A program made the translations under genes and the position numbers. From contig OY761535.1 in NCBI GenBank assembly GCA_963664525.1, positions 1,180,046 through 1,244,045 of the forward strand: a DNA stretch of 64,000 bases, written 5' to 3'. The notes under the pieces are model-generated. The model saw only the letters and a program-made list of their open reading frames with translations. It did not search any database and was not told the DNA's origin. The first letter of the stretch is position 1. The number at the start of each line of letters is the position of its first letter. Origin of the DNA: Arenicellales bacterium (GTDB lineage: Bacteria; Pseudomonadota; Gammaproteobacteria; Arenicellales; JAJDZL01). This document shows, piece by piece, positions 1 to 64,000 of the stretch.

Positions 1-653
1 TGTCAAACGCTATGTCGCGATGCAGCGCGCACTCGGTTACCGATACCATATTCAGGAACAGACACTATCAAATTTTGCTGACTATGCTGACAATCGCAAC
101 GAAAGCACAATACGAACCGACACCGTAATCACGTGGATTGAAGCATCAAAAAACGCCTCGCATGCCTGGCGTGTCGGGAAATTGCGCATGGTGCGCGCAT
201 TTGCTTGCTGGATGCATGCAGAAGATCCACGCCATCAAGTGCCTTCGCGCGACACTTTGGGACGTGCGCTTTATCGCAGAGCGACTCCGTACCTGCTGTC
301 GGCGCAAGACACGCACAAAATCCTGTCAGCCGCTTTGGACACAGAACCTGTAGCAACCATTACGCCGCTGACTTGGCACTATCTGTTCGGATTAATCGCA
401 GCAACCGGAATTCGTATCAGTGAGGCGCTGTCGCTGACTTTCGATGACCTTGTCGATGATGGACTCGTGATTCGGGGCACAAAGTTCAAAAAGTCTCGTA
501 TGGTCGTGCTGCACCCGACCGTGCAGGAGGCAATTGATCGCTACTTAATGCAGCGTCGCCGCGAAAAAGGGGACGACAAGCATCTGTTTGTGATTTCAAC
601 AGGACGACCGCCATCGCTTCGGTACGTACAGTCAGTGTTCAATTCCCTAGTTC

Positions 654-2441
654 GTGTTTGACAGAAAACCAAAATAGAGTATAATATGTCAATATAAACA
701 ATGATGTAGAGGCAGACTTCTGGCACCGAAGATTTCCCGAATCAAGCCAAATATTCGCCTAAAACCCCCAAATTTCTCCTTTTTGATACAATCTTCAGGC
801 CCTGACCATGCGAAAAGTCAAATCCACACAATCTGAACTGGGCGGCACCTTTATCGCCGATATCGTCATTAGCTCGAAATCGCGCGATGACATTCCGGCC
901 TTGCTCAGGGGTCTGCAATATCTGTATACCAACCCGCAGTTGCGAAGCGAAGTCTTTACACTGCTTGATGCACAAGTGAATCCCAAAGCCCGTAAGGACA
1001 CCGGTCGTCCGGGCATGGAGCTTTGGCGCATTCTGGTCCTGGCGATCCTCAAGCAGGGTCTGAATTGCGATTACGACCGCCTCACTGAGCTGGCCAACGA
1101 GCATGGCACCTTGCGACAAATGCTGGGCCACGGGGTGATGGCGCACGAATACGAGCGACAAACCGTGATGGATAACGTCACCTTGCTGAGCCCGCAACTG
1201 TTGGCCAAGATCAACCAACTGCTGGTCCAGGCCGGCCACGAGGTGGTTAGAAAAAAGCCTGGCGAAACATTGCGCGGGCGTTGTGATTCGTTCTGCGTTC
1301 AAACGGATGTTCATTTTCCAACCGATGTCAATTTGTTGTTTGATGCCATGCGTTGCAGCATCACAACAGCGGTCTGGCTCGCCGAGCAGTTGGATCTTGA
1401 GGGCTGGCGCCAGCATCGTCATATTCAAAAAAAGATCAAACAAGCATTCAACCGCGTGCGAACGTCCAAGAAGAATAAGAATTCGCCCGTGCAGGTGAAC
1501 GAGTACCTGGCCCAGTGTCAACAATACCTGAATCGTGCACAGGGTACGCTCAAGCAGGTCGAGGCGTTTGAGCTGACGCTTTTTCAGCAAGCTAAAGTCG
1601 TGCAACTTCAAAACTATATCCGCCACGCACACCGTCAGATCGATCAGGTCACGCGGCGCTTGGTGCGCGAGGAGAAGATTCCTCACCGGGACAAAGTGTT
1701 TTCGGTCTTTGAGCCACACACCCGTTGGGTGGTCAAAGGCAAAGCCGGTGTCCCGCAAGAGCTCGGCGTGCCGGTCTGTGTGGTGGAGGACCACTACCGA
1801 TTTATCCTGCATCACCGTATCCTGTGGGACGGCAGTGATGTTGACCATGCTGTACCGGTCATCGAGCAAGCCCGGCAAAGCTTTCCTGACTTGAACAGCT
1901 GCAGTTTCGATCGTGGCTTTCATTCGCCGGCCAATCAGGTGGCGCTCGGTGAGTTGCTCGATGAATGCGCACTGCCGAAAAAAGGCTATCGCAATATCAA
2001 CGACAAGATGCATGAGTCGCAGCCGTGGTTCAAAGCCGCGCGTGGCAAGCACCCTGGCATTGAGTCGGCGATCAATCATCTGGAGCACTGCGGGCTGGAC
2101 CGGGTTCGGGACCACGGCAAAACAGGTTTTGCCCGTGCGGTGGCGCTGTCGGTACTGGCTGCCAATCTGAAGCGGCTGGGTAGGATCTTGCGCGACAAAG
2201 AGCGTCAGAAACTCGCCCGTCAGCAGCGTTTGCGCGCCGCTTAGCATTTCAATTCACCCATCGGAAACGAAAATCCGGGTGCCGGAGGCACGGCTGTGGG
2301 CTAAATTCGTGATTTTGCCCTGTTTTGGCACTGGATTGTCACAATTCGCCCTGACAGTCCGGCGTTAGTCTTGCTCGGGCTCATTGTCGGTCAAATGTAT
2401 TCTGAATTCTCGCCTAAAATCGGGGGTTTTCTGACTGACAC
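654..2441 (+). mobile_element. Complete 1788-bp insertion sequence (IS4/IS5 superfamily, ISNCY/IS1182-like) inserted in the recombinase gene
   Basis: Imperfect terminal inverted repeats: GTGTTTGACAGAAAACC (654-670) versus the reverse complement of 2425-2441, GTGTCAGTCAGAAAACC (14/17). Flanked by a direct 6-bp duplication TAGTTC (648-653 and 2442-2447). Contains a single long transposase ORF. Confidence 0.8.
808..2244 (+). CDS. DDE transposase (IS5/IS1182/ISNCY-like), 478 aa
   Basis: ATG at 808. The N-terminal segment GRPGMELWRILVLAILKQGLNCDYDRLTELANEHGTLRQMLG resembles the InsH-type (DUF772) transposase N-domain. The C-terminal box HPGIESAINHLEHCGLDRVRDHG resembles the conserved C-terminal motif of IS5/IS1182-type transposases. 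The ORF sits between the IRs. The exact IS family was not determined. Confidence 0.8.
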   Translation: MRKVKSTQSELGGTFIADIVISSKSRDDIPALLRGLQYLYTNPQLRSEVFTLLDAQVNPKARKDTGRPGMELWRILVLAILKQGLNCDYDRLTELANEHGTLRQMLGHGVMAHEYERQTVMDNVTLLSPQLLAKINQLLVQAGHEVVRKKPGETLRGRCDSFCVQTDVHFPTDVNLLFDAMRCSITTAVWLAEQLDLEGWRQHRHIQKKIKQAFNRVRTSKKNKNSPVQVNEYLAQCQQYLNRAQGTLKQVEAFELTLFQQAKVVQLQNYIRHAHRQIDQVTRRLVREEKIPHRDKVFSVFEPHTRWVVKGKAGVPQELGVPVCVVEDHYRFILHHRILWDGSDVDHAVPVIEQARQSFPDLNSCSFDRGFHSPANQVALGELLDECALPKKGYRNINDKMHESQPWFKAARGKHPGIESAINHLEHCGLDRVRDHGKTGFARAVALSVLAANLKRLGRILRDKERQKLARQQRLRAA

Positions 2442-2699
2442 TAGTTCAGAAAGTGGGAATCTGTCTACCCGGCAAACGCGGTCCAACGGTACATTCATTG
2501 AGACACTCGTTCGCGACAAGATCTTTGGAAAACCTGCCTGCCAGGGGCGACCCGGGGCGCCACATGCTGGCACTGGCCACCTATTTGGGCCATGTCAACA
2601 TCACATCCACTTACTGGTATTTGGAATTCTCGCCGAAACTGCAACGAGCCATTGCTGAGGCGACAGAACAGATTCATTTGATTGAGTGTGGAGGCGGTC

Positions 2700-3689
2700 A
2701 TGACTGATCTTGCACCGCACCTTGCCGATTTCCTGCAACGCTATCTGCCTGGAACACGACGTTTCAGTCACCACACCGTGCAAAGCTATACGGAATGTTT
2801 TCGGCTGCTTGCACTTTACGCAGCGATTCGGTTCGACATTCGTCCGAGTGAACTGAAAATCGAGCACCTAGCGCCTTGCGTGGTGACGGACTTTCTCGAC
2901 CAATTGGAACGAGACCGTCAAAACTGTGCGGCGACCTGCAATATCCGCCTCGCTGCCATCAAGTCTTTCTTCCGCTATCTGGAATATCGCCTGCCAGCCT
3001 GTCTGGAGCTGGCGCTGCAGGTGAGCGCAATTCCACAAAGGCGCGCATCGCAACCTTTGATCGACTGGCTTGAGAGCGCCGAGATTCAGGCAATTCTGGA
3101 TGCCCCCGATACGCGTGCACTCGCAGGTATGAGAGACCGAGCGATGCTGCATCTGTGTTACGCTGCCGCATTGCGGGTCTCTGAGCTGACTGCGCTGACC
3201 ATCGACAGCCTCCAAGGGACACGGCTGGAAACCGTACGCATCCTCGGCAAGGGCCGACGCGAACGTGAACTGCCGTTGTGGAAAGAGACTCGAGTTGCTG
3301 TTGGCGCGTGGTTGCAAGTGCGCCCTTCAGTGAACAACCGCTGGTTGTTTCTAAACGCCCGTGGATCTGCCATGAGTACTGACGGATTCGCTTATATTCT
3401 CAGCCGCCATGTTGAGACGGCGACACGATCGATGCCGTCATTGAAAAACAAGCGCATAACTCCGCACGTCATTCGACATTCAACGGCCATGACTGTGTTG
3501 CGTGCCACCGGGGATATTCGCAAAGTGTCGCTGTGGCTGGGCCATGCCAACGTGAAAACAACTGAATCGTACCTGCGAGCGAGTCCCGTTGAGAAACTCG
3601 AGATTCTTAAGGCCAACGCGCCACCTTCACTTCGGCCGGGGACTTTCCATGGTGTGCAGGATCACCTGATGCAGATTCTTAGCGGATAG
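2700..3689 (+). CDS. Tyrosine recombinase (XerC/D-like), last gene of the tandem recombinase array (RitC-like)
   Basis: ATG at 2700 overlaps the upstream recombinase stop (2705-2707); the ORF-track start at 2682 is a TTG. Motifs: RDRAMLHLCYAAALRVSEL (box I Arg), HVIRHSTAMTVL (H-x-x-R), LGHANVKTTESYL (catalytic Tyr). Confidence 0.85.
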   Translation: MTDLAPHLADFLQRYLPGTRRFSHHTVQSYTECFRLLALYAAIRFDIRPSELKIEHLAPCVVTDFLDQLERDRQNCAATCNIRLAAIKSFFRYLEYRLPACLELALQVSAIPQRRASQPLIDWLESAEIQAILDAPDTRALAGMRDRAMLHLCYAAALRVSELTALTIDSLQGTRLETVRILGKGRRERELPLWKETRVAVGAWLQVRPSVNNRWLFLNARGSAMSTDGFAYILSRHVETATRSMPSLKNKRITPHVIRHSTAMTVLRATGDIRKVSLWLGHANVKTTESYLRASPVEKLEILKANAPPSLRPGTFHGVQDHLMQILSG

Positions 3690-3701
3690 GAATGTGCAGG
3701 A

Positions 3702-3814
3702 TTAATGCCGAGTGATTTCGCTCCAAAACCGCGCTTCATGCGGGGGTTGCGTAATTTCTCGGCATTAACAACCACTCGGCATTAAACTTGTAACGCCGAG
3801 CTCGGCATTACAAG
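3702..3814. repeat. Cluster of 11-bp CTCGGCATTAA motifs ending in a 28-bp near-perfect palindrome; probable terminal recombinase-binding region of the RIT-like element
   Basis: TTAATGCCGAG at 3702-3712 (inverted). CTCGGCATTAA at 3758-3768 and 3775-3785. Palindrome CTTGTAACGCCGAG/CTCGGCATTACAAG at 3787-3814 (1 mismatch). It lies directly 3' of the last recombinase gene and abuts the truncation point of istA. Confidence 0.6.
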
Positions 3815-4449
3815 TTATCAGGAACGATGAAGTTCGTCACTCCGCCAAAGAACTTGAGCATGGCGCTACAGCAGTGCAGCCAGTCAGGCAGTGATTGCGA
3901 CCACACTGCGATGACGAAAGTGTAGTGGGAGGCGCCCAGTGCGCCGACGAAGATCTCGGCTTTGCGATCGTCGACCGGAACGGTCAGACCGGAAAAATCG
4001 ACAAACGCTTTGTCGCCGGGCTCGTGGACCTGGCGCATCGATAATTTTTGAGATTTACGCCAGGTGGCGTAATCGCGGGTGAACTGCGAGTAGCTCAGTC
4101 GATAGCCGCTTTGGCAGTGTTCTTGCCACAGCAGCTTTTGGGTGACGCCTTTATGGCGCAGTTGTTCTCGCACTTGTGCGTAATCGACCTGGTATTGGTC
4201 ATCGCTGTTCGGCGTCGGGCCGGCGTACACTTGGGCCCATTGCTGTTCATCGATCGGATGATCCAGGGGCCATTTCAGATTCAGGATCTGTGCCGTTTTG
4301 AGCACTTTTTGCACCGTGCTCTTACTAACCTGGACCGCCGCGGCGATGTCGCGCACCGACAACCCGCAGTCATGCCCTAATCGTAGTATTTCGATTTGCT
4401 TTTGCATTGTGATTTTCCTTCTGCTCATTGCGCCTTGCTCCGCTTTCAA
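3808..4449 (-). pseudogene. istA: IS21-family transposase IstA, N-terminal ~210 aa only (truncated at the VPDNL motif)
   Basis: HTH N-terminus (IEILRLGHDCGLSVRDIAAAVQVSKSTVQKVL), then KAFVDFSG...FVIAVWSQS...VPDNL, ending in a stop supplied by the adjoining palindrome. Intact IstA proteins continue for roughly another 200+ aa past this point. Confidence 0.8.
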
Positions 4450-4470
4450 TGGTGAATCAATTCACCATTG
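4447..4470. promoter_or_regulatory. 24-bp palindrome (11-bp perfect arms) at the 5' end of istA
   Basis: CAATGGTGAAT-CA-ATTCACCATTG. It overlaps the first (TTG) start candidate of the istA fragment. A possible operator; no functional evidence. Confidence 0.3.
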
Positions 4471-4560
4471 AAATGCCAAAGCCAAAGGCAAGTCAAGTTT
4501 TGTGGGAAAATGCTCGCTTGAGGGCCGGTTCGGGCCAGCAACTCAAGTCAATGCAAAGGC

Positions 4561-4680
4561 GTGTCCTTTTTGATGCGATTCACTGTCCGCTAAAATGCGA
4601 ATCGCTGTCCTTTTTGATGCGATTAGGTGTCCTTTTATTCTGCAATCGCCTGTCCGTATACTATGCGATTATGCAGTCCG
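4561..4680. repeat. IS21-type multiple terminal repeats (six copies of a ~(C/G)TGTCC...GCGAT motif)
   Basis: TGTCC cores at 4562-4566, 4584-4588, 4616-4620, 4628-4632 and 4651-4655, plus AGTCC at 4675-4679. Each sits in a similar context (e.g. GTGTCCTTTTTGATGCGATT occurs twice). IS21-family ends characteristically carry such repeated IstA-binding sites. Confidence 0.7.
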
Positions 4681-6031
4681 AACGCCAGTGGTGAATCGGC
4701 CTGACCTTAAGGTGCATGGTCTTAATGGTCCGGAACGCCCGTTCAACCCCACACAGAGACTTATAGGCGCGCACACACTCGGGCGCACTCATGTCTTGGG
4801 CTGACACCGACGTGCGAATCACGTAGACCCCATCAAGCTTGGCTTCATCGGCAATCGAGTGCTCATTGCGATGATAGGTGAACGAGGTATCGTCGATCTT
4901 CCACACAAAGTGTTTTTTCATCTTGTAGCGACTGATCACCTGGCCAAGTTTCACGCCGATCTCGGCACAACCTTGCAGGCGTTTTTGCTTAACTGACTCA
5001 CAAATCTCATCCAGCAACACTTCCGTGGCCTTTAACAGTGCTTCGCGTTTGTGCATACGGCGTTTGGCCAGTGCCGCATTGCGACACACCAACAGCCGCT
5101 CGTTGGGAAACTGTGGATGGTGGACCTCCACTAAGCTTGTGGTGTCGCCGGCATCAATCATCCCGTCGCGCATCAGTTTACGGATCGTCTGGCTTTTGAG
5201 CGCACTAATCCATTTAAAATCTGTGTACTGCCTAAGTGCTTCAATCTGTGCCGTGGCAATCATGCCGCGATCGCCCACCACCACGACCTTGGACAGTGCA
5301 AAGCGCCGCTGCAGGCGGCGCAGCTCCGCGGTCAGTGTCACCGTGTCTGAAACATTCCCCGGATGGACTGATATCGAGACCGGACGCCCCAGACGGTCAC
5401 ACAAAAGCCCGTAGTTGACCTGCAGTTTGCCGCGCTTTTTGTCGCGGTTGTAACCGTAGCGCGCCAGCGCACAGCGCTCACCCTCGAAATAACTGGAACT
5501 CAGATCGTACAGCACCAGGTCGCCATCGTTTAAATGACGCCTGGCCAGTTTACCTTGAATACGGTTTTGACGCGTTAACAGCCAGTCCATTGCGCCGTAC
5601 AGCTCATCGACCTTGGCATCCACAACGTTGAAGTGCTCGGCAAAAGTGGTGGTGTCCCACCACCGGGTGGTGGGCAGCTTGGTCTGTGGACGCACGATTC
5701 TGGCGGCCACCATGGCACACACCAGGTCGCGTTCGCGACTTGCAGTCGAGCCGATCAGGTGTTGGAAGTGGAGTTTCTCGAAGGCTTTGAGCACTGCCAT
5801 GGCCGGGCCGTGGATCCGGCTTTGAGTAATTTCGAATGCCTGATTGACTTCCATGTAGTCGATACCGGCGAGATGTCCTTTGATCAACTCGATCATACGC
5901 GGGTCGGCTTTAGACAGGTTGCCGAGGGTGTGTTTTTGCCGTTTGCCGTGTTTGTCGACGTAGGTTTCGCGCAGCAGAGTACAGCGGTGGGTTTTTCCTT
6001 TGTAGGTGGTTTTGGTGATGGAGATGTGCAT
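4661..6031 (-). pseudogene. IS1634-family (IS4-related) transposase, C-terminus truncated by the IS21 end
   Basis: The N-terminus MHISITKTTYKGKTHRCTLLRETYVDKHGKRQKHTLGNLS fits the typical IS1634-family N-terminal pattern. The C-terminal ...ERAFRTIKTMHLKVRPIHHW then diverges (RSDCIIA*) exactly where the IS21 repeats begin. Confidence 0.75.
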
Positions 6032-6430
6032 GGGCGCAGATCTATTTAGTGCCTAATATATAAGAAACTATTATACAAGATATTGGTGCAATTAAGAGGA
6101 TTAGATCGCCATTAACTGCGACATACAGAGTATGAGACGGAAGATGGAAAAGGATGAAGAAGAATGTTAATTTATTATTTAGTGCCTCTTATACTAAAAA
6201 AGACACAATCATCACTTGAGAAGATAACGCTTTATTACCCGCAACTTACGAGTATCAATATGCGGAAATTGCCTCGGAACTTCAGGTTAGTCGTTCCACA
6301 TCAATTCAAGGATCGAATACGAGAATATTAAAAAATATTCCGAATAGATTCGAGTTATCAGAAAAGATTTTTTTTGGAAACATTCCGGGACTTGCATCTG
6401 CAGTTGTACAATTCGCGAATGGTTAAGCAA

Positions 6431-6562
6431 ATTGACGGCGAAACTTAATGTGTGTGCAATTTCTTGCTCCATACAACCGCTTGATTTGTTGATCATTCAA
6501 ACCAGTGTAGTTGTATGGTCTATATTTGTTCAAAGAACAAAGACAAAGAATTCGCCGTCAAT
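6431..6562 (-). ncRNA. Candidate structured ncRNA immediately 3' of the large RT (possible RT template/scaffold RNA)
   Basis: Outer 12-bp perfect stem: ATTGACGGCGAA (6431-6442) pairs with TTCGCCGTCAAT (6551-6562). It encloses a 9-bp stem (CCATACAAC 6469-6477 / GTTGTATGG 6510-6518) and a 6-7-bp hairpin (TTGTTC-AAA-GAACAA, 6526-6540). On the RT-sense strand a CACACACA tract (6449-6456) lies 6 nt before the 3' arm of the outer stem. It starts 17 nt after the RT stop codon. Strand and true ends are inferred. Confidence 0.5.
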
Positions 6563-6578
6563 CGCAAACCAATGTAGG

Positions 6579-8411
6579 TTAAGAATATACGGAACTCAAC
6601 TCTTTCTTTTCAATAATATTACGTAAATTGATACCTTGCCATTGTACAAACCAGTGCTGTTTTTCAATTTCAATAACTAGCCTCTTTGCATCTACTTTCT
6701 TGATTATTTTTAAACTAGAATCTTCATCTCGGAGTTTCTTCCAGATATCTAAAAGAAGTTTTTGACGATTTTGAATCGGAATGAATGGACATGAAAGCAG
6801 GTCCAATAATAAATGTGCAAGTTCAGTTTCTTTGGTGATTGAGTAAATCTCTGATTTTAATTTTTTGCAAGCTGTCGCAAAAACCGCATCTCGTTGATTA
6901 ATGAATTTTGGGTTGTCTTTATAGATGAACAGTTGAACAATAATTTGAAAATATCGGTCATCGGAAGTACCACGCCTCGCTTTATCTAGCAACTTGGATT
7001 CAACAGAACTGTCTGTGCAAAATTCTTGAAGCGCGACGAGTATATTCAGAAGTTCGATTGGAACGACCGAGCGTTTTTCGAGTAGCGGGGTAAGTGTTGG
7101 TGAATCCACAAGCATATTTGTCCATCGCAAAATAGATTCTTGTAAAACTTCCAATCCCTCTATGTCGTGTTCTTTCATGTATTGTGCACTTACTACCATA
7201 GCGTGAGAAAGTCGAAAAGATGATGCTACAGTGGGATGTAGAGTAAAGAAGTAAAATCCGACATCTAGAATGAATAACATTAGTTTACGATAGTACGCAA
7301 CACCAACGCCATACTCCTTATCATAATTGTCACATAGCTCGATAAGCTTGCGTTTCATTGCACCAACCAAATAGTTGGATACCGCATCATACCCCATGTC
7401 AGATGAATAGCATGCAGCTTTCACTCGACGTGTGAAGTTACCAAACAATGATCGATAACGATATATTCGAATGGGAATTTGAATTTGGCGATCATTGTAT
7501 GTTTTAGTCTCAAGAGTCTTTTTCCAAAGATATTGAATACTTTCATTTACCTTATCGATAACCAAAGACTTCCGAGTATAGAAAGGACGGATTAGTTTCT
7601 CAGTTTTTGACAAATTTAAATGTAGTTTATACTCACGCAATGCTATAGACAATTCGTGTTGAACAGCGGAAAGATATTCCTCTGAATTCGCAAAAATATA
7701 GTAATTGTCGACGTAACGTCTACAATCATAGTCCGAACGTTCGAGTATCTTTTTATCTGCTAAACTTTCAAAAACTACTTGATCTACCTTCGACAATATA
7801 ATTTCAGCGAAAATTCGGCTCGTTTCGGGACCAATGCAAATACCACTAGTTTCATTGTGGTTTATTTTTTGCATTAATCTGTCAAAATTATTGCCAAACG
7901 TCGAGGAAAACGTATATTTCTTTGCAATGCTTTTGTTAATCACCGCCCAAGCAATTGTGTGAGTGTAAATGCTATCAAAACACTTACTAACATCGAGCAT
8001 CAGCCGATATTTGTATTTTTTTTCGAGTCGTGTGTGATCTTCTGAGAGAAAAAAACGATAGAGGCGACTATATCCAAAATATGAGAAGTAGCTGGCAGGA
8101 TTTCTAGCTATGTTCTCAATGTCTATCGTATCAATGGTAGATTTTCTAAATTTGTTTACGTCGTTATCCGCAGATTTGAAGAAGAATGAAGTACCTACTT
8201 TTTTAGGATGGCGAATTGAATAATGACCGCGGCTAGTATACAGACAAATGAGGTGATGATATTCTTCGTAAAACTTGGCAATTTCTACTTGTCCAAATGG
8301 GTGAATTAAACTGAGGGTACGAATGCTATCTGCATCTTTTACGATATTGTATCGGAGGGGAATAGTGCACTTACGGTCATTGTAAACAAGTACATTAATC
8401 AGATTTTGCAA
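6579..8411 (-). CDS. Reverse transcriptase, 610 aa, RT domain + ~280-aa helical C-terminal domain (UG/Abi-type; best guess UG8 / Drt3b-like)
   Basis: RT motifs: LDVSKCFDSIYTH (A), GICIGPETSRIFAEIIL (B), RRYVDNYYIF (C, YVDN rather than YVDD), LHLNLSKTEK (D). The C-terminal ~280 aa looks alpha-helical/repeat-like. No maturase/endonuclease, no retron VTG motif and no HEPN R-x4-6-H motif were seen. The start is a TTG at 8411, the first start codon after an in-frame TGA, with no obvious SD. Very AT-rich. Confidence 0.85.
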   Translation of the reverse strand: MQNLINVLVYNDRKCTIPLRYNIVKDADSIRTLSLIHPFGQVEIAKFYEEYHHLICLYTSRGHYSIRHPKKVGTSFFFKSADNDVNKFRKSTIDTIDIENIARNPASYFSYFGYSRLYRFFLSEDHTRLEKKYKYRLMLDVSKCFDSIYTHTIAWAVINKSIAKKYTFSSTFGNNFDRLMQKINHNETSGICIGPETSRIFAEIILSKVDQVVFESLADKKILERSDYDCRRYVDNYYIFANSEEYLSAVQHELSIALREYKLHLNLSKTEKLIRPFYTRKSLVIDKVNESIQYLWKKTLETKTYNDRQIQIPIRIYRYRSLFGNFTRRVKAACYSSDMGYDAVSNYLVGAMKRKLIELCDNYDKEYGVGVAYYRKLMLFILDVGFYFFTLHPTVASSFRLSHAMVVSAQYMKEHDIEGLEVLQESILRWTNMLVDSPTLTPLLEKRSVVPIELLNILVALQEFCTDSSVESKLLDKARRGTSDDRYFQIIVQLFIYKDNPKFINQRDAVFATACKKLKSEIYSITKETELAHLLLDLLSCPFIPIQNRQKLLLDIWKKLRDEDSSLKIIKKVDAKRLVIEIEKQHWFVQWQGINLRNIIEKKELSSVYS

Positions 8412-8542
8412 ACAAGGAGACTTAGCTCTAAAATCAATTGAACGAAGCCGCTACGCGGCAGACCCTTCATTCGACCGTCAACGATAACGATCCAGATCGT
8501 AAGATTATCCCACCGCTGAGTTCAAAGTAGCCTATTGTAAGA

Positions 8543-8586
8543 GGTGGTGCCCGCGCCAACGGTACACCACCTTTTTTTTATTTTTT
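8543..8586 (+). terminator. Rho-independent-type hairpin + T-run inside the left end of the IS91-like element
   Basis: GGTGGTG (8543-8549) / CACCACC (8565-8571), followed by TTTTTTTTATTTTTT. No + strand gene lies upstream, so it may insulate the IS genes from read-in transcription or form part of the IS end structure. Confidence 0.5.
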
Positions 8587-8600
8587 ACAAGGAGACTACC

Positions 8601-9470
8601 ATGACTCATTGCAACGGCTCAACGCCGTGTTCGCCATTGCGGCAAAGTACTATTGATTATATGACGTTATCAGGACTGGCGGCGCGCACCCAGCAATCCT
8701 ACCTGCACGAGTTGGACAAGTTTGCAGCTCGTGTCAGCACTCCACCCGCACAACTCAGTGCCAACCAAGTTGAGGCCTACGTGCTTGAGCGCATCAACTC
8801 AGGCCTTAAGCCGCGCTCAACCAATTTGACGATCGCGGCGCTACGAATGTTCTACCGCCATGTTGTGAGGTTACCGGATCGGGTGGCTCACTTACGTCTG
8901 CGCAAGGTGGCTGATAAGTTGCCCAAGACCATTGCGGAGTCCGAAGTCAAGCGTCTCATTCAGGCCACCTTCGATCTTCGCTACCGCAGCGCAATTGAGG
9001 TTGCTTACGGGACTGGACTGCGCATCTCTGAGGTCATTGCACTTCGCATCGACGACATTGATGCCGACAAGGGGTTCATTCATGTGCGCTGTGGCAAAGG
9101 CGGCCATGAGCGCATGGCGTATCTGCCGGCCACCGTGCTGTCGGCATTGAACGGCTACTACCGACAGATTTTTCCCAAGCCGCACGGGTGGCTGTTTTAC
9201 GGTAACTGTCCTGACCAGCAGATGAAAGCCGCCACGTTGCGCAGCGCTTTCAATCAGGCGCGCGCCAGAGCCGGAATCAGCAAGGATTTCCCCTTTCATG
9301 GGCTTCGCCACGCGGTCGCAACGCACCTGTTTGAACGCGGCACTGCGCGCGATGTGGTCCAGGACATCCTCGGCCACAAGTCAGTCGAAAGTACGCGCGT
9401 CTACGCCCGCACCACGGCGGCGATGTTTCGCGAGATCGATCACCCGGCCGACAACTGCGTCACACCCTGA
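8601..9470 (+). CDS. Tyrosine recombinase/integrase (accessory ORF of the IS91-family element)
   Basis: ATG at 8601 preceded by AAGGAG (8589-8594). Motifs: AIEVAYGTGLRISEV (Arg box), HGLRHAVATHL (H-x-L-R-H), LGHKSVESTRVYAR (catalytic Tyr). The ORF-track start at 8544 lies inside the hairpin and is unlikely. Confidence 0.85.
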   Translation: MTHCNGSTPCSPLRQSTIDYMTLSGLAARTQQSYLHELDKFAARVSTPPAQLSANQVEAYVLERINSGLKPRSTNLTIAALRMFYRHVVRLPDRVAHLRLRKVADKLPKTIAESEVKRLIQATFDLRYRSAIEVAYGTGLRISEVIALRIDDIDADKGFIHVRCGKGGHERMAYLPATVLSALNGYYRQIFPKPHGWLFYGNCPDQQMKAATLRSAFNQARARAGISKDFPFHGLRHAVATHLFERGTARDVVQDILGHKSVESTRVYARTTAAMFREIDHPADNCVTP

Positions 9471-9473
9471 CCG

Positions 9474-10697
9474 GTGCGTGATGATAACCCCGGTGTGGCC
9501 GATATTTTCCGCCACGCCGGTGATGCGTTTATGGCGCAATGCGGTGCCACCCTTGGCAGGGCTGCACACCGGGCCTTTGCAGCCATTCGAATGTGTCGCA
9601 CCGCCGCGCTCGGTGCGCGCCACTTTGAATGTGCCAAGTGTCACACCTCACATGTGCTTTACAACTCCTGTCGCAACCGCCACTGCTCGACCTGTCAGGG
9701 CCAGGCCGCCCACCGGTGGCTGCACCGCCAGCTGCTCAACGTGCTACCGGCACCGTATTTTCACATCGTCTTCACACTACCACCACCGATTGCCCAGATC
9801 GCCTATGCCAATCGCAAGGTCGTACTGGACATCCTCATGAGAACAGGCGCCCAAACCCTCACCACCATCGCCGCCGATCCAAATCGATTCGGAGCCCGCA
9901 TCGGCGCGACCACGGTCCTACACACATGGAACCAACAACTGCGCTGGCATCCGCATGTTCACGTCGTGGTCCCCAACGCCGGCTTCGATGTCAGGACCGG
10001 TCAATACAAAACCGGCTCCAAAACGTTCTTCGCACCCGTCAAAGTGTTGGCCAAGCTGTTTCGTCGACTGTTCCTCGAACACCTCGACAAAGCCTACCAC
10101 AAAAACCAACTCATCTTCCCCAGACGAATCAACCACCTTCGTGCACCCGAAGCGTTTCAAAGACGACTCAACAAAGCTCGCAACACCGATTGGAACGTGT
10201 ACGCCAAACCCCCGTTCGCCGGCCCCGTACACTTGCTCAAATACCTGTCTCGTTACACCCACCGGGTGGCCATCGCAAACTCGCGCATCGTAAAGTTCGA
10301 CGGCACCCGAGTTTCATTCCGATATCGCAAACCGACAATCGCCGGGCAAACCACACCTCGCTACGCAGTGATGACCTTGTCAGCAACCGAATTTATGAAA
10401 CGCTACCTGATGCATGTCCTGCCACCAAAGTTCCATCGCATCCGACACTTCGGCATCCTTGCCAACGCTCATGTTAAACACACACAGCAACAGATCTTTG
10501 CACAAACCGGTTTCAGTGCGGATGACTGGCTGCGCACGACCGAAACGTACGACACCGTCGAGCACAACGCCACTCCCCAATGCCCCAATTGCCAATCACC
10601 TATGTTGCTGGTTGCGCTCTCGAGTCCGGATCAGCGCCTAATCGGTATCACCGAGTGCTATCTCTCGCGCGCACCACCTTTATTGGTGGCTGCTTGA
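9474..10697 (+). CDS. IS91-family transposase (HUH, Y2 rolling-circle type), 407 aa
   Basis: N-terminal Zn-binding Cys cluster (CAKCH...CRNRHCSTC), HUH motif WHPHVHVVVP, Y2 motif YLSRYTHRVAIANSR. GTG start 4 nt after the integrase stop. Confidence 0.9.
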   Translation: MRDDNPGVADIFRHAGDAFMAQCGATLGRAAHRAFAAIRMCRTAALGARHFECAKCHTSHVLYNSCRNRHCSTCQGQAAHRWLHRQLLNVLPAPYFHIVFTLPPPIAQIAYANRKVVLDILMRTGAQTLTTIAADPNRFGARIGATTVLHTWNQQLRWHPHVHVVVPNAGFDVRTGQYKTGSKTFFAPVKVLAKLFRRLFLEHLDKAYHKNQLIFPRRINHLRAPEAFQRRLNKARNTDWNVYAKPPFAGPVHLLKYLSRYTHRVAIANSRIVKFDGTRVSFRYRKPTIAGQTTPRYAVMTLSATEFMKRYLMHVLPPKFHRIRHFGILANAHVKHTQQQIFAQTGFSADDWLRTTETYDTVEHNATPQCPNCQSPMLLVALSSPDQRLIGITECYLSRAPPLLVAA

Positions 10698-10971
10698 TGT
10701 TTAAGCGAACTGAACGCACTGGACAAGCTATGAATAGCCCATGGCATAGCTGTACGCGACTTGAACGCTTGGGTGCAGCCAAATTAACCGCCAACTGGCA
10801 GCCAAACTGTGCTTGGCAAGCCCAAAGCATCTTCCTGGCAGACAGTTTGTCGTTTTCACAACGAACCCGACACTGGTTCAGCACCAGCAAACCGTCATCC
10901 TGACGGCCTCAGAATCCGATTCCGGTATACTTTCCCCATAGGCCGAAACCGCTGTCGGCCTCGTTCAATCA

Positions 10972-11006
10972 GGTTAGTGATAACGCTTACGCGGTCATCA
11001 CTAACC
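10972..11006. repeat. Perfect 10-bp-stem hairpin directly outside the right IR of the IS91-like element
   Basis: GGTTAGTGAT (10972-10981) / ATCACTAACC (10997-11006) with a 15-nt loop AACGCTTACGCGGTC. No U-run on either strand. It may belong to the IS end or to the RT-RT intergenic RNA. Confidence 0.6.
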
Positions 11007-11131
11007 TTTAAATTAGATTCTTATAGAAACCATCATTTGAAAAAATTATTGGTACTTCGAAAGGAATTGTATCGGTTAAAACTGTTCGATATACATCAGA
11101 ACGACTTAATCTTACTTTTGTACGTTGCGCT

Positions 11132-12370
11132 TTACGCATACTTCCAACACTCTACTAGCTTCTTTAATTTCGTAGGTGAAAAATGAAAATGAATTCTATT
11201 TTCAAACCCCTTACGCGATGACAATCTTAATAAATGTTCTCTTTCCGTCTTCGAAAGTGAATGAGCGAGAAACGCACTTAGTTTTCCACTCTTACTTAAC
11301 AGAATATGTTTGATAAACAGATCAAGCTCCGACAAAGATGTTGAAGGCAAGTCGATTAATCCATAGCTGTGATAGTTTCCAGCAAACCCTATTCTTTGCT
11401 TTTGATGATCATAAAATTTGTAGTTACATGTAATTAATTTGAATCTGTCATGAAGGTCATCGAAATTTTGATCAGTTCGATATTTGAGCAATGCTCGAAC
11501 TATCCTAGTTTTAATCTTTTTTATTTTTGATTGAGAAATGTCAAGATTCACACATCGATAGTGAGGAACGCTAGATTTTTTGACAATTCGACTCACGGAA
11601 AATGAATATCCCAAGTAATCGAATTCGTGCTCTTTTTCGCAGTGTTTTTGTGTCGATTTTTGAAAAGAATATATCTTCGATTTGCTTTCATTTAATTTGA
11701 GTCCTGACGGTAACATTGATGAAACTTCTTTTTTGAGTGTCTGGGTTTCAAACTCTGGTGATAACAACAAAATAATGTCATCTACATATCGAGCATAAAA
11801 ATGCGTTTCTAACTTGCTTTGGATTTTCGTATCAAAATCGTTCAAAAATAATTCGCTGAGGAAAGCGCTAATTGCTAGACCACGTGGTAATCCCTTAATA
11901 TTGTGACCTTTACATTGTGTCATAAAAGTTGACAAAACTCGCCGTGTGCTTGGTAACGTCGATAACCTTCGGTTGACCAATTCCTGAATATGATCTTGAG
12001 TGATAGATTCATAAAAATTTCGAATATCAAATTTTGCAAGTGTAAACGGAATTCCCTCTTTGCAAAAAAGCCTAAGGCATCTGCAAATTTCAATTCTATT
12101 AGCTTGTTTGATACATGCGACCCTTGAAATATTCTCAACCGCTTTACGTAAAACAAGTTCCGAAGGAAAGTCAACTAACTGGTAAATTGATCGTCCAGCA
12201 AGATCATTATGTTGGACGTTCAGGCTGCTAAAACCGTCATTGGCCAGTTGACTAGCACAATTAACTAATTTTTCACGGTTCGATTTCAGGTCAAGATTTG
12301 AGTATTTTTTGAAGTCGCTACTGTGAATGTGGTAACTCAATGCTGTTGGCCCGAAAGTTGAGTCGTACAA
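11132..12370 (-). CDS. Reverse transcriptase, 412 aa, canonical YVDD (UG/Abi-type; best guess UG3 / Drt3a-like)
   Basis: RT motifs: AKFDIRNFYESI (A), GLPRGLAISAFLSELFL (B), ARYVDDIILL (C), GLKLNESKSKI (D), FDYLGYSF (E). TTG start at 12370 with a strong SD (AGGAGGAAACCTT-TTG). No retron VTG motif and no intron maturase/En domains. Very AT-rich. Confidence 0.9.
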   Translation of the reverse strand: MYDSTFGPTALSYHIHSSDFKKYSNLDLKSNREKLVNCASQLANDGFSSLNVQHNDLAGRSIYQLVDFPSELVLRKAVENISRVACIKQANRIEICRCLRLFCKEGIPFTLAKFDIRNFYESITQDHIQELVNRRLSTLPSTRRVLSTFMTQCKGHNIKGLPRGLAISAFLSELFLNDFDTKIQSKLETHFYARYVDDIILLLSPEFETQTLKKEVSSMLPSGLKLNESKSKIYSFQKSTQKHCEKEHEFDYLGYSFSVSRIVKKSSVPHYRCVNLDISQSKIKKIKTRIVRALLKYRTDQNFDDLHDRFKLITCNYKFYDHQKQRIGFAGNYHSYGLIDLPSTSLSELDLFIKHILLSKSGKLSAFLAHSLSKTEREHLLRLSSRKGFENRIHFHFSPTKLKKLVECWKYA

Positions 12371-12632
12371 AGGTTTCCTCCTAACTGATATGGCTTGTAA
12401 TTCTTATGCCGATTTTCGCCATTCGATTTCGAACTAATCTATCCTTTGAGATTGCGCCGACGCACAGACTGACCACCACTACATCATCATCCATCGGTGC
12501 CAATACATTCGATCTCAACGAATTAACGTTGAACTGATAACATATATTCTTGGAGAAGTTCTCCTGCGGTCACTGATAAAACATTAACGAAGCAACCTGT
12601 TTATGGAGCAAATCCAGCAAAGCCATCAACAA

Positions 12633-12881
12633 TCAATACTCTGGACCAAGCACAAAGACTTTGCCTTTCCATTTGACCTTGCCTTTCTTTTTGCACTCAA
12701 TACGAGCAGCTTGATGAGTGCTATCACCTTCCTTTATCACCCTCACAGCTAAGGCAGCGGCATAGAAGGATCGATGCATAACCCCGTCCACTTCGACCTG
12801 GTGCCGCCGCAGACGGGCCGGCTTCCCACTACCTTGATCTTGAATATTTGGTTTTGGCATAATTTGTTCCAACGGATGCAT
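12633..12881 (-). CDS. Hypothetical small basic protein (82 aa), upstream of and co-oriented with the 412-aa RT
   Basis: ORF only. Lys-rich C-terminus (KKKGKVKWKGKVFVLGPEY). No family recognised. Coding status uncertain. Confidence 0.25.
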   Translation of the reverse strand: MHPLEQIMPKPNIQDQGSGKPARLRRHQVEVDGVMHRSFYAAALAVRVIKEGDSTHQAARIECKKKGKVKWKGKVFVLGPEY

Positions 12882-13511
12882 TATGTTATTTCAGACAAGG
12901 TCTTACTTGCCGAAACCAACGTTAACAAGAGGAACGACTCAGTTCCCTGTAGGGTATAGAAAAGCACAAGATTCAGAAAATTAACCACAAATTTATCTTC
13001 GCTTCGAGATCCCTCTGATTCTTCAATCCGATTTTTGGAATTGAGTATCTGCCCATCCGCAATTCTTGATTGACTTTCATCGCTCTAATCTACAAGGTGG
13101 TCTTGTGATAATGCACAATCGTCGTGGTAGCGACAGTCCAATTCATGCAGCATGACTTGCGCATCTAATGAAGCAATTTTATCGGAGTCGGTGAGAAATT
13201 CCATCGGTTCCGCCATAATGACTGTAGTTCCGATTTTTACCCCGCCTAGACTGCTCAAGCCAAGCAAAGGTTATTATTTGAAAACAAGCGAAATATTTGT
13301 GTGATTCTGAATGTCTCTGCCACCTGAATTTTTTTTTCGTCGTCAGAAGCAAACCTCGTTTCATTTTCAGAATTTCATAAGTCTATAGGTTTCTGCTAAT
13401 TCATCTCCAGAATTTCCGAGTTCCCCAAGAAACTCCGGCGAACGGCTTTTTCACACACGGTCTACCCACTACAGTTAGCGAAGATCCAATTAAACATCAG
13501 CAACCGATACA

Positions 13512-14939
13512 CTATTGTGAAACCTTCCAGTGTTTGGATCGGCAAACAGCTTTCGCAAATTTTTCGATTCGATCGTCCCGAAAATCCAAGGGGTAATATT
13601 GCTGAATTTGTGTCCCATCTTTGTCAACAAGGATTTCTTCCGCCCCCGCCAAACGCGCTGTACCGATCGCAGTCAGTTCTGGAAAAGATCTAACAGTCAC
13701 GCACTGACCCAGTACATCAGCCAGGAATTGACAAAAATAAGGATTAGCGGAAACGCCGCCATCGATTGATATCTCTTCACTTTGCACAAAAAAAGAAGCC
13801 ATAGCCCGAATGACCTCGGTTGTACGCAAAGCGATCCCCTCAATCAGTGACTGCATCATGTCCTGCTGATCACAGTCCAAAGATAGACCAATCCACAAAC
13901 CCGCTGCTCGGCGGTCCCAGTGAGGGCAAGCAAGGCCTGTCAGTGCCGGTACGAACACCAAATCCCGATCAATTGCCGGTGTTTTGTCAAAGCGATTGAG
14001 CGATACATAGTTTTCGAACAGTTTCAGTCCATGCGCCCACTCGATAGCCGAACCGGCACAGTAGACTCCGCCGTCAAGTGCGTATACGGGATCGCTGCCT
14101 TCAAATTGCCATCCAACCGTTGGCAAAAGCCCTTGCTCAGGTGATCGAACAATCTCTTGGCTGGTCACCATCAGGGCGAATGCCCCGGTACCAAAGGTGA
14201 TCTTGGCATCCCCAGCTTGCCGACAGCCATGACCATAGAGCGACGCCTGCTGGTCGACTACACTCGCTGTGATCGGTACCATTTGGCCTTGGCTTTTAAC
14301 CTGACCAAGGTTTCCCGTGGTCGGAACGATTTTGGGCAATACATCCATGGGAACGCCAAATATCTCACAAAGCGTTTCGTCCCATTGGCCGGTCTCAAGA
14401 TTCATCAATGAAGTCCGAGAGGCTGTGGTGATGTCAGTTTTGAATTCGCCGGCCAGTCGATCCAGAAAGTACGCATCCGTAGTACCCAGTCTGAGCTTAC
14501 CCTGTTTTAACAATTTCCCAGCTTCAGGAATATGTTTGATGATCCAGGCGAGTTTACTGGCTGAAAAATAAGAGTCCAATGGCAAGCCCGCGCGATGCAT
14601 GACTTCGTCTTTAACGCCATCTTGTTCCAGACGCTCGATCACATCACCTGTACGATTGTCCTGCCAAACGATCACGGGTGACACAGGTTCTTTACTCACT
14701 GCATGCCAGGCAAGGCAGCTTTCTCCCTGATTATCAATTCCGACTGTCTTGATGTTATTTACTGAATCAAGCGCAGTTTTCAAATTTTGTACCAACTCCA
14801 GTGGGTCGTGTTCTACCCAACCGGGTTTGGGGTAGTATTGTCGATGGCGAATGGTTGCGGAAATGGACGCAGCACCATTGTCTTCAACAGCCAATGCGCG
14901 GGTGCTCGTTGTTCCCTGATCGATGGCCAGTAAAGTCAT
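13512..14939 (-). CDS. glpK: Glycerol kinase (FGGY carbohydrate kinase family)
   Basis: LAIDQGTTSTRA...YPKPGWVEHDP...VWQDNRT... closely parallels the GlpK N-terminus. Full length, 475 aa. Confidence 0.85.
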   Translation of the reverse strand: MTLLAIDQGTTSTRALAVEDNGAASISATIRHRQYYPKPGWVEHDPLELVQNLKTALDSVNNIKTVGIDNQGESCLAWHAVSKEPVSPVIVWQDNRTGDVIERLEQDGVKDEVMHRAGLPLDSYFSASKLAWIIKHIPEAGKLLKQGKLRLGTTDAYFLDRLAGEFKTDITTASRTSLMNLETGQWDETLCEIFGVPMDVLPKIVPTTGNLGQVKSQGQMVPITASVVDQQASLYGHGCRQAGDAKITFGTGAFALMVTSQEIVRSPEQGLLPTVGWQFEGSDPVYALDGGVYCAGSAIEWAHGLKLFENYVSLNRFDKTPAIDRDLVFVPALTGLACPHWDRRAAGLWIGLSLDCDQQDMMQSLIEGIALRTTEVIRAMASFFVQSEEISIDGGVSANPYFCQFLADVLGQCVTVRSFPELTAIGTARLAGAEEILVDKDGTQIQQYYPLDFRDDRIEKFAKAVCRSKHWKVSQ

Positions 14940-14943
14940 TGAT

Positions 14944-16203
14944 TCATGCTACGGGATCAAGAGTAAGTGTGATGACTTCAGGATTTGATGATAGAACGTG
15001 GTGTGCAATCGGAAGGAACACCTGCTCTTCAGGCAAGGCTCTCACCTGCATCTCAGTAAGACTGGATCCATCCGCCCATAATCGGAGCGTTCCCCTTGCT
15101 TCACTAGAAAATTTCACCGAAAGAGACACGACACCATCTCGCCCATTATCTTGCACCAGTCGTTGAGGTGTAACGTACCGGATAACGCCAGCAGTGGACT
15201 GTACTGAAGTAAACCTGTTCGATTCAGGCAAGTCTGCCCTTAGGGACTGCTCGATGGATTTCGCAGTTTTCACTCCCTCCTGCCAGCAGTATCCAGACGA
15301 CTCAGCAGGATGCAACATGTTGCCCGCTACAAAATAATCCGGATCAGAGCAGCGGCCGAATTGATCGACAACCGGAATACCAAACACAGGATTGACTTCC
15401 AAATGCCCCTGAAGTGCCAGGCTTGACTCAGAAACAAACTGTCCGGTGAACAAAACGCCATCGCAGTTGATGTAGTCGTTTTTACCTGTAGCATCTTGCA
15501 GTTGCACCGCGCTGACGCGTTCTTCACCTTCTATGCAAATCACCTCGGTGTTCATCAATGTACGGACACCTTGAAACTTTGCAAACCAGGCGGCAGCTCG
15601 CCAGGCTGTTGGCCGACTGCGTTTTTCCACCATGGCGATTGGCCGAATACCGGCATACCGACAACTCAACAATGCAGAAAATGATACCAGTTCGGTGCCC
15701 ACAATGACAGGATGCATAAATGGCAAACGCGATTTGAGATAAATCATGGATTGCAATGCGCCCGTTGTCATCACACCCATCGGCCTGGTACCGGATATCA
15801 TGCGTGCTGCCCTTGGCGTTTCGCGGACACCAGTGGCCAGAAGAATCCGCTTCGCCTTGAGCAAAATGATTCCTTCTCGGGTTGATATGCGCAAGAAAGG
15901 ACCCTTTTCAATACCAACGACAGTAAACTGTGTTCTAATGTCAACCCCCGCAGATTGGGCCATGTTTACAAGTCTCCTTGCGTATTGCGGTCCTTTCAAA
16001 ATGCGACGAAATTCCTTCCAGCCAAATGGAGGGTGTCCGCAATGCCTGGGAATGCCACCCGCTGTTGCTTCGCGTTCCAAAACCATGACGTGATCAACCC
16101 CGAGATGACGCAATTGCGTCGCAGCACCCAAACCCGCAGGTCCGCTACCCACAACAGCTACATCACAATTTAGATACGGTTCAGGCATACCGTCTTCGAT
16201 CAT
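14944..16203 (-). CDS. NAD(P)/FAD-dependent oxidoreductase (pyridine nucleotide-disulfide oxidoreductase-like)
   Basis: Rossmann motif VAVVGSGPAGLGAA. The ATG at 16203 forms an ATGA overlap with the upstream gene's stop (16200-16202), so the start was trimmed from the ORF-track 16212. Confidence 0.8.
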   Translation of the reverse strand: MIEDGMPEPYLNCDVAVVGSGPAGLGAATQLRHLGVDHVMVLEREATAGGIPRHCGHPPFGWKEFRRILKGPQYARRLVNMAQSAGVDIRTQFTVVGIEKGPFLRISTREGIILLKAKRILLATGVRETPRAARMISGTRPMGVMTTGALQSMIYLKSRLPFMHPVIVGTELVSFSALLSCRYAGIRPIAMVEKRSRPTAWRAAAWFAKFQGVRTLMNTEVICIEGEERVSAVQLQDATGKNDYINCDGVLFTGQFVSESSLALQGHLEVNPVFGIPVVDQFGRCSDPDYFVAGNMLHPAESSGYCWQEGVKTAKSIEQSLRADLPESNRFTSVQSTAGVIRYVTPQRLVQDNGRDGVVSLSVKFSSEARGTLRLWADGSSLTEMQVRALPEEQVFLPIAHHVLSSNPEVITLTLDPVA

Positions 16204-17627
16204 CTGGCACAAGTCATGGATGGATGCAAATGATTTGCAGTCATTTCACTTAACTCTGCACTGCAATAAAAGCCTTGACATCGGCCCATCGTCGCTCGGG
16301 TTCGCCTTTTTAGACCTTCAAGGGACTTGACTGCAAGAGGTCCTTCAAGAGCGTTTAGAATCTCACGACGGGTGACCAGTTCACAGTGACAGATGATTCC
16401 TCCATTACCAGCCAGTGTCCAGTCTCGCTCACCGAATTCACTGATCGACGGCACAGTGGGCCATACCACTTTTTCTGTTGATGGCGACACTGACAGGCAT
16501 TTGAATAGCTTTTCAGTTGCCAGTTGGGCGATCCCCAACGCTGCACTGAGTCCGGTTGAACGAATGCCGCCAATGCAAATGTACTGGAGATTCTCGTTCA
16601 TATGAATTTGATAATCATTGAACTGGGTTGCGGGGCGAATGCCGGCGTATACGGCGGTCACATCGTGTTGACGCAATTGTGGCAGTACACTTTGTCCCAC
16701 TGATTTGATCCGTTCCAGAACATTCTTGTCTACACTCGTATCGTCACGGCTATCTTGCTCCTCGGCGCTTGGGCCAACCAACAGATTGCCAAAAACTGTA
16801 GGACACACCACGATACCCTTGGTCGTCTTGGTCGGTACTGGTAAAAGAATTGTATTGGTCAAACTGAAAGCTGGTTTGTCATAGACGAGGAACTGGCCTT
16901 TACGAGGTTTGATGCGAAATTCCGGTTCACCAATCAGCCAATCATGCAAGATATCACCATAAAGACCTGCACAGTTCACCAGGTATCGAGCCTGTAATTC
17001 ACCCTGACTGGTGGAAACTCGCCAGTATTCGCCTTCAAATCGCCCCAACACGACTTTACATTCACTGAGAAATTGAGCCCCAAGAGCGACAGCATGGCGC
17101 AGGTATGCCAAGGGTGTTGACCAAGGGTCTACCAAGCTCTCACCTGGAACTAAAATCGCTCCTTTGACATTTTTTGCCAGGGCAGGAACCCGAGTAGAGA
17201 TATCAGCGATGTCCATGACGCAAACATCTTCGACTCCATTCGCATGGGCTTTGGACACGATGGCATCAAATTGCGATAGCTGTGCATCGTTCCACGCGAT
17301 AACCATGGCCCCGCTTCGCACCAAAGGCAAATTGTAGCGCTGGTGAATTTCGCAAAACTCCTGGTATCCAGCGGCGATACACGCCTGTTCAACCGACCCT
17401 AAAGGTGCATCAAATCCGGTATGTAAAATCGCACTGTTGGCTTTACTCGCCCCACCGAGAATGTCTGCTTCCTTGTCCACCAAAGCGACATGTGCGCCTT
17501 CCATGGCTAATTTGCGGGTTACTGCACAGCCCACAACCCCGGCCCCAATAACCAAAATGTCATAGATTTGCTGAGACGATGAATGGTTTGCGTCTGAGAT
17601 TGTCATAAGCGAATTGTGTATCTGCAA
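16200..17627 (-). CDS. FAD-dependent oxidoreductase with C-terminal BFD-like [2Fe-2S] domain (glycerol-3-phosphate dehydrogenase-like)
   Basis: FAD-binding motif ILVIGAGVVGCAV. C-terminal CHCELVTRREI...MGRCQGFYC. Lies in an operon with glpK. Confidence 0.75.
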   Translation of the reverse strand: MQIHNSLMTISDANHSSSQQIYDILVIGAGVVGCAVTRKLAMEGAHVALVDKEADILGGASKANSAILHTGFDAPLGSVEQACIAAGYQEFCEIHQRYNLPLVRSGAMVIAWNDAQLSQFDAIVSKAHANGVEDVCVMDIADISTRVPALAKNVKGAILVPGESLVDPWSTPLAYLRHAVALGAQFLSECKVVLGRFEGEYWRVSTSQGELQARYLVNCAGLYGDILHDWLIGEPEFRIKPRKGQFLVYDKPAFSLTNTILLPVPTKTTKGIVVCPTVFGNLLVGPSAEEQDSRDDTSVDKNVLERIKSVGQSVLPQLRQHDVTAVYAGIRPATQFNDYQIHMNENLQYICIGGIRSTGLSAALGIAQLATEKLFKCLSVSPSTEKVVWPTVPSISEFGERDWTLAGNGGIICHCELVTRREILNALEGPLAVKSLEGLKRRTRATMGRCQGFYCSAELSEMTANHLHPSMTCAR

Positions 17628-17660
17628 ATTCCCACTGTTTTCAATCCTGCGACGGCAACT

Positions 17661-18866
17661 TTAAATGATGGCGTTTTCCACGAATGGTTCATGATTTGCG
17701 ACCCGATCATATCCAAGTTCTGACATATCCAATGTCCGATACTCTCCGTAAACGATCAGTTCGGATATCCCTCGGCCAATTGCAGGAGATTGCTGCAAAC
17801 CATGCCCTGAAAAACCATTTGAAAAAAAGAAATTATTCACTTCATTGTGTGGACCAACAATCGCGTTTTGATCCAATTTGTTGTAATCGTAATGACCTGC
17901 CCACCAATTGACCAGCTTGATTGCTTCAAAATGCTGAGATCTCGCAGCAAGGTTGGCCCAAATCAAATTAAACTCTTCATGCCTGGGTTCAAAATCCTCG
18001 GGGTCGACAGCAATGTCATTGACAGGTGTCATGCCAGTTAGAAAAAATTCGCCCTCTGGTCTGCAAAATGTACCAGATGAATCAATCATGAGTGGCAATT
18101 GTCCATCGTTAACCGTCGCTGTACCCTGTGGCGAGTGCGCACAATCGAAAACGAAAAGCATTCGTTTACGAGGTTCCACCGGCAACTGTAATCCAGCCAA
18201 ATTGGCGACGATGGCACCACGGGTACCAGAGGCGTTCACGAGATAATCACAATCGATTGATTCACCTGTCGTTAGTGAGACACCTGAAATCATCTGTCTT
18301 GTCCGCTGGACTGCGCATACTTCACCAACAATCCAGTCAGCGCCCAAATGCCTTGCCTTTTGCCGAAACGCATTCATGAGCCCTGTATTGGAAAACCAGC
18401 CTTCTCCTGAGCGCCCATAACTTGCCAGGCGAGTGTCGTCTACACGCAAATGTGGAAATGCCAATTTGAGTGCTTGCTGGTCCAGTAACACAACGTCGGC
18501 ACCGCAGCTGCGCTGAATTTCATGGTTTGCCCGCAAAATCTGCTCCTGTTGTTCACTCACCGCAATAAACAGGTAACCATTTTCCTGAAAGCACAGATCG
18601 GGTTTTGAGTCGCCAATTTGCAATAGGTGCCTGGCATCCCGGATAAACTGGGTACCGAATTGGCTGATCTTTACGTTGACTGTTTTGGAGAAATGATGGC
18701 GAATCGAACTGGCGCTTAATGCTGTAGCCGCTCTTGAATGGGTCGGGTCTTTCTCGATGATGGCAACGGTGCCATCGAAATCTGGGCAAGCGGCTAAAAA
18801 ATATGCAACTGAACTTCCGGTTACTGCACCGCCAACGATGAGAACATCATATTTGCGCCTGCTCAC
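17661..18866 (-). CDS. FAD-dependent oxidoreductase (DAO/sarcosine-oxidase-beta-like family)
   Basis: VLIVGGAVTGSSVAYFL dinucleotide-binding motif. The GTG at 18866 overlaps the upstream stop as GTGA (18863-18866), so it is preferred over the ORF-track ATG at 18908. Confidence 0.75.
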   Translation of the reverse strand: MSRRKYDVLIVGGAVTGSSVAYFLAACPDFDGTVAIIEKDPTHSRAATALSASSIRHHFSKTVNVKISQFGTQFIRDARHLLQIGDSKPDLCFQENGYLFIAVSEQQEQILRANHEIQRSCGADVVLLDQQALKLAFPHLRVDDTRLASYGRSGEGWFSNTGLMNAFRQKARHLGADWIVGEVCAVQRTRQMISGVSLTTGESIDCDYLVNASGTRGAIVANLAGLQLPVEPRKRMLFVFDCAHSPQGTATVNDGQLPLMIDSSGTFCRPEGEFFLTGMTPVNDIAVDPEDFEPRHEEFNLIWANLAARSQHFEAIKLVNWWAGHYDYNKLDQNAIVGPHNEVNNFFFSNGFSGHGLQQSPAIGRGISELIVYGEYRTLDMSELGYDRVANHEPFVENAII

Positions 18867-19678
18867 GAATCCAAACTGTCGTCTGGATGTCCGAGTTCGC
18901 AAAACCAACCGCCCAAGTACTTTACGCCAATCGAGTCCGGGTGCCCAGCAGGTGATTGGCTTTCGATACCATCGCGAAACGCTTCGCTGCTGTCCTGAGG
19001 CTCATATCCAATGTGCCCCGCCTTTCGATCATCAACCACTTTGAGCCGGTTATCGGAAATTCCAAAAGCAATAGTGTGTCCGATTCGCGGTGCGATCAGT
19101 GCGCGTGTGACATATTGAATGCAATCACTAAACGACATCCAACTCCAGAGCATACGTCGATCAGTCGGTTCAGGAAACGACGAAAATATTCTCAAGCACA
19201 ATGTTTCGATCTGAAATTTGTCCCAGTAGAGCCGGCTGAGACTTTCAACAAAATTTTTCGAGACCCCGTACAGGCTGTCCGGACGATTAGGTCTATCAGC
19301 ATCAATATGAGCTTCCAATTCGTGAAATCCGATCGCATGAACGGAAGATGCATAAATGACTCGCGACACACCATTTTTTCGTGCACTCTCATAAACGTTA
19401 TAAGAACCGCGTATATTGCTCTCCAATATGGTTTCAAAATCGTTTTCATAAACCGCACCACCAAAATGTACGATCGCATCGACGTCTTGACCCATCTCCA
19501 AAACGCCTTGATAGTCACCAAGTTCACAAATAATCACTTCTTCGTTGTCGCTCGGATTATCGATTTGCACACGATCGGACAATCGGATTGTGTTCGCTAA
19601 AGGTGCCAGTCCCTTGCGTAGTTCGGTTCCCAACCTTCCAGCGGCACCTGTAAGCAAAATTCTGTTGTACTTTTTCAA
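18863..19678 (-). CDS. NAD-dependent epimerase/dehydratase-family dehydrogenase (uronate dehydrogenase-like)
   Basis: ILLTGAAGRLG Rossmann motif and YGVSK (Y-x-x-x-K). The overall pattern resembles Udh-type uronate dehydrogenases. Confidence 0.7.
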   Translation of the reverse strand: MKKYNRILLTGAAGRLGTELRKGLAPLANTIRLSDRVQIDNPSDNEEVIICELGDYQGVLEMGQDVDAIVHFGGAVYENDFETILESNIRGSYNVYESARKNGVSRVIYASSVHAIGFHELEAHIDADRPNRPDSLYGVSKNFVESLSRLYWDKFQIETLCLRIFSSFPEPTDRRMLWSWMSFSDCIQYVTRALIAPRIGHTIAFGISDNRLKVVDDRKAGHIGYEPQDSSEAFRDGIESQSPAGHPDSIGVKYLGGWFCELGHPDDSLDS

Positions 19679-20116
19679 ATAACTCTACCTTCGCTAATAT
19701 CGATCGATTTTCAGTGACTGTACTTGTGTACGCTGACGGTCAAAATACACCAGTCAAACGCTTTACGAATGACGCATATTAAGTTTGATTTTTTCGATGA
19801 AGTTCAAATGAATCCGTCTAAATGGTTGAAATATATTGTTGATATACAAGCTGTGAATAACTCTGTAAAAAATTCCATCCTTTTGTTAAATTTAGGAGAA
19901 TAGATTACAGCATCAATTCACTTCGATTTTAAGAATTAATATTATATTGAATAATCAATGAGTTATGAGACTATCCTTAGCATCCACTGGAGAACACTTG
20001 CCTATATAAGAAAAGGTTAATTTTTGATGCTGTTAATATCTTGGACAATATTTGCGTCTCAAAACCGGATTTTTCGCGCATTTTGTGTCATATTAACAGA
20101 TGAAACAAACACTTAT

Positions 20117-21175
20117 TCAAAGGCGGTACAAGGCGACGAACGCCGAAACAGAAAAAACAATGAAAATCAGAAATGTCCCTATGATTGGCGGTTGCTCGTT
20201 GAGGATTGCGACGTAGCCAACCGACTGTTGCAATGCAAAATAGAACAAGCCAAATAATAATCCCAATAAGACAAAGTGACCTGTGCTTAAACCCACCTTT
20301 CTGCGGAATGTAAATAGAACCGCAAACATACCCATAACCAACATGGAAAGCGGAATAATCAAGCGATTCCACAATGCCAACTCGTTGAATTCAACCTTCA
20401 AACCGAGCGCCCTGCGCTGTTGAACAGATTCGTAAAGCTCAATCACATTAAGTTCCGCAGGGTTTTCTGTCTGTAAGGCAAGAGTTAAAGCATCGAACTC
20501 AATCGGGAATTCTTTCACTCGCACCCACTGTTTTTCGAGCAAATTGTCTTGTACAAAATATTCATTTGCATCACTGAGTTTCAATGACTTGAAGTCTTCT
20601 GCTATAGAGCCTGATTCGGCTTCAACTTGCCCCAAATATTGGCCTTTTGAGTCAAATTGGTAAATTCTGACACCCGATACCCAGTGAAAGCTTCGAACCT
20701 TGTCGATGAAGATGAAATTGTTATCATCTCTTAACCACACCCCGTGACTGATGACCGAATCCTCTTCTGCATGATTGTGTGAAATCTGGGCGCCTTTTGT
20801 TTCCGTATAGGGCACGACAAATTCGCCCCACAGAAATATGCCTGTCGCAAACAATGCCGAGTATCCAACAATCGAAAAAATCAATCGCAACTTTGACACA
20901 CCGCCAGCTTGGAAGGCGATCAACTCATATTGGCGCGACAATACAGAAAGACCCAATATGGTTCCGATCAGTAGGATCATTGGCGACAATTCATAAATCA
21001 TTCTTGGGACGGAATAAGCCAATGTGAGAGCAATGGCCGTTGCTTTTCTGTCTCCACCGCCTTCGAGTTCATCCAGCAACGACAAAAACAGGTAAACCAC
21101 CAGCAACCAAAGCCCCACCATGAAAGACTTGCCTGTGATTTCGCGACCCAGGTGCCAATCGAGTATTTTGATCAT
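20117..21175 (-). CDS. lptG: LPS export ABC permease LptG
   Basis: YjgP/YjgQ-type permease, 352 aa, immediately downstream of lptF. The synteny with divergent pepA matches enterobacteria. Confidence 0.85.
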   Translation of the reverse strand: MIKILDWHLGREITGKSFMVGLWLLVVYLFLSLLDELEGGGDRKATAIALTLAYSVPRMIYELSPMILLIGTILGLSVLSRQYELIAFQAGGVSKLRLIFSIVGYSALFATGIFLWGEFVVPYTETKGAQISHNHAEEDSVISHGVWLRDDNNFIFIDKVRSFHWVSGVRIYQFDSKGQYLGQVEAESGSIAEDFKSLKLSDANEYFVQDNLLEKQWVRVKEFPIEFDALTLALQTENPAELNVIELYESVQQRRALGLKVEFNELALWNRLIIPLSMLVMGMFAVLFTFRRKVGLSTGHFVLLGLLFGLFYFALQQSVGYVAILNEQPPIIGTFLIFIVFSVSAFVALYRL

Positions 21176-21182
21176 ATTGATG

Positions 21183-22280
21183 TCAAGCGCGTCTTGAAGT
21201 AAACACGGAAGAAAGTGAGCGGTTGTAATAACTGCGAAAGTAAATGCCTATGATCAACGCGATCAATGCAAGATGGGGTGATACGCTCAGCCAACCAGTG
21301 GATATCTCCCCTTCCCGAAGCAGATCTATCGTGAATCCCAGTAGACTGCTGTATAGAAAGTAAACTACAACCGCACCAACCAGGTTAACTCCCATTTTCG
21401 AGCGCGCCGCGGCGGTTCCCCACGCAAAGGCAAGTACGACGACCAGTGCCATCGCCAATATCTTTGACAAGCGCCAGTTCAGTTCAGCGCTGTCCAGCAT
21501 GTCTTCAGAATTCAGCAAACGGGCGGTTGGTTTTGCTTTGGCAGAAATAGGAGTTTCTGCAAGTGCCAGTGCCGGAATTCGCTCGGTATATGATCCAAAC
21601 GCCGTTTCCTGAAATTTCAACTCTTCCAAATCAATTGAATATTGAGAACCGTTTCGAATCTCCACAACTTCGATGGCATCCGCCAATTCAAACACATACG
21701 AACCCAACTCAGCAGTGACGATTGCCTGTTCATCCCCTTCGGTCTGCAGATAAAACAGCCTGACCGGGTCGATGACATCATCAGGAAAATGACTGTAGTA
21801 AAGCATGCTTTGTCCTCGCTTTAGCGAGCGAAACTCCCCTTTTTTGAACGGTGCACTCTTTGTTGTCAGACGGTACTTATCCAATTCATGCTGATAACCC
21901 AATTCGGCTGCAGGCGCGATGTATAAAGCTAAAACGGCAACAATAAATGCGGCGCCTGCTGCAACGGTTGCTGCAGGAATCAGGTACTCCAGTGGTCCAA
22001 CACCTCCGGTGGCATAAATCGTAATCTCGTTATCTCTGCTCCATCGCATCAACATCAGCATGATGGCAATGAAAACTGCGGGGGTCAATATGACGTCGAG
22101 AAAAGTGGCAAGTTTGAACGTCAATATCATGCCCAATCCATCAATTGGAAGATGGCCTTGAACAGCTCGTCTTAGCAGTCCTAAAAACTTGACGACAGAA
22201 AAAATACCCACTGTCATCAACATGACGATTCCGCAATTGAGTACGGTTTCTGAAAACAGGCGTGAATTAAATATCTGCAT
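21183..22280 (-). CDS. lptF: LPS export ABC permease LptF
   Basis: YjgP/YjgQ-type permease, 365 aa, divergent from pepA. Confidence 0.85.
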   Translation of the reverse strand: MQIFNSRLFSETVLNCGIVMLMTVGIFSVVKFLGLLRRAVQGHLPIDGLGMILTFKLATFLDVILTPAVFIAIMLMLMRWSRDNEITIYATGGVGPLEYLIPAATVAAGAAFIVAVLALYIAPAAELGYQHELDKYRLTTKSAPFKKGEFRSLKRGQSMLYYSHFPDDVIDPVRLFYLQTEGDEQAIVTAELGSYVFELADAIEVVEIRNGSQYSIDLEELKFQETAFGSYTERIPALALAETPISAKAKPTARLLNSEDMLDSAELNWRLSKILAMALVVVLAFAWGTAAARSKMGVNLVGAVVVYFLYSSLLGFTIDLLREGEISTGWLSVSPHLALIALIIGIYFRSYYNRSLSSVFTSRRA

Positions 22281-22435
22281 GATTTTCGAAAATACTATTC
22301 AGGACATCGATCTGAAAGCCTGCTCGACCTCATCATCGTGGTGAGCGCCTCAAAACTTTGTTAATCTGGTAAAATTTTCTGTTTGATCGGCCCTGTCATT
22401 CAACGTCTTTTTCAATTCAAACACCGGAGAGCTGT

Positions 22436-23935
22436 ATGCCCATAAAATTCACAACCCGAAGCGCCAGCGCCTCAGCATGTGCCAGTGGATATGTCGTTGT
22501 AGGTGTCTATGGTAACAATGATTTTACTTCCTCAGCTAGTGACATAAACGACAAAACCTCCGGCACCATCGAAACCGTAATCGCAAACAAGGACCTTAAA
22601 AGCGAGGTTGGCAGTTGCCTTACACTGCCACTGGTCAACGGAATCAAAGCAAAGCGAATTATCGTAGTACAACTTGGAAAGCGAAAGGAATTTAATTCAA
22701 GTCAGTTCAACAAAGCAATCAATGGCGTTGCCGCTAGCCTGTCTCAAATTGAACCAACAACTGTGACAGTTTTCATCAGTGACCTCGAAATAACCGACCG
22801 AAGCCACGACTGGATTGCACGACGTGTCATCGAGATTTTCTCCCAGCACCTTTATAAATTCAATCAATTGAAAAAAGACGGTGACAAACCTGAAAAAAAA
22901 TGGCAAGTACAAGTCGCGGTGAATTCCCGATCCGAGCTTTCCGCCATTCAACAAGGTGCAAAAACAGGACAGGCAATTGCCGAAGGCGTACGCTTATCCA
23001 AAGATCTTGGTAATTTACCAGGAAACATCTGCACCCCAACTTACCTGGCTGAGACCGCAAAAGACCTCGCCAAACACGACAATTTAGATGTCACTGTCGT
23101 CGAAGAAGATGAAATGGCTACACTGGGAATGCATTCACTGTTATCGGTATCTCGAGGCAGTCGAGAACCGGCAAAGCTGATCATCATGAACTACAGCGGT
23201 GATCCTAATGGCAGCGCTCCGATCGCTTTGGTAGGCAAAGGCCTCACATTCGATGCAGGTGGGATCTCGCTCAAGCCAGCCAATGCAATGGACGAAATGA
23301 AATTCGACATGTGTGGAGCAGCCGGTGTCATTGGCGCAATGCATGCCATTGCAACACTGCAACTACCAGTCAACGTGATCGGCGCCGTGGCAAGCAGTGA
23401 AAATTTACCTGATGGAGCAGCCAACAAACCCGGTGACATAGTCAAAAGCATGGCTGGATTGACAATTGAAATTCTCAACACCGACGCAGAAGGTCGATTG
23501 ATCCTTTGTGATGCACTCACTTATATTGAATCTTTCAAGCCGCAAACCGTAATCGATGCTGCTACGCTGACCGGTGCCTGCGTGATTGCGCTTGGAAAAC
23601 ACGCAAGTGGCCTTTTCAGCAACAATGATGAGTTGGCGGACGAGTTGATTCGAGCGGGTGAGCAAAGCGACGATCGAGTCTGGCGTATGCCTCTTTGGGA
23701 CGAGTACCAGTCGCAACTGAAGAGCAATTTTGCTGATATGGCCAATATTGGCGGCCGCGACGCGGGAGCCGTAACTGCAGCTTGCTTTTTGGCCCGATTT
23801 ACCGAACAATATCGCTGGGCACATCTTGACATTGCTGGAACTGCCTGGGATACCGGTAGCAAGAAAGGTTCGACAGGACGTCCGGTTGGCCTGTTTGTCC
23901 AGTACGTCTTGGATCACTTGGATGCGGGCAACTGA
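22436..23935 (+). CDS. pepA: Leucyl aminopeptidase (M17)
   Basis: VGKGLTFDAGGISLKP and NTDAEGRLILCDAL signatures. 499 aa. Confidence 0.95.
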   Translation: MPIKFTTRSASASACASGYVVVGVYGNNDFTSSASDINDKTSGTIETVIANKDLKSEVGSCLTLPLVNGIKAKRIIVVQLGKRKEFNSSQFNKAINGVAASLSQIEPTTVTVFISDLEITDRSHDWIARRVIEIFSQHLYKFNQLKKDGDKPEKKWQVQVAVNSRSELSAIQQGAKTGQAIAEGVRLSKDLGNLPGNICTPTYLAETAKDLAKHDNLDVTVVEEDEMATLGMHSLLSVSRGSREPAKLIIMNYSGDPNGSAPIALVGKGLTFDAGGISLKPANAMDEMKFDMCGAAGVIGAMHAIATLQLPVNVIGAVASSENLPDGAANKPGDIVKSMAGLTIEILNTDAEGRLILCDALTYIESFKPQTVIDAATLTGACVIALGKHASGLFSNNDELADELIRAGEQSDDRVWRMPLWDEYQSQLKSNFADMANIGGRDAGAVTAACFLARFTEQYRWAHLDIAGTAWDTGSKKGSTGRPVGLFVQYVLDHLDAGN

Positions 23936-23953
23936 TCTTTAGCGATATTCGAC

Positions 23954-24391
23954 ATGAGTGCTGTTTCATTCTACCGTCTTAAATCGCCACAGCCGCATGG
24001 AAAAATGCGACTGGTGTGTCAGTTGGCAGCAACCGCGTATCGCAAAGGTCACAAAATCTATATCAGCGCGGTCGATGAAGCACAGTGCGAAATGCTTTAC
24101 CAAATGCTGTGGACTTTTGCACCGAACAGTTTTATTCCACACACCACGCTGATGGACAACAGCGATCCTGATATCGAAAAGTTTCCAGTGGTCATCGGTT
24201 ATAAAGATCCACCCAAGAAATTCAATGATGTTCTGATTTCCCTTCAACCCGAAGTCCCTTCCTACGTGGATCGATTCCAACGCATTGTTGAGCCGGTCGA
24301 TGTCGATACCCAAGAACAGGAACAGGCAGACTCCAGGTTCGGGCAGTACGAATCGCTGCTCAAAGTTACACCCAAAACCTACCATATGTGA
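23954..24391 (+). CDS. holC: DNA polymerase III subunit chi
   Basis: 145 aa. Start MSAVSFYRL... Conserved position between pepA and valS. Confidence 0.8.
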   Translation: MSAVSFYRLKSPQPHGKMRLVCQLAATAYRKGHKIYISAVDEAQCEMLYQMLWTFAPNSFIPHTTLMDNSDPDIEKFPVVIGYKDPPKKFNDVLISLQPEVPSYVDRFQRIVEPVDVDTQEQEQADSRFGQYESLLKVTPKTYHM

Positions 24392-24445
24392 AGTTCACCC
24401 AGACTGGTGAATTTCCCGGCATGTCAATGAGTCATAACCAAATCT

Positions 24446-27241
24446 ATGGAAAATAAACTAGACCGCATATACGACCCGCACTCAATTGAGCAGCAAATCT
24501 ACCAGCAGTGGGAGGAATCCGGTAACTTTTCCCCAAGTGATGACGGTGCACCCTATTGCATTATGATTCCACCGCCAAATGTAACTGGAAGTCTGCATAT
24601 GGGACATGCGTTTCAGAACACCCTGATGGATGCACTGATTCGATATCACCGGATGAAAGGACATAACACCCTTTGGCAGGTCGGAACCGACCACGCAGGA
24701 ATTGCCACACAGATGGTCGTTGAACGTCTGCTGAATGCTGAAGGTACAAGCAGGGTTGACCTGGGGCGCAAAGCATTTACTGAGCGAGTATGGGATTGGA
24801 AAGCCAATTCCGGCGGTACGATCACGAACCAACTGCGCCGCCTGGGTGCTTCGGTCGACTGGACGCGAGAAAGATTCACCATGGATGATGATCTGTCTTA
24901 TGCGGTGCGCGAAGTGTTTGTATCGCTTTACGAAGACGGCTTGATCTATCGGGGAAAGCGTCTGGTTAACTGGGACCCGGTCCTGCTGACTGCGATTTCA
25001 GATCTAGAAGTTACGTCGGAGGAAGAATCCGGTCATCTGTGGCACTTTCGCTACCCGATCAGCGGTTCCGCGGAGCATGTGGTCATTGCGACGACACGGC
25101 CTGAAACCATGCTGGGTGATACTGCCGTTGCCGTGCATCCGGATGACGATCGCTACCAGCATCTGATCGGCAAAACCATAACATTGCCGTTGGTCAACCG
25201 GGAAATACCCATTGTTGCAGATCACTATGTTGATCCTGAATTCGGTAGTGGATGTGTGAAGATTACGCCTGCGCATGACTTTAACGACTATGCGGTCGGT
25301 GAGCGTCATCATCTGCCCATCATTAACATCATGACACCTCGTGCGTCCATCGATCTTCCGGGCAGTCGCTACCATGGCATGAGCCGGGAAACAGCACGTC
25401 AAGAAGTCGTCGCAGATTTGGAACAATCAGGGCTGGTCGAAAAAATCGAGGCACATCAGTACAAAGTACCACGCGGTGACAGAACCGGACAGGTTGTCGA
25501 ACCCTACCTCACTGATCAGTGGTTTGTCAAGGCCGGGCCACTCGCTCAACCTGCTATCGCCGCGGTTAAAACTGGCAAGATTCGATTTGTACCAAAGAAC
25601 TGGGAGCGCACCTACTTCGAGTGGATGGAGAATATCGAAGACTGGTGCATTTCCAGGCAGATATGGTGGGGTCATCGAATCCCTGCATGGTACGATGAAG
25701 AAGGAAATATATTCGTCGCGCGCACAGCAGAACAGGCAAACGAGCAGGCTAAAGTCCTGCATGGCGAAAACGACTTCGTGCTCCGGCAAGATGAGGACGT
25801 ATTAGACACCTGGTTTTCCTCCGCACTTTGGCCATTTTCAACCTTGGGCTGGCCGCAGAGCACCAAAGCCTATGAAACTTTCTATCCAACGAATGTCCTG
25901 GTAACCGGCTTTGACATCATTTTTTTCTGGGTCGCCCGCATGATTATGTTTGGGCTTAAATTTGCTGATGACATTCCGTTTCATGAAGTGTACATTCATG
26001 GCTTGGTACGCGACTCAGAAGGACAGAAAATGTCAAAATCGAAGGGCAACATTTTGGACCCGCTTGACCTCATTGATGGCATTGAACTCGAACCACTGCT
26101 CAAAAAACGAACTACCGGTCTGATGCAACCTGAACTTGCGCCGCAGATTGAATCCGCAACACGCAAGGAATTTCCTAATGGCATACCTGCCTACGGTACT
26201 GATGCGCTCAGATTTACTTTCGCGCGACTGGCAACGCAAGGCCGTGACATTCGATTTGATCTTGGCCAAATCGAAGGCTATCGAAATTTTTGCAACAAAT
26301 TGTGGAACGCAGCTCGATATGTGCTGATGAATAGTGAGCAAACCAAGGTTATGCCAATTGATCAACTCAGTGCAAACACCTCAATTGAAAAGTGGATCAT
26401 CGCTGAACTGCAAAATACAACCCGGCAGATCGAACAAGCCTATGAGATTTACCGTTTTGACATCGCATCCAAGTGTCTTTATGAATTCATCTGGGACGAG
26501 TACTGTGCCTGGTTTATCGAATTTTCCAAAATTATGCTACGAAACCCTGAAACTGACGAGGCCACTAAACAATCCTTGCGCGCCAGTTTAGTTTCAGTGC
26601 TGGATGCATCGATTCGCTTACTGCATCCGTTTATGCCATTCATTACCGAGCAAATCTGGCAAACAGTCGCAAATGACAGGGATGGTCGGTCAATTATGTT
26701 TGAGCGGTTTTCCGACAGTACTGTTCCGATCAATGAAGGCGCAGTTGCAGAAATCAACTGGACAAAATCAGTGATTTCAAGTATCCGAAATCTCAGAAGT
26801 GAAAACGATATCAAACCAGGCGACAAAATCGTTGCCATGTATCAGTTGCTCGGCGATGAACCAAGCAGTTGGCTGAATCAAAATATTTTACTGATCACGG
26901 AATTTGCCCGACTGAGTTCGTTTAAACCCTTGAAAGATGCGCCTGAACCAGCCGTGTCGAGTCATTTGGTTTCAACCGAGGTCGGAGACTTTAGAATTTA
27001 CATTCAAACCGGTGATCTGGAGCATGCGGAAGAACAACTTGCAAGGCTGGAAAAACAACTCAAGAATCTTGAACAGCAAATCAAGCGCACCCAATCGAAA
27101 TTGAACAACACTCAGTTTCTTGAAAAAGCTCCAGCTGCAGTCATCGATAAAGAGCGCACCCGATTACTTGAATGTGAAAAGTCCCGAAAACTGATTCGCG
27201 AACGGCAACACCGACTATCCAATCACTCACTGACATCATAA
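24446..27241 (+). CDS. valS: Valine--tRNA ligase
   Basis: HIGH region [19 protein letters not shown] motif ([10 protein letters not shown]), C-terminal coiled coil. 931 aa. Confidence 0.97.
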
Positions 27242-28041
27242 ATGTCATAGCGAACAAGCTTTCCAAGTAAACTCCTTGATAACTGCAAATCTGATAGTGG
27301 GTCTGCATAACGTGGACGTTTGACAACGACTCGCTTTGATGCTTGGGTCAGCGCAGCACTAAACAGTTCACCGGCATCAATATCGTTGCCGACCAGATCT
27401 CGAAGCACTTCAATAGGCCGCGCAACCTTGACAGATGGCTTTCGACCCGGTGGATACATTGGATCGATATAAATCACCTCGGGACGATAGTGAAGTTTGG
27501 CAAGATTCAGCCTCGCATCCATGAAACAGTGCTTGATTGCCAACGATTCAGAATGATCCAATGCCCTTACAATTCCGTCTTCCAATAACGCCGCAACAAC
27601 CGGATGGCGTTCAACTGCAAGGACGGAGTAGCCCATTTTTGCAAGCAGCAGCAGATCGCCACCGAAGCCTGCCGTGGCATCGATAACGGTGTCCACCTTT
27701 CGCCCGATAGCACGACCCAGCAAAGTTCGCCGACTGAGGCGTTTCGTATCATCCAACTTTACATAAATTGGCCGAAATCTTGTACGTCCAGGCTCAATCA
27801 ATTGAAGTACACCATCGTCGAAGTCCAGTAAAAAACGATACTTTCCAACACTGTCGTCTTCGACAATTGGAATCTGGTATTTTGATGCAATCGCGTTGAC
27901 TTGGGGTTGATACTCCAAGCGCAGACGCAAACCAACTTGCTCTGTCTCGATTCTTACGGCATCAAGACAATTTTCAACGTGAACATTTGAAGCCAAGCCG
28001 ATCAATTGACGCACGACCGGCCGGCGATTCTGAAAGACCAA
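27223..28041 (-). CDS. rsmJ: 16S rRNA (guanine1516-N2)-methyltransferase RsmJ-like SAM-dependent methyltransferase
   Basis: [29 protein letters not shown] motif. Its 3' end overlaps the valS 3' end convergently by 19 nt. Confidence 0.75.
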
Positions 28042-28119
28042 AACGCAATCATGTCACTATAATAGCGCAAAGTACATTCGTACCATTTTTCATCAAATCT
28101 CACTGTTGCATTTTCTTCT

Positions 28120-28908
28120 ATGGCGTTTCTTAAGGGTAAACGAGCACTGATTACAGGCATTGCGAGCGACCGTTCGATTGGTTGGGGAATTGCCAAAGCG
28201 ATGGCCGAGCAAGGTGCTGAACTGGCATTGACCTATCAAAACGAGCGACTCAAACCCCGAGTTGAAAAATTCGCAAATCAGTTAGACGCCAAGTTCACGG
28301 CTCCTTTAGACGTTTCAAGCGATAGCGAAATCGAACAATTGCGATCTGCAATTGAACAGCACTGGGACAGTTTGGACATCGCAGTGCATTCGATCGCTTA
28401 CGCGCCACGAGAACAACTCGAAGGATTATTTCTCGATTCAGTCGATCGTTCCGGATTTCAAACTGCACATGAAATCAGTTCTTACAGTTTCGCCGCGTTA
28501 GCACGAACATTGAGTCCAATGATGGCCGGTCGAAACGCCGCACTGTTGACGCTGACTTACATTGGCTCTGTTCGGTCGATGCCCGGTTATAACGTCATGG
28601 GGCTGGCCAAAGCCAGCCTGGAAGCGAATGTGCGATATTGTGCACAATCATTAGGCGCCAGCGGCATTCGCGTGAACGCCATTTCGGCCGGTCCGATCCG
28701 CACCTTGGCCGCAGCCGGTATCAAGGGAATGAAGTCCATGATTGAACACTACGAAAAAGCGGCACCGCTCGGTCGCAGTGTTACAATTGATGAAGTCGGT
28801 AACGCTGCTGCGTTCCTTTGCTCTGACCTGGCTTCTGGAATAACTGCCGAGGTACTTTATGTTGATGGTGGTTTCAACTCGGTTGGATTCAGCGAGGCGA
28901 TGCTTTAA
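28120..28908 (+). CDS. fabI: Enoyl-[acyl-carrier-protein] reductase (NADH) FabI
   Basis: [23 protein letters not shown]...K catalytic pair region [13 protein letters not shown]. 262 aa. Confidence 0.93.
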
Positions 28909-28913
28909 AGCAC

Positions 28914-30815
28914 CTAAAGCAACTCTTCATTAATGGAGACAGATACGCCTTCACGCAACTGCATGAGATAGCTCTCAAATAACCCAGAACCAAATCTCAA
29001 CTGCATGATATTTTGCAGATTTTCGCGTTCTTCTTCGGATGCAGCGGCCCCATCGCCATCGGTGACTTCTGTCATTCTAAATACTGCATACCTGCCGTCG
29101 CTAATAGGACCACCACCATAAACGACACCACTCGCTCCAGGTTTGTCCCAAGCATAAACATAAGCGGCAACTTGTGCAGAATCCAGATCACCGTCATTGC
29201 CAGTTCGAGAAGGAATTGGCGCTGGTGCAAGACCATTGTTATTAATCGTCTCTGTCCAATCCGAGCCACTGTCAAGTTCTTCGATCATTGATTCAGAAAA
29301 CTCCTGGGCCAATTTTGCACCTTCTGCGACCAGCAGTTTCTCGGTAATTTCGTCTTTGACCAGGTCGAGACTGAGGGTTTCGGCCGGACGATATTCGTAT
29401 TTTCGAAGCAGGACCTGACGTCCATCTTCCAAGGTAATCACATCGCTATTGAAGCCATCTTCGAGCAATGTTGTTTCGAACGCCGCGTCCCGTACACTTG
29501 GACTGGACGCAATTCCCGTGCCTTCGCTTCGACTGAACCAGTCAGAAATCCGAACCCGCTGACCGAGTAAATCGGCTGCCGGCAAGAGACTGTCGGGTTG
29601 TTCGAAAGCAATGTTCCTCAGTTCCTCGGCGGTCTCGAACATTTCAGATTCCGCCTGAGCGCGCATGGCCTGCTCTACCAATTCATCGCGGACATCTTCG
29701 AACAATTTAATTCTTTCCGCCTGAATTTCATCAACCCGAATAATGTGGACACCAAATTCACTTTCCACTGGGTCGCTGATCTCATTTTCTTCAAGCGTAA
29801 ATGCCACCGATTCAAACGCCGGGACTGTCGCACCACGATTGATCCAACCTAAATTACCACCCTGGGCAGCAGACCCTATATCCGTCGAATATTCCGTTGC
29901 GAGCGTAGAAAAATCTTCACCGCTACGAAGCCTTGCCACCAACTCCTGAGCTTCGGCCAAAGCGGAAAAGTTATCCCCTGCTTCGCCCTCCAACAAAATG
30001 TGCCGAACGCTTCTTTGTTCTTCCTCAAAAAACTGCTGTGCTTGAGCATCATAAATTTCTCGCAAAGTTTCGTCTGTTGGTGCGTAATTCGAAGCAAAAT
30101 CGGCCGGTGAAATTTCAATATATTCAACTTTTAATTTTTCATCGTCCACATACAAACTTTCATTGTTCTTGTATTCAGCTTCAATCTGCGCATTCGACAC
30201 CTCGACTTCGGCAAGAAAGGTGGCGGGCTCGACAATGACATATTCCCCAACTCGCCGCTGAATCAAAAGCGACAGCAAGTCTTCGACCATCGCGTCAATT
30301 CGAAGGGTTGATTCAATAAATCCTGTTTGAAGTTGTTGAGTCGCGGCGCTGTTTCGCTGTATTGCTTCAAACTCCGAAGGAGAGAATCCGGAAAACCGCA
30401 AGACTCGCTCGTACAGTTCTCGACTGAATCCCTGCTCGGATTGAAAACCAGGAGCATTGCGAATCGCTTCAGCGAGTTGATCATCACTGATTCGAAATCC
30501 CTGGTCCTGCGCTGCCCTGAACAACAGCGTTTCATTAACGAGTTGTTCTATAACCTGGCGTCCAAGTACTTGTCCGGACAGCAACTGTGCACTGGCATTA
30601 CCGCCATAGGCCTGTCTGACTCTTTCTCTTTCTGAATAAAGAGCACGCTGATAACTTTGATAATCGATTTGTTCGCCTTCGAATTCCGCTACGTTCGCAT
30701 TCACGCCTTCGGTAAAGTAGGAGTTCACACCCCACAATGCGAATGGAATTGTAATTAGAATGACTATGGCCCAGGCGATCCAGCCTGTGGCTCGCTCACG
30801 AATACTGGTCAGCAT
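28914..30815 (-). CDS. ppiD: Periplasmic chaperone / peptidyl-prolyl isomerase PpiD
   Basis: N-terminal TM anchor (WIAWAIVILITIPFALWGV). Parvulin-like domain (SVRHILL...FGVHIIRV). Conserved position after hupB and the tRNAs. Confidence 0.9.
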   Translation of the reverse strand: MLTSIRERATGWIAWAIVILITIPFALWGVNSYFTEGVNANVAEFEGEQIDYQSYQRALYSERERVRQAYGGNASAQLLSGQVLGRQVIEQLVNETLLFRAAQDQGFRISDDQLAEAIRNAPGFQSEQGFSRELYERVLRFSGFSPSEFEAIQRNSAATQQLQTGFIESTLRIDAMVEDLLSLLIQRRVGEYVIVEPATFLAEVEVSNAQIEAEYKNNESLYVDDEKLKVEYIEISPADFASNYAPTDETLREIYDAQAQQFFEEEQRSVRHILLEGEAGDNFSALAEAQELVARLRSGEDFSTLATEYSTDIGSAAQGGNLGWINRGATVPAFESVAFTLEENEISDPVESEFGVHIIRVDEIQAERIKLFEDVRDELVEQAMRAQAESEMFETAEELRNIAFEQPDSLLPAADLLGQRVRISDWFSRSEGTGIASSPSVRDAAFETTLLEDGFNSDVITLEDGRQVLLRKYEYRPAETLSLDLVKDEITEKLLVAEGAKLAQEFSESMIEELDSGSDWTETINNNGLAPAPIPSRTGNDGDLDSAQVAAYVYAWDKPGASGVVYGGGPISDGRYAVFRMTEVTDGDGAAASEEERENLQNIMQLRFGSGLFESYLMQLREGVSVSINEELL

Positions 30816-30919
30816 AGATCAATGTTCCCGTTGACTGTTGACTCAAACTAAAGCAATAAAATAACCTGCAATTCACGCGACCTCAATCTGAAATATCGCG
30901 TGAATACAGCAAACAAGTA

Positions 30920-30997
30920 TGGCGGGACGGACGGGACTTGAACCCGCGACCCCCGGCTTGACAGGCCGGAATTCTAAACCAACTGAACTACCGCCCC
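30920..30997 (-). tRNA. tRNA-Asp (GTC)
   Basis: The reverse complement GGGGCGGTAGTTCAGTTGGTTTAGAATTCCGGCCTGTCAAGCCGGGGGTCGCGGGTTCAAGTCCCGTCCGTCCCGCCA is near-identical in pattern to E. coli tRNA-Asp. Anticodon loop CT-GTC-AA. CCA is encoded. Confidence 0.95.
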
Positions 30998-31010
30998 CGA
31001 AAGATTGATC

Positions 31011-31086
31011 TGGTGGGTGCTGCGGGGCTCGAACCTGCGACCTTCGCCTTGTAAGGGCGATGCTCTCCCAACTGAGCTAAGCACCC
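31011..31086 (-). tRNA. tRNA-Val (TAC)
   Basis: The reverse complement GGGTGCTTAGCTCAGTTGGGAGAGCATCGCCCTTACAAGGCGAAGGTCGCAGGTTCGAGCCCCGCAGCACCCACCA folds as a cloverleaf with anticodon TAC. Confidence 0.95.
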
Positions 31087-31095
31087 CTGTATCCA

Positions 31096-31368
31096 TTAAT
31101 TCACGGCATCCTTTAGAGCTTTGGCAGGTTTGAATCGGACACCAGTAGATGCAGGGATTATTAATTCTGAGCCATCTCGAGGGTTTCTACCCTTCTTTTC
31201 GGCACGTGCGTAAGTAGAAAAAGTGCCAAATCCCAGTATTGTCAGTGAATCTCCACTTGCCAAACAGTTAGATATTTCATTGATTACTGCAGACAGCGCG
31301 CGGTCAGCGTCTGCCTTGGTCATTGATGCACTTTCAGCTACATTTCCGATAAATTCCGCCTTTTTCAA
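31096..31368 (-). CDS. hupB: DNA-binding protein HU (beta-like), 90 aa
   Basis: HU signature GFGTFSTYARAEKKGRNPRDG. The TTG at 31368 is preceded by GGAGGA (31375-31380) at 6-nt spacing. The ORF-track ATG at 31392 would add 8 non-homologous residues. Confidence 0.9.
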   Translation of the reverse strand: MKKAEFIGNVAESASMTKADADRALSAVINEISNCLASGDSLTILGFGTFSTYARAEKKGRNPRDGSELIIPASTGVRFKPAKALKDAVN

Positions 31369-31544
31369 AACAAATCCTCCTAAATTAAACAAGAGCTATG
31401 ACTGGGTCGATTGTTCCTTTAGACTCGGCCTTGATCATAGCGATCCAGCAATTGAATTTATACAATATTAAGTAATTTATCTGGCAAATTTCTTGCCGAA
31501 ATTCACAAATATTCTTTGGGAAATTCGTTTGTTCCCAAAGAAAA

Positions 31545-33986
31545 CTAATGTGTAACGAGCCCGACACTGTCTTCTTCAGTTGGGGTTTCGTCAATCTTCA
31601 AACCCAAACCGGGCGATACAACCAAAGCTTCTGGCTCAGACTCTAGCGCATGAGAAACGACTTGGTCAATCCATCGAACCGGAATGACTTTCAAGCTGTC
31701 AAGAACGTTCGCGGGGATCTCCGTCAAGTCTTTGGCATTTTCTTCAGGAATCAATACTGTCGTGATTCCACTTCTTATGGCGGCCAACAATTTCTCTTTT
31801 AAACCACCGACAGGGAGTATCTCTCCTCGAAGTGTGATTTCGCCAGTCATTGCGACATCAGCACGAACAGGAATCTGAGTCAGAGACGAAATAATCGCAA
31901 TTGACATGGCTACACCGGCACTCGGTCCGTCTTTTGGAGTCGCTCCTTCTGGAACGTGAACATGAATATCTTTACGTTGATAGAAACTCGATTTGATTCC
32001 GTAACTTGCAGCGCGAGAGCGAACCACGCTCACCGCAGCTTGAATTGACTCCTGCATGACATCGCCCAGCTTGCCCGTGAACGCGTGACGCCCTTTACCC
32101 GGGATGATTACCGCCTCGATGCTCAAAATATCACCGCCGACCTGCGTCCAAGCCAGGCCGGTCACCTGACCGATTTGATTGACGACTTCAGCTCGACCAT
32201 ATCGAAATTGACGTACGCCAAGGTAGCTTTCCAAATTTTTCTGAGTCATACGCAGCCGCTTGGCCTTTGTCGTCTTTTGCACATATTTTCTTGTTGCCTT
32301 ACGACAGACTTTTGAAAGCTCCCGCTCCAGTCCACGCACACCCGACTCGCGTGTGTAATATCGGATAATGTCGTGCAACACCCGCTTTGGAATCGAAAGC
32401 TCATCAGACCTGAGCCCGTTGGCTTTCAACTGTTTTGGAATCAGGTATTGCTCTGCGATATTGATTTTCTCATTTTCGGTATAACCGGATATCCGGATCA
32501 CTTCCATGCGATCGAGAAGTGCAGGCGGAATGTTCAGTGTGTTAGCAGTCGCAACAAACATGACCTCCGACAAATCGTATTCAATTTCCAGGTAGTGATC
32601 AGCGAACGTATGATTCTGTTCAGGGTCCAGGACTTCCAGTAATGCGGAAGCTGGGTCGCCGCGAAAGTCACTTGTCATCTTGTCGACTTCATCCAGCATG
32701 AACAGAGGGTTTTTCCGCTTAACCTTGGCCATATTCTGAATAATTCTCCCAGGCAGAGAACCCAGGTAGGTTCTGCGGTGCCCACGAATTTCCGCTTCAT
32801 CGCGCATCCCGCCGAGCGACATTCTCACAAACTTTCGATTAGTGGCTCTCGCTATCGACTTGCCCAGTGAAGTTTTTCCAACTCCAGGCGGTCCGACCAA
32901 GCACAGTATCGGTCCTTTGTTTTGCTTGACTCTTTGCTGTACCGCCAAGTACTCCAGAATTCGCTCTTTGACTTTTTCCAACCCGTAGTGATCTTCGTCG
33001 AGAATTACTTCAGCTGAATTGATGTTCTTGTTGACCCGCGTTCGTTTTTTCCACGGCACTCCAATCAGCCAATCAATGTAATTTCTCACGACGGTCGCTT
33101 CCGCTGACATTGGAGACATCATTTTGAGTTTCTTCAGCTCACTCGTCGCTTTTTCCCGTGCCTCTGTCGACATCCCTGCCTGTGCAATTTTTTCTGCTAA
33201 TTCATCGATTTCATTTTTTGAATCATCGGAACTGCCAAGCTCCTTGTGAATGGCTTTGAGCTGTTCGTTCAGGTAATATTCGCGCTGGCTCTTTTCCATT
33301 TGTCGTTTAACCCGACCACGAATCTTTCGCTCAACCTGATACATTTCAACATCGGAGACCAGCACCGCCATCACTTTTTCCAACCGTTCCCTTTCATCGG
33401 TCATTTCAAGGAGCGCCTGTCTTTCGCTAATACTCTGGCTCACCAAATGTGCGGCAATAATGTCAATCAAATGCCCTGGGGTAGTGATTTGTTCAAGCTT
33501 CGAAATAATATCCGGCGATACCTTCTGGGTTGACTTGACAAACTGCTCAAATTGCGTCATCAACGCCTTCATCATCGAATTTGCAAGCTGAGGGTTAAGC
33601 GCAGTGCTCTCAAGCGGTACGGTTTGCGCCAAAAAATAACCTTCATCTGTCGTGATAAACTGAACACTGGCGCGCCACTGTCCTTCAGCCACCACTTTCT
33701 TCGTGCTATCAGCCAACTCGACAGTTTGTTTAACAGTCGCTACTGTACCGATTTGGTACAGTTCACTGACATCGGGCTCTTCGACTGCCGGGTCTTTCTG
33801 CGCAACCAGCATGACCAACGAATGCTCCGAGTCAACATTGTTCAACGCGTTGATTGAATTTTCACGTCCAACAAACAGTGGAATGACAAATTGTGGAAAC
33901 ACCACGACATCCCTGAGTGGAAGCAACGGCAAAGACATTTGTGCTGGAGTATAAATTTCAGGTTCGTCAAACATGCACCAATTCAC
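31545..33986 (-). CDS. lon: ATP-dependent Lon protease
   Basis: Walker A GPPGVGKTS. Protease Ser motif PKDGPSAGVAM. N-terminal LPLLPLRDVVVFP. The exact start is uncertain (M1 or a downstream Met). Confidence 0.97.
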   Translation of the reverse strand: MNWCMFDEPEIYTPAQMSLPLLPLRDVVVFPQFVIPLFVGRENSINALNNVDSEHSLVMLVAQKDPAVEEPDVSELYQIGTVATVKQTVELADSTKKVVAEGQWRASVQFITTDEGYFLAQTVPLESTALNPQLANSMMKALMTQFEQFVKSTQKVSPDIISKLEQITTPGHLIDIIAAHLVSQSISERQALLEMTDERERLEKVMAVLVSDVEMYQVERKIRGRVKRQMEKSQREYYLNEQLKAIHKELGSSDDSKNEIDELAEKIAQAGMSTEAREKATSELKKLKMMSPMSAEATVVRNYIDWLIGVPWKKRTRVNKNINSAEVILDEDHYGLEKVKERILEYLAVQQRVKQNKGPILCLVGPPGVGKTSLGKSIARATNRKFVRMSLGGMRDEAEIRGHRRTYLGSLPGRIIQNMAKVKRKNPLFMLDEVDKMTSDFRGDPASALLEVLDPEQNHTFADHYLEIEYDLSEVMFVATANTLNIPPALLDRMEVIRISGYTENEKINIAEQYLIPKQLKANGLRSDELSIPKRVLHDIIRYYTRESGVRGLERELSKVCRKATRKYVQKTTKAKRLRMTQKNLESYLGVRQFRYGRAEVVNQIGQVTGLAWTQVGGDILSIEAVIIPGKGRHAFTGKLGDVMQESIQAAVSVVRSRAASYGIKSSFYQRKDIHVHVPEGATPKDGPSAGVAMSIAIISSLTQIPVRADVAMTGEITLRGEILPVGGLKEKLLAAIRSGITTVLIPEENAKDLTEIPANVLDSLKVIPVRWIDQVVSHALESEPEALVVSPGLGLKIDETPTEEDSVGLVTH

Positions 33987-34034
33987 TCAACGGTAAAATT
34001 AATCGATATGAAAGCCAATACATATGCGGACAAA

Positions 34035-34053
34035 TCTGCTTAAATCAAGCAGA
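34035..34053 (-). terminator. Weak hairpin between clpX and lon
   Basis: TCTGCTT/AAGCAGA 7-bp stem followed on the minus strand by TTT only. A possible attenuator. Confidence 0.3.
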
Positions 34054-34082
34054 CACAGTGCCGAATAGTCCGGGCAAGGCAC

Positions 34083-35351
34083 TCACGATGCCCGGCGGGT
34101 TTCGTCTTCTGAATAAATGTAGTACGGGTGCTTGCCGTCTTTGATCACTTCTGCATCAACAACGACTTTAACGACACCGGGTACTGAAGGTAACTCATAC
34201 ATTGTTTCAAGCAGGGCATGTTCAAGGATTGAACGCAAACCGCGTGCGCCAGTTTTACGTTTCATAGCCAATTGAGCCACCGCTTCCAATGCCTCTGGAC
34301 GAATGTCAAGCTCGGCGCCTTCCAATGCAAAGAGTTTCTTGTACTGTTTGACCAAAGCGTTTCGAGGCTCCAGCAAAATTTTCACCAAGGCATCGATGTC
34401 CAATTCCTCAAGCGTTGCCACGACTGGCAATCGACCGACGAATTCCGGAATCAGGCCAAACTTGATCAGGTCTTCTGGCTCCATCTGCCGCAAAGTTTCT
34501 GCCAAAGCTTCGCTGCTGATGGTATTGATTTCAGCTCCAAATCCGATGCTGTTTTTTTCAGTTCGTGCGCGAATCACTTTATCAAGACCTGAAAATGCAC
34601 CACCGCAAATGAACAGGACATTACGGGTATCAACTTGCAAAAACTCTTGCTGAGGATGTTTGCGTCCACCTTGTGGCGGTACCGATGCGACGGTCCCTTC
34701 AATCAGTTTCAATAGCGCCGACTGCACGCCCTCGCCTGATACATCCCGAGTGATAGACAAATTTTCAGAAGTGCGCGATATTTTGTCAATTTCATCGATA
34801 TATACAATGCCGACCTGCGCTTTTTCAATATCGTAGTCACACTTTTGCAGCAGTTTCTGAATAATGTTTTCGACATCTTCACCCACATAGCCTGCTTCGG
34901 TCAAGGTCGTAGCGTCAGCCATGGTGAAAGGAACATTCAACTCTCGGGCCAAGGTCTCAGCAAGCAAAGTTTTACCTGAACCGGTCGGACCAAGCAAAAG
35001 AATATTGCTCTTGGCGATTTCAACATCATCGACGACATCATTATTGTCAATGCGCTTGTAATGGTTGTAGACGGCAACAGAAAGCACTTTTTTGGCATCG
35101 GCCTGACCGATGACATACTCGTCAAGAATCTTTCTGATCTCGGATGGTTTGGGAAATCTGGGCTTTGTTACTTCGGTACCTGGCTCCTCAGAAGCCGATT
35201 CGCTGCGAATAATGTCATTGCATAACTCAACACATTCATCACAGACAAATACCGAAGGCCCTGCAATCAGCTTTCTCACTTCATGCTGGCTTTTGCCGCA
35301 AAACGAACAATGCAGTCCGCGATCCTGTTTGCCACCCTTTCTGTTCGCCAT
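34083..35351 (-). CDS. clpX: ATP-dependent Clp protease ATP-binding subunit ClpX
   Basis: Zn-finger CSFCGK...CDEC. Walker A GPTGSGKT. 422 aa. Confidence 0.97.
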
Positions 35352-35400
35352 AATCTATTGTCTCTCTACACTACATTGGAGTTGATCTTTTCGAACTTTC

Positions 35401-36024
35401 TTATTGCCGATTTTCAATAACTGAATCGATAATACCGTAATCCAGTGCTTCCTTACTGTCCATAAAATTATCACGATCGGTATCGCGATTGATTGTTTTC
35501 AAATTTTTGCCGGTATGGTTCACCATAATTTGATTGAGCCGTTCGCGCAACCTCAATATTTCCCGTGCCTGTATATCGATATCGCTCGCCTGCCCCTGGA
35601 CGCCACCCATCGGTTGGTGAATCATGATTCGGGCGTGCGGTAAAGCATAGCGCTTGGCTTTCGCTCCACCAGCCAATATCAATGCCCCCATACTGGCGGC
35701 CTGGCCAACACAGACCGTATTGACATCCGGTTTGACAAATTGCATTGTGTCATAAATTGCCAAGCCGGAATTGACGGTGCCACCCGGACTATTTATATAC
35801 AAATGAATATCCTTGTCGGCACTTTCTGATTCAAGAAAGAGCAATTGAGCAACAATCAAATTGGCCATATGATCTTCAATCGGTCCGACAAGAAAAATCA
35901 CCCGTTCCTTGAGCAACCGAGAATAAATATCGTAGGCTCGTTCACCTCGTCCAGTCGTCTCAATAACCATTGGCACCAAGGCCAATGATTCAACTTTTTC
36001 ATGAGATCGAAAATCTTCTGTCAT
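35401..36024 (-). CDS. clpP: ATP-dependent Clp protease proteolytic subunit ClpP
   Basis: Catalytic Ser GQAASMGA and His IMIHQP contexts. 207 aa. Confidence 0.97.
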
Positions 36025-36043
36025 CCCGAATACCCTTTCCTCA

Positions 36044-37540
36044 TTATGGCTTTGATTTATCGATCGGATTACCCGATGCGTCTACGATCATACTCACTTC
36101 GTCTGATGATGCTTTAACTTCAGCTTCGTCCGGTTCTTCTGACACTTCAGGCATTGGACCTCGATTGACAAAGTCCTGAGCGCTTTGAATCCAAGTTTCA
36201 AACTCTGCCAGCCCCATCGTCTGTTCGGTCATCTCAATGTCTTCCAGCAACACTTCCATAATCTTTTGTCTTTGAAATTCTTCTAAATGAGAATGACGCA
36301 TCGACTCCACAAGCTGTTGACGGAATTCTTCAGATTCCTGTTGAGTAAGATGCTTATATGAATCTAAATAATTTTCAATGTATTGTTCAAAATCACCATC
36401 GTCAAAAGTAATCTCCCGATCTTGCCTTACTTTGTCCAATATCATCGAATACTTCATATCAAACAATACTTTAGAATAAGCCATCTTAAGGATCGGAGAC
36501 TCCATTCCAGCATTGATTTCATTGGCAACATTTTGTTCGTTTAATCCGTAGGACTTCAGATGCTCGACCACTTGCGAGCCGACCAGTGACTCTGGTGGCA
36601 TGAATGAATTTCGTTTGAGCAACATCATTCCAGCTTGATCAAAGATCAGCTTTTCGCGTTGACGTGCGTATTGTCGCTCAATTTCCTCGCGTGCCCTAGC
36701 TCGAAAATTTTCATCTTCTCGCCCGGACACCCCGAGCATGTCTAAGAAACGATCGGAAAACTCGTTTGGTTTCGGGCGATCAATTTTGGAAATTTCAATT
36801 TCGTATTCGACTTCCTCGGAGGCGACCTCAATGTCTGCGTCCTCAGTGGTTTCCAATTCATCATCGTATTGCGCAAGAACATCACGGGAGCATGTAATTT
36901 TGAATTTATCACCTTTCGATTTACCTGTGCACGCATGGATGAATTCCAATGGACTGTCCTCATCATCCTCGTCTAGTGTGATTTCAACCGCCTGTGGTGC
37001 GCCCCAAATCGATTGGCCATCTCGAAAAGGTTCAACCTGAATCCCAAGCATATCGTTCTGCACTGCTGGACCATCAATCGACTCATAGGCTTGGAATTCG
37101 CTTTGCCAGCGTTCAATCACTGTGTCAATATCGTCTTCTGATAGCTCCAGTTGTGGATTGATCATTGATTCACCGCTTAACGACGGATCATCTATTTCGG
37201 GAAACACTTCATACGAGATGGTAATTTCGTAGTCATCGGTTGATTCATCGACAGTGAAGTTTTCGATATAAGGTTGGCGTACCGGATTGATATCAAATTC
37301 CTTAAGCGCATCTTTCACACGTCCACCAGCTAATGCCAGAATCGCATCATTTTTGATCTGGTCCAAGAACTTGCGCTTGACAACGTCAAACGGCACCTTG
37401 CCTTTACGAAACCCGGGCAAAGAAACCGTTTTGGTCATATTCCGGGTAATCTGGTTCATTTCGTCGCCCACATCAGCACCGGGCAGAACAAATTTCATGC
37501 GGCGGGTTGCTGACGTGACTTCCTCAATTACTACGTCCAT
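36044..37540 (-). CDS. tig: Trigger factor (long, 498 aa, acidic insertions/tail)
   Basis: Ribosome-binding motif GFRKGKVP near the N-terminus. Conserved position upstream of clpP. Confidence 0.9.
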
Positions 37541-37611
37541 TCATTTTTCCAGTCTGCTAAGCCAGTATCGTTTGATGATTATTGGCGAAATTGATCGATT
37601 CTCGGTTAGAG

Positions 37612-37696
37612 TGGTGCGAAAGGGGAGACTCGAACTCCCACGGGTTGCCCCACTGGTTCCTAAGACCAGCGCGTCTGCCAATTCCGCCACTTTCGC
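37612..37696 (-). tRNA. tRNA-Leu (TAG)
   Basis: The reverse complement GCGAAAGTGGCGGAATTGGCAGACGCGCTGGTCTTAGGAACCAGTGGGGCAACCCGTGGGAGTTCGAGTCTCCCCTTTCGCACCA is a class II tRNA with a long variable arm and anticodon TAG. Confidence 0.93.
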
Positions 37697-37852
37697 ATGG
37701 GTGGATTGCCTCGGTCTGCCGAGCACACCGGGTCCTTGTTCGCGCGATCTACGGGCATCTGCTTATTGTTTTTCGCCACTTCGAATTTTTCTATTCAATA
37801 AAATTATATACATGCGAATACTCTCCTAGAACCTGCTTTGACGGATGGAACT

Positions 37853-38575
37853 ATGAAATTAAGCCAGTTCAGCACTTTGACGTTTGACTGCTATGGTACC
37901 TTGATCGACTGGGAAACCGGCTTGTACAAAGCCATGCAACCGCTCATGAATTTGACCGGGAAGGCATTTGAAAAAGCTGATGCGCTACACGCGTTTCGAC
38001 AGGCAGAAAGCCCTGCACAGCAACAAGATCCGAACATGCTTTACTCTGATCTACTGGCGGCGGTCCACCGGGAAATGGCGCGGCAACTTGGTGTGAACGC
38101 AAGCGAAAAGATGCACCTTGAATTTGCCCGATCAATCAAGGATTGGCCCCCGTTTGCTGATTCGGTCCAAGCATTGCAATATCTCAAGCACCACTACAAA
38201 CTGGTCGTTCTTTCAAATGTAGACAATTCGGGCTTCGCCCACAGTAATCGCCATCTTGAAGTCGAATTCGACGCTATCTACACTGCAGAAGACGTTGGCA
38301 CATACAAACCTGATTTGGCTAATTTCCACTACATGCTGGACAAGCTTGGCTCGATTGGCATTTCGCAATCTGAAATTCTCCATACTGCTCAAAGTCTGTA
38401 CCATGATATGGTTCCGGCTACTCAATTTGGGCTTGCAAAGTGTTGGATCGACCGTCGTGCGGGACAAACCGGCGGCGCAACACCTTCGGTAAATCAACAC
38501 GTTCAAGTCGACTGGCGGTTCGAATCATTGGCAGACATGGTTGCCGCTCACCAAGCTGAGTCCCAAACCAGCTAG
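37853..38575 (+). CDS. Haloacid dehalogenase type II (HAD superfamily hydrolase)
   Basis: Motif I FDCYGTLIDWE. ATG at 37853 preceded by GGATGGA. The ORF-track start at 37838 is a TTG. Confidence 0.8.
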   Translation: MKLSQFSTLTFDCYGTLIDWETGLYKAMQPLMNLTGKAFEKADALHAFRQAESPAQQQDPNMLYSDLLAAVHREMARQLGVNASEKMHLEFARSIKDWPPFADSVQALQYLKHHYKLVVLSNVDNSGFAHSNRHLEVEFDAIYTAEDVGTYKPDLANFHYMLDKLGSIGISQSEILHTAQSLYHDMVPATQFGLAKCWIDRRAGQTGGATPSVNQHVQVDWRFESLADMVAAHQAESQTS

Positions 38576-38584
38576 TCGGCTCTG

Positions 38585-38872
38585 ATCAACTGGAGCGTGT
38601 TCGATGACCGTTTCGGTGCTTTGCATCATGCCGACAAGGGCTGTCCTGGAAAACCCACCCGACTGATGGTGGGTTTGCTGTATTTGAAGCACGTCTAGCA
38701 GATGTCCGATGAGCAGTTGGTGGAGGGTTGGTTGGAAAATCCATACTGGCAGTACTTTTGTGGCGAGAGTCATTTTCAGACCCAATGGCCGATCGACTGA
38801 GTTCCTTGACGCGCGATCGCCAGCGCATTGGGCGAATTGGGCGCATTGCAAAATTGCACGCTATGTGAACAC
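38585..38872 (+). pseudogene. IS5-family transposase N-terminal remnant (in-frame stop + frameshift)
   Basis: ...GKPTRLMVGLLYLKHV*QMSDEQLVEGWLENPYWQYFCGESHF... matches the InsH/DUF772 N-domain pattern. It continues after a frameshift as [11 protein letters not shown]. No DDE domain follows. Confidence 0.7.
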
Positions 38873-38879
38873 CGAGTTG

Positions 38880-39190
38880 AAAAATAAATGGACTGTTTAT
38901 TGCTAGATGCTCTTTCGGGAGCATTGTCTCCATCAAAACCTAAGGCCTTCCCGTCGATCACAATGTCGATGTCTTCGGAAAAACGATGGATAGGTTCGAA
39001 CATTTGGATAACGACGTACCTCCTTTGAACGAAATGTGTACACCCCATTCAGGTAGTTCAAACAGTTTTTTTAAGTTCACCAAACCCAGAAGTCTTTTTC
39101 ACCAGCAATCTCGGACAGGTTTAACTTTGCGCCTGTTTCTATACAGATCAGACGACGACGCTCTTCCGATATTTGGATAAATTCGTTCAT
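38880..39190 (-). pseudogene. Nucleotidyltransferase AbiEii/AbiGii-family toxin, N-terminal fragment with two frameshifts
   Basis: ATG at 39190: [14 protein letters not shown]...EKDFWV / [24 protein letters not shown] / [16 protein letters not shown], spread over three frames. Truncated next to the IS5 remnant. Confidence 0.65.
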
Positions 39191-39333
39191 ACTGCGCTTT
39201 CCTCCTGTGGGCTGAACTTGCGGATAACATCTGCAATCCAGGCTGGGGCATATCCAATATCCTTTGCCAACTGCTCACGAGTATCGTTTTCGAGACGACG
39301 TCCAAGCTGCTCAATAGCGTTGAGTATGATAGA
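39187..39333 (-). pseudogene. Short HTH (AbiEi-like antitoxin?) remnant without a canonical start codon
   Basis: ...[45 protein letters not shown]. The stop overlaps the ATG of the AbiEii fragment (ATGA). There is an upstream in-frame TAA and no ATG/GTG/TTG. Confidence 0.4.
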
Positions 39334-39374
39334 ATTTTATCTAGATTTCTGACATATTTCTGAGGGCACAAACA

Positions 39375-39971
39375 ATGTGGGGCCTTCCAAAGTACATCAT
39401 GGAATACGCTGAATCCCTCCCGGAAGGCACACCATTATGTCCGGGTGCGTTGCTTCATCTCAGCAACCGAGCTGCGATCGACCAAGCATTATCGCGTCTA
39501 GCGCGATCAGGCAATCTATTGCGTATCTGCCAGGGTGTCTATATGCGCCCAATCGAGACCCGTTTCGGACAAATTACGCCACATATTGACAAGGCGATTA
39601 CCGCATTATCAACATTGTGGGGAGAAACGATCGTGCCATGTGGTGGTTCGGCGGCGAACCGTCTCGGGTTAACCACCCAAAATCCGGTACGTGAGGTTTA
39701 TTTGACTTCCGGTTACAACCGGTGTCTGCAATTTGGCAGACATACGGTCGAATTGCGTCATGCCCCACGTTGGCAGCTAATGGCCCCTCATAGCAGAGCA
39801 GGTGCTGTAATTCGTGCTTTGGTATGGCTAGGTCCCAATGAGATCGAGGAAAGTCTCGAGGCGGTTTGGTGCAAGCTTTCTCCGGACGAGTTGAATGAGC
39901 TTGTTACCGCGCGTGCGGTACTGCCGAACTGGATAGCTGAGCCGTTGAGTGCACGCATCGCACATGCTTGA
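39375..39971 (+). CDS. AbiEi-family antitoxin-like protein (DUF6088-type), 198 aa
   Basis: Pattern ...AIDQALSRLARSGNLLRICQGVYMRP...GGSAANRLGLTTQNP...YLTSG... is typical of DUF6088/AbiEi partners of DUF1814 nucleotidyltransferases. The stop overlaps the next gene's ATG region. Confidence 0.65.
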   Translation: MWGLPKYIMEYAESLPEGTPLCPGALLHLSNRAAIDQALSRLARSGNLLRICQGVYMRPIETRFGQITPHIDKAITALSTLWGETIVPCGGSAANRLGLTTQNPVREVYLTSGYNRCLQFGRHTVELRHAPRWQLMAPHSRAGAVIRALVWLGPNEIEESLEAVWCKLSPDELNELVTARAVLPNWIAEPLSARIAHA

Positions 39972-40995
39972 AACGCGTTACTCGAACCTTTAGAATGAAG
40001 ATCGCCGTTACGCCTTGAGATTGGCCCAAGACAAAGGCCAATACCGTGCATTTTTGCTTGAGAAGGATATCTGGATCGTCGCGTCACTCTCGGTACTATT
40101 TGATGCGCATTCGCAGAACACCTGACATTTAAAGGAGGCACATCGCTCTCAAAGGTCTGGCGTGCAATCCGTCGCTTCTCGGAAGATGTCGACATCACCT
40201 ACGACATCCGTGCTATTTCCGTGCTATTGCACCAGATCTTGTAGCTAATGCAGACGATGAGGCATTGCCACTGACGCGTAGCCAGCAAAAGCGCTGGACA
40301 CAGACTATCCACAGTCGCCTTACCGAATGGGTTCAGGATCAAGTGGCCCGATCGTCGAACAAGGACTTGCACACTCTGATTTTGCTGCAAAGGTTCATGT
40401 AGATGCGAACCGTCTTTATGTCAAATACGAATCGCTGTTCGGAGGAACTGGTTTCGTGCTCCCCGAGGTTGTAGTCGAATTTGGCGCACGTTCGACAGGC
40501 GAACCGCACAAAGCCGCTCCAATCGTATGTGATGCAGCGACATACCTGCCTGATCTGGTGTTTCCCGAAGCCTGTCCTACAGTTATGCTAGTCGAGCGGA
40601 CATTTTGGGAGAAGGCTACAGCAGTTCATGTCTTCTGCCGTCAGGAGCGGCGACGGGGCGAGCGACTATCACGGCATTGGCACGGTCTGGCCCGACTAGA
40701 TGAAGCGGGCTTAGTTGCAAATGCCTTAGCCAATCGTGAACTTGCACTTTCGGTTGCTCGTCACAAGGCGGTGTTCTTTACAGAAAATGACGCCAACGGT
40801 AAGAAAGTCGATTACGAGGTGGCAGTCTCCGGAAATTTGCAACTTGTTCCAGTCGGAAACGCTTATGAGGTGCTTGCCGATGACTACGCAAGAATGCAAG
40901 ATGATGGCATGCTTCTGGATGAGAACGAACTGTTCGGTGAGTTGATGGAGCGATGTGCAGCAATCGAAGCGCGGGCCAACAGTGCGAATGCGTAA
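39964..40995 (+). pseudogene. Nucleotidyltransferase AbiEii-family toxin, full length but with an early stop and several frameshifts
   Basis: Homologous segments lie in different frames: LEKDIWIVASLSVLF..., [28 protein letters not shown]..., ...LTRSQQKRWTQTIHSRLTEWV..., then the 222-aa ORF 40327-40995 (VVEFGARSTGEP...ERTFWEKATAVH...). Confidence 0.7.
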
Positions 40996-41069
40996 CAATA
41001 TATTTACCGAACTTGATTAAATTGTGTTCCCATAACAGTTCAATTTGAGGCGGAGAGAGCTGGATGCAG

Positions 41070-41291
41070 CTAATTAGAGTTCAAGAATCCTAACTTGAAG
41101 GCTATATGGTGGTTGATGGACCCATTGGAATCTGAAACTCCATCCAACCACAACTGGATAGATCTTGCACAACTTCCACAATTGGTTGAAACTCCCAGTT
41201 CCTGCTTCAGCGCTTTAAAGGTACAAATACCTCTATCGACCGCGTCGACGATCTCTTTGTCGGAAATTCGGTTGCAGACACATATGATCAT
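41070..41291 (-). CDS. bfd: Bacterioferritin-associated ferredoxin (BFD-like [2Fe-2S])
   Basis: MIICVCNRISDKEI...TNCGSCA: the four-Cys BFD motif. Start trimmed to the ATG at 41291. Divergent from the bfr genes. Confidence 0.85.
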   Translation of the reverse strand: MIICVCNRISDKEIVDAVDRGICTFKALKQELGVSTNCGSCARSIQLWLDGVSDSNGSINHHIAFKLGFLNSN

Positions 41292-41488
41292 GGTGTTTGA
41301 AACGTATAGTCGATAGTTGCTGTGTCGAGTGGAAATTAAATTCAGAGGCACAATGTATGGCGGTATTAGTGCGATAGCAAATATAACCTTCGAATGACAA
41401 TTGAAAAAAATGATGAACGTAAATGAGAATGATTGTCAATAGCAATATCTGACATGGTTGAGTTGAACTGTACTCTAGGTTGAATACG

Positions 41489-41968
41489 TTGAAAGTTGAC
41501 AAGGAAGCTATTCGAACTCTAAATTCTGTCCTAAAAGTGGAACTAACGGCAATCAATCAATTTTTCCTGCACTCTCGCATATCGTAAATTTAGGGACTGA
41601 TTAACCTCGCAACTGTTCAGTACAAATCTTCCATTGCTGCGATGAATACTGCTGATGGATTGATTGACCGTATTCTCTTTCTTGAAGGTTTACCGAATCT
41701 CCAATTTCTCGGGAAAATAATTGCCGGCGAATCTGTTCAGGAATTTCTAAATTGCGATCTATGGCTTGCGACCTCAATAAAAGATCAACTAGTGAAATCA
41801 ATCCAACTTTGTGAATCCATACAGGATTATGAGAGTCGGTCTATTATTTCATCGGCGCTTGAACAGACCGAACAACAGATTGATTGGCTGGAATCCCAGA
41901 ATTGGTTGATCGAATCTATGGGAATCGAAAATTACACACAGTTACAAGTAGAAGGTGATGCTCAATGA
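41489..41968 (+). pseudogene. bfr: Bacterioferritin subunit (heme-ligand type: M52 present, ferroxidase E51/H54 absent) with two in-frame stop codons
   Basis: A single frame from the TTG at 41489: (M)[69 protein letters not shown]... It is colinear with E. coli Bfr numbering. TAA at 41585-41587 corresponds to K33 and TAG at 41591-41593 to W35. Confidence 0.8.
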
Positions 41969-42432
41969 AAGGTGATGACAAAGTGTTAGCAGGTTTTCAG
42001 GAACTGCTTGATCATGAACTCTCTGCGAGAGATCAGTATCTTGCGCATTCTCGCAAATACCAGGATTGGGGATTGACGAAGCTTCACGCTCACATGGACC
42101 ATGAAATGGAAGAAGAGCAGCAACATATTGACGCGATTGTCAACAGAATGTTATTTTTGGAACAATATCCCGATTTCTAAACCCGCGTGCCTCCAAATGT
42201 TGGGGATGATGTCAAGCAAATGCTGCAAAATGATCTTGATGCTGAAGTCGAAGTTGCACAACTACTGAAGAATACGGTTCAAGTTTGCGAAGAACTACAC
42301 GATTATGACTCTCGGAATATTTTGATTCAACTTCTGCATGACACAGAAATGGATCATATCTATTGGCTCGAACAACAGCTCGGGTTGATCGATAGGATTG
42401 GCTTAGAAAACTATTTGCAATCTCAAGTCTGA
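41965..42432 (+). pseudogene. bfr: Bacterioferritin subunit (ferroxidase type: E18/E51/H54 present, Q at the M52 position) with one in-frame stop codon
   Basis: MKGDDKVLAGFQELLDHELSARDQYLAHSRKYQDWGL...LFLEQYPDF*TRVPPNVGDDVKQML... The TAA at 42178-42180 is in frame at the position of Q72 of E. coli Bfr. The ATG overlaps the upstream bfr stop (ATGA). Confidence 0.8.
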
Positions 42433-42744
42433 CAATATTAGGGTAGTGCACAATACCTGCTGAAAAATTTGAAATCGGGAAGTCAGCACGGCAATTTAGT
42501 GGACAGGTTCCGCTGATTTCTCCATCGTTTTATTTCTGGACAGATTTTCCTACCGAAGCGTTTACACGGACAGTAAACACCTCCAAGTCATGGTATTAGC
42601 GCGTTGACCGCTGCGTAAGGCCGTCTGAGTTTTCGACAACTTGACATCCAGTAGTTCGAAAATCGACAGAATATCGTTTTTTTCAGAGGAGACCAGCTAA
42701 CCACCGGTGGCTTGCGACCGCATTTTTCCAGACAACCCAAGCTG

Positions 42745-44814
42745 TCAAGTTTCCGGATGGATCAATTCGCGCGAAAACGGCAATTCCACTGCCGAAACAG
42801 GTGATTCACCCAATTGTCTCGCCCACAGGTGCCCGGAATGAACGGCCGCTGCAATCGTACCGGGTGCAACACAATCACCAATCTGATCGACATCGCTGAT
42901 ACCCCTGTCGTGTAGTCGAGGCAAATGGCTCAGACAAGCACGGTATAGCTCGTCTTTGGGTTGGCGAGAAGTGACCATGATCAACTGGTCGCAGGGAAGC
43001 GATAGCGTTTCGTTCGAATAATTCCGAGAAAAATCGACCTGGTTATCACCGATTCGATTGATCTCCCACTGCACGCGCATTGAGATTCCAAGCCGCGCCA
43101 TCTGTTCCTGAATCGCACGCTGTTCCAAGGTGTAGTGTGTCCAGTGTGATACGTCGGGCGCTGGAGTGATGATGCACACCTGTGCACCGTGCTCACGGGC
43201 TCGCTCGGCAATCACGCTTCCCATGTAGAAATGATCGTCATCATAGACGACCACCTGCCCTTTCAATTCGAGCCCATTCATCACGTCATCGGGTGAGTAA
43301 ACCCATTTTTGATCAAAACCCTCAACCGCTTGAAACCGTTCGCGTCCAAATCCATCCGTTCGCCAGCTTGCGCCTGTTGCGATGACAACGCGATCTGCGC
43401 CGAACTCAAGAATATTGTCCAAATTCAGCTCACTGGACGGATAGGTTTCGACATTGGTGAGTTGATGCAACTGCTGCATGCGATAATCGCGCACCCTGCG
43501 CCAGGCCGATAATCCAGGCAACGCACTTTCCAGATTGACCCGCCCGCCAAACTCAGCTTTCGAATCTGCTATGGTCACCGAGTGACCGCGTTTGCCTAAA
43601 GACACCGCACATTCAAGCCCTGCAGGACCTGCCCCGACAATCAGTACGGACTCCTTGGTCGTCGCCGCAGGAATAATCTCTGGGTGCCAGCCGCGCCGCC
43701 ATTCTTCACCCATCGTTGGATTCTGGGTACAGCGAATCGGAGTTATGGTGTAATCACCAGACACGCAGATATTACAGCCAATACACTCCCGAATGTCCTC
43801 CAGTCGACCTTGTTCGATTTTGTTCGGTAAAAATGGATCGGCGATGGAAGGACGCGCCGCTCCAATCATGTCGAGTACACCGCGCTTGATCTGTGACACC
43901 ATGGTGTCGGGTGAAGTAAAGCGGCCAACGCCCACCACCGGTTTGGTCGTGACCTGTTTGACTTTTCGAACATATTGTTCCTGGAATCCTTCGGGCTGAA
44001 ACCGCGACGTTGCTGAATCGTTGTCCCAGTCGCTGACATTGACATCCCAAAGATCTGGCAATTCAGCAAGCATACTGACAACTTCTATTCCTTCTTCATC
44101 GCACTGAAGTCCATCTTTTTCCATCATCTCGTCCATCATCCACCGCACGGCGATCGCGCAAGTGTCACCGACCGCCTCTTTGGCGTCGATAATGAGTTCT
44201 TTCAAGAATCGGGCTCGATTTTCCAGTGAACCACCGTATTCATCGGTACGCTGGTTGTATCGTCTGGATAAGAACTGTGCCGGCAAAGTAAGCATATGCG
44301 CGGCGTAAACGTAAATGATGTCAAATCCTGCAGCTTTCGCTCTTAACGCTGCCTTGCGATAGATGCCCCGCATTTCACCGATATCCCGCTTGGTCATTGC
44401 TCTCGCCGAAACCGGATCGTAACCTGGATTGGGTCCAGCTGTCGCACCAATCGGGATGGTTTTTGAATAATGGTTCGGTGCCATTCTGCCACTGTGCGCG
44501 AGCTCGATCGCTGCCAGTGATTGATGTGCGTGCACGGCTTCGACCATCAGCGCATGCTGGGTGATGTCATCATCATCCCACAAGCGTTGCTCCACATAGG
44601 GTGAAATATCAGAGGAATGATGAACATCACATTCTTCTGTCGACACGACGGCCCAGCCACCCTCTGCCTTCATTCCACGCATCGCGGCTGCGGTATGCGG
44701 TCTCGCATACCCCATACCACAGCAATGCGGAACCTGGTAAAACCGGTTGCGGGCGACGACAGGACCGATCTGCACCGGTTCAAACAAAATATCGTAGCGT
44801 GGATCGCGAGGCAT
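42745..44814 (-). CDS. Trimethylamine/dimethylamine dehydrogenase-family flavoprotein (FMN + [4Fe-4S] + ADP-binding domain)
   Basis: The N-terminus RDPRYDILFEPVQIGPVVARNRFYQVPHCCG parallels trimethylamine dehydrogenase, including the Cys used for 6-S-cysteinyl-FMN. Also CIGCNICV...C cluster motif, VLIVGAGPAGLE and RPSIADPFLP. 689 aa. Confidence 0.85.
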   Translation of the reverse strand: MPRDPRYDILFEPVQIGPVVARNRFYQVPHCCGMGYARPHTAAAMRGMKAEGGWAVVSTEECDVHHSSDISPYVEQRLWDDDDITQHALMVEAVHAHQSLAAIELAHSGRMAPNHYSKTIPIGATAGPNPGYDPVSARAMTKRDIGEMRGIYRKAALRAKAAGFDIIYVYAAHMLTLPAQFLSRRYNQRTDEYGGSLENRARFLKELIIDAKEAVGDTCAIAVRWMMDEMMEKDGLQCDEEGIEVVSMLAELPDLWDVNVSDWDNDSATSRFQPEGFQEQYVRKVKQVTTKPVVGVGRFTSPDTMVSQIKRGVLDMIGAARPSIADPFLPNKIEQGRLEDIRECIGCNICVSGDYTITPIRCTQNPTMGEEWRRGWHPEIIPAATTKESVLIVGAGPAGLECAVSLGKRGHSVTIADSKAEFGGRVNLESALPGLSAWRRVRDYRMQQLHQLTNVETYPSSELNLDNILEFGADRVVIATGASWRTDGFGRERFQAVEGFDQKWVYSPDDVMNGLELKGQVVVYDDDHFYMGSVIAERAREHGAQVCIITPAPDVSHWTHYTLEQRAIQEQMARLGISMRVQWEINRIGDNQVDFSRNYSNETLSLPCDQLIMVTSRQPKDELYRACLSHLPRLHDRGISDVDQIGDCVAPGTIAAAVHSGHLWARQLGESPVSAVELPFSRELIHPET

Positions 44815-44868
44815 GAATCAATGACTCCAGCTTAGATAACCACTCGACCTGTGATCGGGAGATGAACT

Positions 44869-46299
44869 TTAACCGTTCCAGATTCCCTCTCGAACCAAAT
44901 CGCTCATCGCCGCCTCAATACCTTTGCGTAAGATGCTGACGACTTCGTCTACTTCATCCCGGCTCAAGATCAGCGGTGGTGAAAGCACATTGAGATGAGC
45001 AATCGGGCGCACAATCAGCCCGTGTTTTTGGCAATGTGCGGCAATTCGATCACCGATGACAACATCATCATCAAACAGTTCTTTCGTCTCAACGTTCTTG
45101 ACGTTCTCAACACACATCATGAAACAGCGACCGCGCACATCTCCAACGATGGGCAATTCTCTCAGAGTGTTTAACTGCTGTTCAAAGTAGACACCGACAT
45201 CGCGTACGTGTTCACAAATCCCCTCACGCTCAATGATTTCAATATTTTTTAGCGCCGCGCGACAACAAACCGGGTGACCTGAATAGGTAAAACCGTGCGT
45301 GAATAGGGAGCCATCTTCAGAAGGCTGACTGATGACTTCATAAATTTCATCCGACAGCAATGTTGCTGAAAGCGGCAGATAACCCGAGGAAATACCCTTT
45401 GCACTGGTGATCATATCAGGCTTGATACCGAAAACCGGTTCAGACGAAAGCATATGTCCTATCCGCCCAAATCCGGTCACAACTTCATCGGAGATATAAA
45501 GCACGCCATACTTTTGGCAAACTTCAAGCGTACGCTGATGGTAGCCTTGCGGAGGAACGATGACGCCACCTGCTCCCATAATGGGTTCTGCGATAAATGC
45601 GGCAACATTGTCTTCTCCCAAATGTAATATCTCCTGTTCCAACTCTTCGACCAAAAAATCACAGTATTCGGAGTCGGACATGTTTTCCGGCTTACGGTAG
45701 GGGTTCGGACACGAAATATATGAGACAAGTTCCGGTGCCAGATCAAACCCGCTGTGATCTTCCTTAACGCCGGTCAATGTCATCGCAAGATAAGTGCTGC
45801 CATGATAAGCCCCAATTCGGGAGATGATTTTTTTCTTGGAGAATTTTCCTAGCCGATTGAAATAGTAGTGAATGATTCGAATCGCGGTATCATTCGCCTG
45901 GGATCCACCGGTTCCGTAAAAAACGCGGTTGAGATTATCTGGTGCAATCTGCGCTAGCTTGGCTGCGAGTTCAGCAGATGGAGGCGTCGTTAAGTGATTA
46001 AAAGAAGAGTAATAGGGAATTGCTCGAACCTGGTCTGCAATCGCATCGGCCATTTCGTCTCTTCCATAACCGATGTTCACACACCATAAGCCGCCTATCC
46101 CGTCGATATAACGCCCACCGTCACTGTCGTAGACGTAGGCACCGTCGGCTTCCGCTACAACCAGAGATCCCTCGTCGTGAAAGACCCTGAAATCCGTCCA
46201 GGGATGAATGTAATGATCGACATCTTTTTGCCAAAGATCCTGGGTGTCGTATTTTTGCTTAAGTGCCATTTCGCTGCTCCTTGTTATGGTGTCATTCAA
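44869..46299 (-). CDS. Class III (omega-type) PLP-dependent aminotransferase
   Basis: Typical length (476 aa). ISDEVVTGFGR and PDMITSAKGISSGYLP (PLP-Lys context). Confidence 0.85.
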   Translation of the reverse strand: MNDTITRSSEMALKQKYDTQDLWQKDVDHYIHPWTDFRVFHDEGSLVVAEADGAYVYDSDGGRYIDGIGGLWCVNIGYGRDEMADAIADQVRAIPYYSSFNHLTTPPSAELAAKLAQIAPDNLNRVFYGTGGSQANDTAIRIIHYYFNRLGKFSKKKIISRIGAYHGSTYLAMTLTGVKEDHSGFDLAPELVSYISCPNPYRKPENMSDSEYCDFLVEELEQEILHLGEDNVAAFIAEPIMGAGGVIVPPQGYHQRTLEVCQKYGVLYISDEVVTGFGRIGHMLSSEPVFGIKPDMITSAKGISSGYLPLSATLLSDEIYEVISQPSEDGSLFTHGFTYSGHPVCCRAALKNIEIIEREGICEHVRDVGVYFEQQLNTLRELPIVGDVRGRCFMMCVENVKNVETKELFDDDVVIGDRIAAHCQKHGLIVRPIAHLNVLSPPLILSRDEVDEVVSILRKGIEAAMSDLVREGIWNG

Positions 46300-46304
46300 G
46301 TTGC

Positions 46305-46736
46305 CTATTGTTTACTGTCGGTGGCCACCGCTATCACGTCAATTTCCATCAACCATTCAGGTTTTGCCAAGCCTTGTACTATCACTCCGGTCGAGACCGG
46401 GTAAACTCCTTTGAGCCACTTTCCGATTTGCCCGTAGACATCTTCCCGATACGCCCTGTCAGTGATGTAAACTGTAATTTTGCAGATATCTTCCAGTTTC
46501 GATCCAGCTTCTCGCAAAAGCTGGTCAACATTTCGCATCGCTTGGTCTGCCTGTGCCGCTGGATCAGCGACACCGACGACATTACCCTCAAAATCACTGC
46601 CAACCTGGCCTCTTAAGAAGATCAAATTGCCAGCTCTTACCACCTGGCACAGATCATTGTCCAACACCTGGTCCTTGTAGGTGTCTCGAGTATTGAATTT
46701 CCTCAAGCGAATGTGTTCAGACATGGCTGTCTCCAT
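46305..46736 (-). CDS. RidA/YjgF-family (enamine/imine deaminase-like) protein
   Basis: 143 aa. LIFLRGQVG...KITVYITD...EIDVIA pattern of the YjgF/RidA fold. Confidence 0.75.
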   Translation of the reverse strand: METAMSEHIRLRKFNTRDTYKDQVLDNDLCQVVRAGNLIFLRGQVGSDFEGNVVGVADPAAQADQAMRNVDQLLREAGSKLEDICKITVYITDRAYREDVYGQIGKWLKGVYPVSTGVIVQGLAKPEWLMEIDVIAVATDSKQ

Positions 46737-46739
46737 GCA

Positions 46740-48191
46740 TTAATCAGTGGTAATTTGATCAGAAAGTCCAGCGGCCTTTTTGACAAACTCCAGACATTCG
46801 GTAAAATCGTGATTCATAAATACGGCATTAAGATGTGCAAATGGCGGCGACTGTGCAAAGAGCTGGAATGTAAGCTTGTGCCCTGCGTACTCGGAGTTGA
46901 GTAGATCTCTCGCTAAAGCCAGCAGCTTGCGACGGTCTTCATACTGCCATTGTTCATTAATTGAATAATACTTTTCAAGCCACGGTTTGATGGGTTCAGA
47001 CTCAAAACTTGTCGTATCCGGTGTCAGACAAATCTGTCCCCCACACAATTCGCGTGCGATGTGCATCATTTTCGGCAACTGAGAACAGGCTAAAACTCGC
47101 CCGGTATAAAGAAGCGACTGGTTTGGCATCAGCAAGCCTTTGGGGCTGACTTGCGCATCAGCGATCGAAGCGGTCAGATGGGCATTGATGCCCTGTCGAT
47201 AGCAAACCAGTTGGGCTATTTTTTCTCGCACAGCCTGCTGTTTGTCCAGCCCGGTCTGGCGAACATTGAACAAGGCTGCGCCGATCAGCATATCGGCCGT
47301 TTTTTGGATGCGTTGGACAAATGCAAATGCACTGTAGCGGTGAAGCGTGGCACGGATGAAAGTCGCTGCGCGTGTGTGCCGATAAAACAACACGTCTTCC
47401 CAGGGAATCAGAACGTTATCAAATATCATCATGGTATCGATTTCATCAAACTGATTCGCCAACGGGTAATCTTTTTTTGAGCCGCGCCCTGCAAATCCTG
47501 TTCGACAAATATGTATGAGTCCTTCGGCATTCATCGGGACGATCGCGCCAAGCGCATAATCAGACAGTTCTTGATCCCCCCAATTCGCAATGGTCGGTTT
47601 CACAAATGCCTGCTCGGCGTAGGCTGACGCGGTTTCGTACTTGGCACCGCGAACAATAATTCCTGCATCGGTTTCCTTAACAACATGCAGCAGCATATCG
47701 GGATCCTGATCTTGCGGTCGCTTGGAGCGGTCGCCTTTGGGATCCGTGTTCGCCGAGACATGAAAAACATCCTGTTTTATGACACGATCGATATGATTTT
47801 TGATGTTCTCAGCAAACTGTGGATCAATTTCTGCGAGAACATCGCTGCCGTCGTACAAAGACCACATCTCGCCGACAGTTTCATCGCCGACCCGGGTAAC
47901 CACCCCTCCGATTTCATTTAAAACCGTATCAACACCTTTGCGGCGCCGATACCAGTCCTCTCGCTGGTACGGCATTTTCAACAGTTCAGCGTACTGTTCT
48001 CCAGTCTCGTCGGAATAAGTCAATAGCTCGCAATGTTCTTCACAATGGTTTAAATCGAACATCCTCGCTCGAACTTCAACGAGCGGTTTAAATGCCGGGT
48101 GTTCAGGAACATCGCTAACTCGCTCACCTTCCATCCACACGACTCGACCATCACGAAGGGACTCTCGATATTCCTGTCCTGTGCGTAGCAT
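46740..48191 (-). CDS. 4-hydroxyphenylacetate 3-monooxygenase oxygenase-component family (HpaB-like) flavin-dependent enzyme
   Basis: MLRTGQEYRESLRDGRVVWMEGERV... is the typical HpaB-family N-terminus. ATG at 48191 preceded by GGGAGAAAAA. The ORF-track N-terminal 45 aa are non-homologous. Confidence 0.8.
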   Translation of the reverse strand: MLRTGQEYRESLRDGRVVWMEGERVSDVPEHPAFKPLVEVRARMFDLNHCEEHCELLTYSDETGEQYAELLKMPYQREDWYRRRKGVDTVLNEIGGVVTRVGDETVGEMWSLYDGSDVLAEIDPQFAENIKNHIDRVIKQDVFHVSANTDPKGDRSKRPQDQDPDMLLHVVKETDAGIIVRGAKYETASAYAEQAFVKPTIANWGDQELSDYALGAIVPMNAEGLIHICRTGFAGRGSKKDYPLANQFDEIDTMMIFDNVLIPWEDVLFYRHTRAATFIRATLHRYSAFAFVQRIQKTADMLIGAALFNVRQTGLDKQQAVREKIAQLVCYRQGINAHLTASIADAQVSPKGLLMPNQSLLYTGRVLACSQLPKMMHIARELCGGQICLTPDTTSFESEPIKPWLEKYYSINEQWQYEDRRKLLALARDLLNSEYAGHKLTFQLFAQSPPFAHLNAVFMNHDFTECLEFVKKAAGLSDQITTD

Positions 48192-48545
48192 CGATATTTT
48201 TCTCCCACCAAATGTTTTGTTGTTTGTCTGGTGTACACATTGAATGGGGCACAATTCAACTATACGTGAAAAATGTGCAATATAGCACAATCCTAAACGG
48301 CATTTACATTCCAGATTTGCCAGCAAACGCAGATTTGTTCGAGTCTTCGAGAAGTGTCGAGCGCGTTGTCGGTAAACTCGAATATTTACGGTCGATTGAT
48401 AATGAACCCGTCTGCTCGTTCATTCGTTGCGATCGTGGAGGACAACGAGAGTCATCTCATCTCCTGGCCGAATCAGAACCATGTACACTTTGACCTTGTA
48501 AATATCCAAAACGATTAGCATTTAAATTACACATGAAAATTTCCG

Positions 48546-49022
48546 TCAGCTTTGCTCACTAATGAGGCGCATAAGATTAATACAACGAATTTCTTCGGCT
48601 TCACAGACCATAGGAATCTTAGGTTTTATTAAGGTGCCACCTTGTTCCTCAGTTACTACTGTATGGAATGGCGTTCCCGTCAAAGCATAGGCAATTACAA
48701 ACGGATCAGCGCCATCTCGCCCTTTTCTGGTATCAATCAAGCGAGGATATTTTGCTAAAACTTCTATTACACGATGTTGAATGACATCGTCTTCGATATC
48801 AACAAACATGGACAGACGTTCCTGACACCACTTCGCTAAATCGTCGTCTTTCTTCTTGATTTCATTCAACACTTCAATTGATGCGCGCAATCGTCCAGAT
48901 TCAATAAGTTCATCTAACTTTTCCCAAACTGGTTCGAACATTGGAACTGAAATTGGGTAAGTGCGCACCCACCCGTGCATCAAGGCGCTTGTATCAATCG
49001 AATAGAAATAGTCCGCTGCCAA
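48546..49022 (-). CDS. DUF4411-family (PIN-like) protein, 158 aa
   Basis: N-terminal YSIDTSALM... and C-terminal GADPFVIAYAL...VVTEE pattern typical of DUF4411. Lies 3 nt downstream of the ImmA/IrrE-XRE gene. Confidence 0.65.
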   Translation of the reverse strand: MAADYFYSIDTSALMHGWVRTYPISVPMFEPVWEKLDELIESGRLRASIEVLNEIKKKDDDLAKWCQERLSMFVDIEDDVIQHRVIEVLAKYPRLIDTRKGRDGADPFVIAYALTGTPFHTVVTEEQGGTLIKPKIPMVCEAEEIRCINLMRLISEQS

Positions 49023-49025
49023 CTT

Positions 49026-50222
49026 TTACGCAAATCCAATTTTTTGCTCAATCGTCGGAATATGGCGAACGCGAACATTTAGATACGACGAAACGTCGCT
49101 CAGTGTGATTCGACCATCATAAAATGAATTCAGAACAAGATGGACAAACGGTTTACCGAAATCACTCAAAACGTCTTGCGCTGGATTTCTCCGAAATTCT
49201 GAGTTCTTGAGTTGAAGATTTCGAATTTCGAGGCGATTTTGCCACTCAATTGCGTATTGTTGACGCTTTGCACAGTAGAATGAATCGGTGGCTCGCCCGA
49301 AATTATTTAAACGGCGAACGATAGATTCTCGACTCACACTAAACTCCTGAGCGATAGCTCTGATATTTTCGTCCGACCAAGCTTTGTCATGATGCCTCTG
49401 CACTATTTTGTTTTCCAAGAAAGCATCATGCGGCATCAGTGTTGCGGCAGCGACCGCGTTGCACCAAATTTCGACTTGCTGTTCTTCAGGTGGGCGGGCG
49501 GAATCCACGTCCAATTCGGATATTCCACTTTGTCTCAACAACAAATGCGCAAACTCATGGAATAAAGAGAAGCTACGCCGAGTGTGTGGCGTAGTTCTAC
49601 GATTGATTGCGATGACAGGATACGTTTCGTTACTAATTGCGAAACCAGACACCTCATCACTTGCGACGCGAGTCATTTGAAAAACCATGACTCCTAAATT
49701 TTCAACTTTCTGGCGCCACGAATTGAAAGCAAGCCGATCGTCTCGCCACGCCGATTGCTCATCCAATGAAACCTTGAGATTTTCACGAATTCTTGCCCCG
49801 ACAAACTCTGGGTTTTCATTCAACCTGGCCTCAAGCTGGAAAGATGGTGGTTCTATTTCAATTTCCGCAGCAAGTTCCAAAGCCTGTTCACGCCGTTGAT
49901 AGATCAGGCGTTGCTCAAGCAACAATTCCGGCGAATATTTACGCATACCTGTGCCCGGCAATCTTCTGTAATCGCGCAATACCTGAAATGTATGGGGACG
50001 CATTTGAAGATAGAAAACACTCAAGGGGCGCCGATAGACAATCGCCATCTTCCGCAACTGTTTTACAGTTGGAAGATCTTCTGTACCAACGTCTTCCCAA
50101 GTAGTGATGCGTGCAACCGATGTACCGATTCGTTTTGCAGCAGTTTCAACGTCAAGACCGGCTGTTTCCCGAGCCCAGGCAAGAATGTCCGGCTTTACGA
50201 TAGCTTTCACTCGTTTACTCAT
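49026..50222 (-). CDS. XRE-type HTH + ImmA/IrrE (COG2856) zinc metallopeptidase fusion protein, 398 aa
   Basis: N-terminal HTH (ETAAKRIGTSVARITTWE). HEFAHLLL = HExxH metallopeptidase motif in the central domain. Confidence 0.8.
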   Translation of the reverse strand: MSKRVKAIVKPDILAWARETAGLDVETAAKRIGTSVARITTWEDVGTEDLPTVKQLRKMAIVYRRPLSVFYLQMRPHTFQVLRDYRRLPGTGMRKYSPELLLEQRLIYQRREQALELAAEIEIEPPSFQLEARLNENPEFVGARIRENLKVSLDEQSAWRDDRLAFNSWRQKVENLGVMVFQMTRVASDEVSGFAISNETYPVIAINRRTTPHTRRSFSLFHEFAHLLLRQSGISELDVDSARPPEEQQVEIWCNAVAAATLMPHDAFLENKIVQRHHDKAWSDENIRAIAQEFSVSRESIVRRLNNFGRATDSFYCAKRQQYAIEWQNRLEIRNLQLKNSEFRRNPAQDVLSDFGKPFVHLVLNSFYDGRITLSDVSSYLNVRVRHIPTIEQKIGFA

Positions 50223-50515
50223 GTCAACAGGGTCTAATCTGCTCTGTAGAATCCAATTCCGCTTGCAAAAAGTTTAGCACAACTTGAGATCTCGCTATGG
50301 TCGCAGTACCATCGATTTCAAAATTGCAATCCGCTGAGCGTATCGTCTTATACATCTATTCGTTGTTGTCATGAAGTACAAAAATGCTATATCTTAAGCT
50401 CTCAAATTTGACGTGAGGATCAATAGGCAGTGCTAATTTCTCGGCCTCGTACTGACACTTCATCTGACCACATCCATGAGTGTTGAATAGCACTATGTCT
50501 GGCGAATAAAAAAAT

Positions 50516-50535
50516 GGCCGCCATTTCTGGCGGCC
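50516..50535 (-). terminator. Rho-independent terminator downstream of the DUF1127 gene
   Basis: GGCCGCC/GGCGGCC 7-bp stem, followed on the minus strand by TTTTTTT (A-run at 50508-50514 on the + strand). Confidence 0.75.
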
Positions 50536-50574
50536 AAATCGTAGGAGGATAAAGCTACTAGATCAAATCTTTCT

Positions 50575-50898
50575 TCAGGCTGCTATTTTTCTCTCGATCG
50601 TTGCATGCCTGACTTTTGTCCCAAGCACTGGTTTGTGCACCTGGGCGCCTTCAACACGTTTAGCTGCTGCGCTCTGAGCCACTTTCGCATTCACCGCACG
50701 GCGAATGTTGTATCTTGGAATTCCAATGTCCTCAAGTTGCGCATCAGTTAAATCTTGAAGTTCGCGAATCGTTTGGCGTCGAATACTGGATTCTCTAATT
50801 TTCAGTAAAACATTGCCAATCGAATTCCCAATATTTACATATTTTCGTCCCCGTTGATATGGGCGAATATCAATTGCATTGTTGTTCAGTGTCATCAT
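50575..50898 (-). CDS. DUF1127 domain-containing small protein
   Basis: RELQDLTDAQLEDIGIPRYNI matches the DUF1127 signature (L.D..L.DIGI.R). Confidence 0.7.
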   Translation of the reverse strand: MMTLNNNAIDIRPYQRGRKYVNIGNSIGNVLLKIRESSIRRQTIRELQDLTDAQLEDIGIPRYNIRRAVNAKVAQSAAAKRVEGAQVHKPVLGTKVRHATIERKIAA

Positions 50899-51482
50899 TT
50901 TTGTACCTAATTTACAAATAAGTCATCAGTTAAATCAAAAAATTTCTTGTAGCCTAACCAGCCAGGTTCACAACGAGCGTTAATACGACGATTGAACCTA
51001 CGAAGGCAACGCCTACCCTGTTATGAATTTGTCGAAACATTTAGTTTTCCTCTAATTTCCTTTCAGTGAAAAATCGTCTCTGTGGCGAGTTGATTTCGAT
51101 TTACCGAATCGCTCATGACTCGTCAATTGACTTGACAATAGAATAGTGTGATTTGCAATTATTTCAAGAGATATTTTTTCCTATTAACATGAGTATTTGT
51201 TCATGTGTTATTTGAAATATATATTTTGTTAACACATTGTTTTTTATCTTATATTCAGTAATTATTATATTTCCATATATTATTTTTACACAAACATACC
51301 TTTGTGTTTAATGATCGGGCACAAATATTTTTTAGAATCTGGTTGAGCAAGTTTGTTGCAATGCAGCAATCAGGTGGTCTAAATAAAATAACTAGGTCGG
51401 ATAAAATGACAATTCAAGCGGGATATCAACCCCCGTATTTGTTAATTTTTGGACAATGATCTAGCTTAATTGAGGAATCGTT

Positions 51483-52889
51483 ATGGCCGTTGGTACGCTA
51501 TATGACAAGATTTGGGATCAACACGTCGTCTGTCGACTGCCGACCGGACAGTACCAGTTATTTATCGGATTGCACCTGATTCATGAAGTCACGAGTCCAC
51601 AGGCTTGCGATATGCTACGCGAGCGAAATTTAGGGGTACTATTTCCGGGTCGAACAATTGCCACCGTCGATCACATCATTCCGACGACCGATCAGGCTCG
51701 TCCTTATCGTGATACCCAGGCTGAAGCGATGGCGCAAGCTCTGTACGACAATACATCGGAATTCAATATTCGATTTTTTGGTGAAGGCTCTCCTGAACAG
51801 GGCATCGTGCACGTGATGGGACCAGAACTTGGAATGGTACACCCTGGAATGACCGTAGCATGTGGAGACTCCCACACATCAACTCACGGTGCTTTTGGAA
51901 CACTGGCCTTTGGAATTGGTACAACCCAGGTAGGAGATGTGCTGGCAACTCAATGCCTGAGTATGGACCCGCTAATGGTTCGAAAGGTTCAAATTGATGG
52001 CGAACTTAAACCGGGCGTGTTTGCCAAGGATGTCATATTGCATGTCATTCGCAAACTCGGTGTCAAAGGTGGCATTGGCTATGCCTATGAATACTGTGGC
52101 TCAACCATTGAGGCCATGTCGATGGAAGCGCGTATGACAATTTGCAATATGTCGATCGAAGGCGGTGCACGAATCGGTTATGTCAACCCGGATGAAACCA
52201 CATTCGCGTATCTCGAAGGTAGACCTCACGCTCCAAGAGGTACAGCATGGAAACGCGCTCTGCAGCACTGGAACACTGTGCGTTCGAGTGATGATGCAAT
52301 CTACGATGATCAATGCAAGATCAATGCCGGTGATATTGCACCACACGTGACCTGGGGAATCAATCCAGGTCAAAGCGTCTCTATCGACGAATCACTACCT
52401 GATCCGTCATCGTTGCCAGATGGCGAACGTCAAACTGCACAACTCGCCTATCAACATATGAAGTTGACTCCGGGACAGTCGATGAATGGAACCAAGATCG
52501 ACGTTGTATTTGTCGGCAGTTGCACCAACTCTCGAATAGAAGACCTTCGTGCCGCAGCCGATGTAGCCAAGGGACACAAAGTTGCCAGTCACGTACGCGC
52601 AATCGTGGTGCCTGGATCGCGACAGGTGGCCAATCAGTCAGAAAAAGAAGGTCTGCATGAAATCTTCTTAGATGCCGGTTTTGAGTGGCGTGAGCCTGGC
52701 TGCTCGATGTGCCTGGCGATGAACCCTGACCGACTAAATGGGGATGAGATTTGTGCCAGCACCAGCAATCGTAACTTTATTGGCCGCCAAGGCAGCCCTC
52801 ATGGAAGAACGCTGTTGATGTCGCCCCAAATGGCAGCAGCGGCGGCAGTCAGCGGGCATGTCACCGACATTCGCAAACATTGTGTTTAG
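51483..52889 (+). CDS. leuC: 3-isopropylmalate dehydratase large subunit
   Basis: Aconitase-family motifs [24 protein letters not shown] and CSMCLAMN. 468 aa. Confidence 0.95.
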
Positions 52890-52899
52890 GAGATTGAAG

Positions 52900-53511
52900 A
52901 TGTCAGACAACAAAATCGTAAAAGTAAACGGCAAGGCACTCGTAATCACCGGCGATGACATCGATACCGATCGAATCATACCCGCTCGATTCCTAAAAGA
53001 GATTACATTTGCTAATCTTGGCCAATATCCGTTTTATGATGAGCGTTTCAACGAGGATGCCAGCCTGAAACCGCACCCGTTCAATGAATCTAATCGTCAG
53101 GATGCTAAAATTCTATTCGTCAACAAGAATTTCGGCTGTGGATCCAGCCGCGAGCATGCACCTCAATCCCTCAAACGATGGGGAATCAACGCCATTGTCG
53201 GTGAGTCGTTTGCCGAGATCTTCGCATCCAACTGCATTACCTTGGGGATCCCAGCAGTAGCCGTATCGTCAAAAGACATCAAGGACCTTCAGAAACTCGC
53301 ACTCGAAAATGCCGACCTGGTCTGGTCTGTCGACCTTAAGTCAGCAACAATATCCACATTCGGATTTACTGTCACATTGATCATGCCTGAACATCATAAA
53401 CAGACTCTTCAACAGGGGCTGTGGGATAGTACGGCATTGCTGCTGAATAACCTCGACAAAGTCAGACAGCTTCACGATCAGTTACCGTATACCAAAAATT
53501 ATGGTGGATGA
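52900..53511 (+). CDS. leuD: 3-isopropylmalate dehydratase small subunit
   Basis: GCGSSREHAPQ motif. ATG at 52900 preceded by AGGAGA. The ORF-track start at 52858 overlaps the leuC 3' end. Confidence 0.92.
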   Translation: MSDNKIVKVNGKALVITGDDIDTDRIIPARFLKEITFANLGQYPFYDERFNEDASLKPHPFNESNRQDAKILFVNKNFGCGSSREHAPQSLKRWGINAIVGESFAEIFASNCITLGIPAVAVSSKDIKDLQKLALENADLVWSVDLKSATISTFGFTVTLIMPEHHKQTLQQGLWDSTALLLNNLDKVRQLHDQLPYTKNYGG

Positions 53512-53556
53512 ATTACAGCCGTACTCACCTGTTAATACGGCACTTCACCAGTTAAA

Positions 53557-54762
53557 TCATCGAAATCCTGGATAAACGCGATACAGCCAAAGCAGTGCTG
53601 TGCTCGCCGTAAAGGCACAACATGCAATCAAGAAAAATGGAACAACGTAGCTGCCTGTAAGGGCAATGATGATGCCAAAAAGTGGTGGCATTATGGCTAC
53701 CCCACCGTAAATGACAAACTGTACACCGCCCGTCCAATTGTGCGACTCACCCTCCGGTGCCTGATCGGCGACTTCCGATAGAAACACGCCATTCCAGCCG
53801 TGTGTACTGGCGCCAAGTACAAACAAAAAGATGTAGAGCAAAAAGATGTTCCAACTGCCGGACACCAGGTACATGCCAGATAGCGAAATCGCAGAAATTA
53901 TGCCAATCAGCGTCAGCGTATACTTGGGCGTCAGCCATTTGTCAGATAAACCGCCCCATGCGACTCGACCCAATATCCCACCGATATTAACAAATAAAAA
54001 GCAAAGACCTGCCTCCACTAAGCTAAATCCCCGAGACACCATATAGACAACAAAAAAACTGCTCACACTGATTTGTACACCAGCAAATGTAAAACCTACC
54101 AACGCAAACCCTCTGAGCAGTGGATTCTTGAGCACCTGAAATACAGGTTTTATCAACTCCCTGAATGACCAATTGAGCGGAAGGTCAACTCGATCAGCGT
54201 CATACTCGGCTCGCATGGGCTGCAAGATAATGATTGACAAAACTCCAAGTAATGCGATGGCCAAGACACCCACTTGCCAGTTCCAAAGCACTGCAATGAA
54301 TGGAACCACGACAGCCGCTGCCGCCCCACCGACCGTGACACCCGACTGTTTTATCGAAAAAAACACACCACGGTTGCCGGAATTCGTCACCTTGAGAAGA
54401 ACTGGAGCATTGGCCGGGTTGATTGGCCCATAGGCGATACCAAGCAAAACTGCACAAACTATTGCAGCACTCGGCGTTGCAATGGTGAAGACAAGCAGTC
54501 CGAGTGTCGAGCAAATCGCTGTTGCCTGTAATACTCGTATGGGACCGAACTTTACGATAAATCCAGTGCAAAAACTGCCAGCAAACATCGAGATGAAATA
54601 AACGAATCCGGAGAATATGCCGACGTATGAAGCACTGACGCCAATATCCGAAGCCGCGTCAGGTGCGCTAACCGCTACCGCTAGAATGGAAGAACTGCCA
54701 ACTGCCATGGTGAACATCATCACCAGCGTGACGCCAAGACCGGCAGGCAAGTTACGCATCAC
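53557..54762 (-). CDS. MFS transporter
   Basis: 401 aa, ~12 hydrophobic segments, typical MFS loop spacing. Substrate unknown. Confidence 0.75.
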   Translation of the reverse strand: MMRNLPAGLGVTLVMMFTMAVGSSSILAVAVSAPDAASDIGVSASYVGIFSGFVYFISMFAGSFCTGFIVKFGPIRVLQATAICSTLGLLVFTIATPSAAIVCAVLLGIAYGPINPANAPVLLKVTNSGNRGVFFSIKQSGVTVGGAAAAVVVPFIAVLWNWQVGVLAIALLGVLSIIILQPMRAEYDADRVDLPLNWSFRELIKPVFQVLKNPLLRGFALVGFTFAGVQISVSSFFVVYMVSRGFSLVEAGLCFLFVNIGGILGRVAWGGLSDKWLTPKYTLTLIGIISAISLSGMYLVSGSWNIFLLYIFLFVLGASTHGWNGVFLSEVADQAPEGESHNWTGGVQFVIYGGVAIMPPLFGIIIALTGSYVVPFFLIACCAFTASTALLWLYRVYPGFR

Positions 54763-54827
54763 AGATGAAGTGAATTCAGTTTAAATAGCAATCGAATTTA
54801 GCCAGCGACGCAAATACCTGGAACGAA

Positions 54828-55532
54828 CTAACAGCCAAGTTGAGCTGCAAGATCTACAAAGTCTGTCGCAACGATCGTATATTGACTAGTAGGCTCCAAG
54901 TCAATGGTCTGATGTTCGCCATGCTCGGTTGGTCGGGCAACAAATGCAGTCATCAATCCACATTCTGCCGCAGCAATCAAATCTGAATTGTGTGCTGCGA
55001 CAAGCATGCACTGATTGGGTTCAAGGTCTAGCATGGCTGCCGACTTGAGATAACTGTCCGGTTGTGGTTTGTAGTGGCCGACAACTTCTGCACCAAGCAC
55101 CATGTCCCAAGGCAGCCCAACGTGCTTGGCCATGTTGACAATCAAAGCAACATTCCCATTGGACAGGGTAGCAATGACGTACTTCGACTTAAGCCGACAC
55201 AGTCCCTCTACCGAATCAGACCAGGGCGTCAGGCGATGCCATGCGCGGTTTAAGTGTTTCTTTTTGCGTTCAGCCAATGTCCCCACATCGAACTCATCAA
55301 GAACCTCATTGAGGTTTTCGTAATGCAGGATATCCAATTTTGTCCAAGGCCGCAATCCTTTGCGTATGCGTTCCATTGAAGGCTGATATTTGCTTCGCCA
55401 GCGGTCCGCAAATAACTCTCCATCAATCTGGTGTAACTCAGGCAACTGCCTTACTTCGTTCGCGATACTGCTTCGCCAGTTTACCACTGTACCAAAAACA
55501 TCGAACATGATTGCTTTAAGATCGGCGGGCAC
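54828..55532 (-). CDS. Haloacid dehalogenase type II (HAD superfamily), second paralog in the window
   Basis: Motif I FDVFGTVVNW. 234 aa. Confidence 0.75.
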   Translation of the reverse strand: MPADLKAIMFDVFGTVVNWRSSIANEVRQLPELHQIDGELFADRWRSKYQPSMERIRKGLRPWTKLDILHYENLNEVLDEFDVGTLAERKKKHLNRAWHRLTPWSDSVEGLCRLKSKYVIATLSNGNVALIVNMAKHVGLPWDMVLGAEVVGHYKPQPDSYLKSAAMLDLEPNQCMLVAAHNSDLIAAAECGLMTAFVARPTEHGEHQTIDLEPTSQYTIVATDFVDLAAQLGC

Positions 55533-55641
55533 GATTTGAAATGACTCTCATTTGGATGACGCTATCACTGTCTATCCCAGAAATACGGGAGGCAGCAAAG
55601 CAGCCAGTATTCATTCATTGCTATTTTATAATTTTTGCGAC

Positions 55642-55716
55642 GGGCGATTAGCTCAGCGGGAGAGCGCTGCCTTCACACGGCAGAGGTCACTGGTTCAATC
55701 CCAGTATCGCCCACCA
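55642..55716 (+). tRNA. tRNA-Val (CAC)
   Basis: GGGCGATTAGCTCAGCGGGAGAGCGCTGCCTTCACACGGCAGAGGTCACTGGTTCAATCCCAGTATCGCCCACCA folds as a cloverleaf. Anticodon loop TT-CAC-AC. CCA is encoded. Confidence 0.9.
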
Positions 55717-55718
55717 GA

Positions 55719-56612
55719 TTATCCGCTAGGCTTATACTTTCTTGCCGACATTCTGATATTCAGGTAGTTGCCAGTCAAAATCGCAACACTACCAATTATG
55801 GTCGTTAAATCAATAGGTTCAGAATAAAGTAACAGCCCTGCCACTGCAATCATCGGCAAGCGGATGTATTCAATGGGCACAATGGAAATGAGTTCCATTA
55901 ACTTAAAAGCCCGCGCCATACAATAGTGTGCGGTCATCACACCAGCAGCAATAAACGCAATGAGTGAAAGCGTTTTCAAATCAGGGGTTTTATACTCGCC
56001 CGCCGCCAGCAGCAACGTCGTCGTCATGGGGAACTGGATCACCGCCATATAAAACAAAATACATAGCGGTGTTTCGGTCATTGTCAATTTTCTGGTGCCT
56101 AGCATTCCGCCAGCGAAACCCAACGCTCCAATCAGCATCACAATCGCTCCAAGTTCCACGTTTAAACCAAAGGGACGTACAATGATGATGACGCCGACAA
56201 ATCCAATCAGAACATACAACAACCTTTCAGCCGTTAATTTTTCTTTCAGGAATATGGGTGCAAGCAACGCAATCCAAATCGGAACGGTAAATTCCAGTGC
56301 AAAAACGTGTGCCAGTGGAATGGTTGCAATTGCGAAAAACCAACCGAACTGGCCGACAAAATGAATACTGTTGCGGATGACATGCAAGCCAAAACGGTGA
56401 GTTTTAATTTGACTGAACCCATCTTTAGACAGTCCAAGTAATGCTATAGTCAGAATGACAGCAAAGATTGACCGAAAAAACAGCGTAGTTGGCGTATCCA
56501 GTTGGAATGAAACTTCTCGAGTCGCAACTGCCACAGCAGTGTAGGTGATCAACGTGCCTGTCATCCAGGCATATGCAACGCTCACATCAGTTACGTCAAT
56601 ACTCTTGGACAA
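55719..56612 (-). CDS. DMT-superfamily (EamA-like) transporter
   Basis: 297 aa, ~10 TM segments, two EamA-like halves. Confidence 0.75.
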   Translation of the reverse strand: MSKSIDVTDVSVAYAWMTGTLITYTAVAVATREVSFQLDTPTTLFFRSIFAVILTIALLGLSKDGFSQIKTHRFGLHVIRNSIHFVGQFGWFFAIATIPLAHVFALEFTVPIWIALLAPIFLKEKLTAERLLYVLIGFVGVIIIVRPFGLNVELGAIVMLIGALGFAGGMLGTRKLTMTETPLCILFYMAVIQFPMTTTLLLAAGEYKTPDLKTLSLIAFIAAGVMTAHYCMARAFKLMELISIVPIEYIRLPMIAVAGLLLYSEPIDLTTIIGSVAILTGNYLNIRMSARKYKPSG

Positions 56613-56676
56613 GCCTTGGGGATAGCGATCTTAACCGACCTGCGGTTAGAATTTTCTTTGTGGGGGCTAGGCCGCT

Positions 56677-57489
56677 CTACTCGAAAATGACGCTGACCAG
56701 TGTTCCGGGTAATATCAACCTGTCTTTTTCGGTGAATCGTAGGTGAATCGGATACTCAGGCTCGTCTTGGAACAAGGGGAGCGGATCAAGTGCAGGAATG
56801 ACCACTTGAGCAGTGTAGGAGCGTCCCTCAACGATGATATTGATTGTTTGGCCTTGCACCAGCTTCTGTCGAGTTTCGGTTGGCACTGCTAATCGAATGA
56901 CGTATTCGCCATCGCTTGCCAGAGTCATCAGCGGTGCATGTGTAAAATACGGGTGCACCTGCATCCCTGAATAAACGTTACTTGCGATGACAATGGTATC
57001 GACGGGTGAAGCGAGCTTTGTGAGAGAGAGTTTATGCATTGCTGCATTTAGTCTCGCCTGGGCACTACTGAGATCGAGTTCAGCCAACTTTAGTGCGTTT
57101 TCAGATTCTTCATAGAGCAAAATAGATAAAGATCCTCGATCGAAAAGTTCCTGATCTCGTGCAAACTGAGCATCAATGGCTTCGACTTCAATTGTTTTCT
57201 TTGCAACCTGGTTTTGCGCCATTAAAACTTTGGCCTGCTGTCGTGCCGAGTCCAATTCGATCACAATCGTACCTGCTGCCACCTTGTCTCCAACGGACGC
57301 ATTCACTTGGACGACTGTTCCTTTTAAAATTGATTGGACTTGGAATCGCTGATTAAAGTCAACTGCCCCAGACATTGTTTGAGCAACAGCTGTCTGAGAT
57401 ATCAGCACCATGAATACCGTCGTTATCAGCATTCTTACAATTGTTTGAACTCGATAAGACATGAGATAGTAAACTCCGTAAAACGTCAA
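56677..57489 (-). CDS. HlyD-family / efflux periplasmic adaptor-like protein (short, 260-270 aa)
   Basis: Signal/anchor segment, lipoyl-like GTVVQVNASVGDKVAAGTIVIELD, and a coiled-coil hairpin region. The start is uncertain (M1 or M10). Confidence 0.65.
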   Translation of the reverse strand: MTFYGVYYLMSYRVQTIVRMLITTVFMVLISQTAVAQTMSGAVDFNQRFQVQSILKGTVVQVNASVGDKVAAGTIVIELDSARQQAKVLMAQNQVAKKTIEVEAIDAQFARDQELFDRGSLSILLYEESENALKLAELDLSSAQARLNAAMHKLSLTKLASPVDTIVIASNVYSGMQVHPYFTHAPLMTLASDGEYVIRLAVPTETRQKLVQGQTINIIVEGRSYTAQVVIPALDPLPLFQDEPEYPIHLRFTEKDRLILPGTLVSVIFE

Positions 57490-57979
57490 AATTCTTAAGT
57501 AGAAAACCTAGTCTGCTAAATTGGGAAACTCGAAACCAAAGTTTGTACATTTTGCACGAGTTTCGACTCGCAGGAGACTCGGTTATTTTCTAAACGTGTG
57601 CTTAAGTCGGCACACCTTTGTAAACCGTATGTGTGGGCCATAAATCACCGAGACTGAAACTGATCACTTTAAATGGTGGCAGCGACACGGAAGCATCCTC
57701 GAACAAGGTATCGATCAACGTCCACCTTTTACCGCTTATTCAAATACTTCCAAAGAACAGACATCGGGGTCGACAAACCTAAGGTAGCCAACACCTTCGC
57801 GCATAGACGACCAGCAAGGACGAAGTCGTTTAATTTAAATTCACAACTCACCGCGCCAACCCGCCTATTCGTTATACTAATAACAATGAAATGAGCCAAT
57901 TGCTTCGGAATATTTCCGGCATTTGCACAGTTGAGCCATTCATGATGGCATTAGTATCAGACTGTAGAGTTGATTATAA

Positions 57980-60352
57980 ATGAATGAACGAACTAATCTA
58001 TCCACTCTGAATTCGTCTGCCAAATCTTTTGTACCTGGCATGCAAAACTCTGTCGCAGGACGAGAGCGCTACTGCATTCGAGGTGGTGCGATGGTAGTCA
58101 TCGCGCTAAACCCGGGTGACAAAATTGAAATTGTTGATCCTGAAGGACTGCAATGCGTACACATCGTCGCTTTTGAGGCCAGTGGAACCTATTGCTCCGG
58201 GCAATTTTCACCGACCCGAATGACTCAAGGCTTGCAGCTCGCATCCATGTTGCAACAACCATCATCCGGAGCGAAAAAAATCAGCGACAAACTCAAACTA
58301 TTTGATATTGATCTTGCATCTGCACCAACTGCGGTGCTGCTCGACGGTGAGACCCAAGCTGATTCGCGAGTTACCCGAATCATCGAAAATGAATGCATCG
58401 GCATATTTGGTGCGCCAGGTGGCCCCATGTATGCTAATGAGCAGAATCCACCCACTGACTTGATTTTATGGGTCTCCCGCAACGATGATCTTGCTGATAT
58501 TGTCATCAATCCACCAGACCCTTTGGCCGAGCCGTCGCAGGATTTTAGAATCAAGGCCTCCAGTGCGCAAAGTTATGAAGTTAAAGCGGGGCAATTCATT
58601 CAAATTTTGGATATTAACGGGCGACAGTGCTCGGACTTTCAATGTTTCGACGTCCATGCGCTTGATCGCTCAGTAGAGCGAAATCTTGATGCCACGGCAA
58701 CACGAAGCATGATCGGTACCGCCTATCCAAGGCCTGGACTTTATTCGAAATTTTTTGATACTGACCTTGACCCGTTGATCGAAGTTGTACAGGACACCTG
58801 CGGACGACATGACAGTTTCGGTCTTGCCTGCACCAGCAAGTACTATGACGAGATGGGCTACCCCGGTCACGTGAATTGCTCGGACAATTTTAATTTTGCA
58901 CTCCAGGAATATCCAATCGCCCCTCGCAAGGGCTGGATGGCGATCAACTTCTTTTTCAATTCCTTTTTTGACGGTAGTTATCAACTTTTCATGGACGAGC
59001 CCTGGTCCAGACCGGGTGACTACGTACTCATGCGTGCAAGCCGAGACCTAGTCTGTGTTTCCTCGTCGTGCAGTGACGACATTGATGCAGCCAATGCATG
59101 GAACCCGACTGACATTCAGGTACGCGTTTATGAGGACAAGGACATTTTCAAGCGCTCTTTTGCAGTGCGTAAAACTATTGATGAGGAACCTGTGATGACG
59201 CAAGAAACCGGATTTCACATTGAGACTTCAAAACTAACGCGAAATTTTACGGATTATCAGGGATATTGGCTTGCAAATAACTATAGTAATCTTGGAGAAA
59301 TTACAGAATATTGGGCATGTCGGGAAGGCGCTGTGATGATTGACCTTTCACCGCTGCGCAAGTACGAGGTCACAGGTCCCGATGCAGAACGACTTATGCA
59401 AAAATGCGTGACTCGAGATATGAAGAAACTCTCAGTCGGGCAGGTTACCTATACGGCAATGTGTAATATTTCCGGGGGAATGATTGATGATGGGACTGTA
59501 TTTCGCCTCGGTCAAGATAACTTTCGCTGGGTTGGAGGTGCCGATGATTCAGGGCTGTGGCTTCGAAAGCAAGCCAAGGAGCTTGGACTGCAAGCGTGGG
59601 TGAAAAATTCTACAGATCAACTCGCCAACGTGCAGGTTCAAGGACCGGACAGTCGATCCATTTTGCAAGAGGTTGTTTGGACACGTCCTGACCAGGCATC
59701 TGTTGATGAACTTGGCTGGTTTCGATTTTCGATCGCCCGAATGAATGATGCCAATGGAATTCCTATCGTAATTTCACGTACGGGATACACAGGTGAGTTG
59801 GGATACGAGATCTTTTGTCATCCCCGCGACGCTGCAAATGTGTGGCAAACGCTAATGAATGCAAAAAATGCCAGCAAACTTAAGCCCATGGGACTTGGCG
59901 CGCTGGATTTTCTCAGAATCGAAGCGGGACTGATTTTCGCCGGTTCTGAGTTTTGTGAACAGACTGATCCTTTTGAAGCTGGCATTCCTTTTACCGTCCC
60001 ACTAAAATCCAAAACGGATGATTTTATCGGGCGTGACGCACTGCTTAAGCGCAAAGCGAACCCCCAACGAAAGTTGGTTGGCTTGGACGTAGAAGGACGC
60101 GATGCTGTTGAACACGCAGATGGCGTATTTATTGGCCGCCAGAAAGTTGGTGAGATCACCAGCGCCTGTGTTTCACCTGTCTTGGGTAAATCAATCGCAC
60201 TTTGCAGAATGAACATTGAGTATGCTGCGGATGGTACACACATCGAAATCGGTAAACTTGACCAGCATCAAAAACGAATTCCTGCAGTGGTAGTACCCTT
60301 TCCACATTTTGACCCTGAGAAAAAACGGGTGCGAGGAATATACGAATCATAA
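57980..60352 (+). CDS. Fusion protein: N-terminal DUF1989 (urea-carboxylase-associated-like) domain + C-terminal GcvT-type aminomethyltransferase
   Basis: The C-terminal half has GcvT-family signatures (MIDLSPLRKYEVTGPDA, GYTGELGYEIF, RIEAGL). The N-terminal ~380 aa resemble DUF1989 proteins (GGAMVVIALNPGDKIEIVDPEGLQ...). Confidence 0.75.
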   Translation: MNERTNLSTLNSSAKSFVPGMQNSVAGRERYCIRGGAMVVIALNPGDKIEIVDPEGLQCVHIVAFEASGTYCSGQFSPTRMTQGLQLASMLQQPSSGAKKISDKLKLFDIDLASAPTAVLLDGETQADSRVTRIIENECIGIFGAPGGPMYANEQNPPTDLILWVSRNDDLADIVINPPDPLAEPSQDFRIKASSAQSYEVKAGQFIQILDINGRQCSDFQCFDVHALDRSVERNLDATATRSMIGTAYPRPGLYSKFFDTDLDPLIEVVQDTCGRHDSFGLACTSKYYDEMGYPGHVNCSDNFNFALQEYPIAPRKGWMAINFFFNSFFDGSYQLFMDEPWSRPGDYVLMRASRDLVCVSSSCSDDIDAANAWNPTDIQVRVYEDKDIFKRSFAVRKTIDEEPVMTQETGFHIETSKLTRNFTDYQGYWLANNYSNLGEITEYWACREGAVMIDLSPLRKYEVTGPDAERLMQKCVTRDMKKLSVGQVTYTAMCNISGGMIDDGTVFRLGQDNFRWVGGADDSGLWLRKQAKELGLQAWVKNSTDQLANVQVQGPDSRSILQEVVWTRPDQASVDELGWFRFSIARMNDANGIPIVISRTGYTGELGYEIFCHPRDAANVWQTLMNAKNASKLKPMGLGALDFLRIEAGLIFAGSEFCEQTDPFEAGIPFTVPLKSKTDDFIGRDALLKRKANPQRKLVGLDVEGRDAVEHADGVFIGRQKVGEITSACVSPVLGKSIALCRMNIEYAADGTHIEIGKLDQHQKRIPAVVVPFPHFDPEKKRVRGIYES

Positions 60353-60402
60353 GCCGATGAATTCTGCGACTTGGGAAAAGTAGCAGACACCGCTGAATGA
60401 TT

Positions 60403-60426
60403 GATTCACCAAATCTACGGTGAATC
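60403..60426. terminator. 8-bp-stem hairpin between convergent genes (no clear U-run)
   Basis: GATTCACC (60403-60410) / GGTGAATC (60419-60426). Confidence 0.35.
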
Positions 60427-60444
60427 GTAGCGGTTCGCCGTCAT

Positions 60445-61152
60445 CTATATGCCAAGGTAAGCTGTCTTTACGTGCTCGTTGTCAGCCAGGCTCTGCGCGC
60501 TGCCATGCATTGTGATTCTGCCATTTTCCAGCACGTATCCATGATCGACGAGTTTTAATGCAAGGTCGGCATTTTGCTCAACCAAAATAACAGTGACGCC
60601 CAATTTATGAATCTCTTGCAGGATCAATCCAATCTCCTGCACGATCAATGGGGCTAAACCCAAAGATGGCTCATCAAGCAGCAATATCTTCGGTCTCGAC
60701 ATCAGCGCCCTACCAATTGACAGCATCTGCTGCTCACCACCGCTCAAAGTTCGAGCCTGTTGACCGCTTCGTTCTTTCAGTTTAGGAAAATGACTGTAAA
60801 CCGAATTCAAATCCTCGTTAATGCGTTCCTGGTCATTGAATATAAAAGCACCTAGCATCAGGTTTTCCAACACAGACAGGTCTTTAAATACACGACGCCC
60901 CTCCGGCACATGTGCAATCCCCAGACCGAGCAGCTTGTTCGCCGGGATGTGATCGATTCGCTTTCCATCGAGTAAAATCTGTCCGGACGTCGGCCTTACC
61001 AGCCCGGAAATTGTGCGAAGCGTGGTACTTTTGCCTGCTCCATTGGAACCGATCAGTGTGATAAACGAACCCGTCGGGGCTGAGAAACTGATACCCTTGA
61101 GCGCCGCGACATTGTGATAACTCACCTTTAGGTCGTTGACGACCAGCTCCAT
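60445..61152 (-). CDS. Branched-chain amino acid (HAAT-family) ABC transporter ATP-binding protein, LivF-like
   Basis: Walker A GSNGAGKST, signature LSGGEQQML, Walker B LLLDEPS. ATG at 61152 preceded by GGAGG. Confidence 0.9.
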   Translation of the reverse strand: MELVVNDLKVSYHNVAALKGISFSAPTGSFITLIGSNGAGKSTTLRTISGLVRPTSGQILLDGKRIDHIPANKLLGLGIAHVPEGRRVFKDLSVLENLMLGAFIFNDQERINEDLNSVYSHFPKLKERSGQQARTLSGGEQQMLSIGRALMSRPKILLLDEPSLGLAPLIVQEIGLILQEIHKLGVTVILVEQNADLALKLVDHGYVLENGRITMHGSAQSLADNEHVKTAYLGI

Positions 61153-61156
61153 GCGA

Positions 61157-61912
61157 TCAACCTCCACCCAGGTAAGCTTGTATTACGTCAGGATTATTGC
61201 GCACACGCTCTGGTGTGCCATCATCCAGTACCGTACCAAAGTTCAATACCACGAGCCTGTCGCATAATCCCATCACTGCTTTCATATTGTGCTCAACGAG
61301 TACGATTGTCACACCTGTTTCGCGTACCCTTTCAGTCAATTCCATCATATGACGGGTTTCTTCCGGATTCATTCCTGCGAAAGGTTCGTCCATCAAAAGC
61401 AAACTTGGCCGTGATGCCAACGCAATTGCGACAGCCAGGCTTCTTTGCAATCCAAGTGGCAACTCCGCCGCCAATTGTTCTCGACGGTCACTCAGACCCA
61501 TGAATTCGAGCATTTCCAACGCAGAATCAACGGCACTTCGCTGTCGGTCCCGATCCAAACCCAGCATTGCCGAAAATATGTTTGTTCGAGCATCCTGATG
61601 TGTTCCAATCAAAACATTTTCGAAAACTGTTAATTCTTGAAACAATGTCGTTTCCTGGAACGTTCGCACGACTCCCAATGCTGCAATCTTCGATGGTTTC
61701 TGATTGGTAATGCTTGTATTGCGAAACAACACATCGCCACTGGTTGGTGAAAGAAATCCGGCAATCATTTTGAATGTTGTGCTCTTACCTGCCCCATTGG
61801 GTCCAATCAGGCCTCGAATTTCACCTTCATCGACCGAAAAACTCACTTGATCGACCGCCACTAATCCACCAAAGCGCATCGTAAGATTGTTAACCTGCAA
61901 GATTTCTGTCAT
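61157..61912 (-). CDS. HAAT-family ABC transporter ATP-binding protein, LivG-like
   Basis: [16 protein letters not shown], Walker [19 protein letters not shown]. The ATG at 61912 overlaps the livM-like stop (ATGA). The ORF-track 5' extension overlaps the permease gene and was trimmed. Confidence 0.9.
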
Positions 61913-62877
61913 ACAGGTTCCTCGCGCCGTGTCCGAAATAACTGTTTGATCTTCTGTGGTATGCTTTCCAGTCCACCGGGCAGATACAAAATAAACAAGA
62001 TCAAAGTAGCACCATAAATTGCGGGGCGTAACTGCGCAACGCCGCGTAGCATTTCGTCGATGATAGACAGTACCACCGCACCAAGAATTGCTCCATAAAA
62101 TGTTCGGTAGCCGCCAACAATCACCCAAATCAGGATAAACACCATAAAACCAATATCGAACTGCTTTGGTGCAACTGTACCGATATAGTGAACTTTCAAA
62201 GCACCTGCGATTCCGACAAACAAAGACCCAACGACAAAGGCTAATGTTCGATAGTTCCACGTATTAACGCCAACAGATTCGGCTAGCACCCCTTTCCAGT
62301 GAACGGCGTGTAAGGTCAGTCCTATTCGAGATTTTTCAATTCGATAAAGCAGGTATACGCAAATACCGACAATGATCAGTACCATGTAAAAATAAGGTAT
62401 CGGCTCTAGAAAATCGATGTTCATTAACTCCGGAGATGGAATTGCGCTGGTGCCGCCCGTACCACCAAACGGCTTGATGAATTGAATCCAGCACAGTCGA
62501 ATGGCCTCGCCTGCAGCAAATGAGCCGATCAAAAAATAAAACTGTGTCATCCGAAACAGCGGATAACTTAACAACAACGCGACGACCCCAGCCATTACCC
62601 CGGCTAGCGGCAAAGTAATCCAGAACGAAATATCGAAATTCTTGCTCAGCAGTGCGCTGGTATATGCTCCTACGCCCATCATGACAGCATGAATCAGCGA
62701 CCACTCACCTGTCAGTGTTACGAGGCGGTAACTCACCACAACCAATATGTTGATTGTGAGAAAGATCAGAAAATCCTGCTGGTGATATTTCAAAAAATGC
62801 GGCAATATAACCAGCCCAGCAAAGAGTAACACCAACAAAAGTGCCACTTTGAGATTGAATTTACGCGAACTATTCAC
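61909..62877 (-). CDS. HAAT-family ABC transporter permease, LivM-like
   Basis: 322 aa, polytopic membrane protein, between the LivH-like and LivG-like genes. Confidence 0.85.
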   Translation of the reverse strand: MNSSRKFNLKVALLLVLLFAGLVILPHFLKYHQQDFLIFLTINILVVVSYRLVTLTGEWSLIHAVMMGVGAYTSALLSKNFDISFWITLPLAGVMAGVVALLLSYPLFRMTQFYFLIGSFAAGEAIRLCWIQFIKPFGGTGGTSAIPSPELMNIDFLEPIPYFYMVLIIVGICVYLLYRIEKSRIGLTLHAVHWKGVLAESVGVNTWNYRTLAFVVGSLFVGIAGALKVHYIGTVAPKQFDIGFMVFILIWVIVGGYRTFYGAILGAVVLSIIDEMLRGVAQLRPAIYGATLILFILYLPGGLESIPQKIKQLFRTRREEPV

Positions 62878-63763
62878 TGACCCGGTGCCCCATGATGCCA
62901 GTCGGTCGCACGATCAGTACCAGTACCATGATCAACAGCCCTGATATCGTTGCAATGGTACCGCTGAAATAAGTGGTGACAAAAGTATGGAACAAGGCAT
63001 AGAGAACAGACGCGATGACTGCGCCTGGAAGGCTGCCAACTCCTCCAACAATGGTCACAATGAATGCAGTGATGATCACATTGTGTCCCATGTGAGGATT
63101 AATGTTAGTCAACGGTGCCATCAACGCGCCAGCGAGTCCTGCCATTGCTGCACCCACACCGATTGCAACCGTAGAAATACGAATCGTACTGATTCCCTGC
63201 AAAGTGGCAGCTTCACGGTCCATTGAAACAGCCCTGATTGCCCAGCCAAGCTTTGTGCGAGTCAGAAAATACCAAAGCAGCGCCAGCGCCAAGATTGAAA
63301 CTGCGATACTGAACAGTCGCTGGTAAGGGATCCGTATCGTGTCCATCAGGATAAGCGTCCCTTCAAACGGTGGCGGCACCTGCTTGGATGGACCTTCTCC
63401 GCCGACATAGGTGGCGACGACCTGCAGCACGAACAGCACACCGATCGAACAAATTAAACCGCCAAGCGGATCATTGATCATGGGACGAAACAAAAACCGT
63501 TCCATCAGCAGTCCGATCCCAGTCACAAGCAAAATTGCCAAGATCACCGTGAGCAGGTATGGCATGCCATACTGGGCGTGGAATAACCAGATGGTATATG
63601 CGCCAATCATTACGAGCTCGCCATGCGCGAAGTTGACCACCCGCATCACGCCGAAAACAAGCACCAACCCGATCGCGGCCAGCGCATAAAACCCACTTTG
63701 GATAAATCCGTTTACAACGGTCTGGACAAATAAATCCAACTGCTTATCCTTCTTGATTCGCAA
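62870..63763 (-). CDS. HAAT-family ABC transporter permease, LivH-like
   Basis: 297 aa, polytopic. NFAHGELVMIGAY motif typical of LivH. Confidence 0.85.
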   Translation of the reverse strand: MRIKKDKQLDLFVQTVVNGFIQSGFYALAAIGLVLVFGVMRVVNFAHGELVMIGAYTIWLFHAQYGMPYLLTVILAILLVTGIGLLMERFLFRPMINDPLGGLICSIGVLFVLQVVATYVGGEGPSKQVPPPFEGTLILMDTIRIPYQRLFSIAVSILALALLWYFLTRTKLGWAIRAVSMDREAATLQGISTIRISTVAIGVGAAMAGLAGALMAPLTNINPHMGHNVIITAFIVTIVGGVGSLPGAVIASVLYALFHTFVTTYFSGTIATISGLLIMVLVLIVRPTGIMGHRVSE

Positions 63764-63778
63764 TCACAATACAAAAAA

Positions 63779-63806
63779 GGGGAGAGCCAAAATCTCTCCC
63801 CTTTTT
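63779..63806. terminator. Hairpin with flanking A- and T-runs between the substrate-binding protein gene and the permease genes
   Basis: GGGGAGAG (63779-63786) / CTCTCCCC (63794-63801), flanked by AAAAAA and TTTTT. It could act on either strand; on the minus strand it would attenuate between the SBP and permease genes. Confidence 0.6.
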
Positions 63807-63823
63807 GATTTGTGAATCAAAAT

Positions 63824-64000
63824 TTACACAGTTCGAAGTCCCATGTCTTTCATATGTTTGATGAGAACATCATTATTCGCATCCAACCAGGCAGACAAGT
63901 CTCCGTATTCTTGAATTCTCGCTTTTCCGTCGTCAATCGTCACTACGGGCCAGCGTCCAACCAGAACGTTATCAAGCCCCCAAAGTTGGCTGCCCCACCA
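63824..64000 (-). CDS. ABC transporter substrate-binding protein, C-terminal 58 aa only (5' part off-window)
   Basis: Open frame ...WWGSQLWGLDNVLVGRWPVVTIDDGKARIQEYGDLSAWLDANNDVLIKHMKDMGLRTV* ending at the TAA (63824-63826). The position upstream of the Liv-like permeases suggests the cognate SBP. Confidence 0.55.
   Translation of the reverse strand, partial: WWGSQLWGLDNVLVGRWPVVTIDDGKARIQEYGDLSAWLDANNDVLIKHMKDMGLRTV

Follow-up and report, generated by a model that had tools for sequence, protein, structure and literature searches.

The question raised by this locus is which system its two reverse transcriptase (RT) genes form and whether that system still works. The genes lie on the minus strand in an AT-rich islet of the 64-kb stretch of DNA analysed here (the window). 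An earlier note had suggested a DRT type 3 architecture, with a small UG3 RT, a large UG8 RT and then a non-coding RNA (ncRNA), and had left room for a divergent or undescribed two-RT system. Profiles, structures, gene pairing and ncRNA all agree with the former, and the sequence evidence identifies the locus as an anti-phage system of the DRT3 type (defence-associated reverse transcriptase type 3), in which drt3a and drt3b are followed by an ncRNA. The second option was excluded by the DRT3 models, the pairing, the ncRNA and the DRT3-specific residues. As a whole explanation, we consider it very probable that this is a DRT3 locus in which drt3b was broken by a recent IS91-family insertion, leaving a system that is most likely inactive. 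The locus comprises the following features.

11132..12370, minus strand: drt3a, a 412-aa class 2 (UG3) RT with a TTG start (NCBIfam, PADLOC and PDB matches)
11011..11139, minus strand: 5' fragment of drt3b, codons 1-43 (alignment of homolog N-termini; colinearity with locus L081)
8436..11010, plus strand: IS91-family insertion sequence (IS), 2,575 bp including one copy of the flanking AATT, 52-61% GC
8544-9470, plus strand: tyrosine recombinase gene in the IS (Pfam Phage_integrase)
9474-10697, plus strand: Y2/HUH IS91 transposase gene in the IS (Pfam Y2_Tnp and Zn_Tnp_IS91)
10971-11007: terminal hairpin of the IS
6579..8435, minus strand: 3' fragment of drt3b, codons 44-661 and stop (NF041748 and PDB 9z6y matches)
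6428..6569, minus strand: DRT3 ncRNA, starting 10 nt past the drt3b stop (covariance model match)

The two minus-strand RT ORFs, 11132-12370 (412 aa) and 6579-8411 (610 aa), are real, and the RT motif strings quoted for them earlier are all present in the translations. Pfam recognized only RVT_1 in either protein, with no fused domain such as a maturase, an endonuclease or HEPN. The profile searches that the earlier note had asked for resulted in scores above both curated cutoffs. For Drt3a, NCBIfam NF041747 matched over its full length with 361.9 bits against a cutoff of 200, and the PADLOC profile gave 6e-128 and 425.6 bits, compared with 103 for the next family, RT_UG17. For Drt3b, NF041748 scored 558.7 bits against a cutoff of 350, with the match beginning at profile position 43, and the PADLOC profile gave 4e-179 and 595 bits, compared with 157 for the next family. 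The margin over the next-best RT families in PADLOC thus exceeds 300 bits for each RT. Additionally, Drt3a matched the Drt3a of PDB 9z6y over residues 1-411 (7e-67), and the Drt3b 3' fragment matched the Drt3b of the same structure, aligned through the C-terminus (6e-105), so that the matches to the solved DRT3 complex are full-length for both proteins. The YVDD motif of Drt3a is intact at residues 195-198, and the protein keeps 32 of the 33 columns conserved at 95% or more; the one departure is at residue 385, where Drt3a has a private Ser (S385) and 62 of 63 homologs carry Phe.

Candidates from other RT families were also scored. The group II intron model group_II_RT_mat reached 82 and 39 bits against a cutoff of 300, the retron model retron_St85_RT reached 56 bits against 235, and the Drt2, Drt4 and Drt5 models scored far under their own cutoffs, while the Drt3a and Drt3b models passed. 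No intron or retron RNA was matched in Rfam.

The gene pairing was assessed in other genomes, where co-occurrence of the homologs as neighbors had been proposed as a check. In the window and in all 80 other loci, drt3a lies immediately 5' of drt3b on the same strand. In the window, the drt3b ATG (11139) overlaps the drt3a stop (11132-11134) by 8 nt, and this -7 geometry recurs in most of the other loci.

The structured RNA that had been noticed 3' of the large RT is present, although within 6290-6578 it is confined to 6428-6569. When the 64-kb window was searched with a covariance model made from six other loci, the window itself being left out, a single full-length match was obtained (69.6 bits, E 1.2e-15). 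The RNA is predicted to fold into a closing stem around three stem-loops, with a 5'-ACACAC-3' template (6455-6450) that stays unpaired, following the last hairpin and preceding the closing stem's 3' arm. Across 23 aligned sequences, 95.3% of the cells were paired, compared with 31-48% in slid controls, and compensatory changes were seen in 29 of the 35 pairs, a strong covariation signal in favor of the fold. Among 80 other loci, 78 have ACACAC 102-228 nt past the drt3b stop, and its distance in the window is usual.

The islet was confirmed as AT-rich: the locus has 34-40% GC, whereas the neighboring core genes have about 47-53% and the insertion sequences 52-61%. The claim that no other effector gene lies beside the RTs stands insofar as no additional defence gene was recognized adjoining the DRT3 locus. 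The setting is best described as mobile elements clustered beside core genes and does not amount to a demonstrated multi-system defence island; the rest of the 64-kb window contains housekeeping genes.

DRT3 has meanwhile been characterized in detail (PMC13174585; PMC13314766). For the E. coli system (EcoDRT3), the sources used here are PMC13174585, Deng et al. 2026 as summarised in PMC13314766, and the structures PDB 9z6y, 9z6z and 26cz. In published work, Drt3a repeatedly copies the ACACAC loop of the ncRNA into poly(dT-dG) (PMC13174585), and Drt3b, a hexamer, uses its own C-terminal tyrosine as the primer for DNA synthesis, with a glutamate gate and an arginine gate replacing a nucleic-acid template to give poly(dC-dA). 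The two products anneal into dsDNA, which is normally cleared by RecBCD; when a phage inhibits RecBCD, the dsDNA builds up and abortive infection follows. Drt3a, Drt3b and ncRNA are reported to form a 6:6:6 complex (PMC13314766). DRT3 synthesizes DNA constitutively and is not maintainable without RecBCD (PMC13174585).

Gene order is the same in the window as in EcoDRT3, down to the overlap of the drt3a stop with the start of drt3b, and so is the domain content, namely an RT-only Drt3a and a Drt3b made of RT, alpha-helical repeat domain and C-terminal tail. The ncRNA directly downstream with unpaired ACACAC, the Glu and Arg gates, the catalytic Asp residues and the penultimate priming Tyr are also common to both. 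The window differs in having YVDN instead of YVDD as motif C, in the length of the restored Drt3b (661 aa versus 667 aa) and in a drt3b split by an IS91-family element, which probably makes this copy inactive. With its closest metagenomic homolog, the window Drt3b scored 1053 bits (72% identity); with the two Drt3b proteins of solved structure, the scores were 255 and 355 bits. It is clearly homologous to these two yet diverged, and the mechanism would be transferred through the conserved residues.

Other RT systems resemble single parts of the locus. DRT10 (UG17) and DRT9 are class 2 RT and ncRNA systems making tandem-repeat or homopolymer DNA; for Drt3a, too, repeated copying of a short ncRNA loop is expected (PMC13174585), and RT_UG17 is its next-best family. 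However, these are single-RT systems, DRT10 has a SLATT effector, and RT_UG17 scores 103 bits versus 426 for Drt3a. AbiK, DRT4 and Drt6 are class 1 protein-primed, template-independent RTs that resemble Drt3b in combining an RT with alpha-helical repeats, in having hexameric relatives and in tyrosine priming, with secondary matches of 94-157 bits. They work as single RTs, and their products are random or of other kinds. Relative to these matches, the profile specific to Drt3b gains about 440 bits.

The large RT proved to be incomplete. The 610-aa ORF, earlier taken as the entire protein, is the 3' part of drt3b only, with profile matches starting at position 43-49; it represents the stretch after an in-frame TTG, and the sequence upstream of this TTG continues the homolog alignment. 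It calls for caution in annotation, since it resembles a complete protein yet is a fragment. The RT palm and fingers and the alpha-helical repeat domain all lie in the 3' fragment, together with the C-terminal tail that bears the priming Tyr. The frame of this fragment, 618 codons long, is still open in DNA of about 36% GC. The missing 43 codons were located in a small minus-strand ORF adjoining drt3a (11008-11139), whose frame stops at a TAA (11008-11010) within the IS. This fragment matches the N-termini of intact Drt3b homologs residue for residue and includes Glu28, the counterpart of EcoDRT3b E22 in the alignment to 26cz. The GC-rich block that separates the two RT ORFs therefore sits inside drt3b and does not divide two genes.

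When the IS was excised in silico, the drt3b DNA became colinear across the junction with L081, the closest intact locus, and a 661-aa Drt3b was restored with all published functional residues present. R82, D191, F196, R250, YVDN 284-287 and Y660 are all conserved, and counterparts of the E. coli residues E22, R71, D182, F187, R241, Y276-D278 and Y666 were all found. E28, R82, R250 and Y660 are consensus residues among 109 Drt3b homologs, and YVDN is the majority motif C of the clade (82 of 109). The restored protein shows no deviation at 102 conserved columns.

The IS91-family element is inserted cleanly between codons 43 and 44, and the drt3b frame is accordingly not continuous. This interruption bears on present function, not on ancestry. 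The ends of the IS were defined by the restoration of the drt3b reading frame, and its transposase matched NCBIfam transpos_IS91 with 384.7 bits against a cutoff of 125. ISfinder describes a subgroup of IS91-family elements with an extra tyrosine recombinase gene; in common with it, the window element has a Y2/HUH transposase with a zinc-binding N-terminal domain, a preceding integrase-like gene and a terminal hairpin. It differs from IS91 itself, for which the reported target is GTTC/CTTG, in being flanked by AATT. Among plasmid-borne relatives, the best matches to the transposase are only about 44-47% identical, and no DNA match to the IS was found among plasmids.

The insertion would affect the system in three ways. 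It would sever the N-terminal glutamate-gate segment carrying Glu28 from the rest of Drt3b, abolish the translational coupling of drt3b to drt3a, and put 2.6 kb of opposite-strand genes between the operon promoter and the main part of drt3b with the ncRNA. With the gate segment cut off, the coupling lost and this insert in place, the DRT3 system is most likely non-functional at present, judging by analogy with E. coli DRT3 mutants. The insertion is probably recent because the rest of the locus is without decay; all functional residues and the 102 undeviating columns of the restored Drt3b likewise make the break look recent, as does the 618-codon frame that has stayed open.

It is unlikely that the locus remains partly active, with Drt3a and the ncRNA, both intact by profile and covariance-model matches, making poly(dT-dG) alone, or with a truncated Drt3b retaining some function. 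Purified DRT3a-ncRNA without DRT3b produced poly(dTdG) when only dGTP and dTTP were supplied, but product formation was poor with all four dNTPs; defence depends on both RT active sites and is abolished by DRT3b E22A (PMC13174585). Translation starting at the TTG at 8411, or at another internal start, might in principle yield a Drt3b that lacks its N-terminus; the truncated ORF, however, lacks the E22 counterpart, and no evident Shine-Dalgarno-like sequence was seen before the TTG at 8411. The ncRNA might have its own promoter, and a weak consensus match lies ahead of it (6613-6584), although the promoter scan overall was at chance level (13 sites versus 13.4 expected).

We regard it as decidedly improbable that either the IS91-family element is a reversible DRT3 switch or the Drt3a-ncRNA half has been retained, after loss of Drt3b, for a separate role. 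The switch taken by itself, in which the tyrosine recombinase of the IS would excise the element precisely at AATT and reactivate DRT3 in part of the population, is very unlikely. AATT is found on both sides, removal of the element with one AATT copy gives a perfect drt3b frame, the element encodes such a recombinase, and drt3b shows no decay; an off state could also be advantageous for a system that is constitutively active and lethal without RecBCD. However, a 4-bp flank match is weak and could be explained by microhomology or ordinary target duplication, no empty-site sequence was found, and, to our knowledge, there is no description of IS91-family elements excising precisely. A recent one-way insertion accounts for everything equally well.

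There is only a very slight chance that the IS within drt3b is an assembly artefact and that the true genome has an intact gene. Repeated IS copies can produce misjoins and several IS families occur in the genome, but both junctions are base-precise with no drt3b sequence lost, the IS is single-copy in the 64-kb window, and the contig, at 3.46 Mb, is in keeping with a finished assembly. A different or undescribed RT system (group II intron, retron, single-gene Abi RT or a DRT3-like novel pair) has practically no probability left, as the secondary matches of both proteins to other RT families are those of any RT, the scores for the group II intron, retron, Drt2, Drt4 and Drt5 models lie far below the cutoffs of those models, and the profile, structure, pairing and ncRNA results, with every DRT3-specific residue present, already refute it.

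The closest relatives of this probably inactivated DRT3 locus are alphaproteobacterial-type loci (e.g., L001-L016 and the metagenomic L081 and L082), with Drt3b 50-72% and Drt3a 45-69% identical. They have the ncRNA fold in common with the window and are matched by the same covariance model; DNA identity of the ncRNA region to L081 and L082 is 77%. The GC content of this region is about 50% or higher in the alphaproteobacterial-type loci versus 38% in the window, and drt3b is uninterrupted in nearly all of them, whereas it is split here. Apart from the ncRNA, the flanks of L081 and L082 differ from the window, in which their downstream 203-aa gene is absent. The Roseovarius locus L028 carries a second, independent IS insertion in drt3b, which hints that drt3b may be targeted for inactivation recurrently.

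As a system, the locus is of little importance, since curated models exist for DRT3, its structures are solved and its mechanism is published; the locus is an ordinary member of that characterized system. It has all the sequence-level hallmarks of the family, with the drt3b frame interrupted, and represents a natural case of a DRT3 system probably knocked out by a mobile element. As a diverged AT-rich member, it could, once restored, probe the generality of the Glu/Arg gating rule and of the YVDN variant. The IS-split drt3b genes here and in L028 fit the constitutive DNA synthesis and RecBCD dependence of DRT3, because of which its carriage may be costly.

Two co-oriented RT ORFs lie on the minus strand of the window, and all motif strings quoted for them in the earlier note were present in their translations. 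RVT_1 was the sole Pfam domain in each RT; therefore, as had been proposed, both lack maturase, endonuclease, and fused effector domains. The locus is AT-rich, with 34-40% GC versus 52-61% in the inter-ORF block and ~47-53% in the adjoining core genes. Its features are:

11132-12370, minus strand: drt3a ORF, 412 aa
11008-11139, minus strand: detached 5' drt3b ORF, 43 aa; its ATG overlaps the drt3a stop by 8 nt
8436-11010, opposite strand to drt3b: IS91-family element, 2,575 bp, with a tyrosine recombinase and an IS91-family Y2 transposase
10971-11007: terminal hairpin of the IS91-family element, 14-bp stem
6579-8411, minus strand: large RT ORF, 610 aa, the 3' fragment of drt3b

Both RTs passed the NCBI curated equivalog models, Drt3a with 361.9 bits for NF041747 (cutoff 200) and Drt3b with 558.7 bits for NF041748 (cutoff 350). 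In PADLOC, the Drt3a protein scored 425.6 bits for Drt3a versus 103 for the next family, RT_UG17, and the Drt3b protein scored 595 bits for Drt3b versus 157 for Drt6. Every group II intron, retron, Drt2, Drt4, and Drt5 model scored far under its cutoff, and these identities were rejected. The alternative of an undescribed two-RT system was excluded. Over their full length, Drt3a (7e-67) and Drt3b (6e-105) aligned with chains of PDB 9z6y, the solved structure of the Drt3a-Drt3b complex. Drt3b also aligned with the SUMO-fused chain of PDB 26cz, whose start, MKIKISKSDYKRVLLTDILPYEVP, puts E22 at exactly its published position.

We scanned one genome per species for Drt3b and obtained 80 loci, the majority of them in Alpha-, Beta-, and Gammaproteobacteria. 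The drt3a gene was directly upstream of drt3b in all 80, and the 8-nt overlap of the window was common among them. ACACAC occurred 102-228 nt past the drt3b stop in 78 of the 80 loci, against ~0.08 occurrences per locus expected by chance. The curated models, the 9z6y match, this invariant pairing, and the ncRNA described below identify the locus as DRT3, and the inference in the earlier note was correct. A database look-up of the exact sequences of the window Drt3a and the 610-aa product returned no record, and the proteins of the host, encoded on a 3.46-Mb contig, were singletons in clustering at 90% identity. The novelty of the locus is low because DRT3 is now well characterised and is recognised by standard annotation models.

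The region downstream of drt3b folds into a long closing stem enclosing three stem-loops. The ACACAC motif (6455-6450, 123 nt past the drt3b stop) is left unpaired and sits just before the closing stem's 3' arm. This fold was common to the seven nearest sequences, with compensatory changes at 19 of 39 pairs. In MAFFT alignments that spanned two subgroups, the 5' arm was misregistered and the closing stem disappeared; restricting the alignment to the nearest subgroup, followed by a covariance model, cured the error. The model, built from six other loci with the window left out, gave exactly one match in the 64-kb window (6428-6569, minus strand, full length, 69.6 bits, E 1.2e-15), beginning 10 nt past the drt3b stop, and also detected the element downstream of drt3b in 20 further loci. 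In the resulting alignment, 95.3% of cells were paired versus 31-48% with slid partners, and both sides changed in 29 of 35 pairs, counts biased towards the structure by the fitting of the alignment to the model. No Rfam family for the DRT3 ncRNA was found; the region itself gave a single match, to a miRNA by chance (E 0.75), and the whole-window Rfam scan returned four tRNAs only, all far from the DRT3 locus. A promoter-like match (6584-6613, minus strand; TTGAAA, 18 nt, TATATT) ends ~15 nt before the ncRNA 5' end and overlaps conserved C-terminal drt3b codons. It may be a coincidence, given this codon overlap and a scan at chance level (13 versus 13.4 promoters, 5 versus 7.7 terminators), which makes the scan uninformative on expression.

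The Drt3b profile matches of the 610-aa product start only at profile position 43-49. The missing N-terminus is found in the detached 43-aa ORF, whose residues align one to one with the N-termini of intact Drt3b homologs, and the in-frame stretch upstream of the TTG at 8411, IDFRAKSPC, extends the same alignment. Joining 11139-11011 to 8435-6579 yields a protein of 661 aa, most full-length homologs having 661-668 aa, and the restored DNA is colinear straight over the junction with L081, the closest intact locus. Together with the intervening element, these results place the IS91-family element within the drt3b gene, where it separates codons 43 and 44.

At the element ends (8436-8450 and 10940-11014), AATT is present on both flanks, and the motif ATTGAACGA(A/G)GCCG lies near both ends in inverted orientation. 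For IS91 itself, a GTTC/CTTG target tetranucleotide has been reported; in contrast, the target of the window element does not have it. A megablast search for near-identical DNA in plasmids gave no match, and no second copy was present within the 64-kb window; therefore, the exact ends of the element rest on the restored drt3b. The insertion is probably recent, since the 618-codon frame is still open in AT-rich DNA and the conserved positions are unchanged.

Published residue numbers of E. coli DRT3b (EcoDRT3b; PMC13174585) were carried onto the window Drt3b via the 26cz alignment:

E22, dATP gate: window E28
R71, stacks on the incoming base: window R82
D182 and F187, active site: window D191 and F196
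R241, dCTP switch: window R250
Y276-D278, motif C: window Y284-D286
Y666, priming tyrosine: window Y660

All of these residues are present in the restored Drt3b and equal to the consensus of 109 homologs; of the 102 columns with conservation of at least 95%, none deviates. Motif C (residues 284-287) reads YVDN in the window and most of its nearest clade, whereas both solved Drt3b proteins have YVDD. We rejected the idea that YVDN inactivates the enzyme, since most homologs, 82 of the 109 (the clade nearest the window), have N at this position; judging from these homologs, the Drt3b family can evidently dispense with the second Asp. In Drt3a, YVDD is intact, and 32 of the 33 columns at least 95% conserved are kept. 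The sole deviation is S385 (codon TCG, 11216-11218), a position with Phe in 62 of 63 homologs and in the closest relative, L081, and with Cys in another DRT3 locus, L004.

On one side of the locus are two tyrosine recombinase genes (20-661 and 2682-3689), a 501-aa ORF, an IS21 fragment, and an IS1634 copy. The 501-aa ORF (742-2247, minus strand) and a 478-aa ORF (808-2244, plus strand) occupy the same 1.5 kb on opposite strands between the recombinase genes, and neither matched Pfam, NCBIfam, or PADLOC. The IS1634 transposase ORF beside the locus (4661-6031) is truncated, as its 456 aa are fewer than the 576 and 581 aa that two further copies encode in this genome. Just beyond it, the IS21 transposase fragment (3808-4449) covers profile positions 2-186 of 294 only. 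The other side carries a glycerol kinase-like gene, FAD oxidoreductases, lptF/lptG, pepA, valS, lon, clpX, and tig; the host is a Gram-negative bacterium that has LptF/LptG. The AT-rich flanks of the module (6040-6427 and 12371-13511) had no recognised feature, an 82-aa ORF (12633-12881) had no family match, and no tRNA gene was found near the locus in the whole-window scan. The setting is a mobile-element cluster beside core genes. A multi-system defence island found no support: PADLOC and Pfam detected no other defence genes in the neighbouring unassigned ORFs.

Two other loci also carry a broken drt3b. In L028, from a Roseovarius metagenome-assembled genome, an IS of ~850 bp splits drt3b at 5619-6465; it is bounded by 20-bp terminal inverted repeats and carries two 128-aa ORFs in succession on the opposite strand. 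The gene has thus been disrupted by an IS a second time, independently of the window. In L023, from a Rhodospirillaceae metagenome-assembled genome, the drt3b frame changes near residue 435 (~6155-6176), by either a frameshift or an assembly error, and the ncRNA is still in place behind it. These cases, both in metagenome-assembled genomes, show that drt3b breaks recur. The closest intact loci, the metagenomic L081 and L082, share a 203-aa gene (8391-9002 in L081, 3824-4435 in L082) ~380 nt downstream of drt3b; in contrast, the window has no counterpart, and similarity stops with the ncRNA.

In E. coli, DRT3a and the ncRNA produce poly(dTdG) off the ACACAC loop, and DRT3b produces poly(dCdA) with no nucleic-acid template, using its own tyrosine as primer and Glu and Arg gates to alternate the nucleotides; the two products form double-stranded DNA (PMC13174585). 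RecBCD holds this DNA in check, and DRT3 becomes lethal upon RecBCD loss or in the presence of the phage inhibitor Gam (PMC13174585). A second study described a Drt3a:Drt3b:ncRNA particle of 6:6:6 (PMC13314766). The E22A change in EcoDRT3b abolishes defence in E. coli (PMC13174585), and the corresponding E28 of the window is encoded on the detached 5' fragment. The window sequence shows that all DRT3 components and key residues are encoded, with drt3b interrupted. The sole addition of the present analysis is that an IS91-family element inserted into drt3b has broken the DRT3 system, an interruption that would abolish Drt3b function and hence defence.

Follow-up and report, generated by a model that had tools for sequence, protein, structure and literature searches.

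In a 64,000-nt stretch of DNA from an Arenicellales bacterium (referred to below as the window) a short segment with nested inverted repeats lies directly after the gene of a large reverse transcriptase (RT), which raises the question of whether the segment encodes the template RNA of an anti-phage RT system and, if it does, whether that system is still intact. An earlier note on this DNA, made from the raw sequence alone, had proposed that the segment is a template/scaffold ncRNA of DRT3 type. We examined this proposal through the fold of the element, its conservation among relatives, the identity of the neighbouring genes and comparison with published systems.

A closing stem encloses three stem-loops and an unpaired ACACAC motif

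The structured element lies on the minus strand at 6420-6571 (~150 nt; all coordinates are window positions), as given by its fold, its match to a covariance model and the limits of its conservation. The stop codon (TAA) of the RT gene, drt3b, is at 6581-6579, the folded structure begins 8-16 nt past it, and 16 nt (not 17 nt, as counted in the earlier note) separate it from the perfect 12-bp core of the closing stem P1. This core pairs 6551-6562 of the 5′ arm (6551-6571) with 6431-6442 of the 3′ arm (6420-6442); the latter segment (ATTGACGGCGAA on the plus strand) is the exact reverse complement of the former, and in the fold the stem grows to ~20 bp (6571-6551 with 6442-6420). Enclosed by P1 are three stem-loops. 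Stem-loop A (6519-6547 in the minimum free energy (MFE) fold) contains a 6-bp hairpin at 6526-6540 that can be read directly off the minus strand (TTGTTCTTTGAACAA). Stem-loop B (6469-6518) is two-tiered, with a 10-bp outer helix, which includes a perfect 9-bp stem (6469-6477 being the exact reverse complement of 6510-6518), and a 7-bp inner helix. Stem-loop C (6456-6467) reads GCAA-GAAA-TTGC, that is, 4 bp closed by a GAAA loop. The 12-bp stem, the 9-bp stem and the hairpin at 6526-6540 had all been described correctly before, and both of the helices that were then placed inside the closing stem are real, but the third, stem-loop C, had been missed.

Stem-loop C abuts the 5′ side of an AC tract at minus-strand 6456-6449 (CACACACA), which, as the earlier note had placed it, is separated by 6 nt (TTAAGT) from the P1 3′ arm downstream. 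Because the closing C of stem-loop C is the first C of CACACACA, the conserved unpaired motif is ACACAC(A) at 6455-6449. It comprises a putative template, 5′-ACACAC-3′ (6450-6455), which stays unpaired whether the MFE or the centroid fold is taken, and an extra A at 6449, with which the single-stranded linker A-TTAAGT (6443-6449) to the P1 3′ arm begins. The hexamer thus directly follows a stem-loop and shortly precedes the P1 3′ arm, which is where the template sits in the DRT3 architecture, and by analogy with the E. coli system (EcoDRT3) stem-loop C is likely to be the 5′ template boundary, the equivalent of ‘stem-loop 4’ of the EcoDRT3 ncRNA.

The view that such nested pairing is not accidental was borne out by folding with RNAfold: minus-strand 6420-6578 has an MFE of −54.4 kcal/mol, compared to −29.5 ± 3.8 kcal/mol for 200 dinucleotide shuffles (z = −6.5), none of which (0/200) folded as well. 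The longer minus-strand stretch 6290-6578, which had been put forward for folding, gave an unchanged core fold (z = −4.2). A search of Rfam 15 returned no match at E ≤ 1 on 5900-8600 and, for the whole window at the gathering threshold, four tRNAs only; since Rfam 15 contains no DRT3 family, membership of the element in this class rests on synteny, architecture and the covariance model built here. Just upstream of the element, within the last drt3b codons, is a promoter-like site (TTGAAA-18 nt-TATATT, 6613-6584 on the minus strand, 10/12 matches) that would place a transcription start at the 5′ end of the ncRNA and could, judged from its sequence, drive the ncRNA independently of the operon; its −35 hexamer overlaps conserved codons, its −10 hexamer is not conserved in relatives, and such matches are no commoner here than in shuffles.

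Orthologous drt3b genes are followed by a conserved, covarying RNA

The comparison drew on 4 loci from genomes and 80 from metagenomes, together with 5 contigs that carry the closest homologues (61-71% identity), and Drt3a-Drt3b synteny is the rule in this set. ACACAC occurs 100-255 nt past the drt3b stop codon in 80 of 82 loci. After removal of duplicates it was present in the sense orientation in 70 of 71 distinct regions and in the antisense orientation in 3 of 71, compared to 23 of 352 (6.5%) 300-nt coding control windows, and the local consensus around it is G-C-ACACAC-(T/C). The window copy reads ACACACA followed by the 6-nt linker, ACACAC-T/C being commoner among relatives. MFE folds share the plan of the window RNA down to 31% Drt3b identity: the closing stem is long (median 13 bp), there are hairpins inside it and the template is unpaired, and the gap from the template to the P1 3′ arm in relatives has a median of 2 nt (0-13 nt in most).

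An alignment-free test covered the 71 distinct loci, so that relatives below ~45% Drt3b identity could be included. In 61 of the 71, the first 60 nt past the stop codon paired with the 35 nt past ACACAC more stably than with shuffled versions of this 3′ flank in at least 95% of cases, and the median pairing energy over the 71 loci was −29.0 kcal/mol compared to −17.6 kcal/mol for the shuffles. Between the window and its four closest relatives, the nucleotide sequence is conserved from the drt3b stop codon for as far as the P1 3′ arm reaches and falls away sharply beyond it, which bounds the element at about 6420-6571.

For alignment we used a covariance model seeded with the window and three relatives, since MAFFT put the ACACAC register of more distant relatives off by 2 nt. 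The model has a single match in the window (6425-6567 on the minus strand, 118 bits) and also matches directly after drt3b in 17 other loci (18 in total), its reach at E < 0.1 being relatives with at least ~31-55% Drt3b identity; the published DRT3 covariance model comprises 41 systems. In alignments to our model, which are fitted to the structure and hence biased towards it, 95-96% of cells hold standard pairs, compared to 30-43% when the 3′ partners are slid by 1-3 columns, and 33 of 36 pairs have changed on both sides; none of 500 column shuffles reached the observed value. Changes on both sides among relatives affect all 14 pairs of P1, all 6 pairs of stem-loop A (~96% of its cells pair) and 11 of the 12 pairs in the two helices of stem-loop B. 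In stem-loop C the outer pairs, G-C and C-G, hardly vary at all, and the inner ones are either G-C or A-U depending on the locus (GC in 11, AU in 7). Because model-fitted alignments lean towards the structure, plain MAFFT and RNAalifold were run as well, and on the five closest sequences these found all four helices again and 19 compensatory pairs in them. Covariation downstream of homologous RTs had been named in the earlier note as a way to check its proposal, and both conservation and compensatory pairs were thus found.

The resulting comparative set holds ~70 loci with the ACACAC and closing-stem architecture, down to ~31% Drt3b identity, and includes a clade in which a GNRA-type hairpin abutting the template goes together with the motif YVDN in Drt3b.

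The adjacent genes encode Drt3a and a Drt3b split by a mobile element

The large RT next to the element is Drt3b (a UG8 class-1 RT). Its 3′ part occupies minus-strand 6579-8435, where an open frame of 610 aa (6579-8411, TTG at 8411) matches the PADLOC Drt3b profile (E = 4e-179, aligned from profile position 49) and PDB chain 9z6y_H, ‘Drt3b reverse transcriptase protein’ (E = 6e-92, from chain residue 66). Both alignments begin ~50 residues into the reference, and full-coverage homologues are ~665 aa in all of the at least 120 listed. The missing start was located by tblastn with the Drt3b of a relative (L002), residues 1-42 of which align to 11139-11014 and residues 44-668 to 8435-6579, both on the minus strand. 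The 5′ fragment of drt3b (11011-11139, minus strand, 43 codons) is therefore separated from the remainder of the gene; the frame is split after codon 43, the 5′ piece meets a stop one codon into the insert, and an intact Drt3b frame (~665 aa, including the N-terminal Glu gate) is absent from the window. The truncated protein has no exact counterpart on record.

The equivalent of E. coli Drt3b E22 is E28 in the window, the Glu of PFEVP, and lies on the detached 43-codon fragment, in a segment that is nearly invariant in 33 homologues. Equivalents of R71, D182, F187, R241, Y276 and D278 are present in the 610-aa body, as is the penultimate Tyr that corresponds to the primer. The catalytic motif, YVDN (7704-7715, residues 233-236 of the 610-aa frame), differs from YVDD of E. 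coli Drt3b (D279 to Asn), and its Asn is the consensus across 34 aligned homologues of the clade.

Between the two drt3b pieces lies an IS91-family insertion of ~2.57 kb (8440-11010, plus strand), flanked by AATT at 8436-8439 and 11011-11014. It encodes a tyrosine recombinase (8544-9470, plus strand; Pfam Phage_integrase) and a Y2/IS91 transposase (9474-10697, plus strand; Pfam Y2_Tnp and Zn_Tnp_IS91), and its plasmid matches are annotated ‘IS91 family transposase’. Alignment to two intact relatives put the break within ...AATCTAATT | GATTTTAGA..., with AATT at both junctions. The GC content of the insertion is 52-61%, compared to 34-40% in the flanking DRT3 DNA, and with it 2.6 kb of genes in the opposite orientation have come to lie between drt3a and the ncRNA. 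A 14-bp hairpin (10971-10984/10994-11007) adjoins one end of the insertion, and inverted repeats ATTGAACGAAGCCG / CGGCCTCGTTCAAT occur at 8437-8450 and 10956-10969.

Upstream of drt3b is drt3a (11132-12370, minus strand), which encodes a UG3 class-2 RT of 412 aa with an intact YVDD motif. The protein matches the full-length PADLOC Drt3a profile (E = 6e-128) and PDB chain 9z6y_A (E = 7e-67), and is 50% identical to the Drt3a of L002 over 413 aa (tblastn). The drt3a stop codon overlaps the drt3b ATG by 8 nt, and likewise in relatives.

The window RNA compared with known systems

DRT3 of E. coli ECOR12 was described by Wang, Yoneyama et al. (2026, bioRxiv, PMC13174585). In that system the RTs co-purify with an ncRNA whose gene lies downstream of drt3b, and a conserved loop of this RNA, 5′-ACACAC-3′, templates the synthesis of poly(dTdG) by Drt3a; mutation of the ACACAC segment abolishes both poly(dTdG) and defence, and products are cut short when synthesis runs on into the stem-loop that adjoins the template. 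Drt3b uses Tyr666 as its primer and needs no nucleic-acid template to make poly(dCdA), with Glu22 and Arg241 as gates, E22 being the gate for dATP. Defence requires the active sites of both RTs, and the phage RecBCD inhibitor Gam triggers abortive infection (PMC13174585). According to two reviews (PMC13213688 and PMC13314766), Deng et al. (2026, Science, doi 10.1126/science.aed1656) arrived at the same division of labour and reported that Drt3a, Drt3b and the ncRNA form a 6:6:6 complex, for which the RNA also provides the scaffold.

The window RNA resembles the EcoDRT3 ncRNA in its position on the same strand directly after drt3b, in its size (~150 nt), in a closing stem around several stem-loops and in an unpaired 5′-ACACAC-3′ that directly follows a stem-loop and precedes the 3′ arm of the closing stem by a few nt; the partner genes, drt3a and drt3b with overlapping stop and start codons, are the same too. 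The published 161-nt EcoDRT3 ncRNA (PMC13174585, Table S3), when folded here, formed a 10-bp closing stem and internal stem-loops, with ACACAC 4 nt before the 3′ arm. However, outside the motif there is no detectable primary-sequence similarity between the two RNAs. The hairpin adjoining the template in the window is a 4-bp stem with a GNRA-type tetraloop, ACACACA and a 6-nt linker take the place of the ACACAC and 4 nt of E. coli, and the E. coli RNA ends in a terminator hairpin whereas none follows the window RNA. The systems differ further in the catalytic motif of Drt3b (YVDD in E. coli, YVDN in the clade of the window) and in the interruption of the window operon by an insertion sequence.

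Other defence RTs offer less close parallels. The ncRNAs of DRT10 (UG17) and DRT9 (UG28) are likewise structured, lie beside a class-2 UG RT and have a short loop segment that is copied reiteratively into tandem-repeat or homopolymer DNA, and the position of the DRT3 template is analogous to that of theirs (PMC13174585). They differ in RT family, template and product and have no second, protein-templated RT, and in PADLOC the window RTs reach much higher scores with the Drt3a and Drt3b profiles than with those of UG17 or Drt9. Retron msr-msd RNAs share with the window RNA their structure, long flanking inverted repeats and role as the template of an adjacent defence RT, but are located upstream of the RT and are copied once, from a 2′-OH branch, into a defined msDNA, with no dinucleotide-repeat template; the window RT matches retron models weakly.

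By analogy with EcoDRT3, we infer that the window RNA serves as template and scaffold for Drt3a, with ACACAC at 6455-6450 as the template. In an intact system Drt3a would bind the RNA, whose closing stem encloses the three stem-loops, and would repeatedly copy the unpaired hexamer; the hairpin at 6467-6456 would set the 5′ template boundary, and the product would slip back at each pass through dinucleotide microhomology, as in telomerase, to yield poly(dTdG). Drt3b would prime on its penultimate Tyr and make poly(dCdA) without a nucleic-acid template, gated by Glu and Arg side chains. The two strands would anneal to GT/AC duplex DNA, which would drive abortive infection once a phage blocks RecBCD, and the ncRNA would in addition scaffold a 6:6:6 complex. 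The idea that the AC tract is a reiterative template for GT repeats is thus supported by EcoDRT3, but the enzyme predicted to copy it is Drt3a and not Drt3b, the large RT next to the element.

This class of RNA was already described in 2026, as were its ACACAC template and the GT/AC-repeat product, and the window copy is one more orthologue. The remark in the earlier note that DRT3-type systems had been reported to make alternating-dinucleotide DNA agrees with those publications. Since the adjacent RT is Drt3b, orthologous drt3b genes are followed by an RNA with conservation and covariation and the ACACAC template is published, the template ncRNA of DRT3 type had been correctly spotted from the raw sequence.

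Is the system still active?

The element is very probably the ncRNA of a DRT3 (Drt3a/UG3, Drt3b/UG8 and ncRNA) anti-phage system whose locus is a recently inactivated relic. By descent the locus is DRT3, and it fails as an intact system. That a mobile element has split drt3b means that the system is probably dead: substitutions at E22 of E. coli Drt3b abolish defence, and E22A and E22K also lose DNA synthesis (PMC13174585), and, together with the near invariance of the detached N-terminal segment, this implies that the interrupted drt3b, and the system with it, should be inactive. The insertion appears to be recent, since no other damage is seen in drt3a, in either piece of drt3b or in the ncRNA. 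As far as can be judged from sequence, a recently inactivated relic is the most likely status of the system, and the locus would then be a clean natural example of an insertion sequence knocking out a defence system.

We consider it unlikely that the system is still active, either because a promoter in or at the edge of the insertion expresses the 610-aa frame or because Drt3a and the ncRNA alone make functional poly(TG) ssDNA. The absence of other lesions in drt3a, the drt3b body and the ncRNA would fit such activity, as would the promoter-like site just upstream of the ncRNA, and purified Drt3a and ncRNA do make poly(dTdG) in vitro when only dGTP and dTTP are supplied (PMC13174585). However, Drt3a alone makes little product when all four dNTPs are present (PMC13174585), which, like the need for both active sites, speaks against continued activity, and the expressed 610-aa frame would still lack the near-invariant segment with the E22-equivalent Glu in a family whose listed full-coverage members are all ~665 aa. 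Quite unlikely, too, is the proposal that the intact Drt3a and ncRNA form a working two-part ‘half DRT3’, or that a truncated Drt3b without the Glu gate makes a different product. Were the former true, ssDNA poly(TG) without a complementary strand would be produced, with a different output or regulation, and the ncRNA would be transcribed from the promoter-like site at 6613-6584.

That the element is only a 3′-UTR, a terminator or an mRNA-stabilising structure of drt3b, or that the 69-aa ORF at 6287-6496 is a real gene, is very improbable. The element does follow the stop codon closely, and the ORF does have an ATG. However, the minus strand has no T-run or terminator-like site here, and the terminator reading was rejected for want of a T-run; a four-helix junction with an invariant unpaired hexamer far exceeds what a terminator needs, and the effect of ACACAC mutations on defence and poly(dTdG) in EcoDRT3 (PMC13174585) speaks against these roles. 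The ORF, held to be noncoding in the earlier note as well, was rejected as a gene because neither its start codon nor its second half is conserved: the ATG is unique to this genome, being absent in 4 of 4 closest relatives, and similarity ends in mid-ORF, collapsing after 6425. There is a negligible likelihood that the inverted repeats are the ends of a MITE, an origin that the earlier note had itself raised, or part of the neighbouring insertion sequences: transposase and integrase genes do surround the locus, but we rejected this reading because the element is present as a single copy in the window by both blastn and the covariance model and its helices change by compensatory substitutions, which are not expected from selection on DNA ends, and, moreover, it always lies directly after drt3b, in unrelated genomic contexts, and its ACACAC is strand-specific.

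Genomic surroundings

The DRT3 DNA (6032-8435 and 11011 to ~13000) has a GC content of 34-40%, compared to 47-61% in the surrounding chromosome and the insertion, and because of this contrast the defence locus looks horizontally acquired. A megablast search of the locus against plasmids gave no match. Downstream of the ncRNA (window 1-6031) is a cluster of mobile-element genes, comprising a tyrosine recombinase (2682-3689, plus strand), a protein with an HTH and a partial rve domain that is possibly truncated (3808-4449, minus strand) and a DDE_Tnp_1 transposase (4661-6031, minus strand), together with two long, overlapping antisense ORFs (742-2247 on the minus strand, which has no Pfam match, and 808-2244 on the plus strand). 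The ncRNA and the start of the DDE transposase gene are separated by an AT-rich spacer in which the direct repeat AGGCACTAAATA occurs twice on the minus strand (6185-6196 and 6047-6058, ~140 nt apart); it may represent a recombination site or the end of an IS. Beyond drt3a (13512-31086) the genes are ordinary chromosomal ones, for an FGGY sugar kinase, three FAD-dependent oxidoreductases, LptF and LptG, valyl-tRNA synthetase and a PpiD-like chaperone, with tRNA-Asp and tRNA-Val at 30920-31086. Such flanking genes point to the chromosome of a Gram-negative host, with a GC content of ~50-55%.

Among the relatives, one locus (L088, 62% Drt3b identity, from a contig of 2.68 Mb) has two separate ORFs, 204 aa and 195 aa long, in place of a drt3a of the usual ~410 aa (positions 1714-3008 of that locus), and its ncRNA still scores 79 bits with the covariance model; this may be another decayed DRT3 operon.
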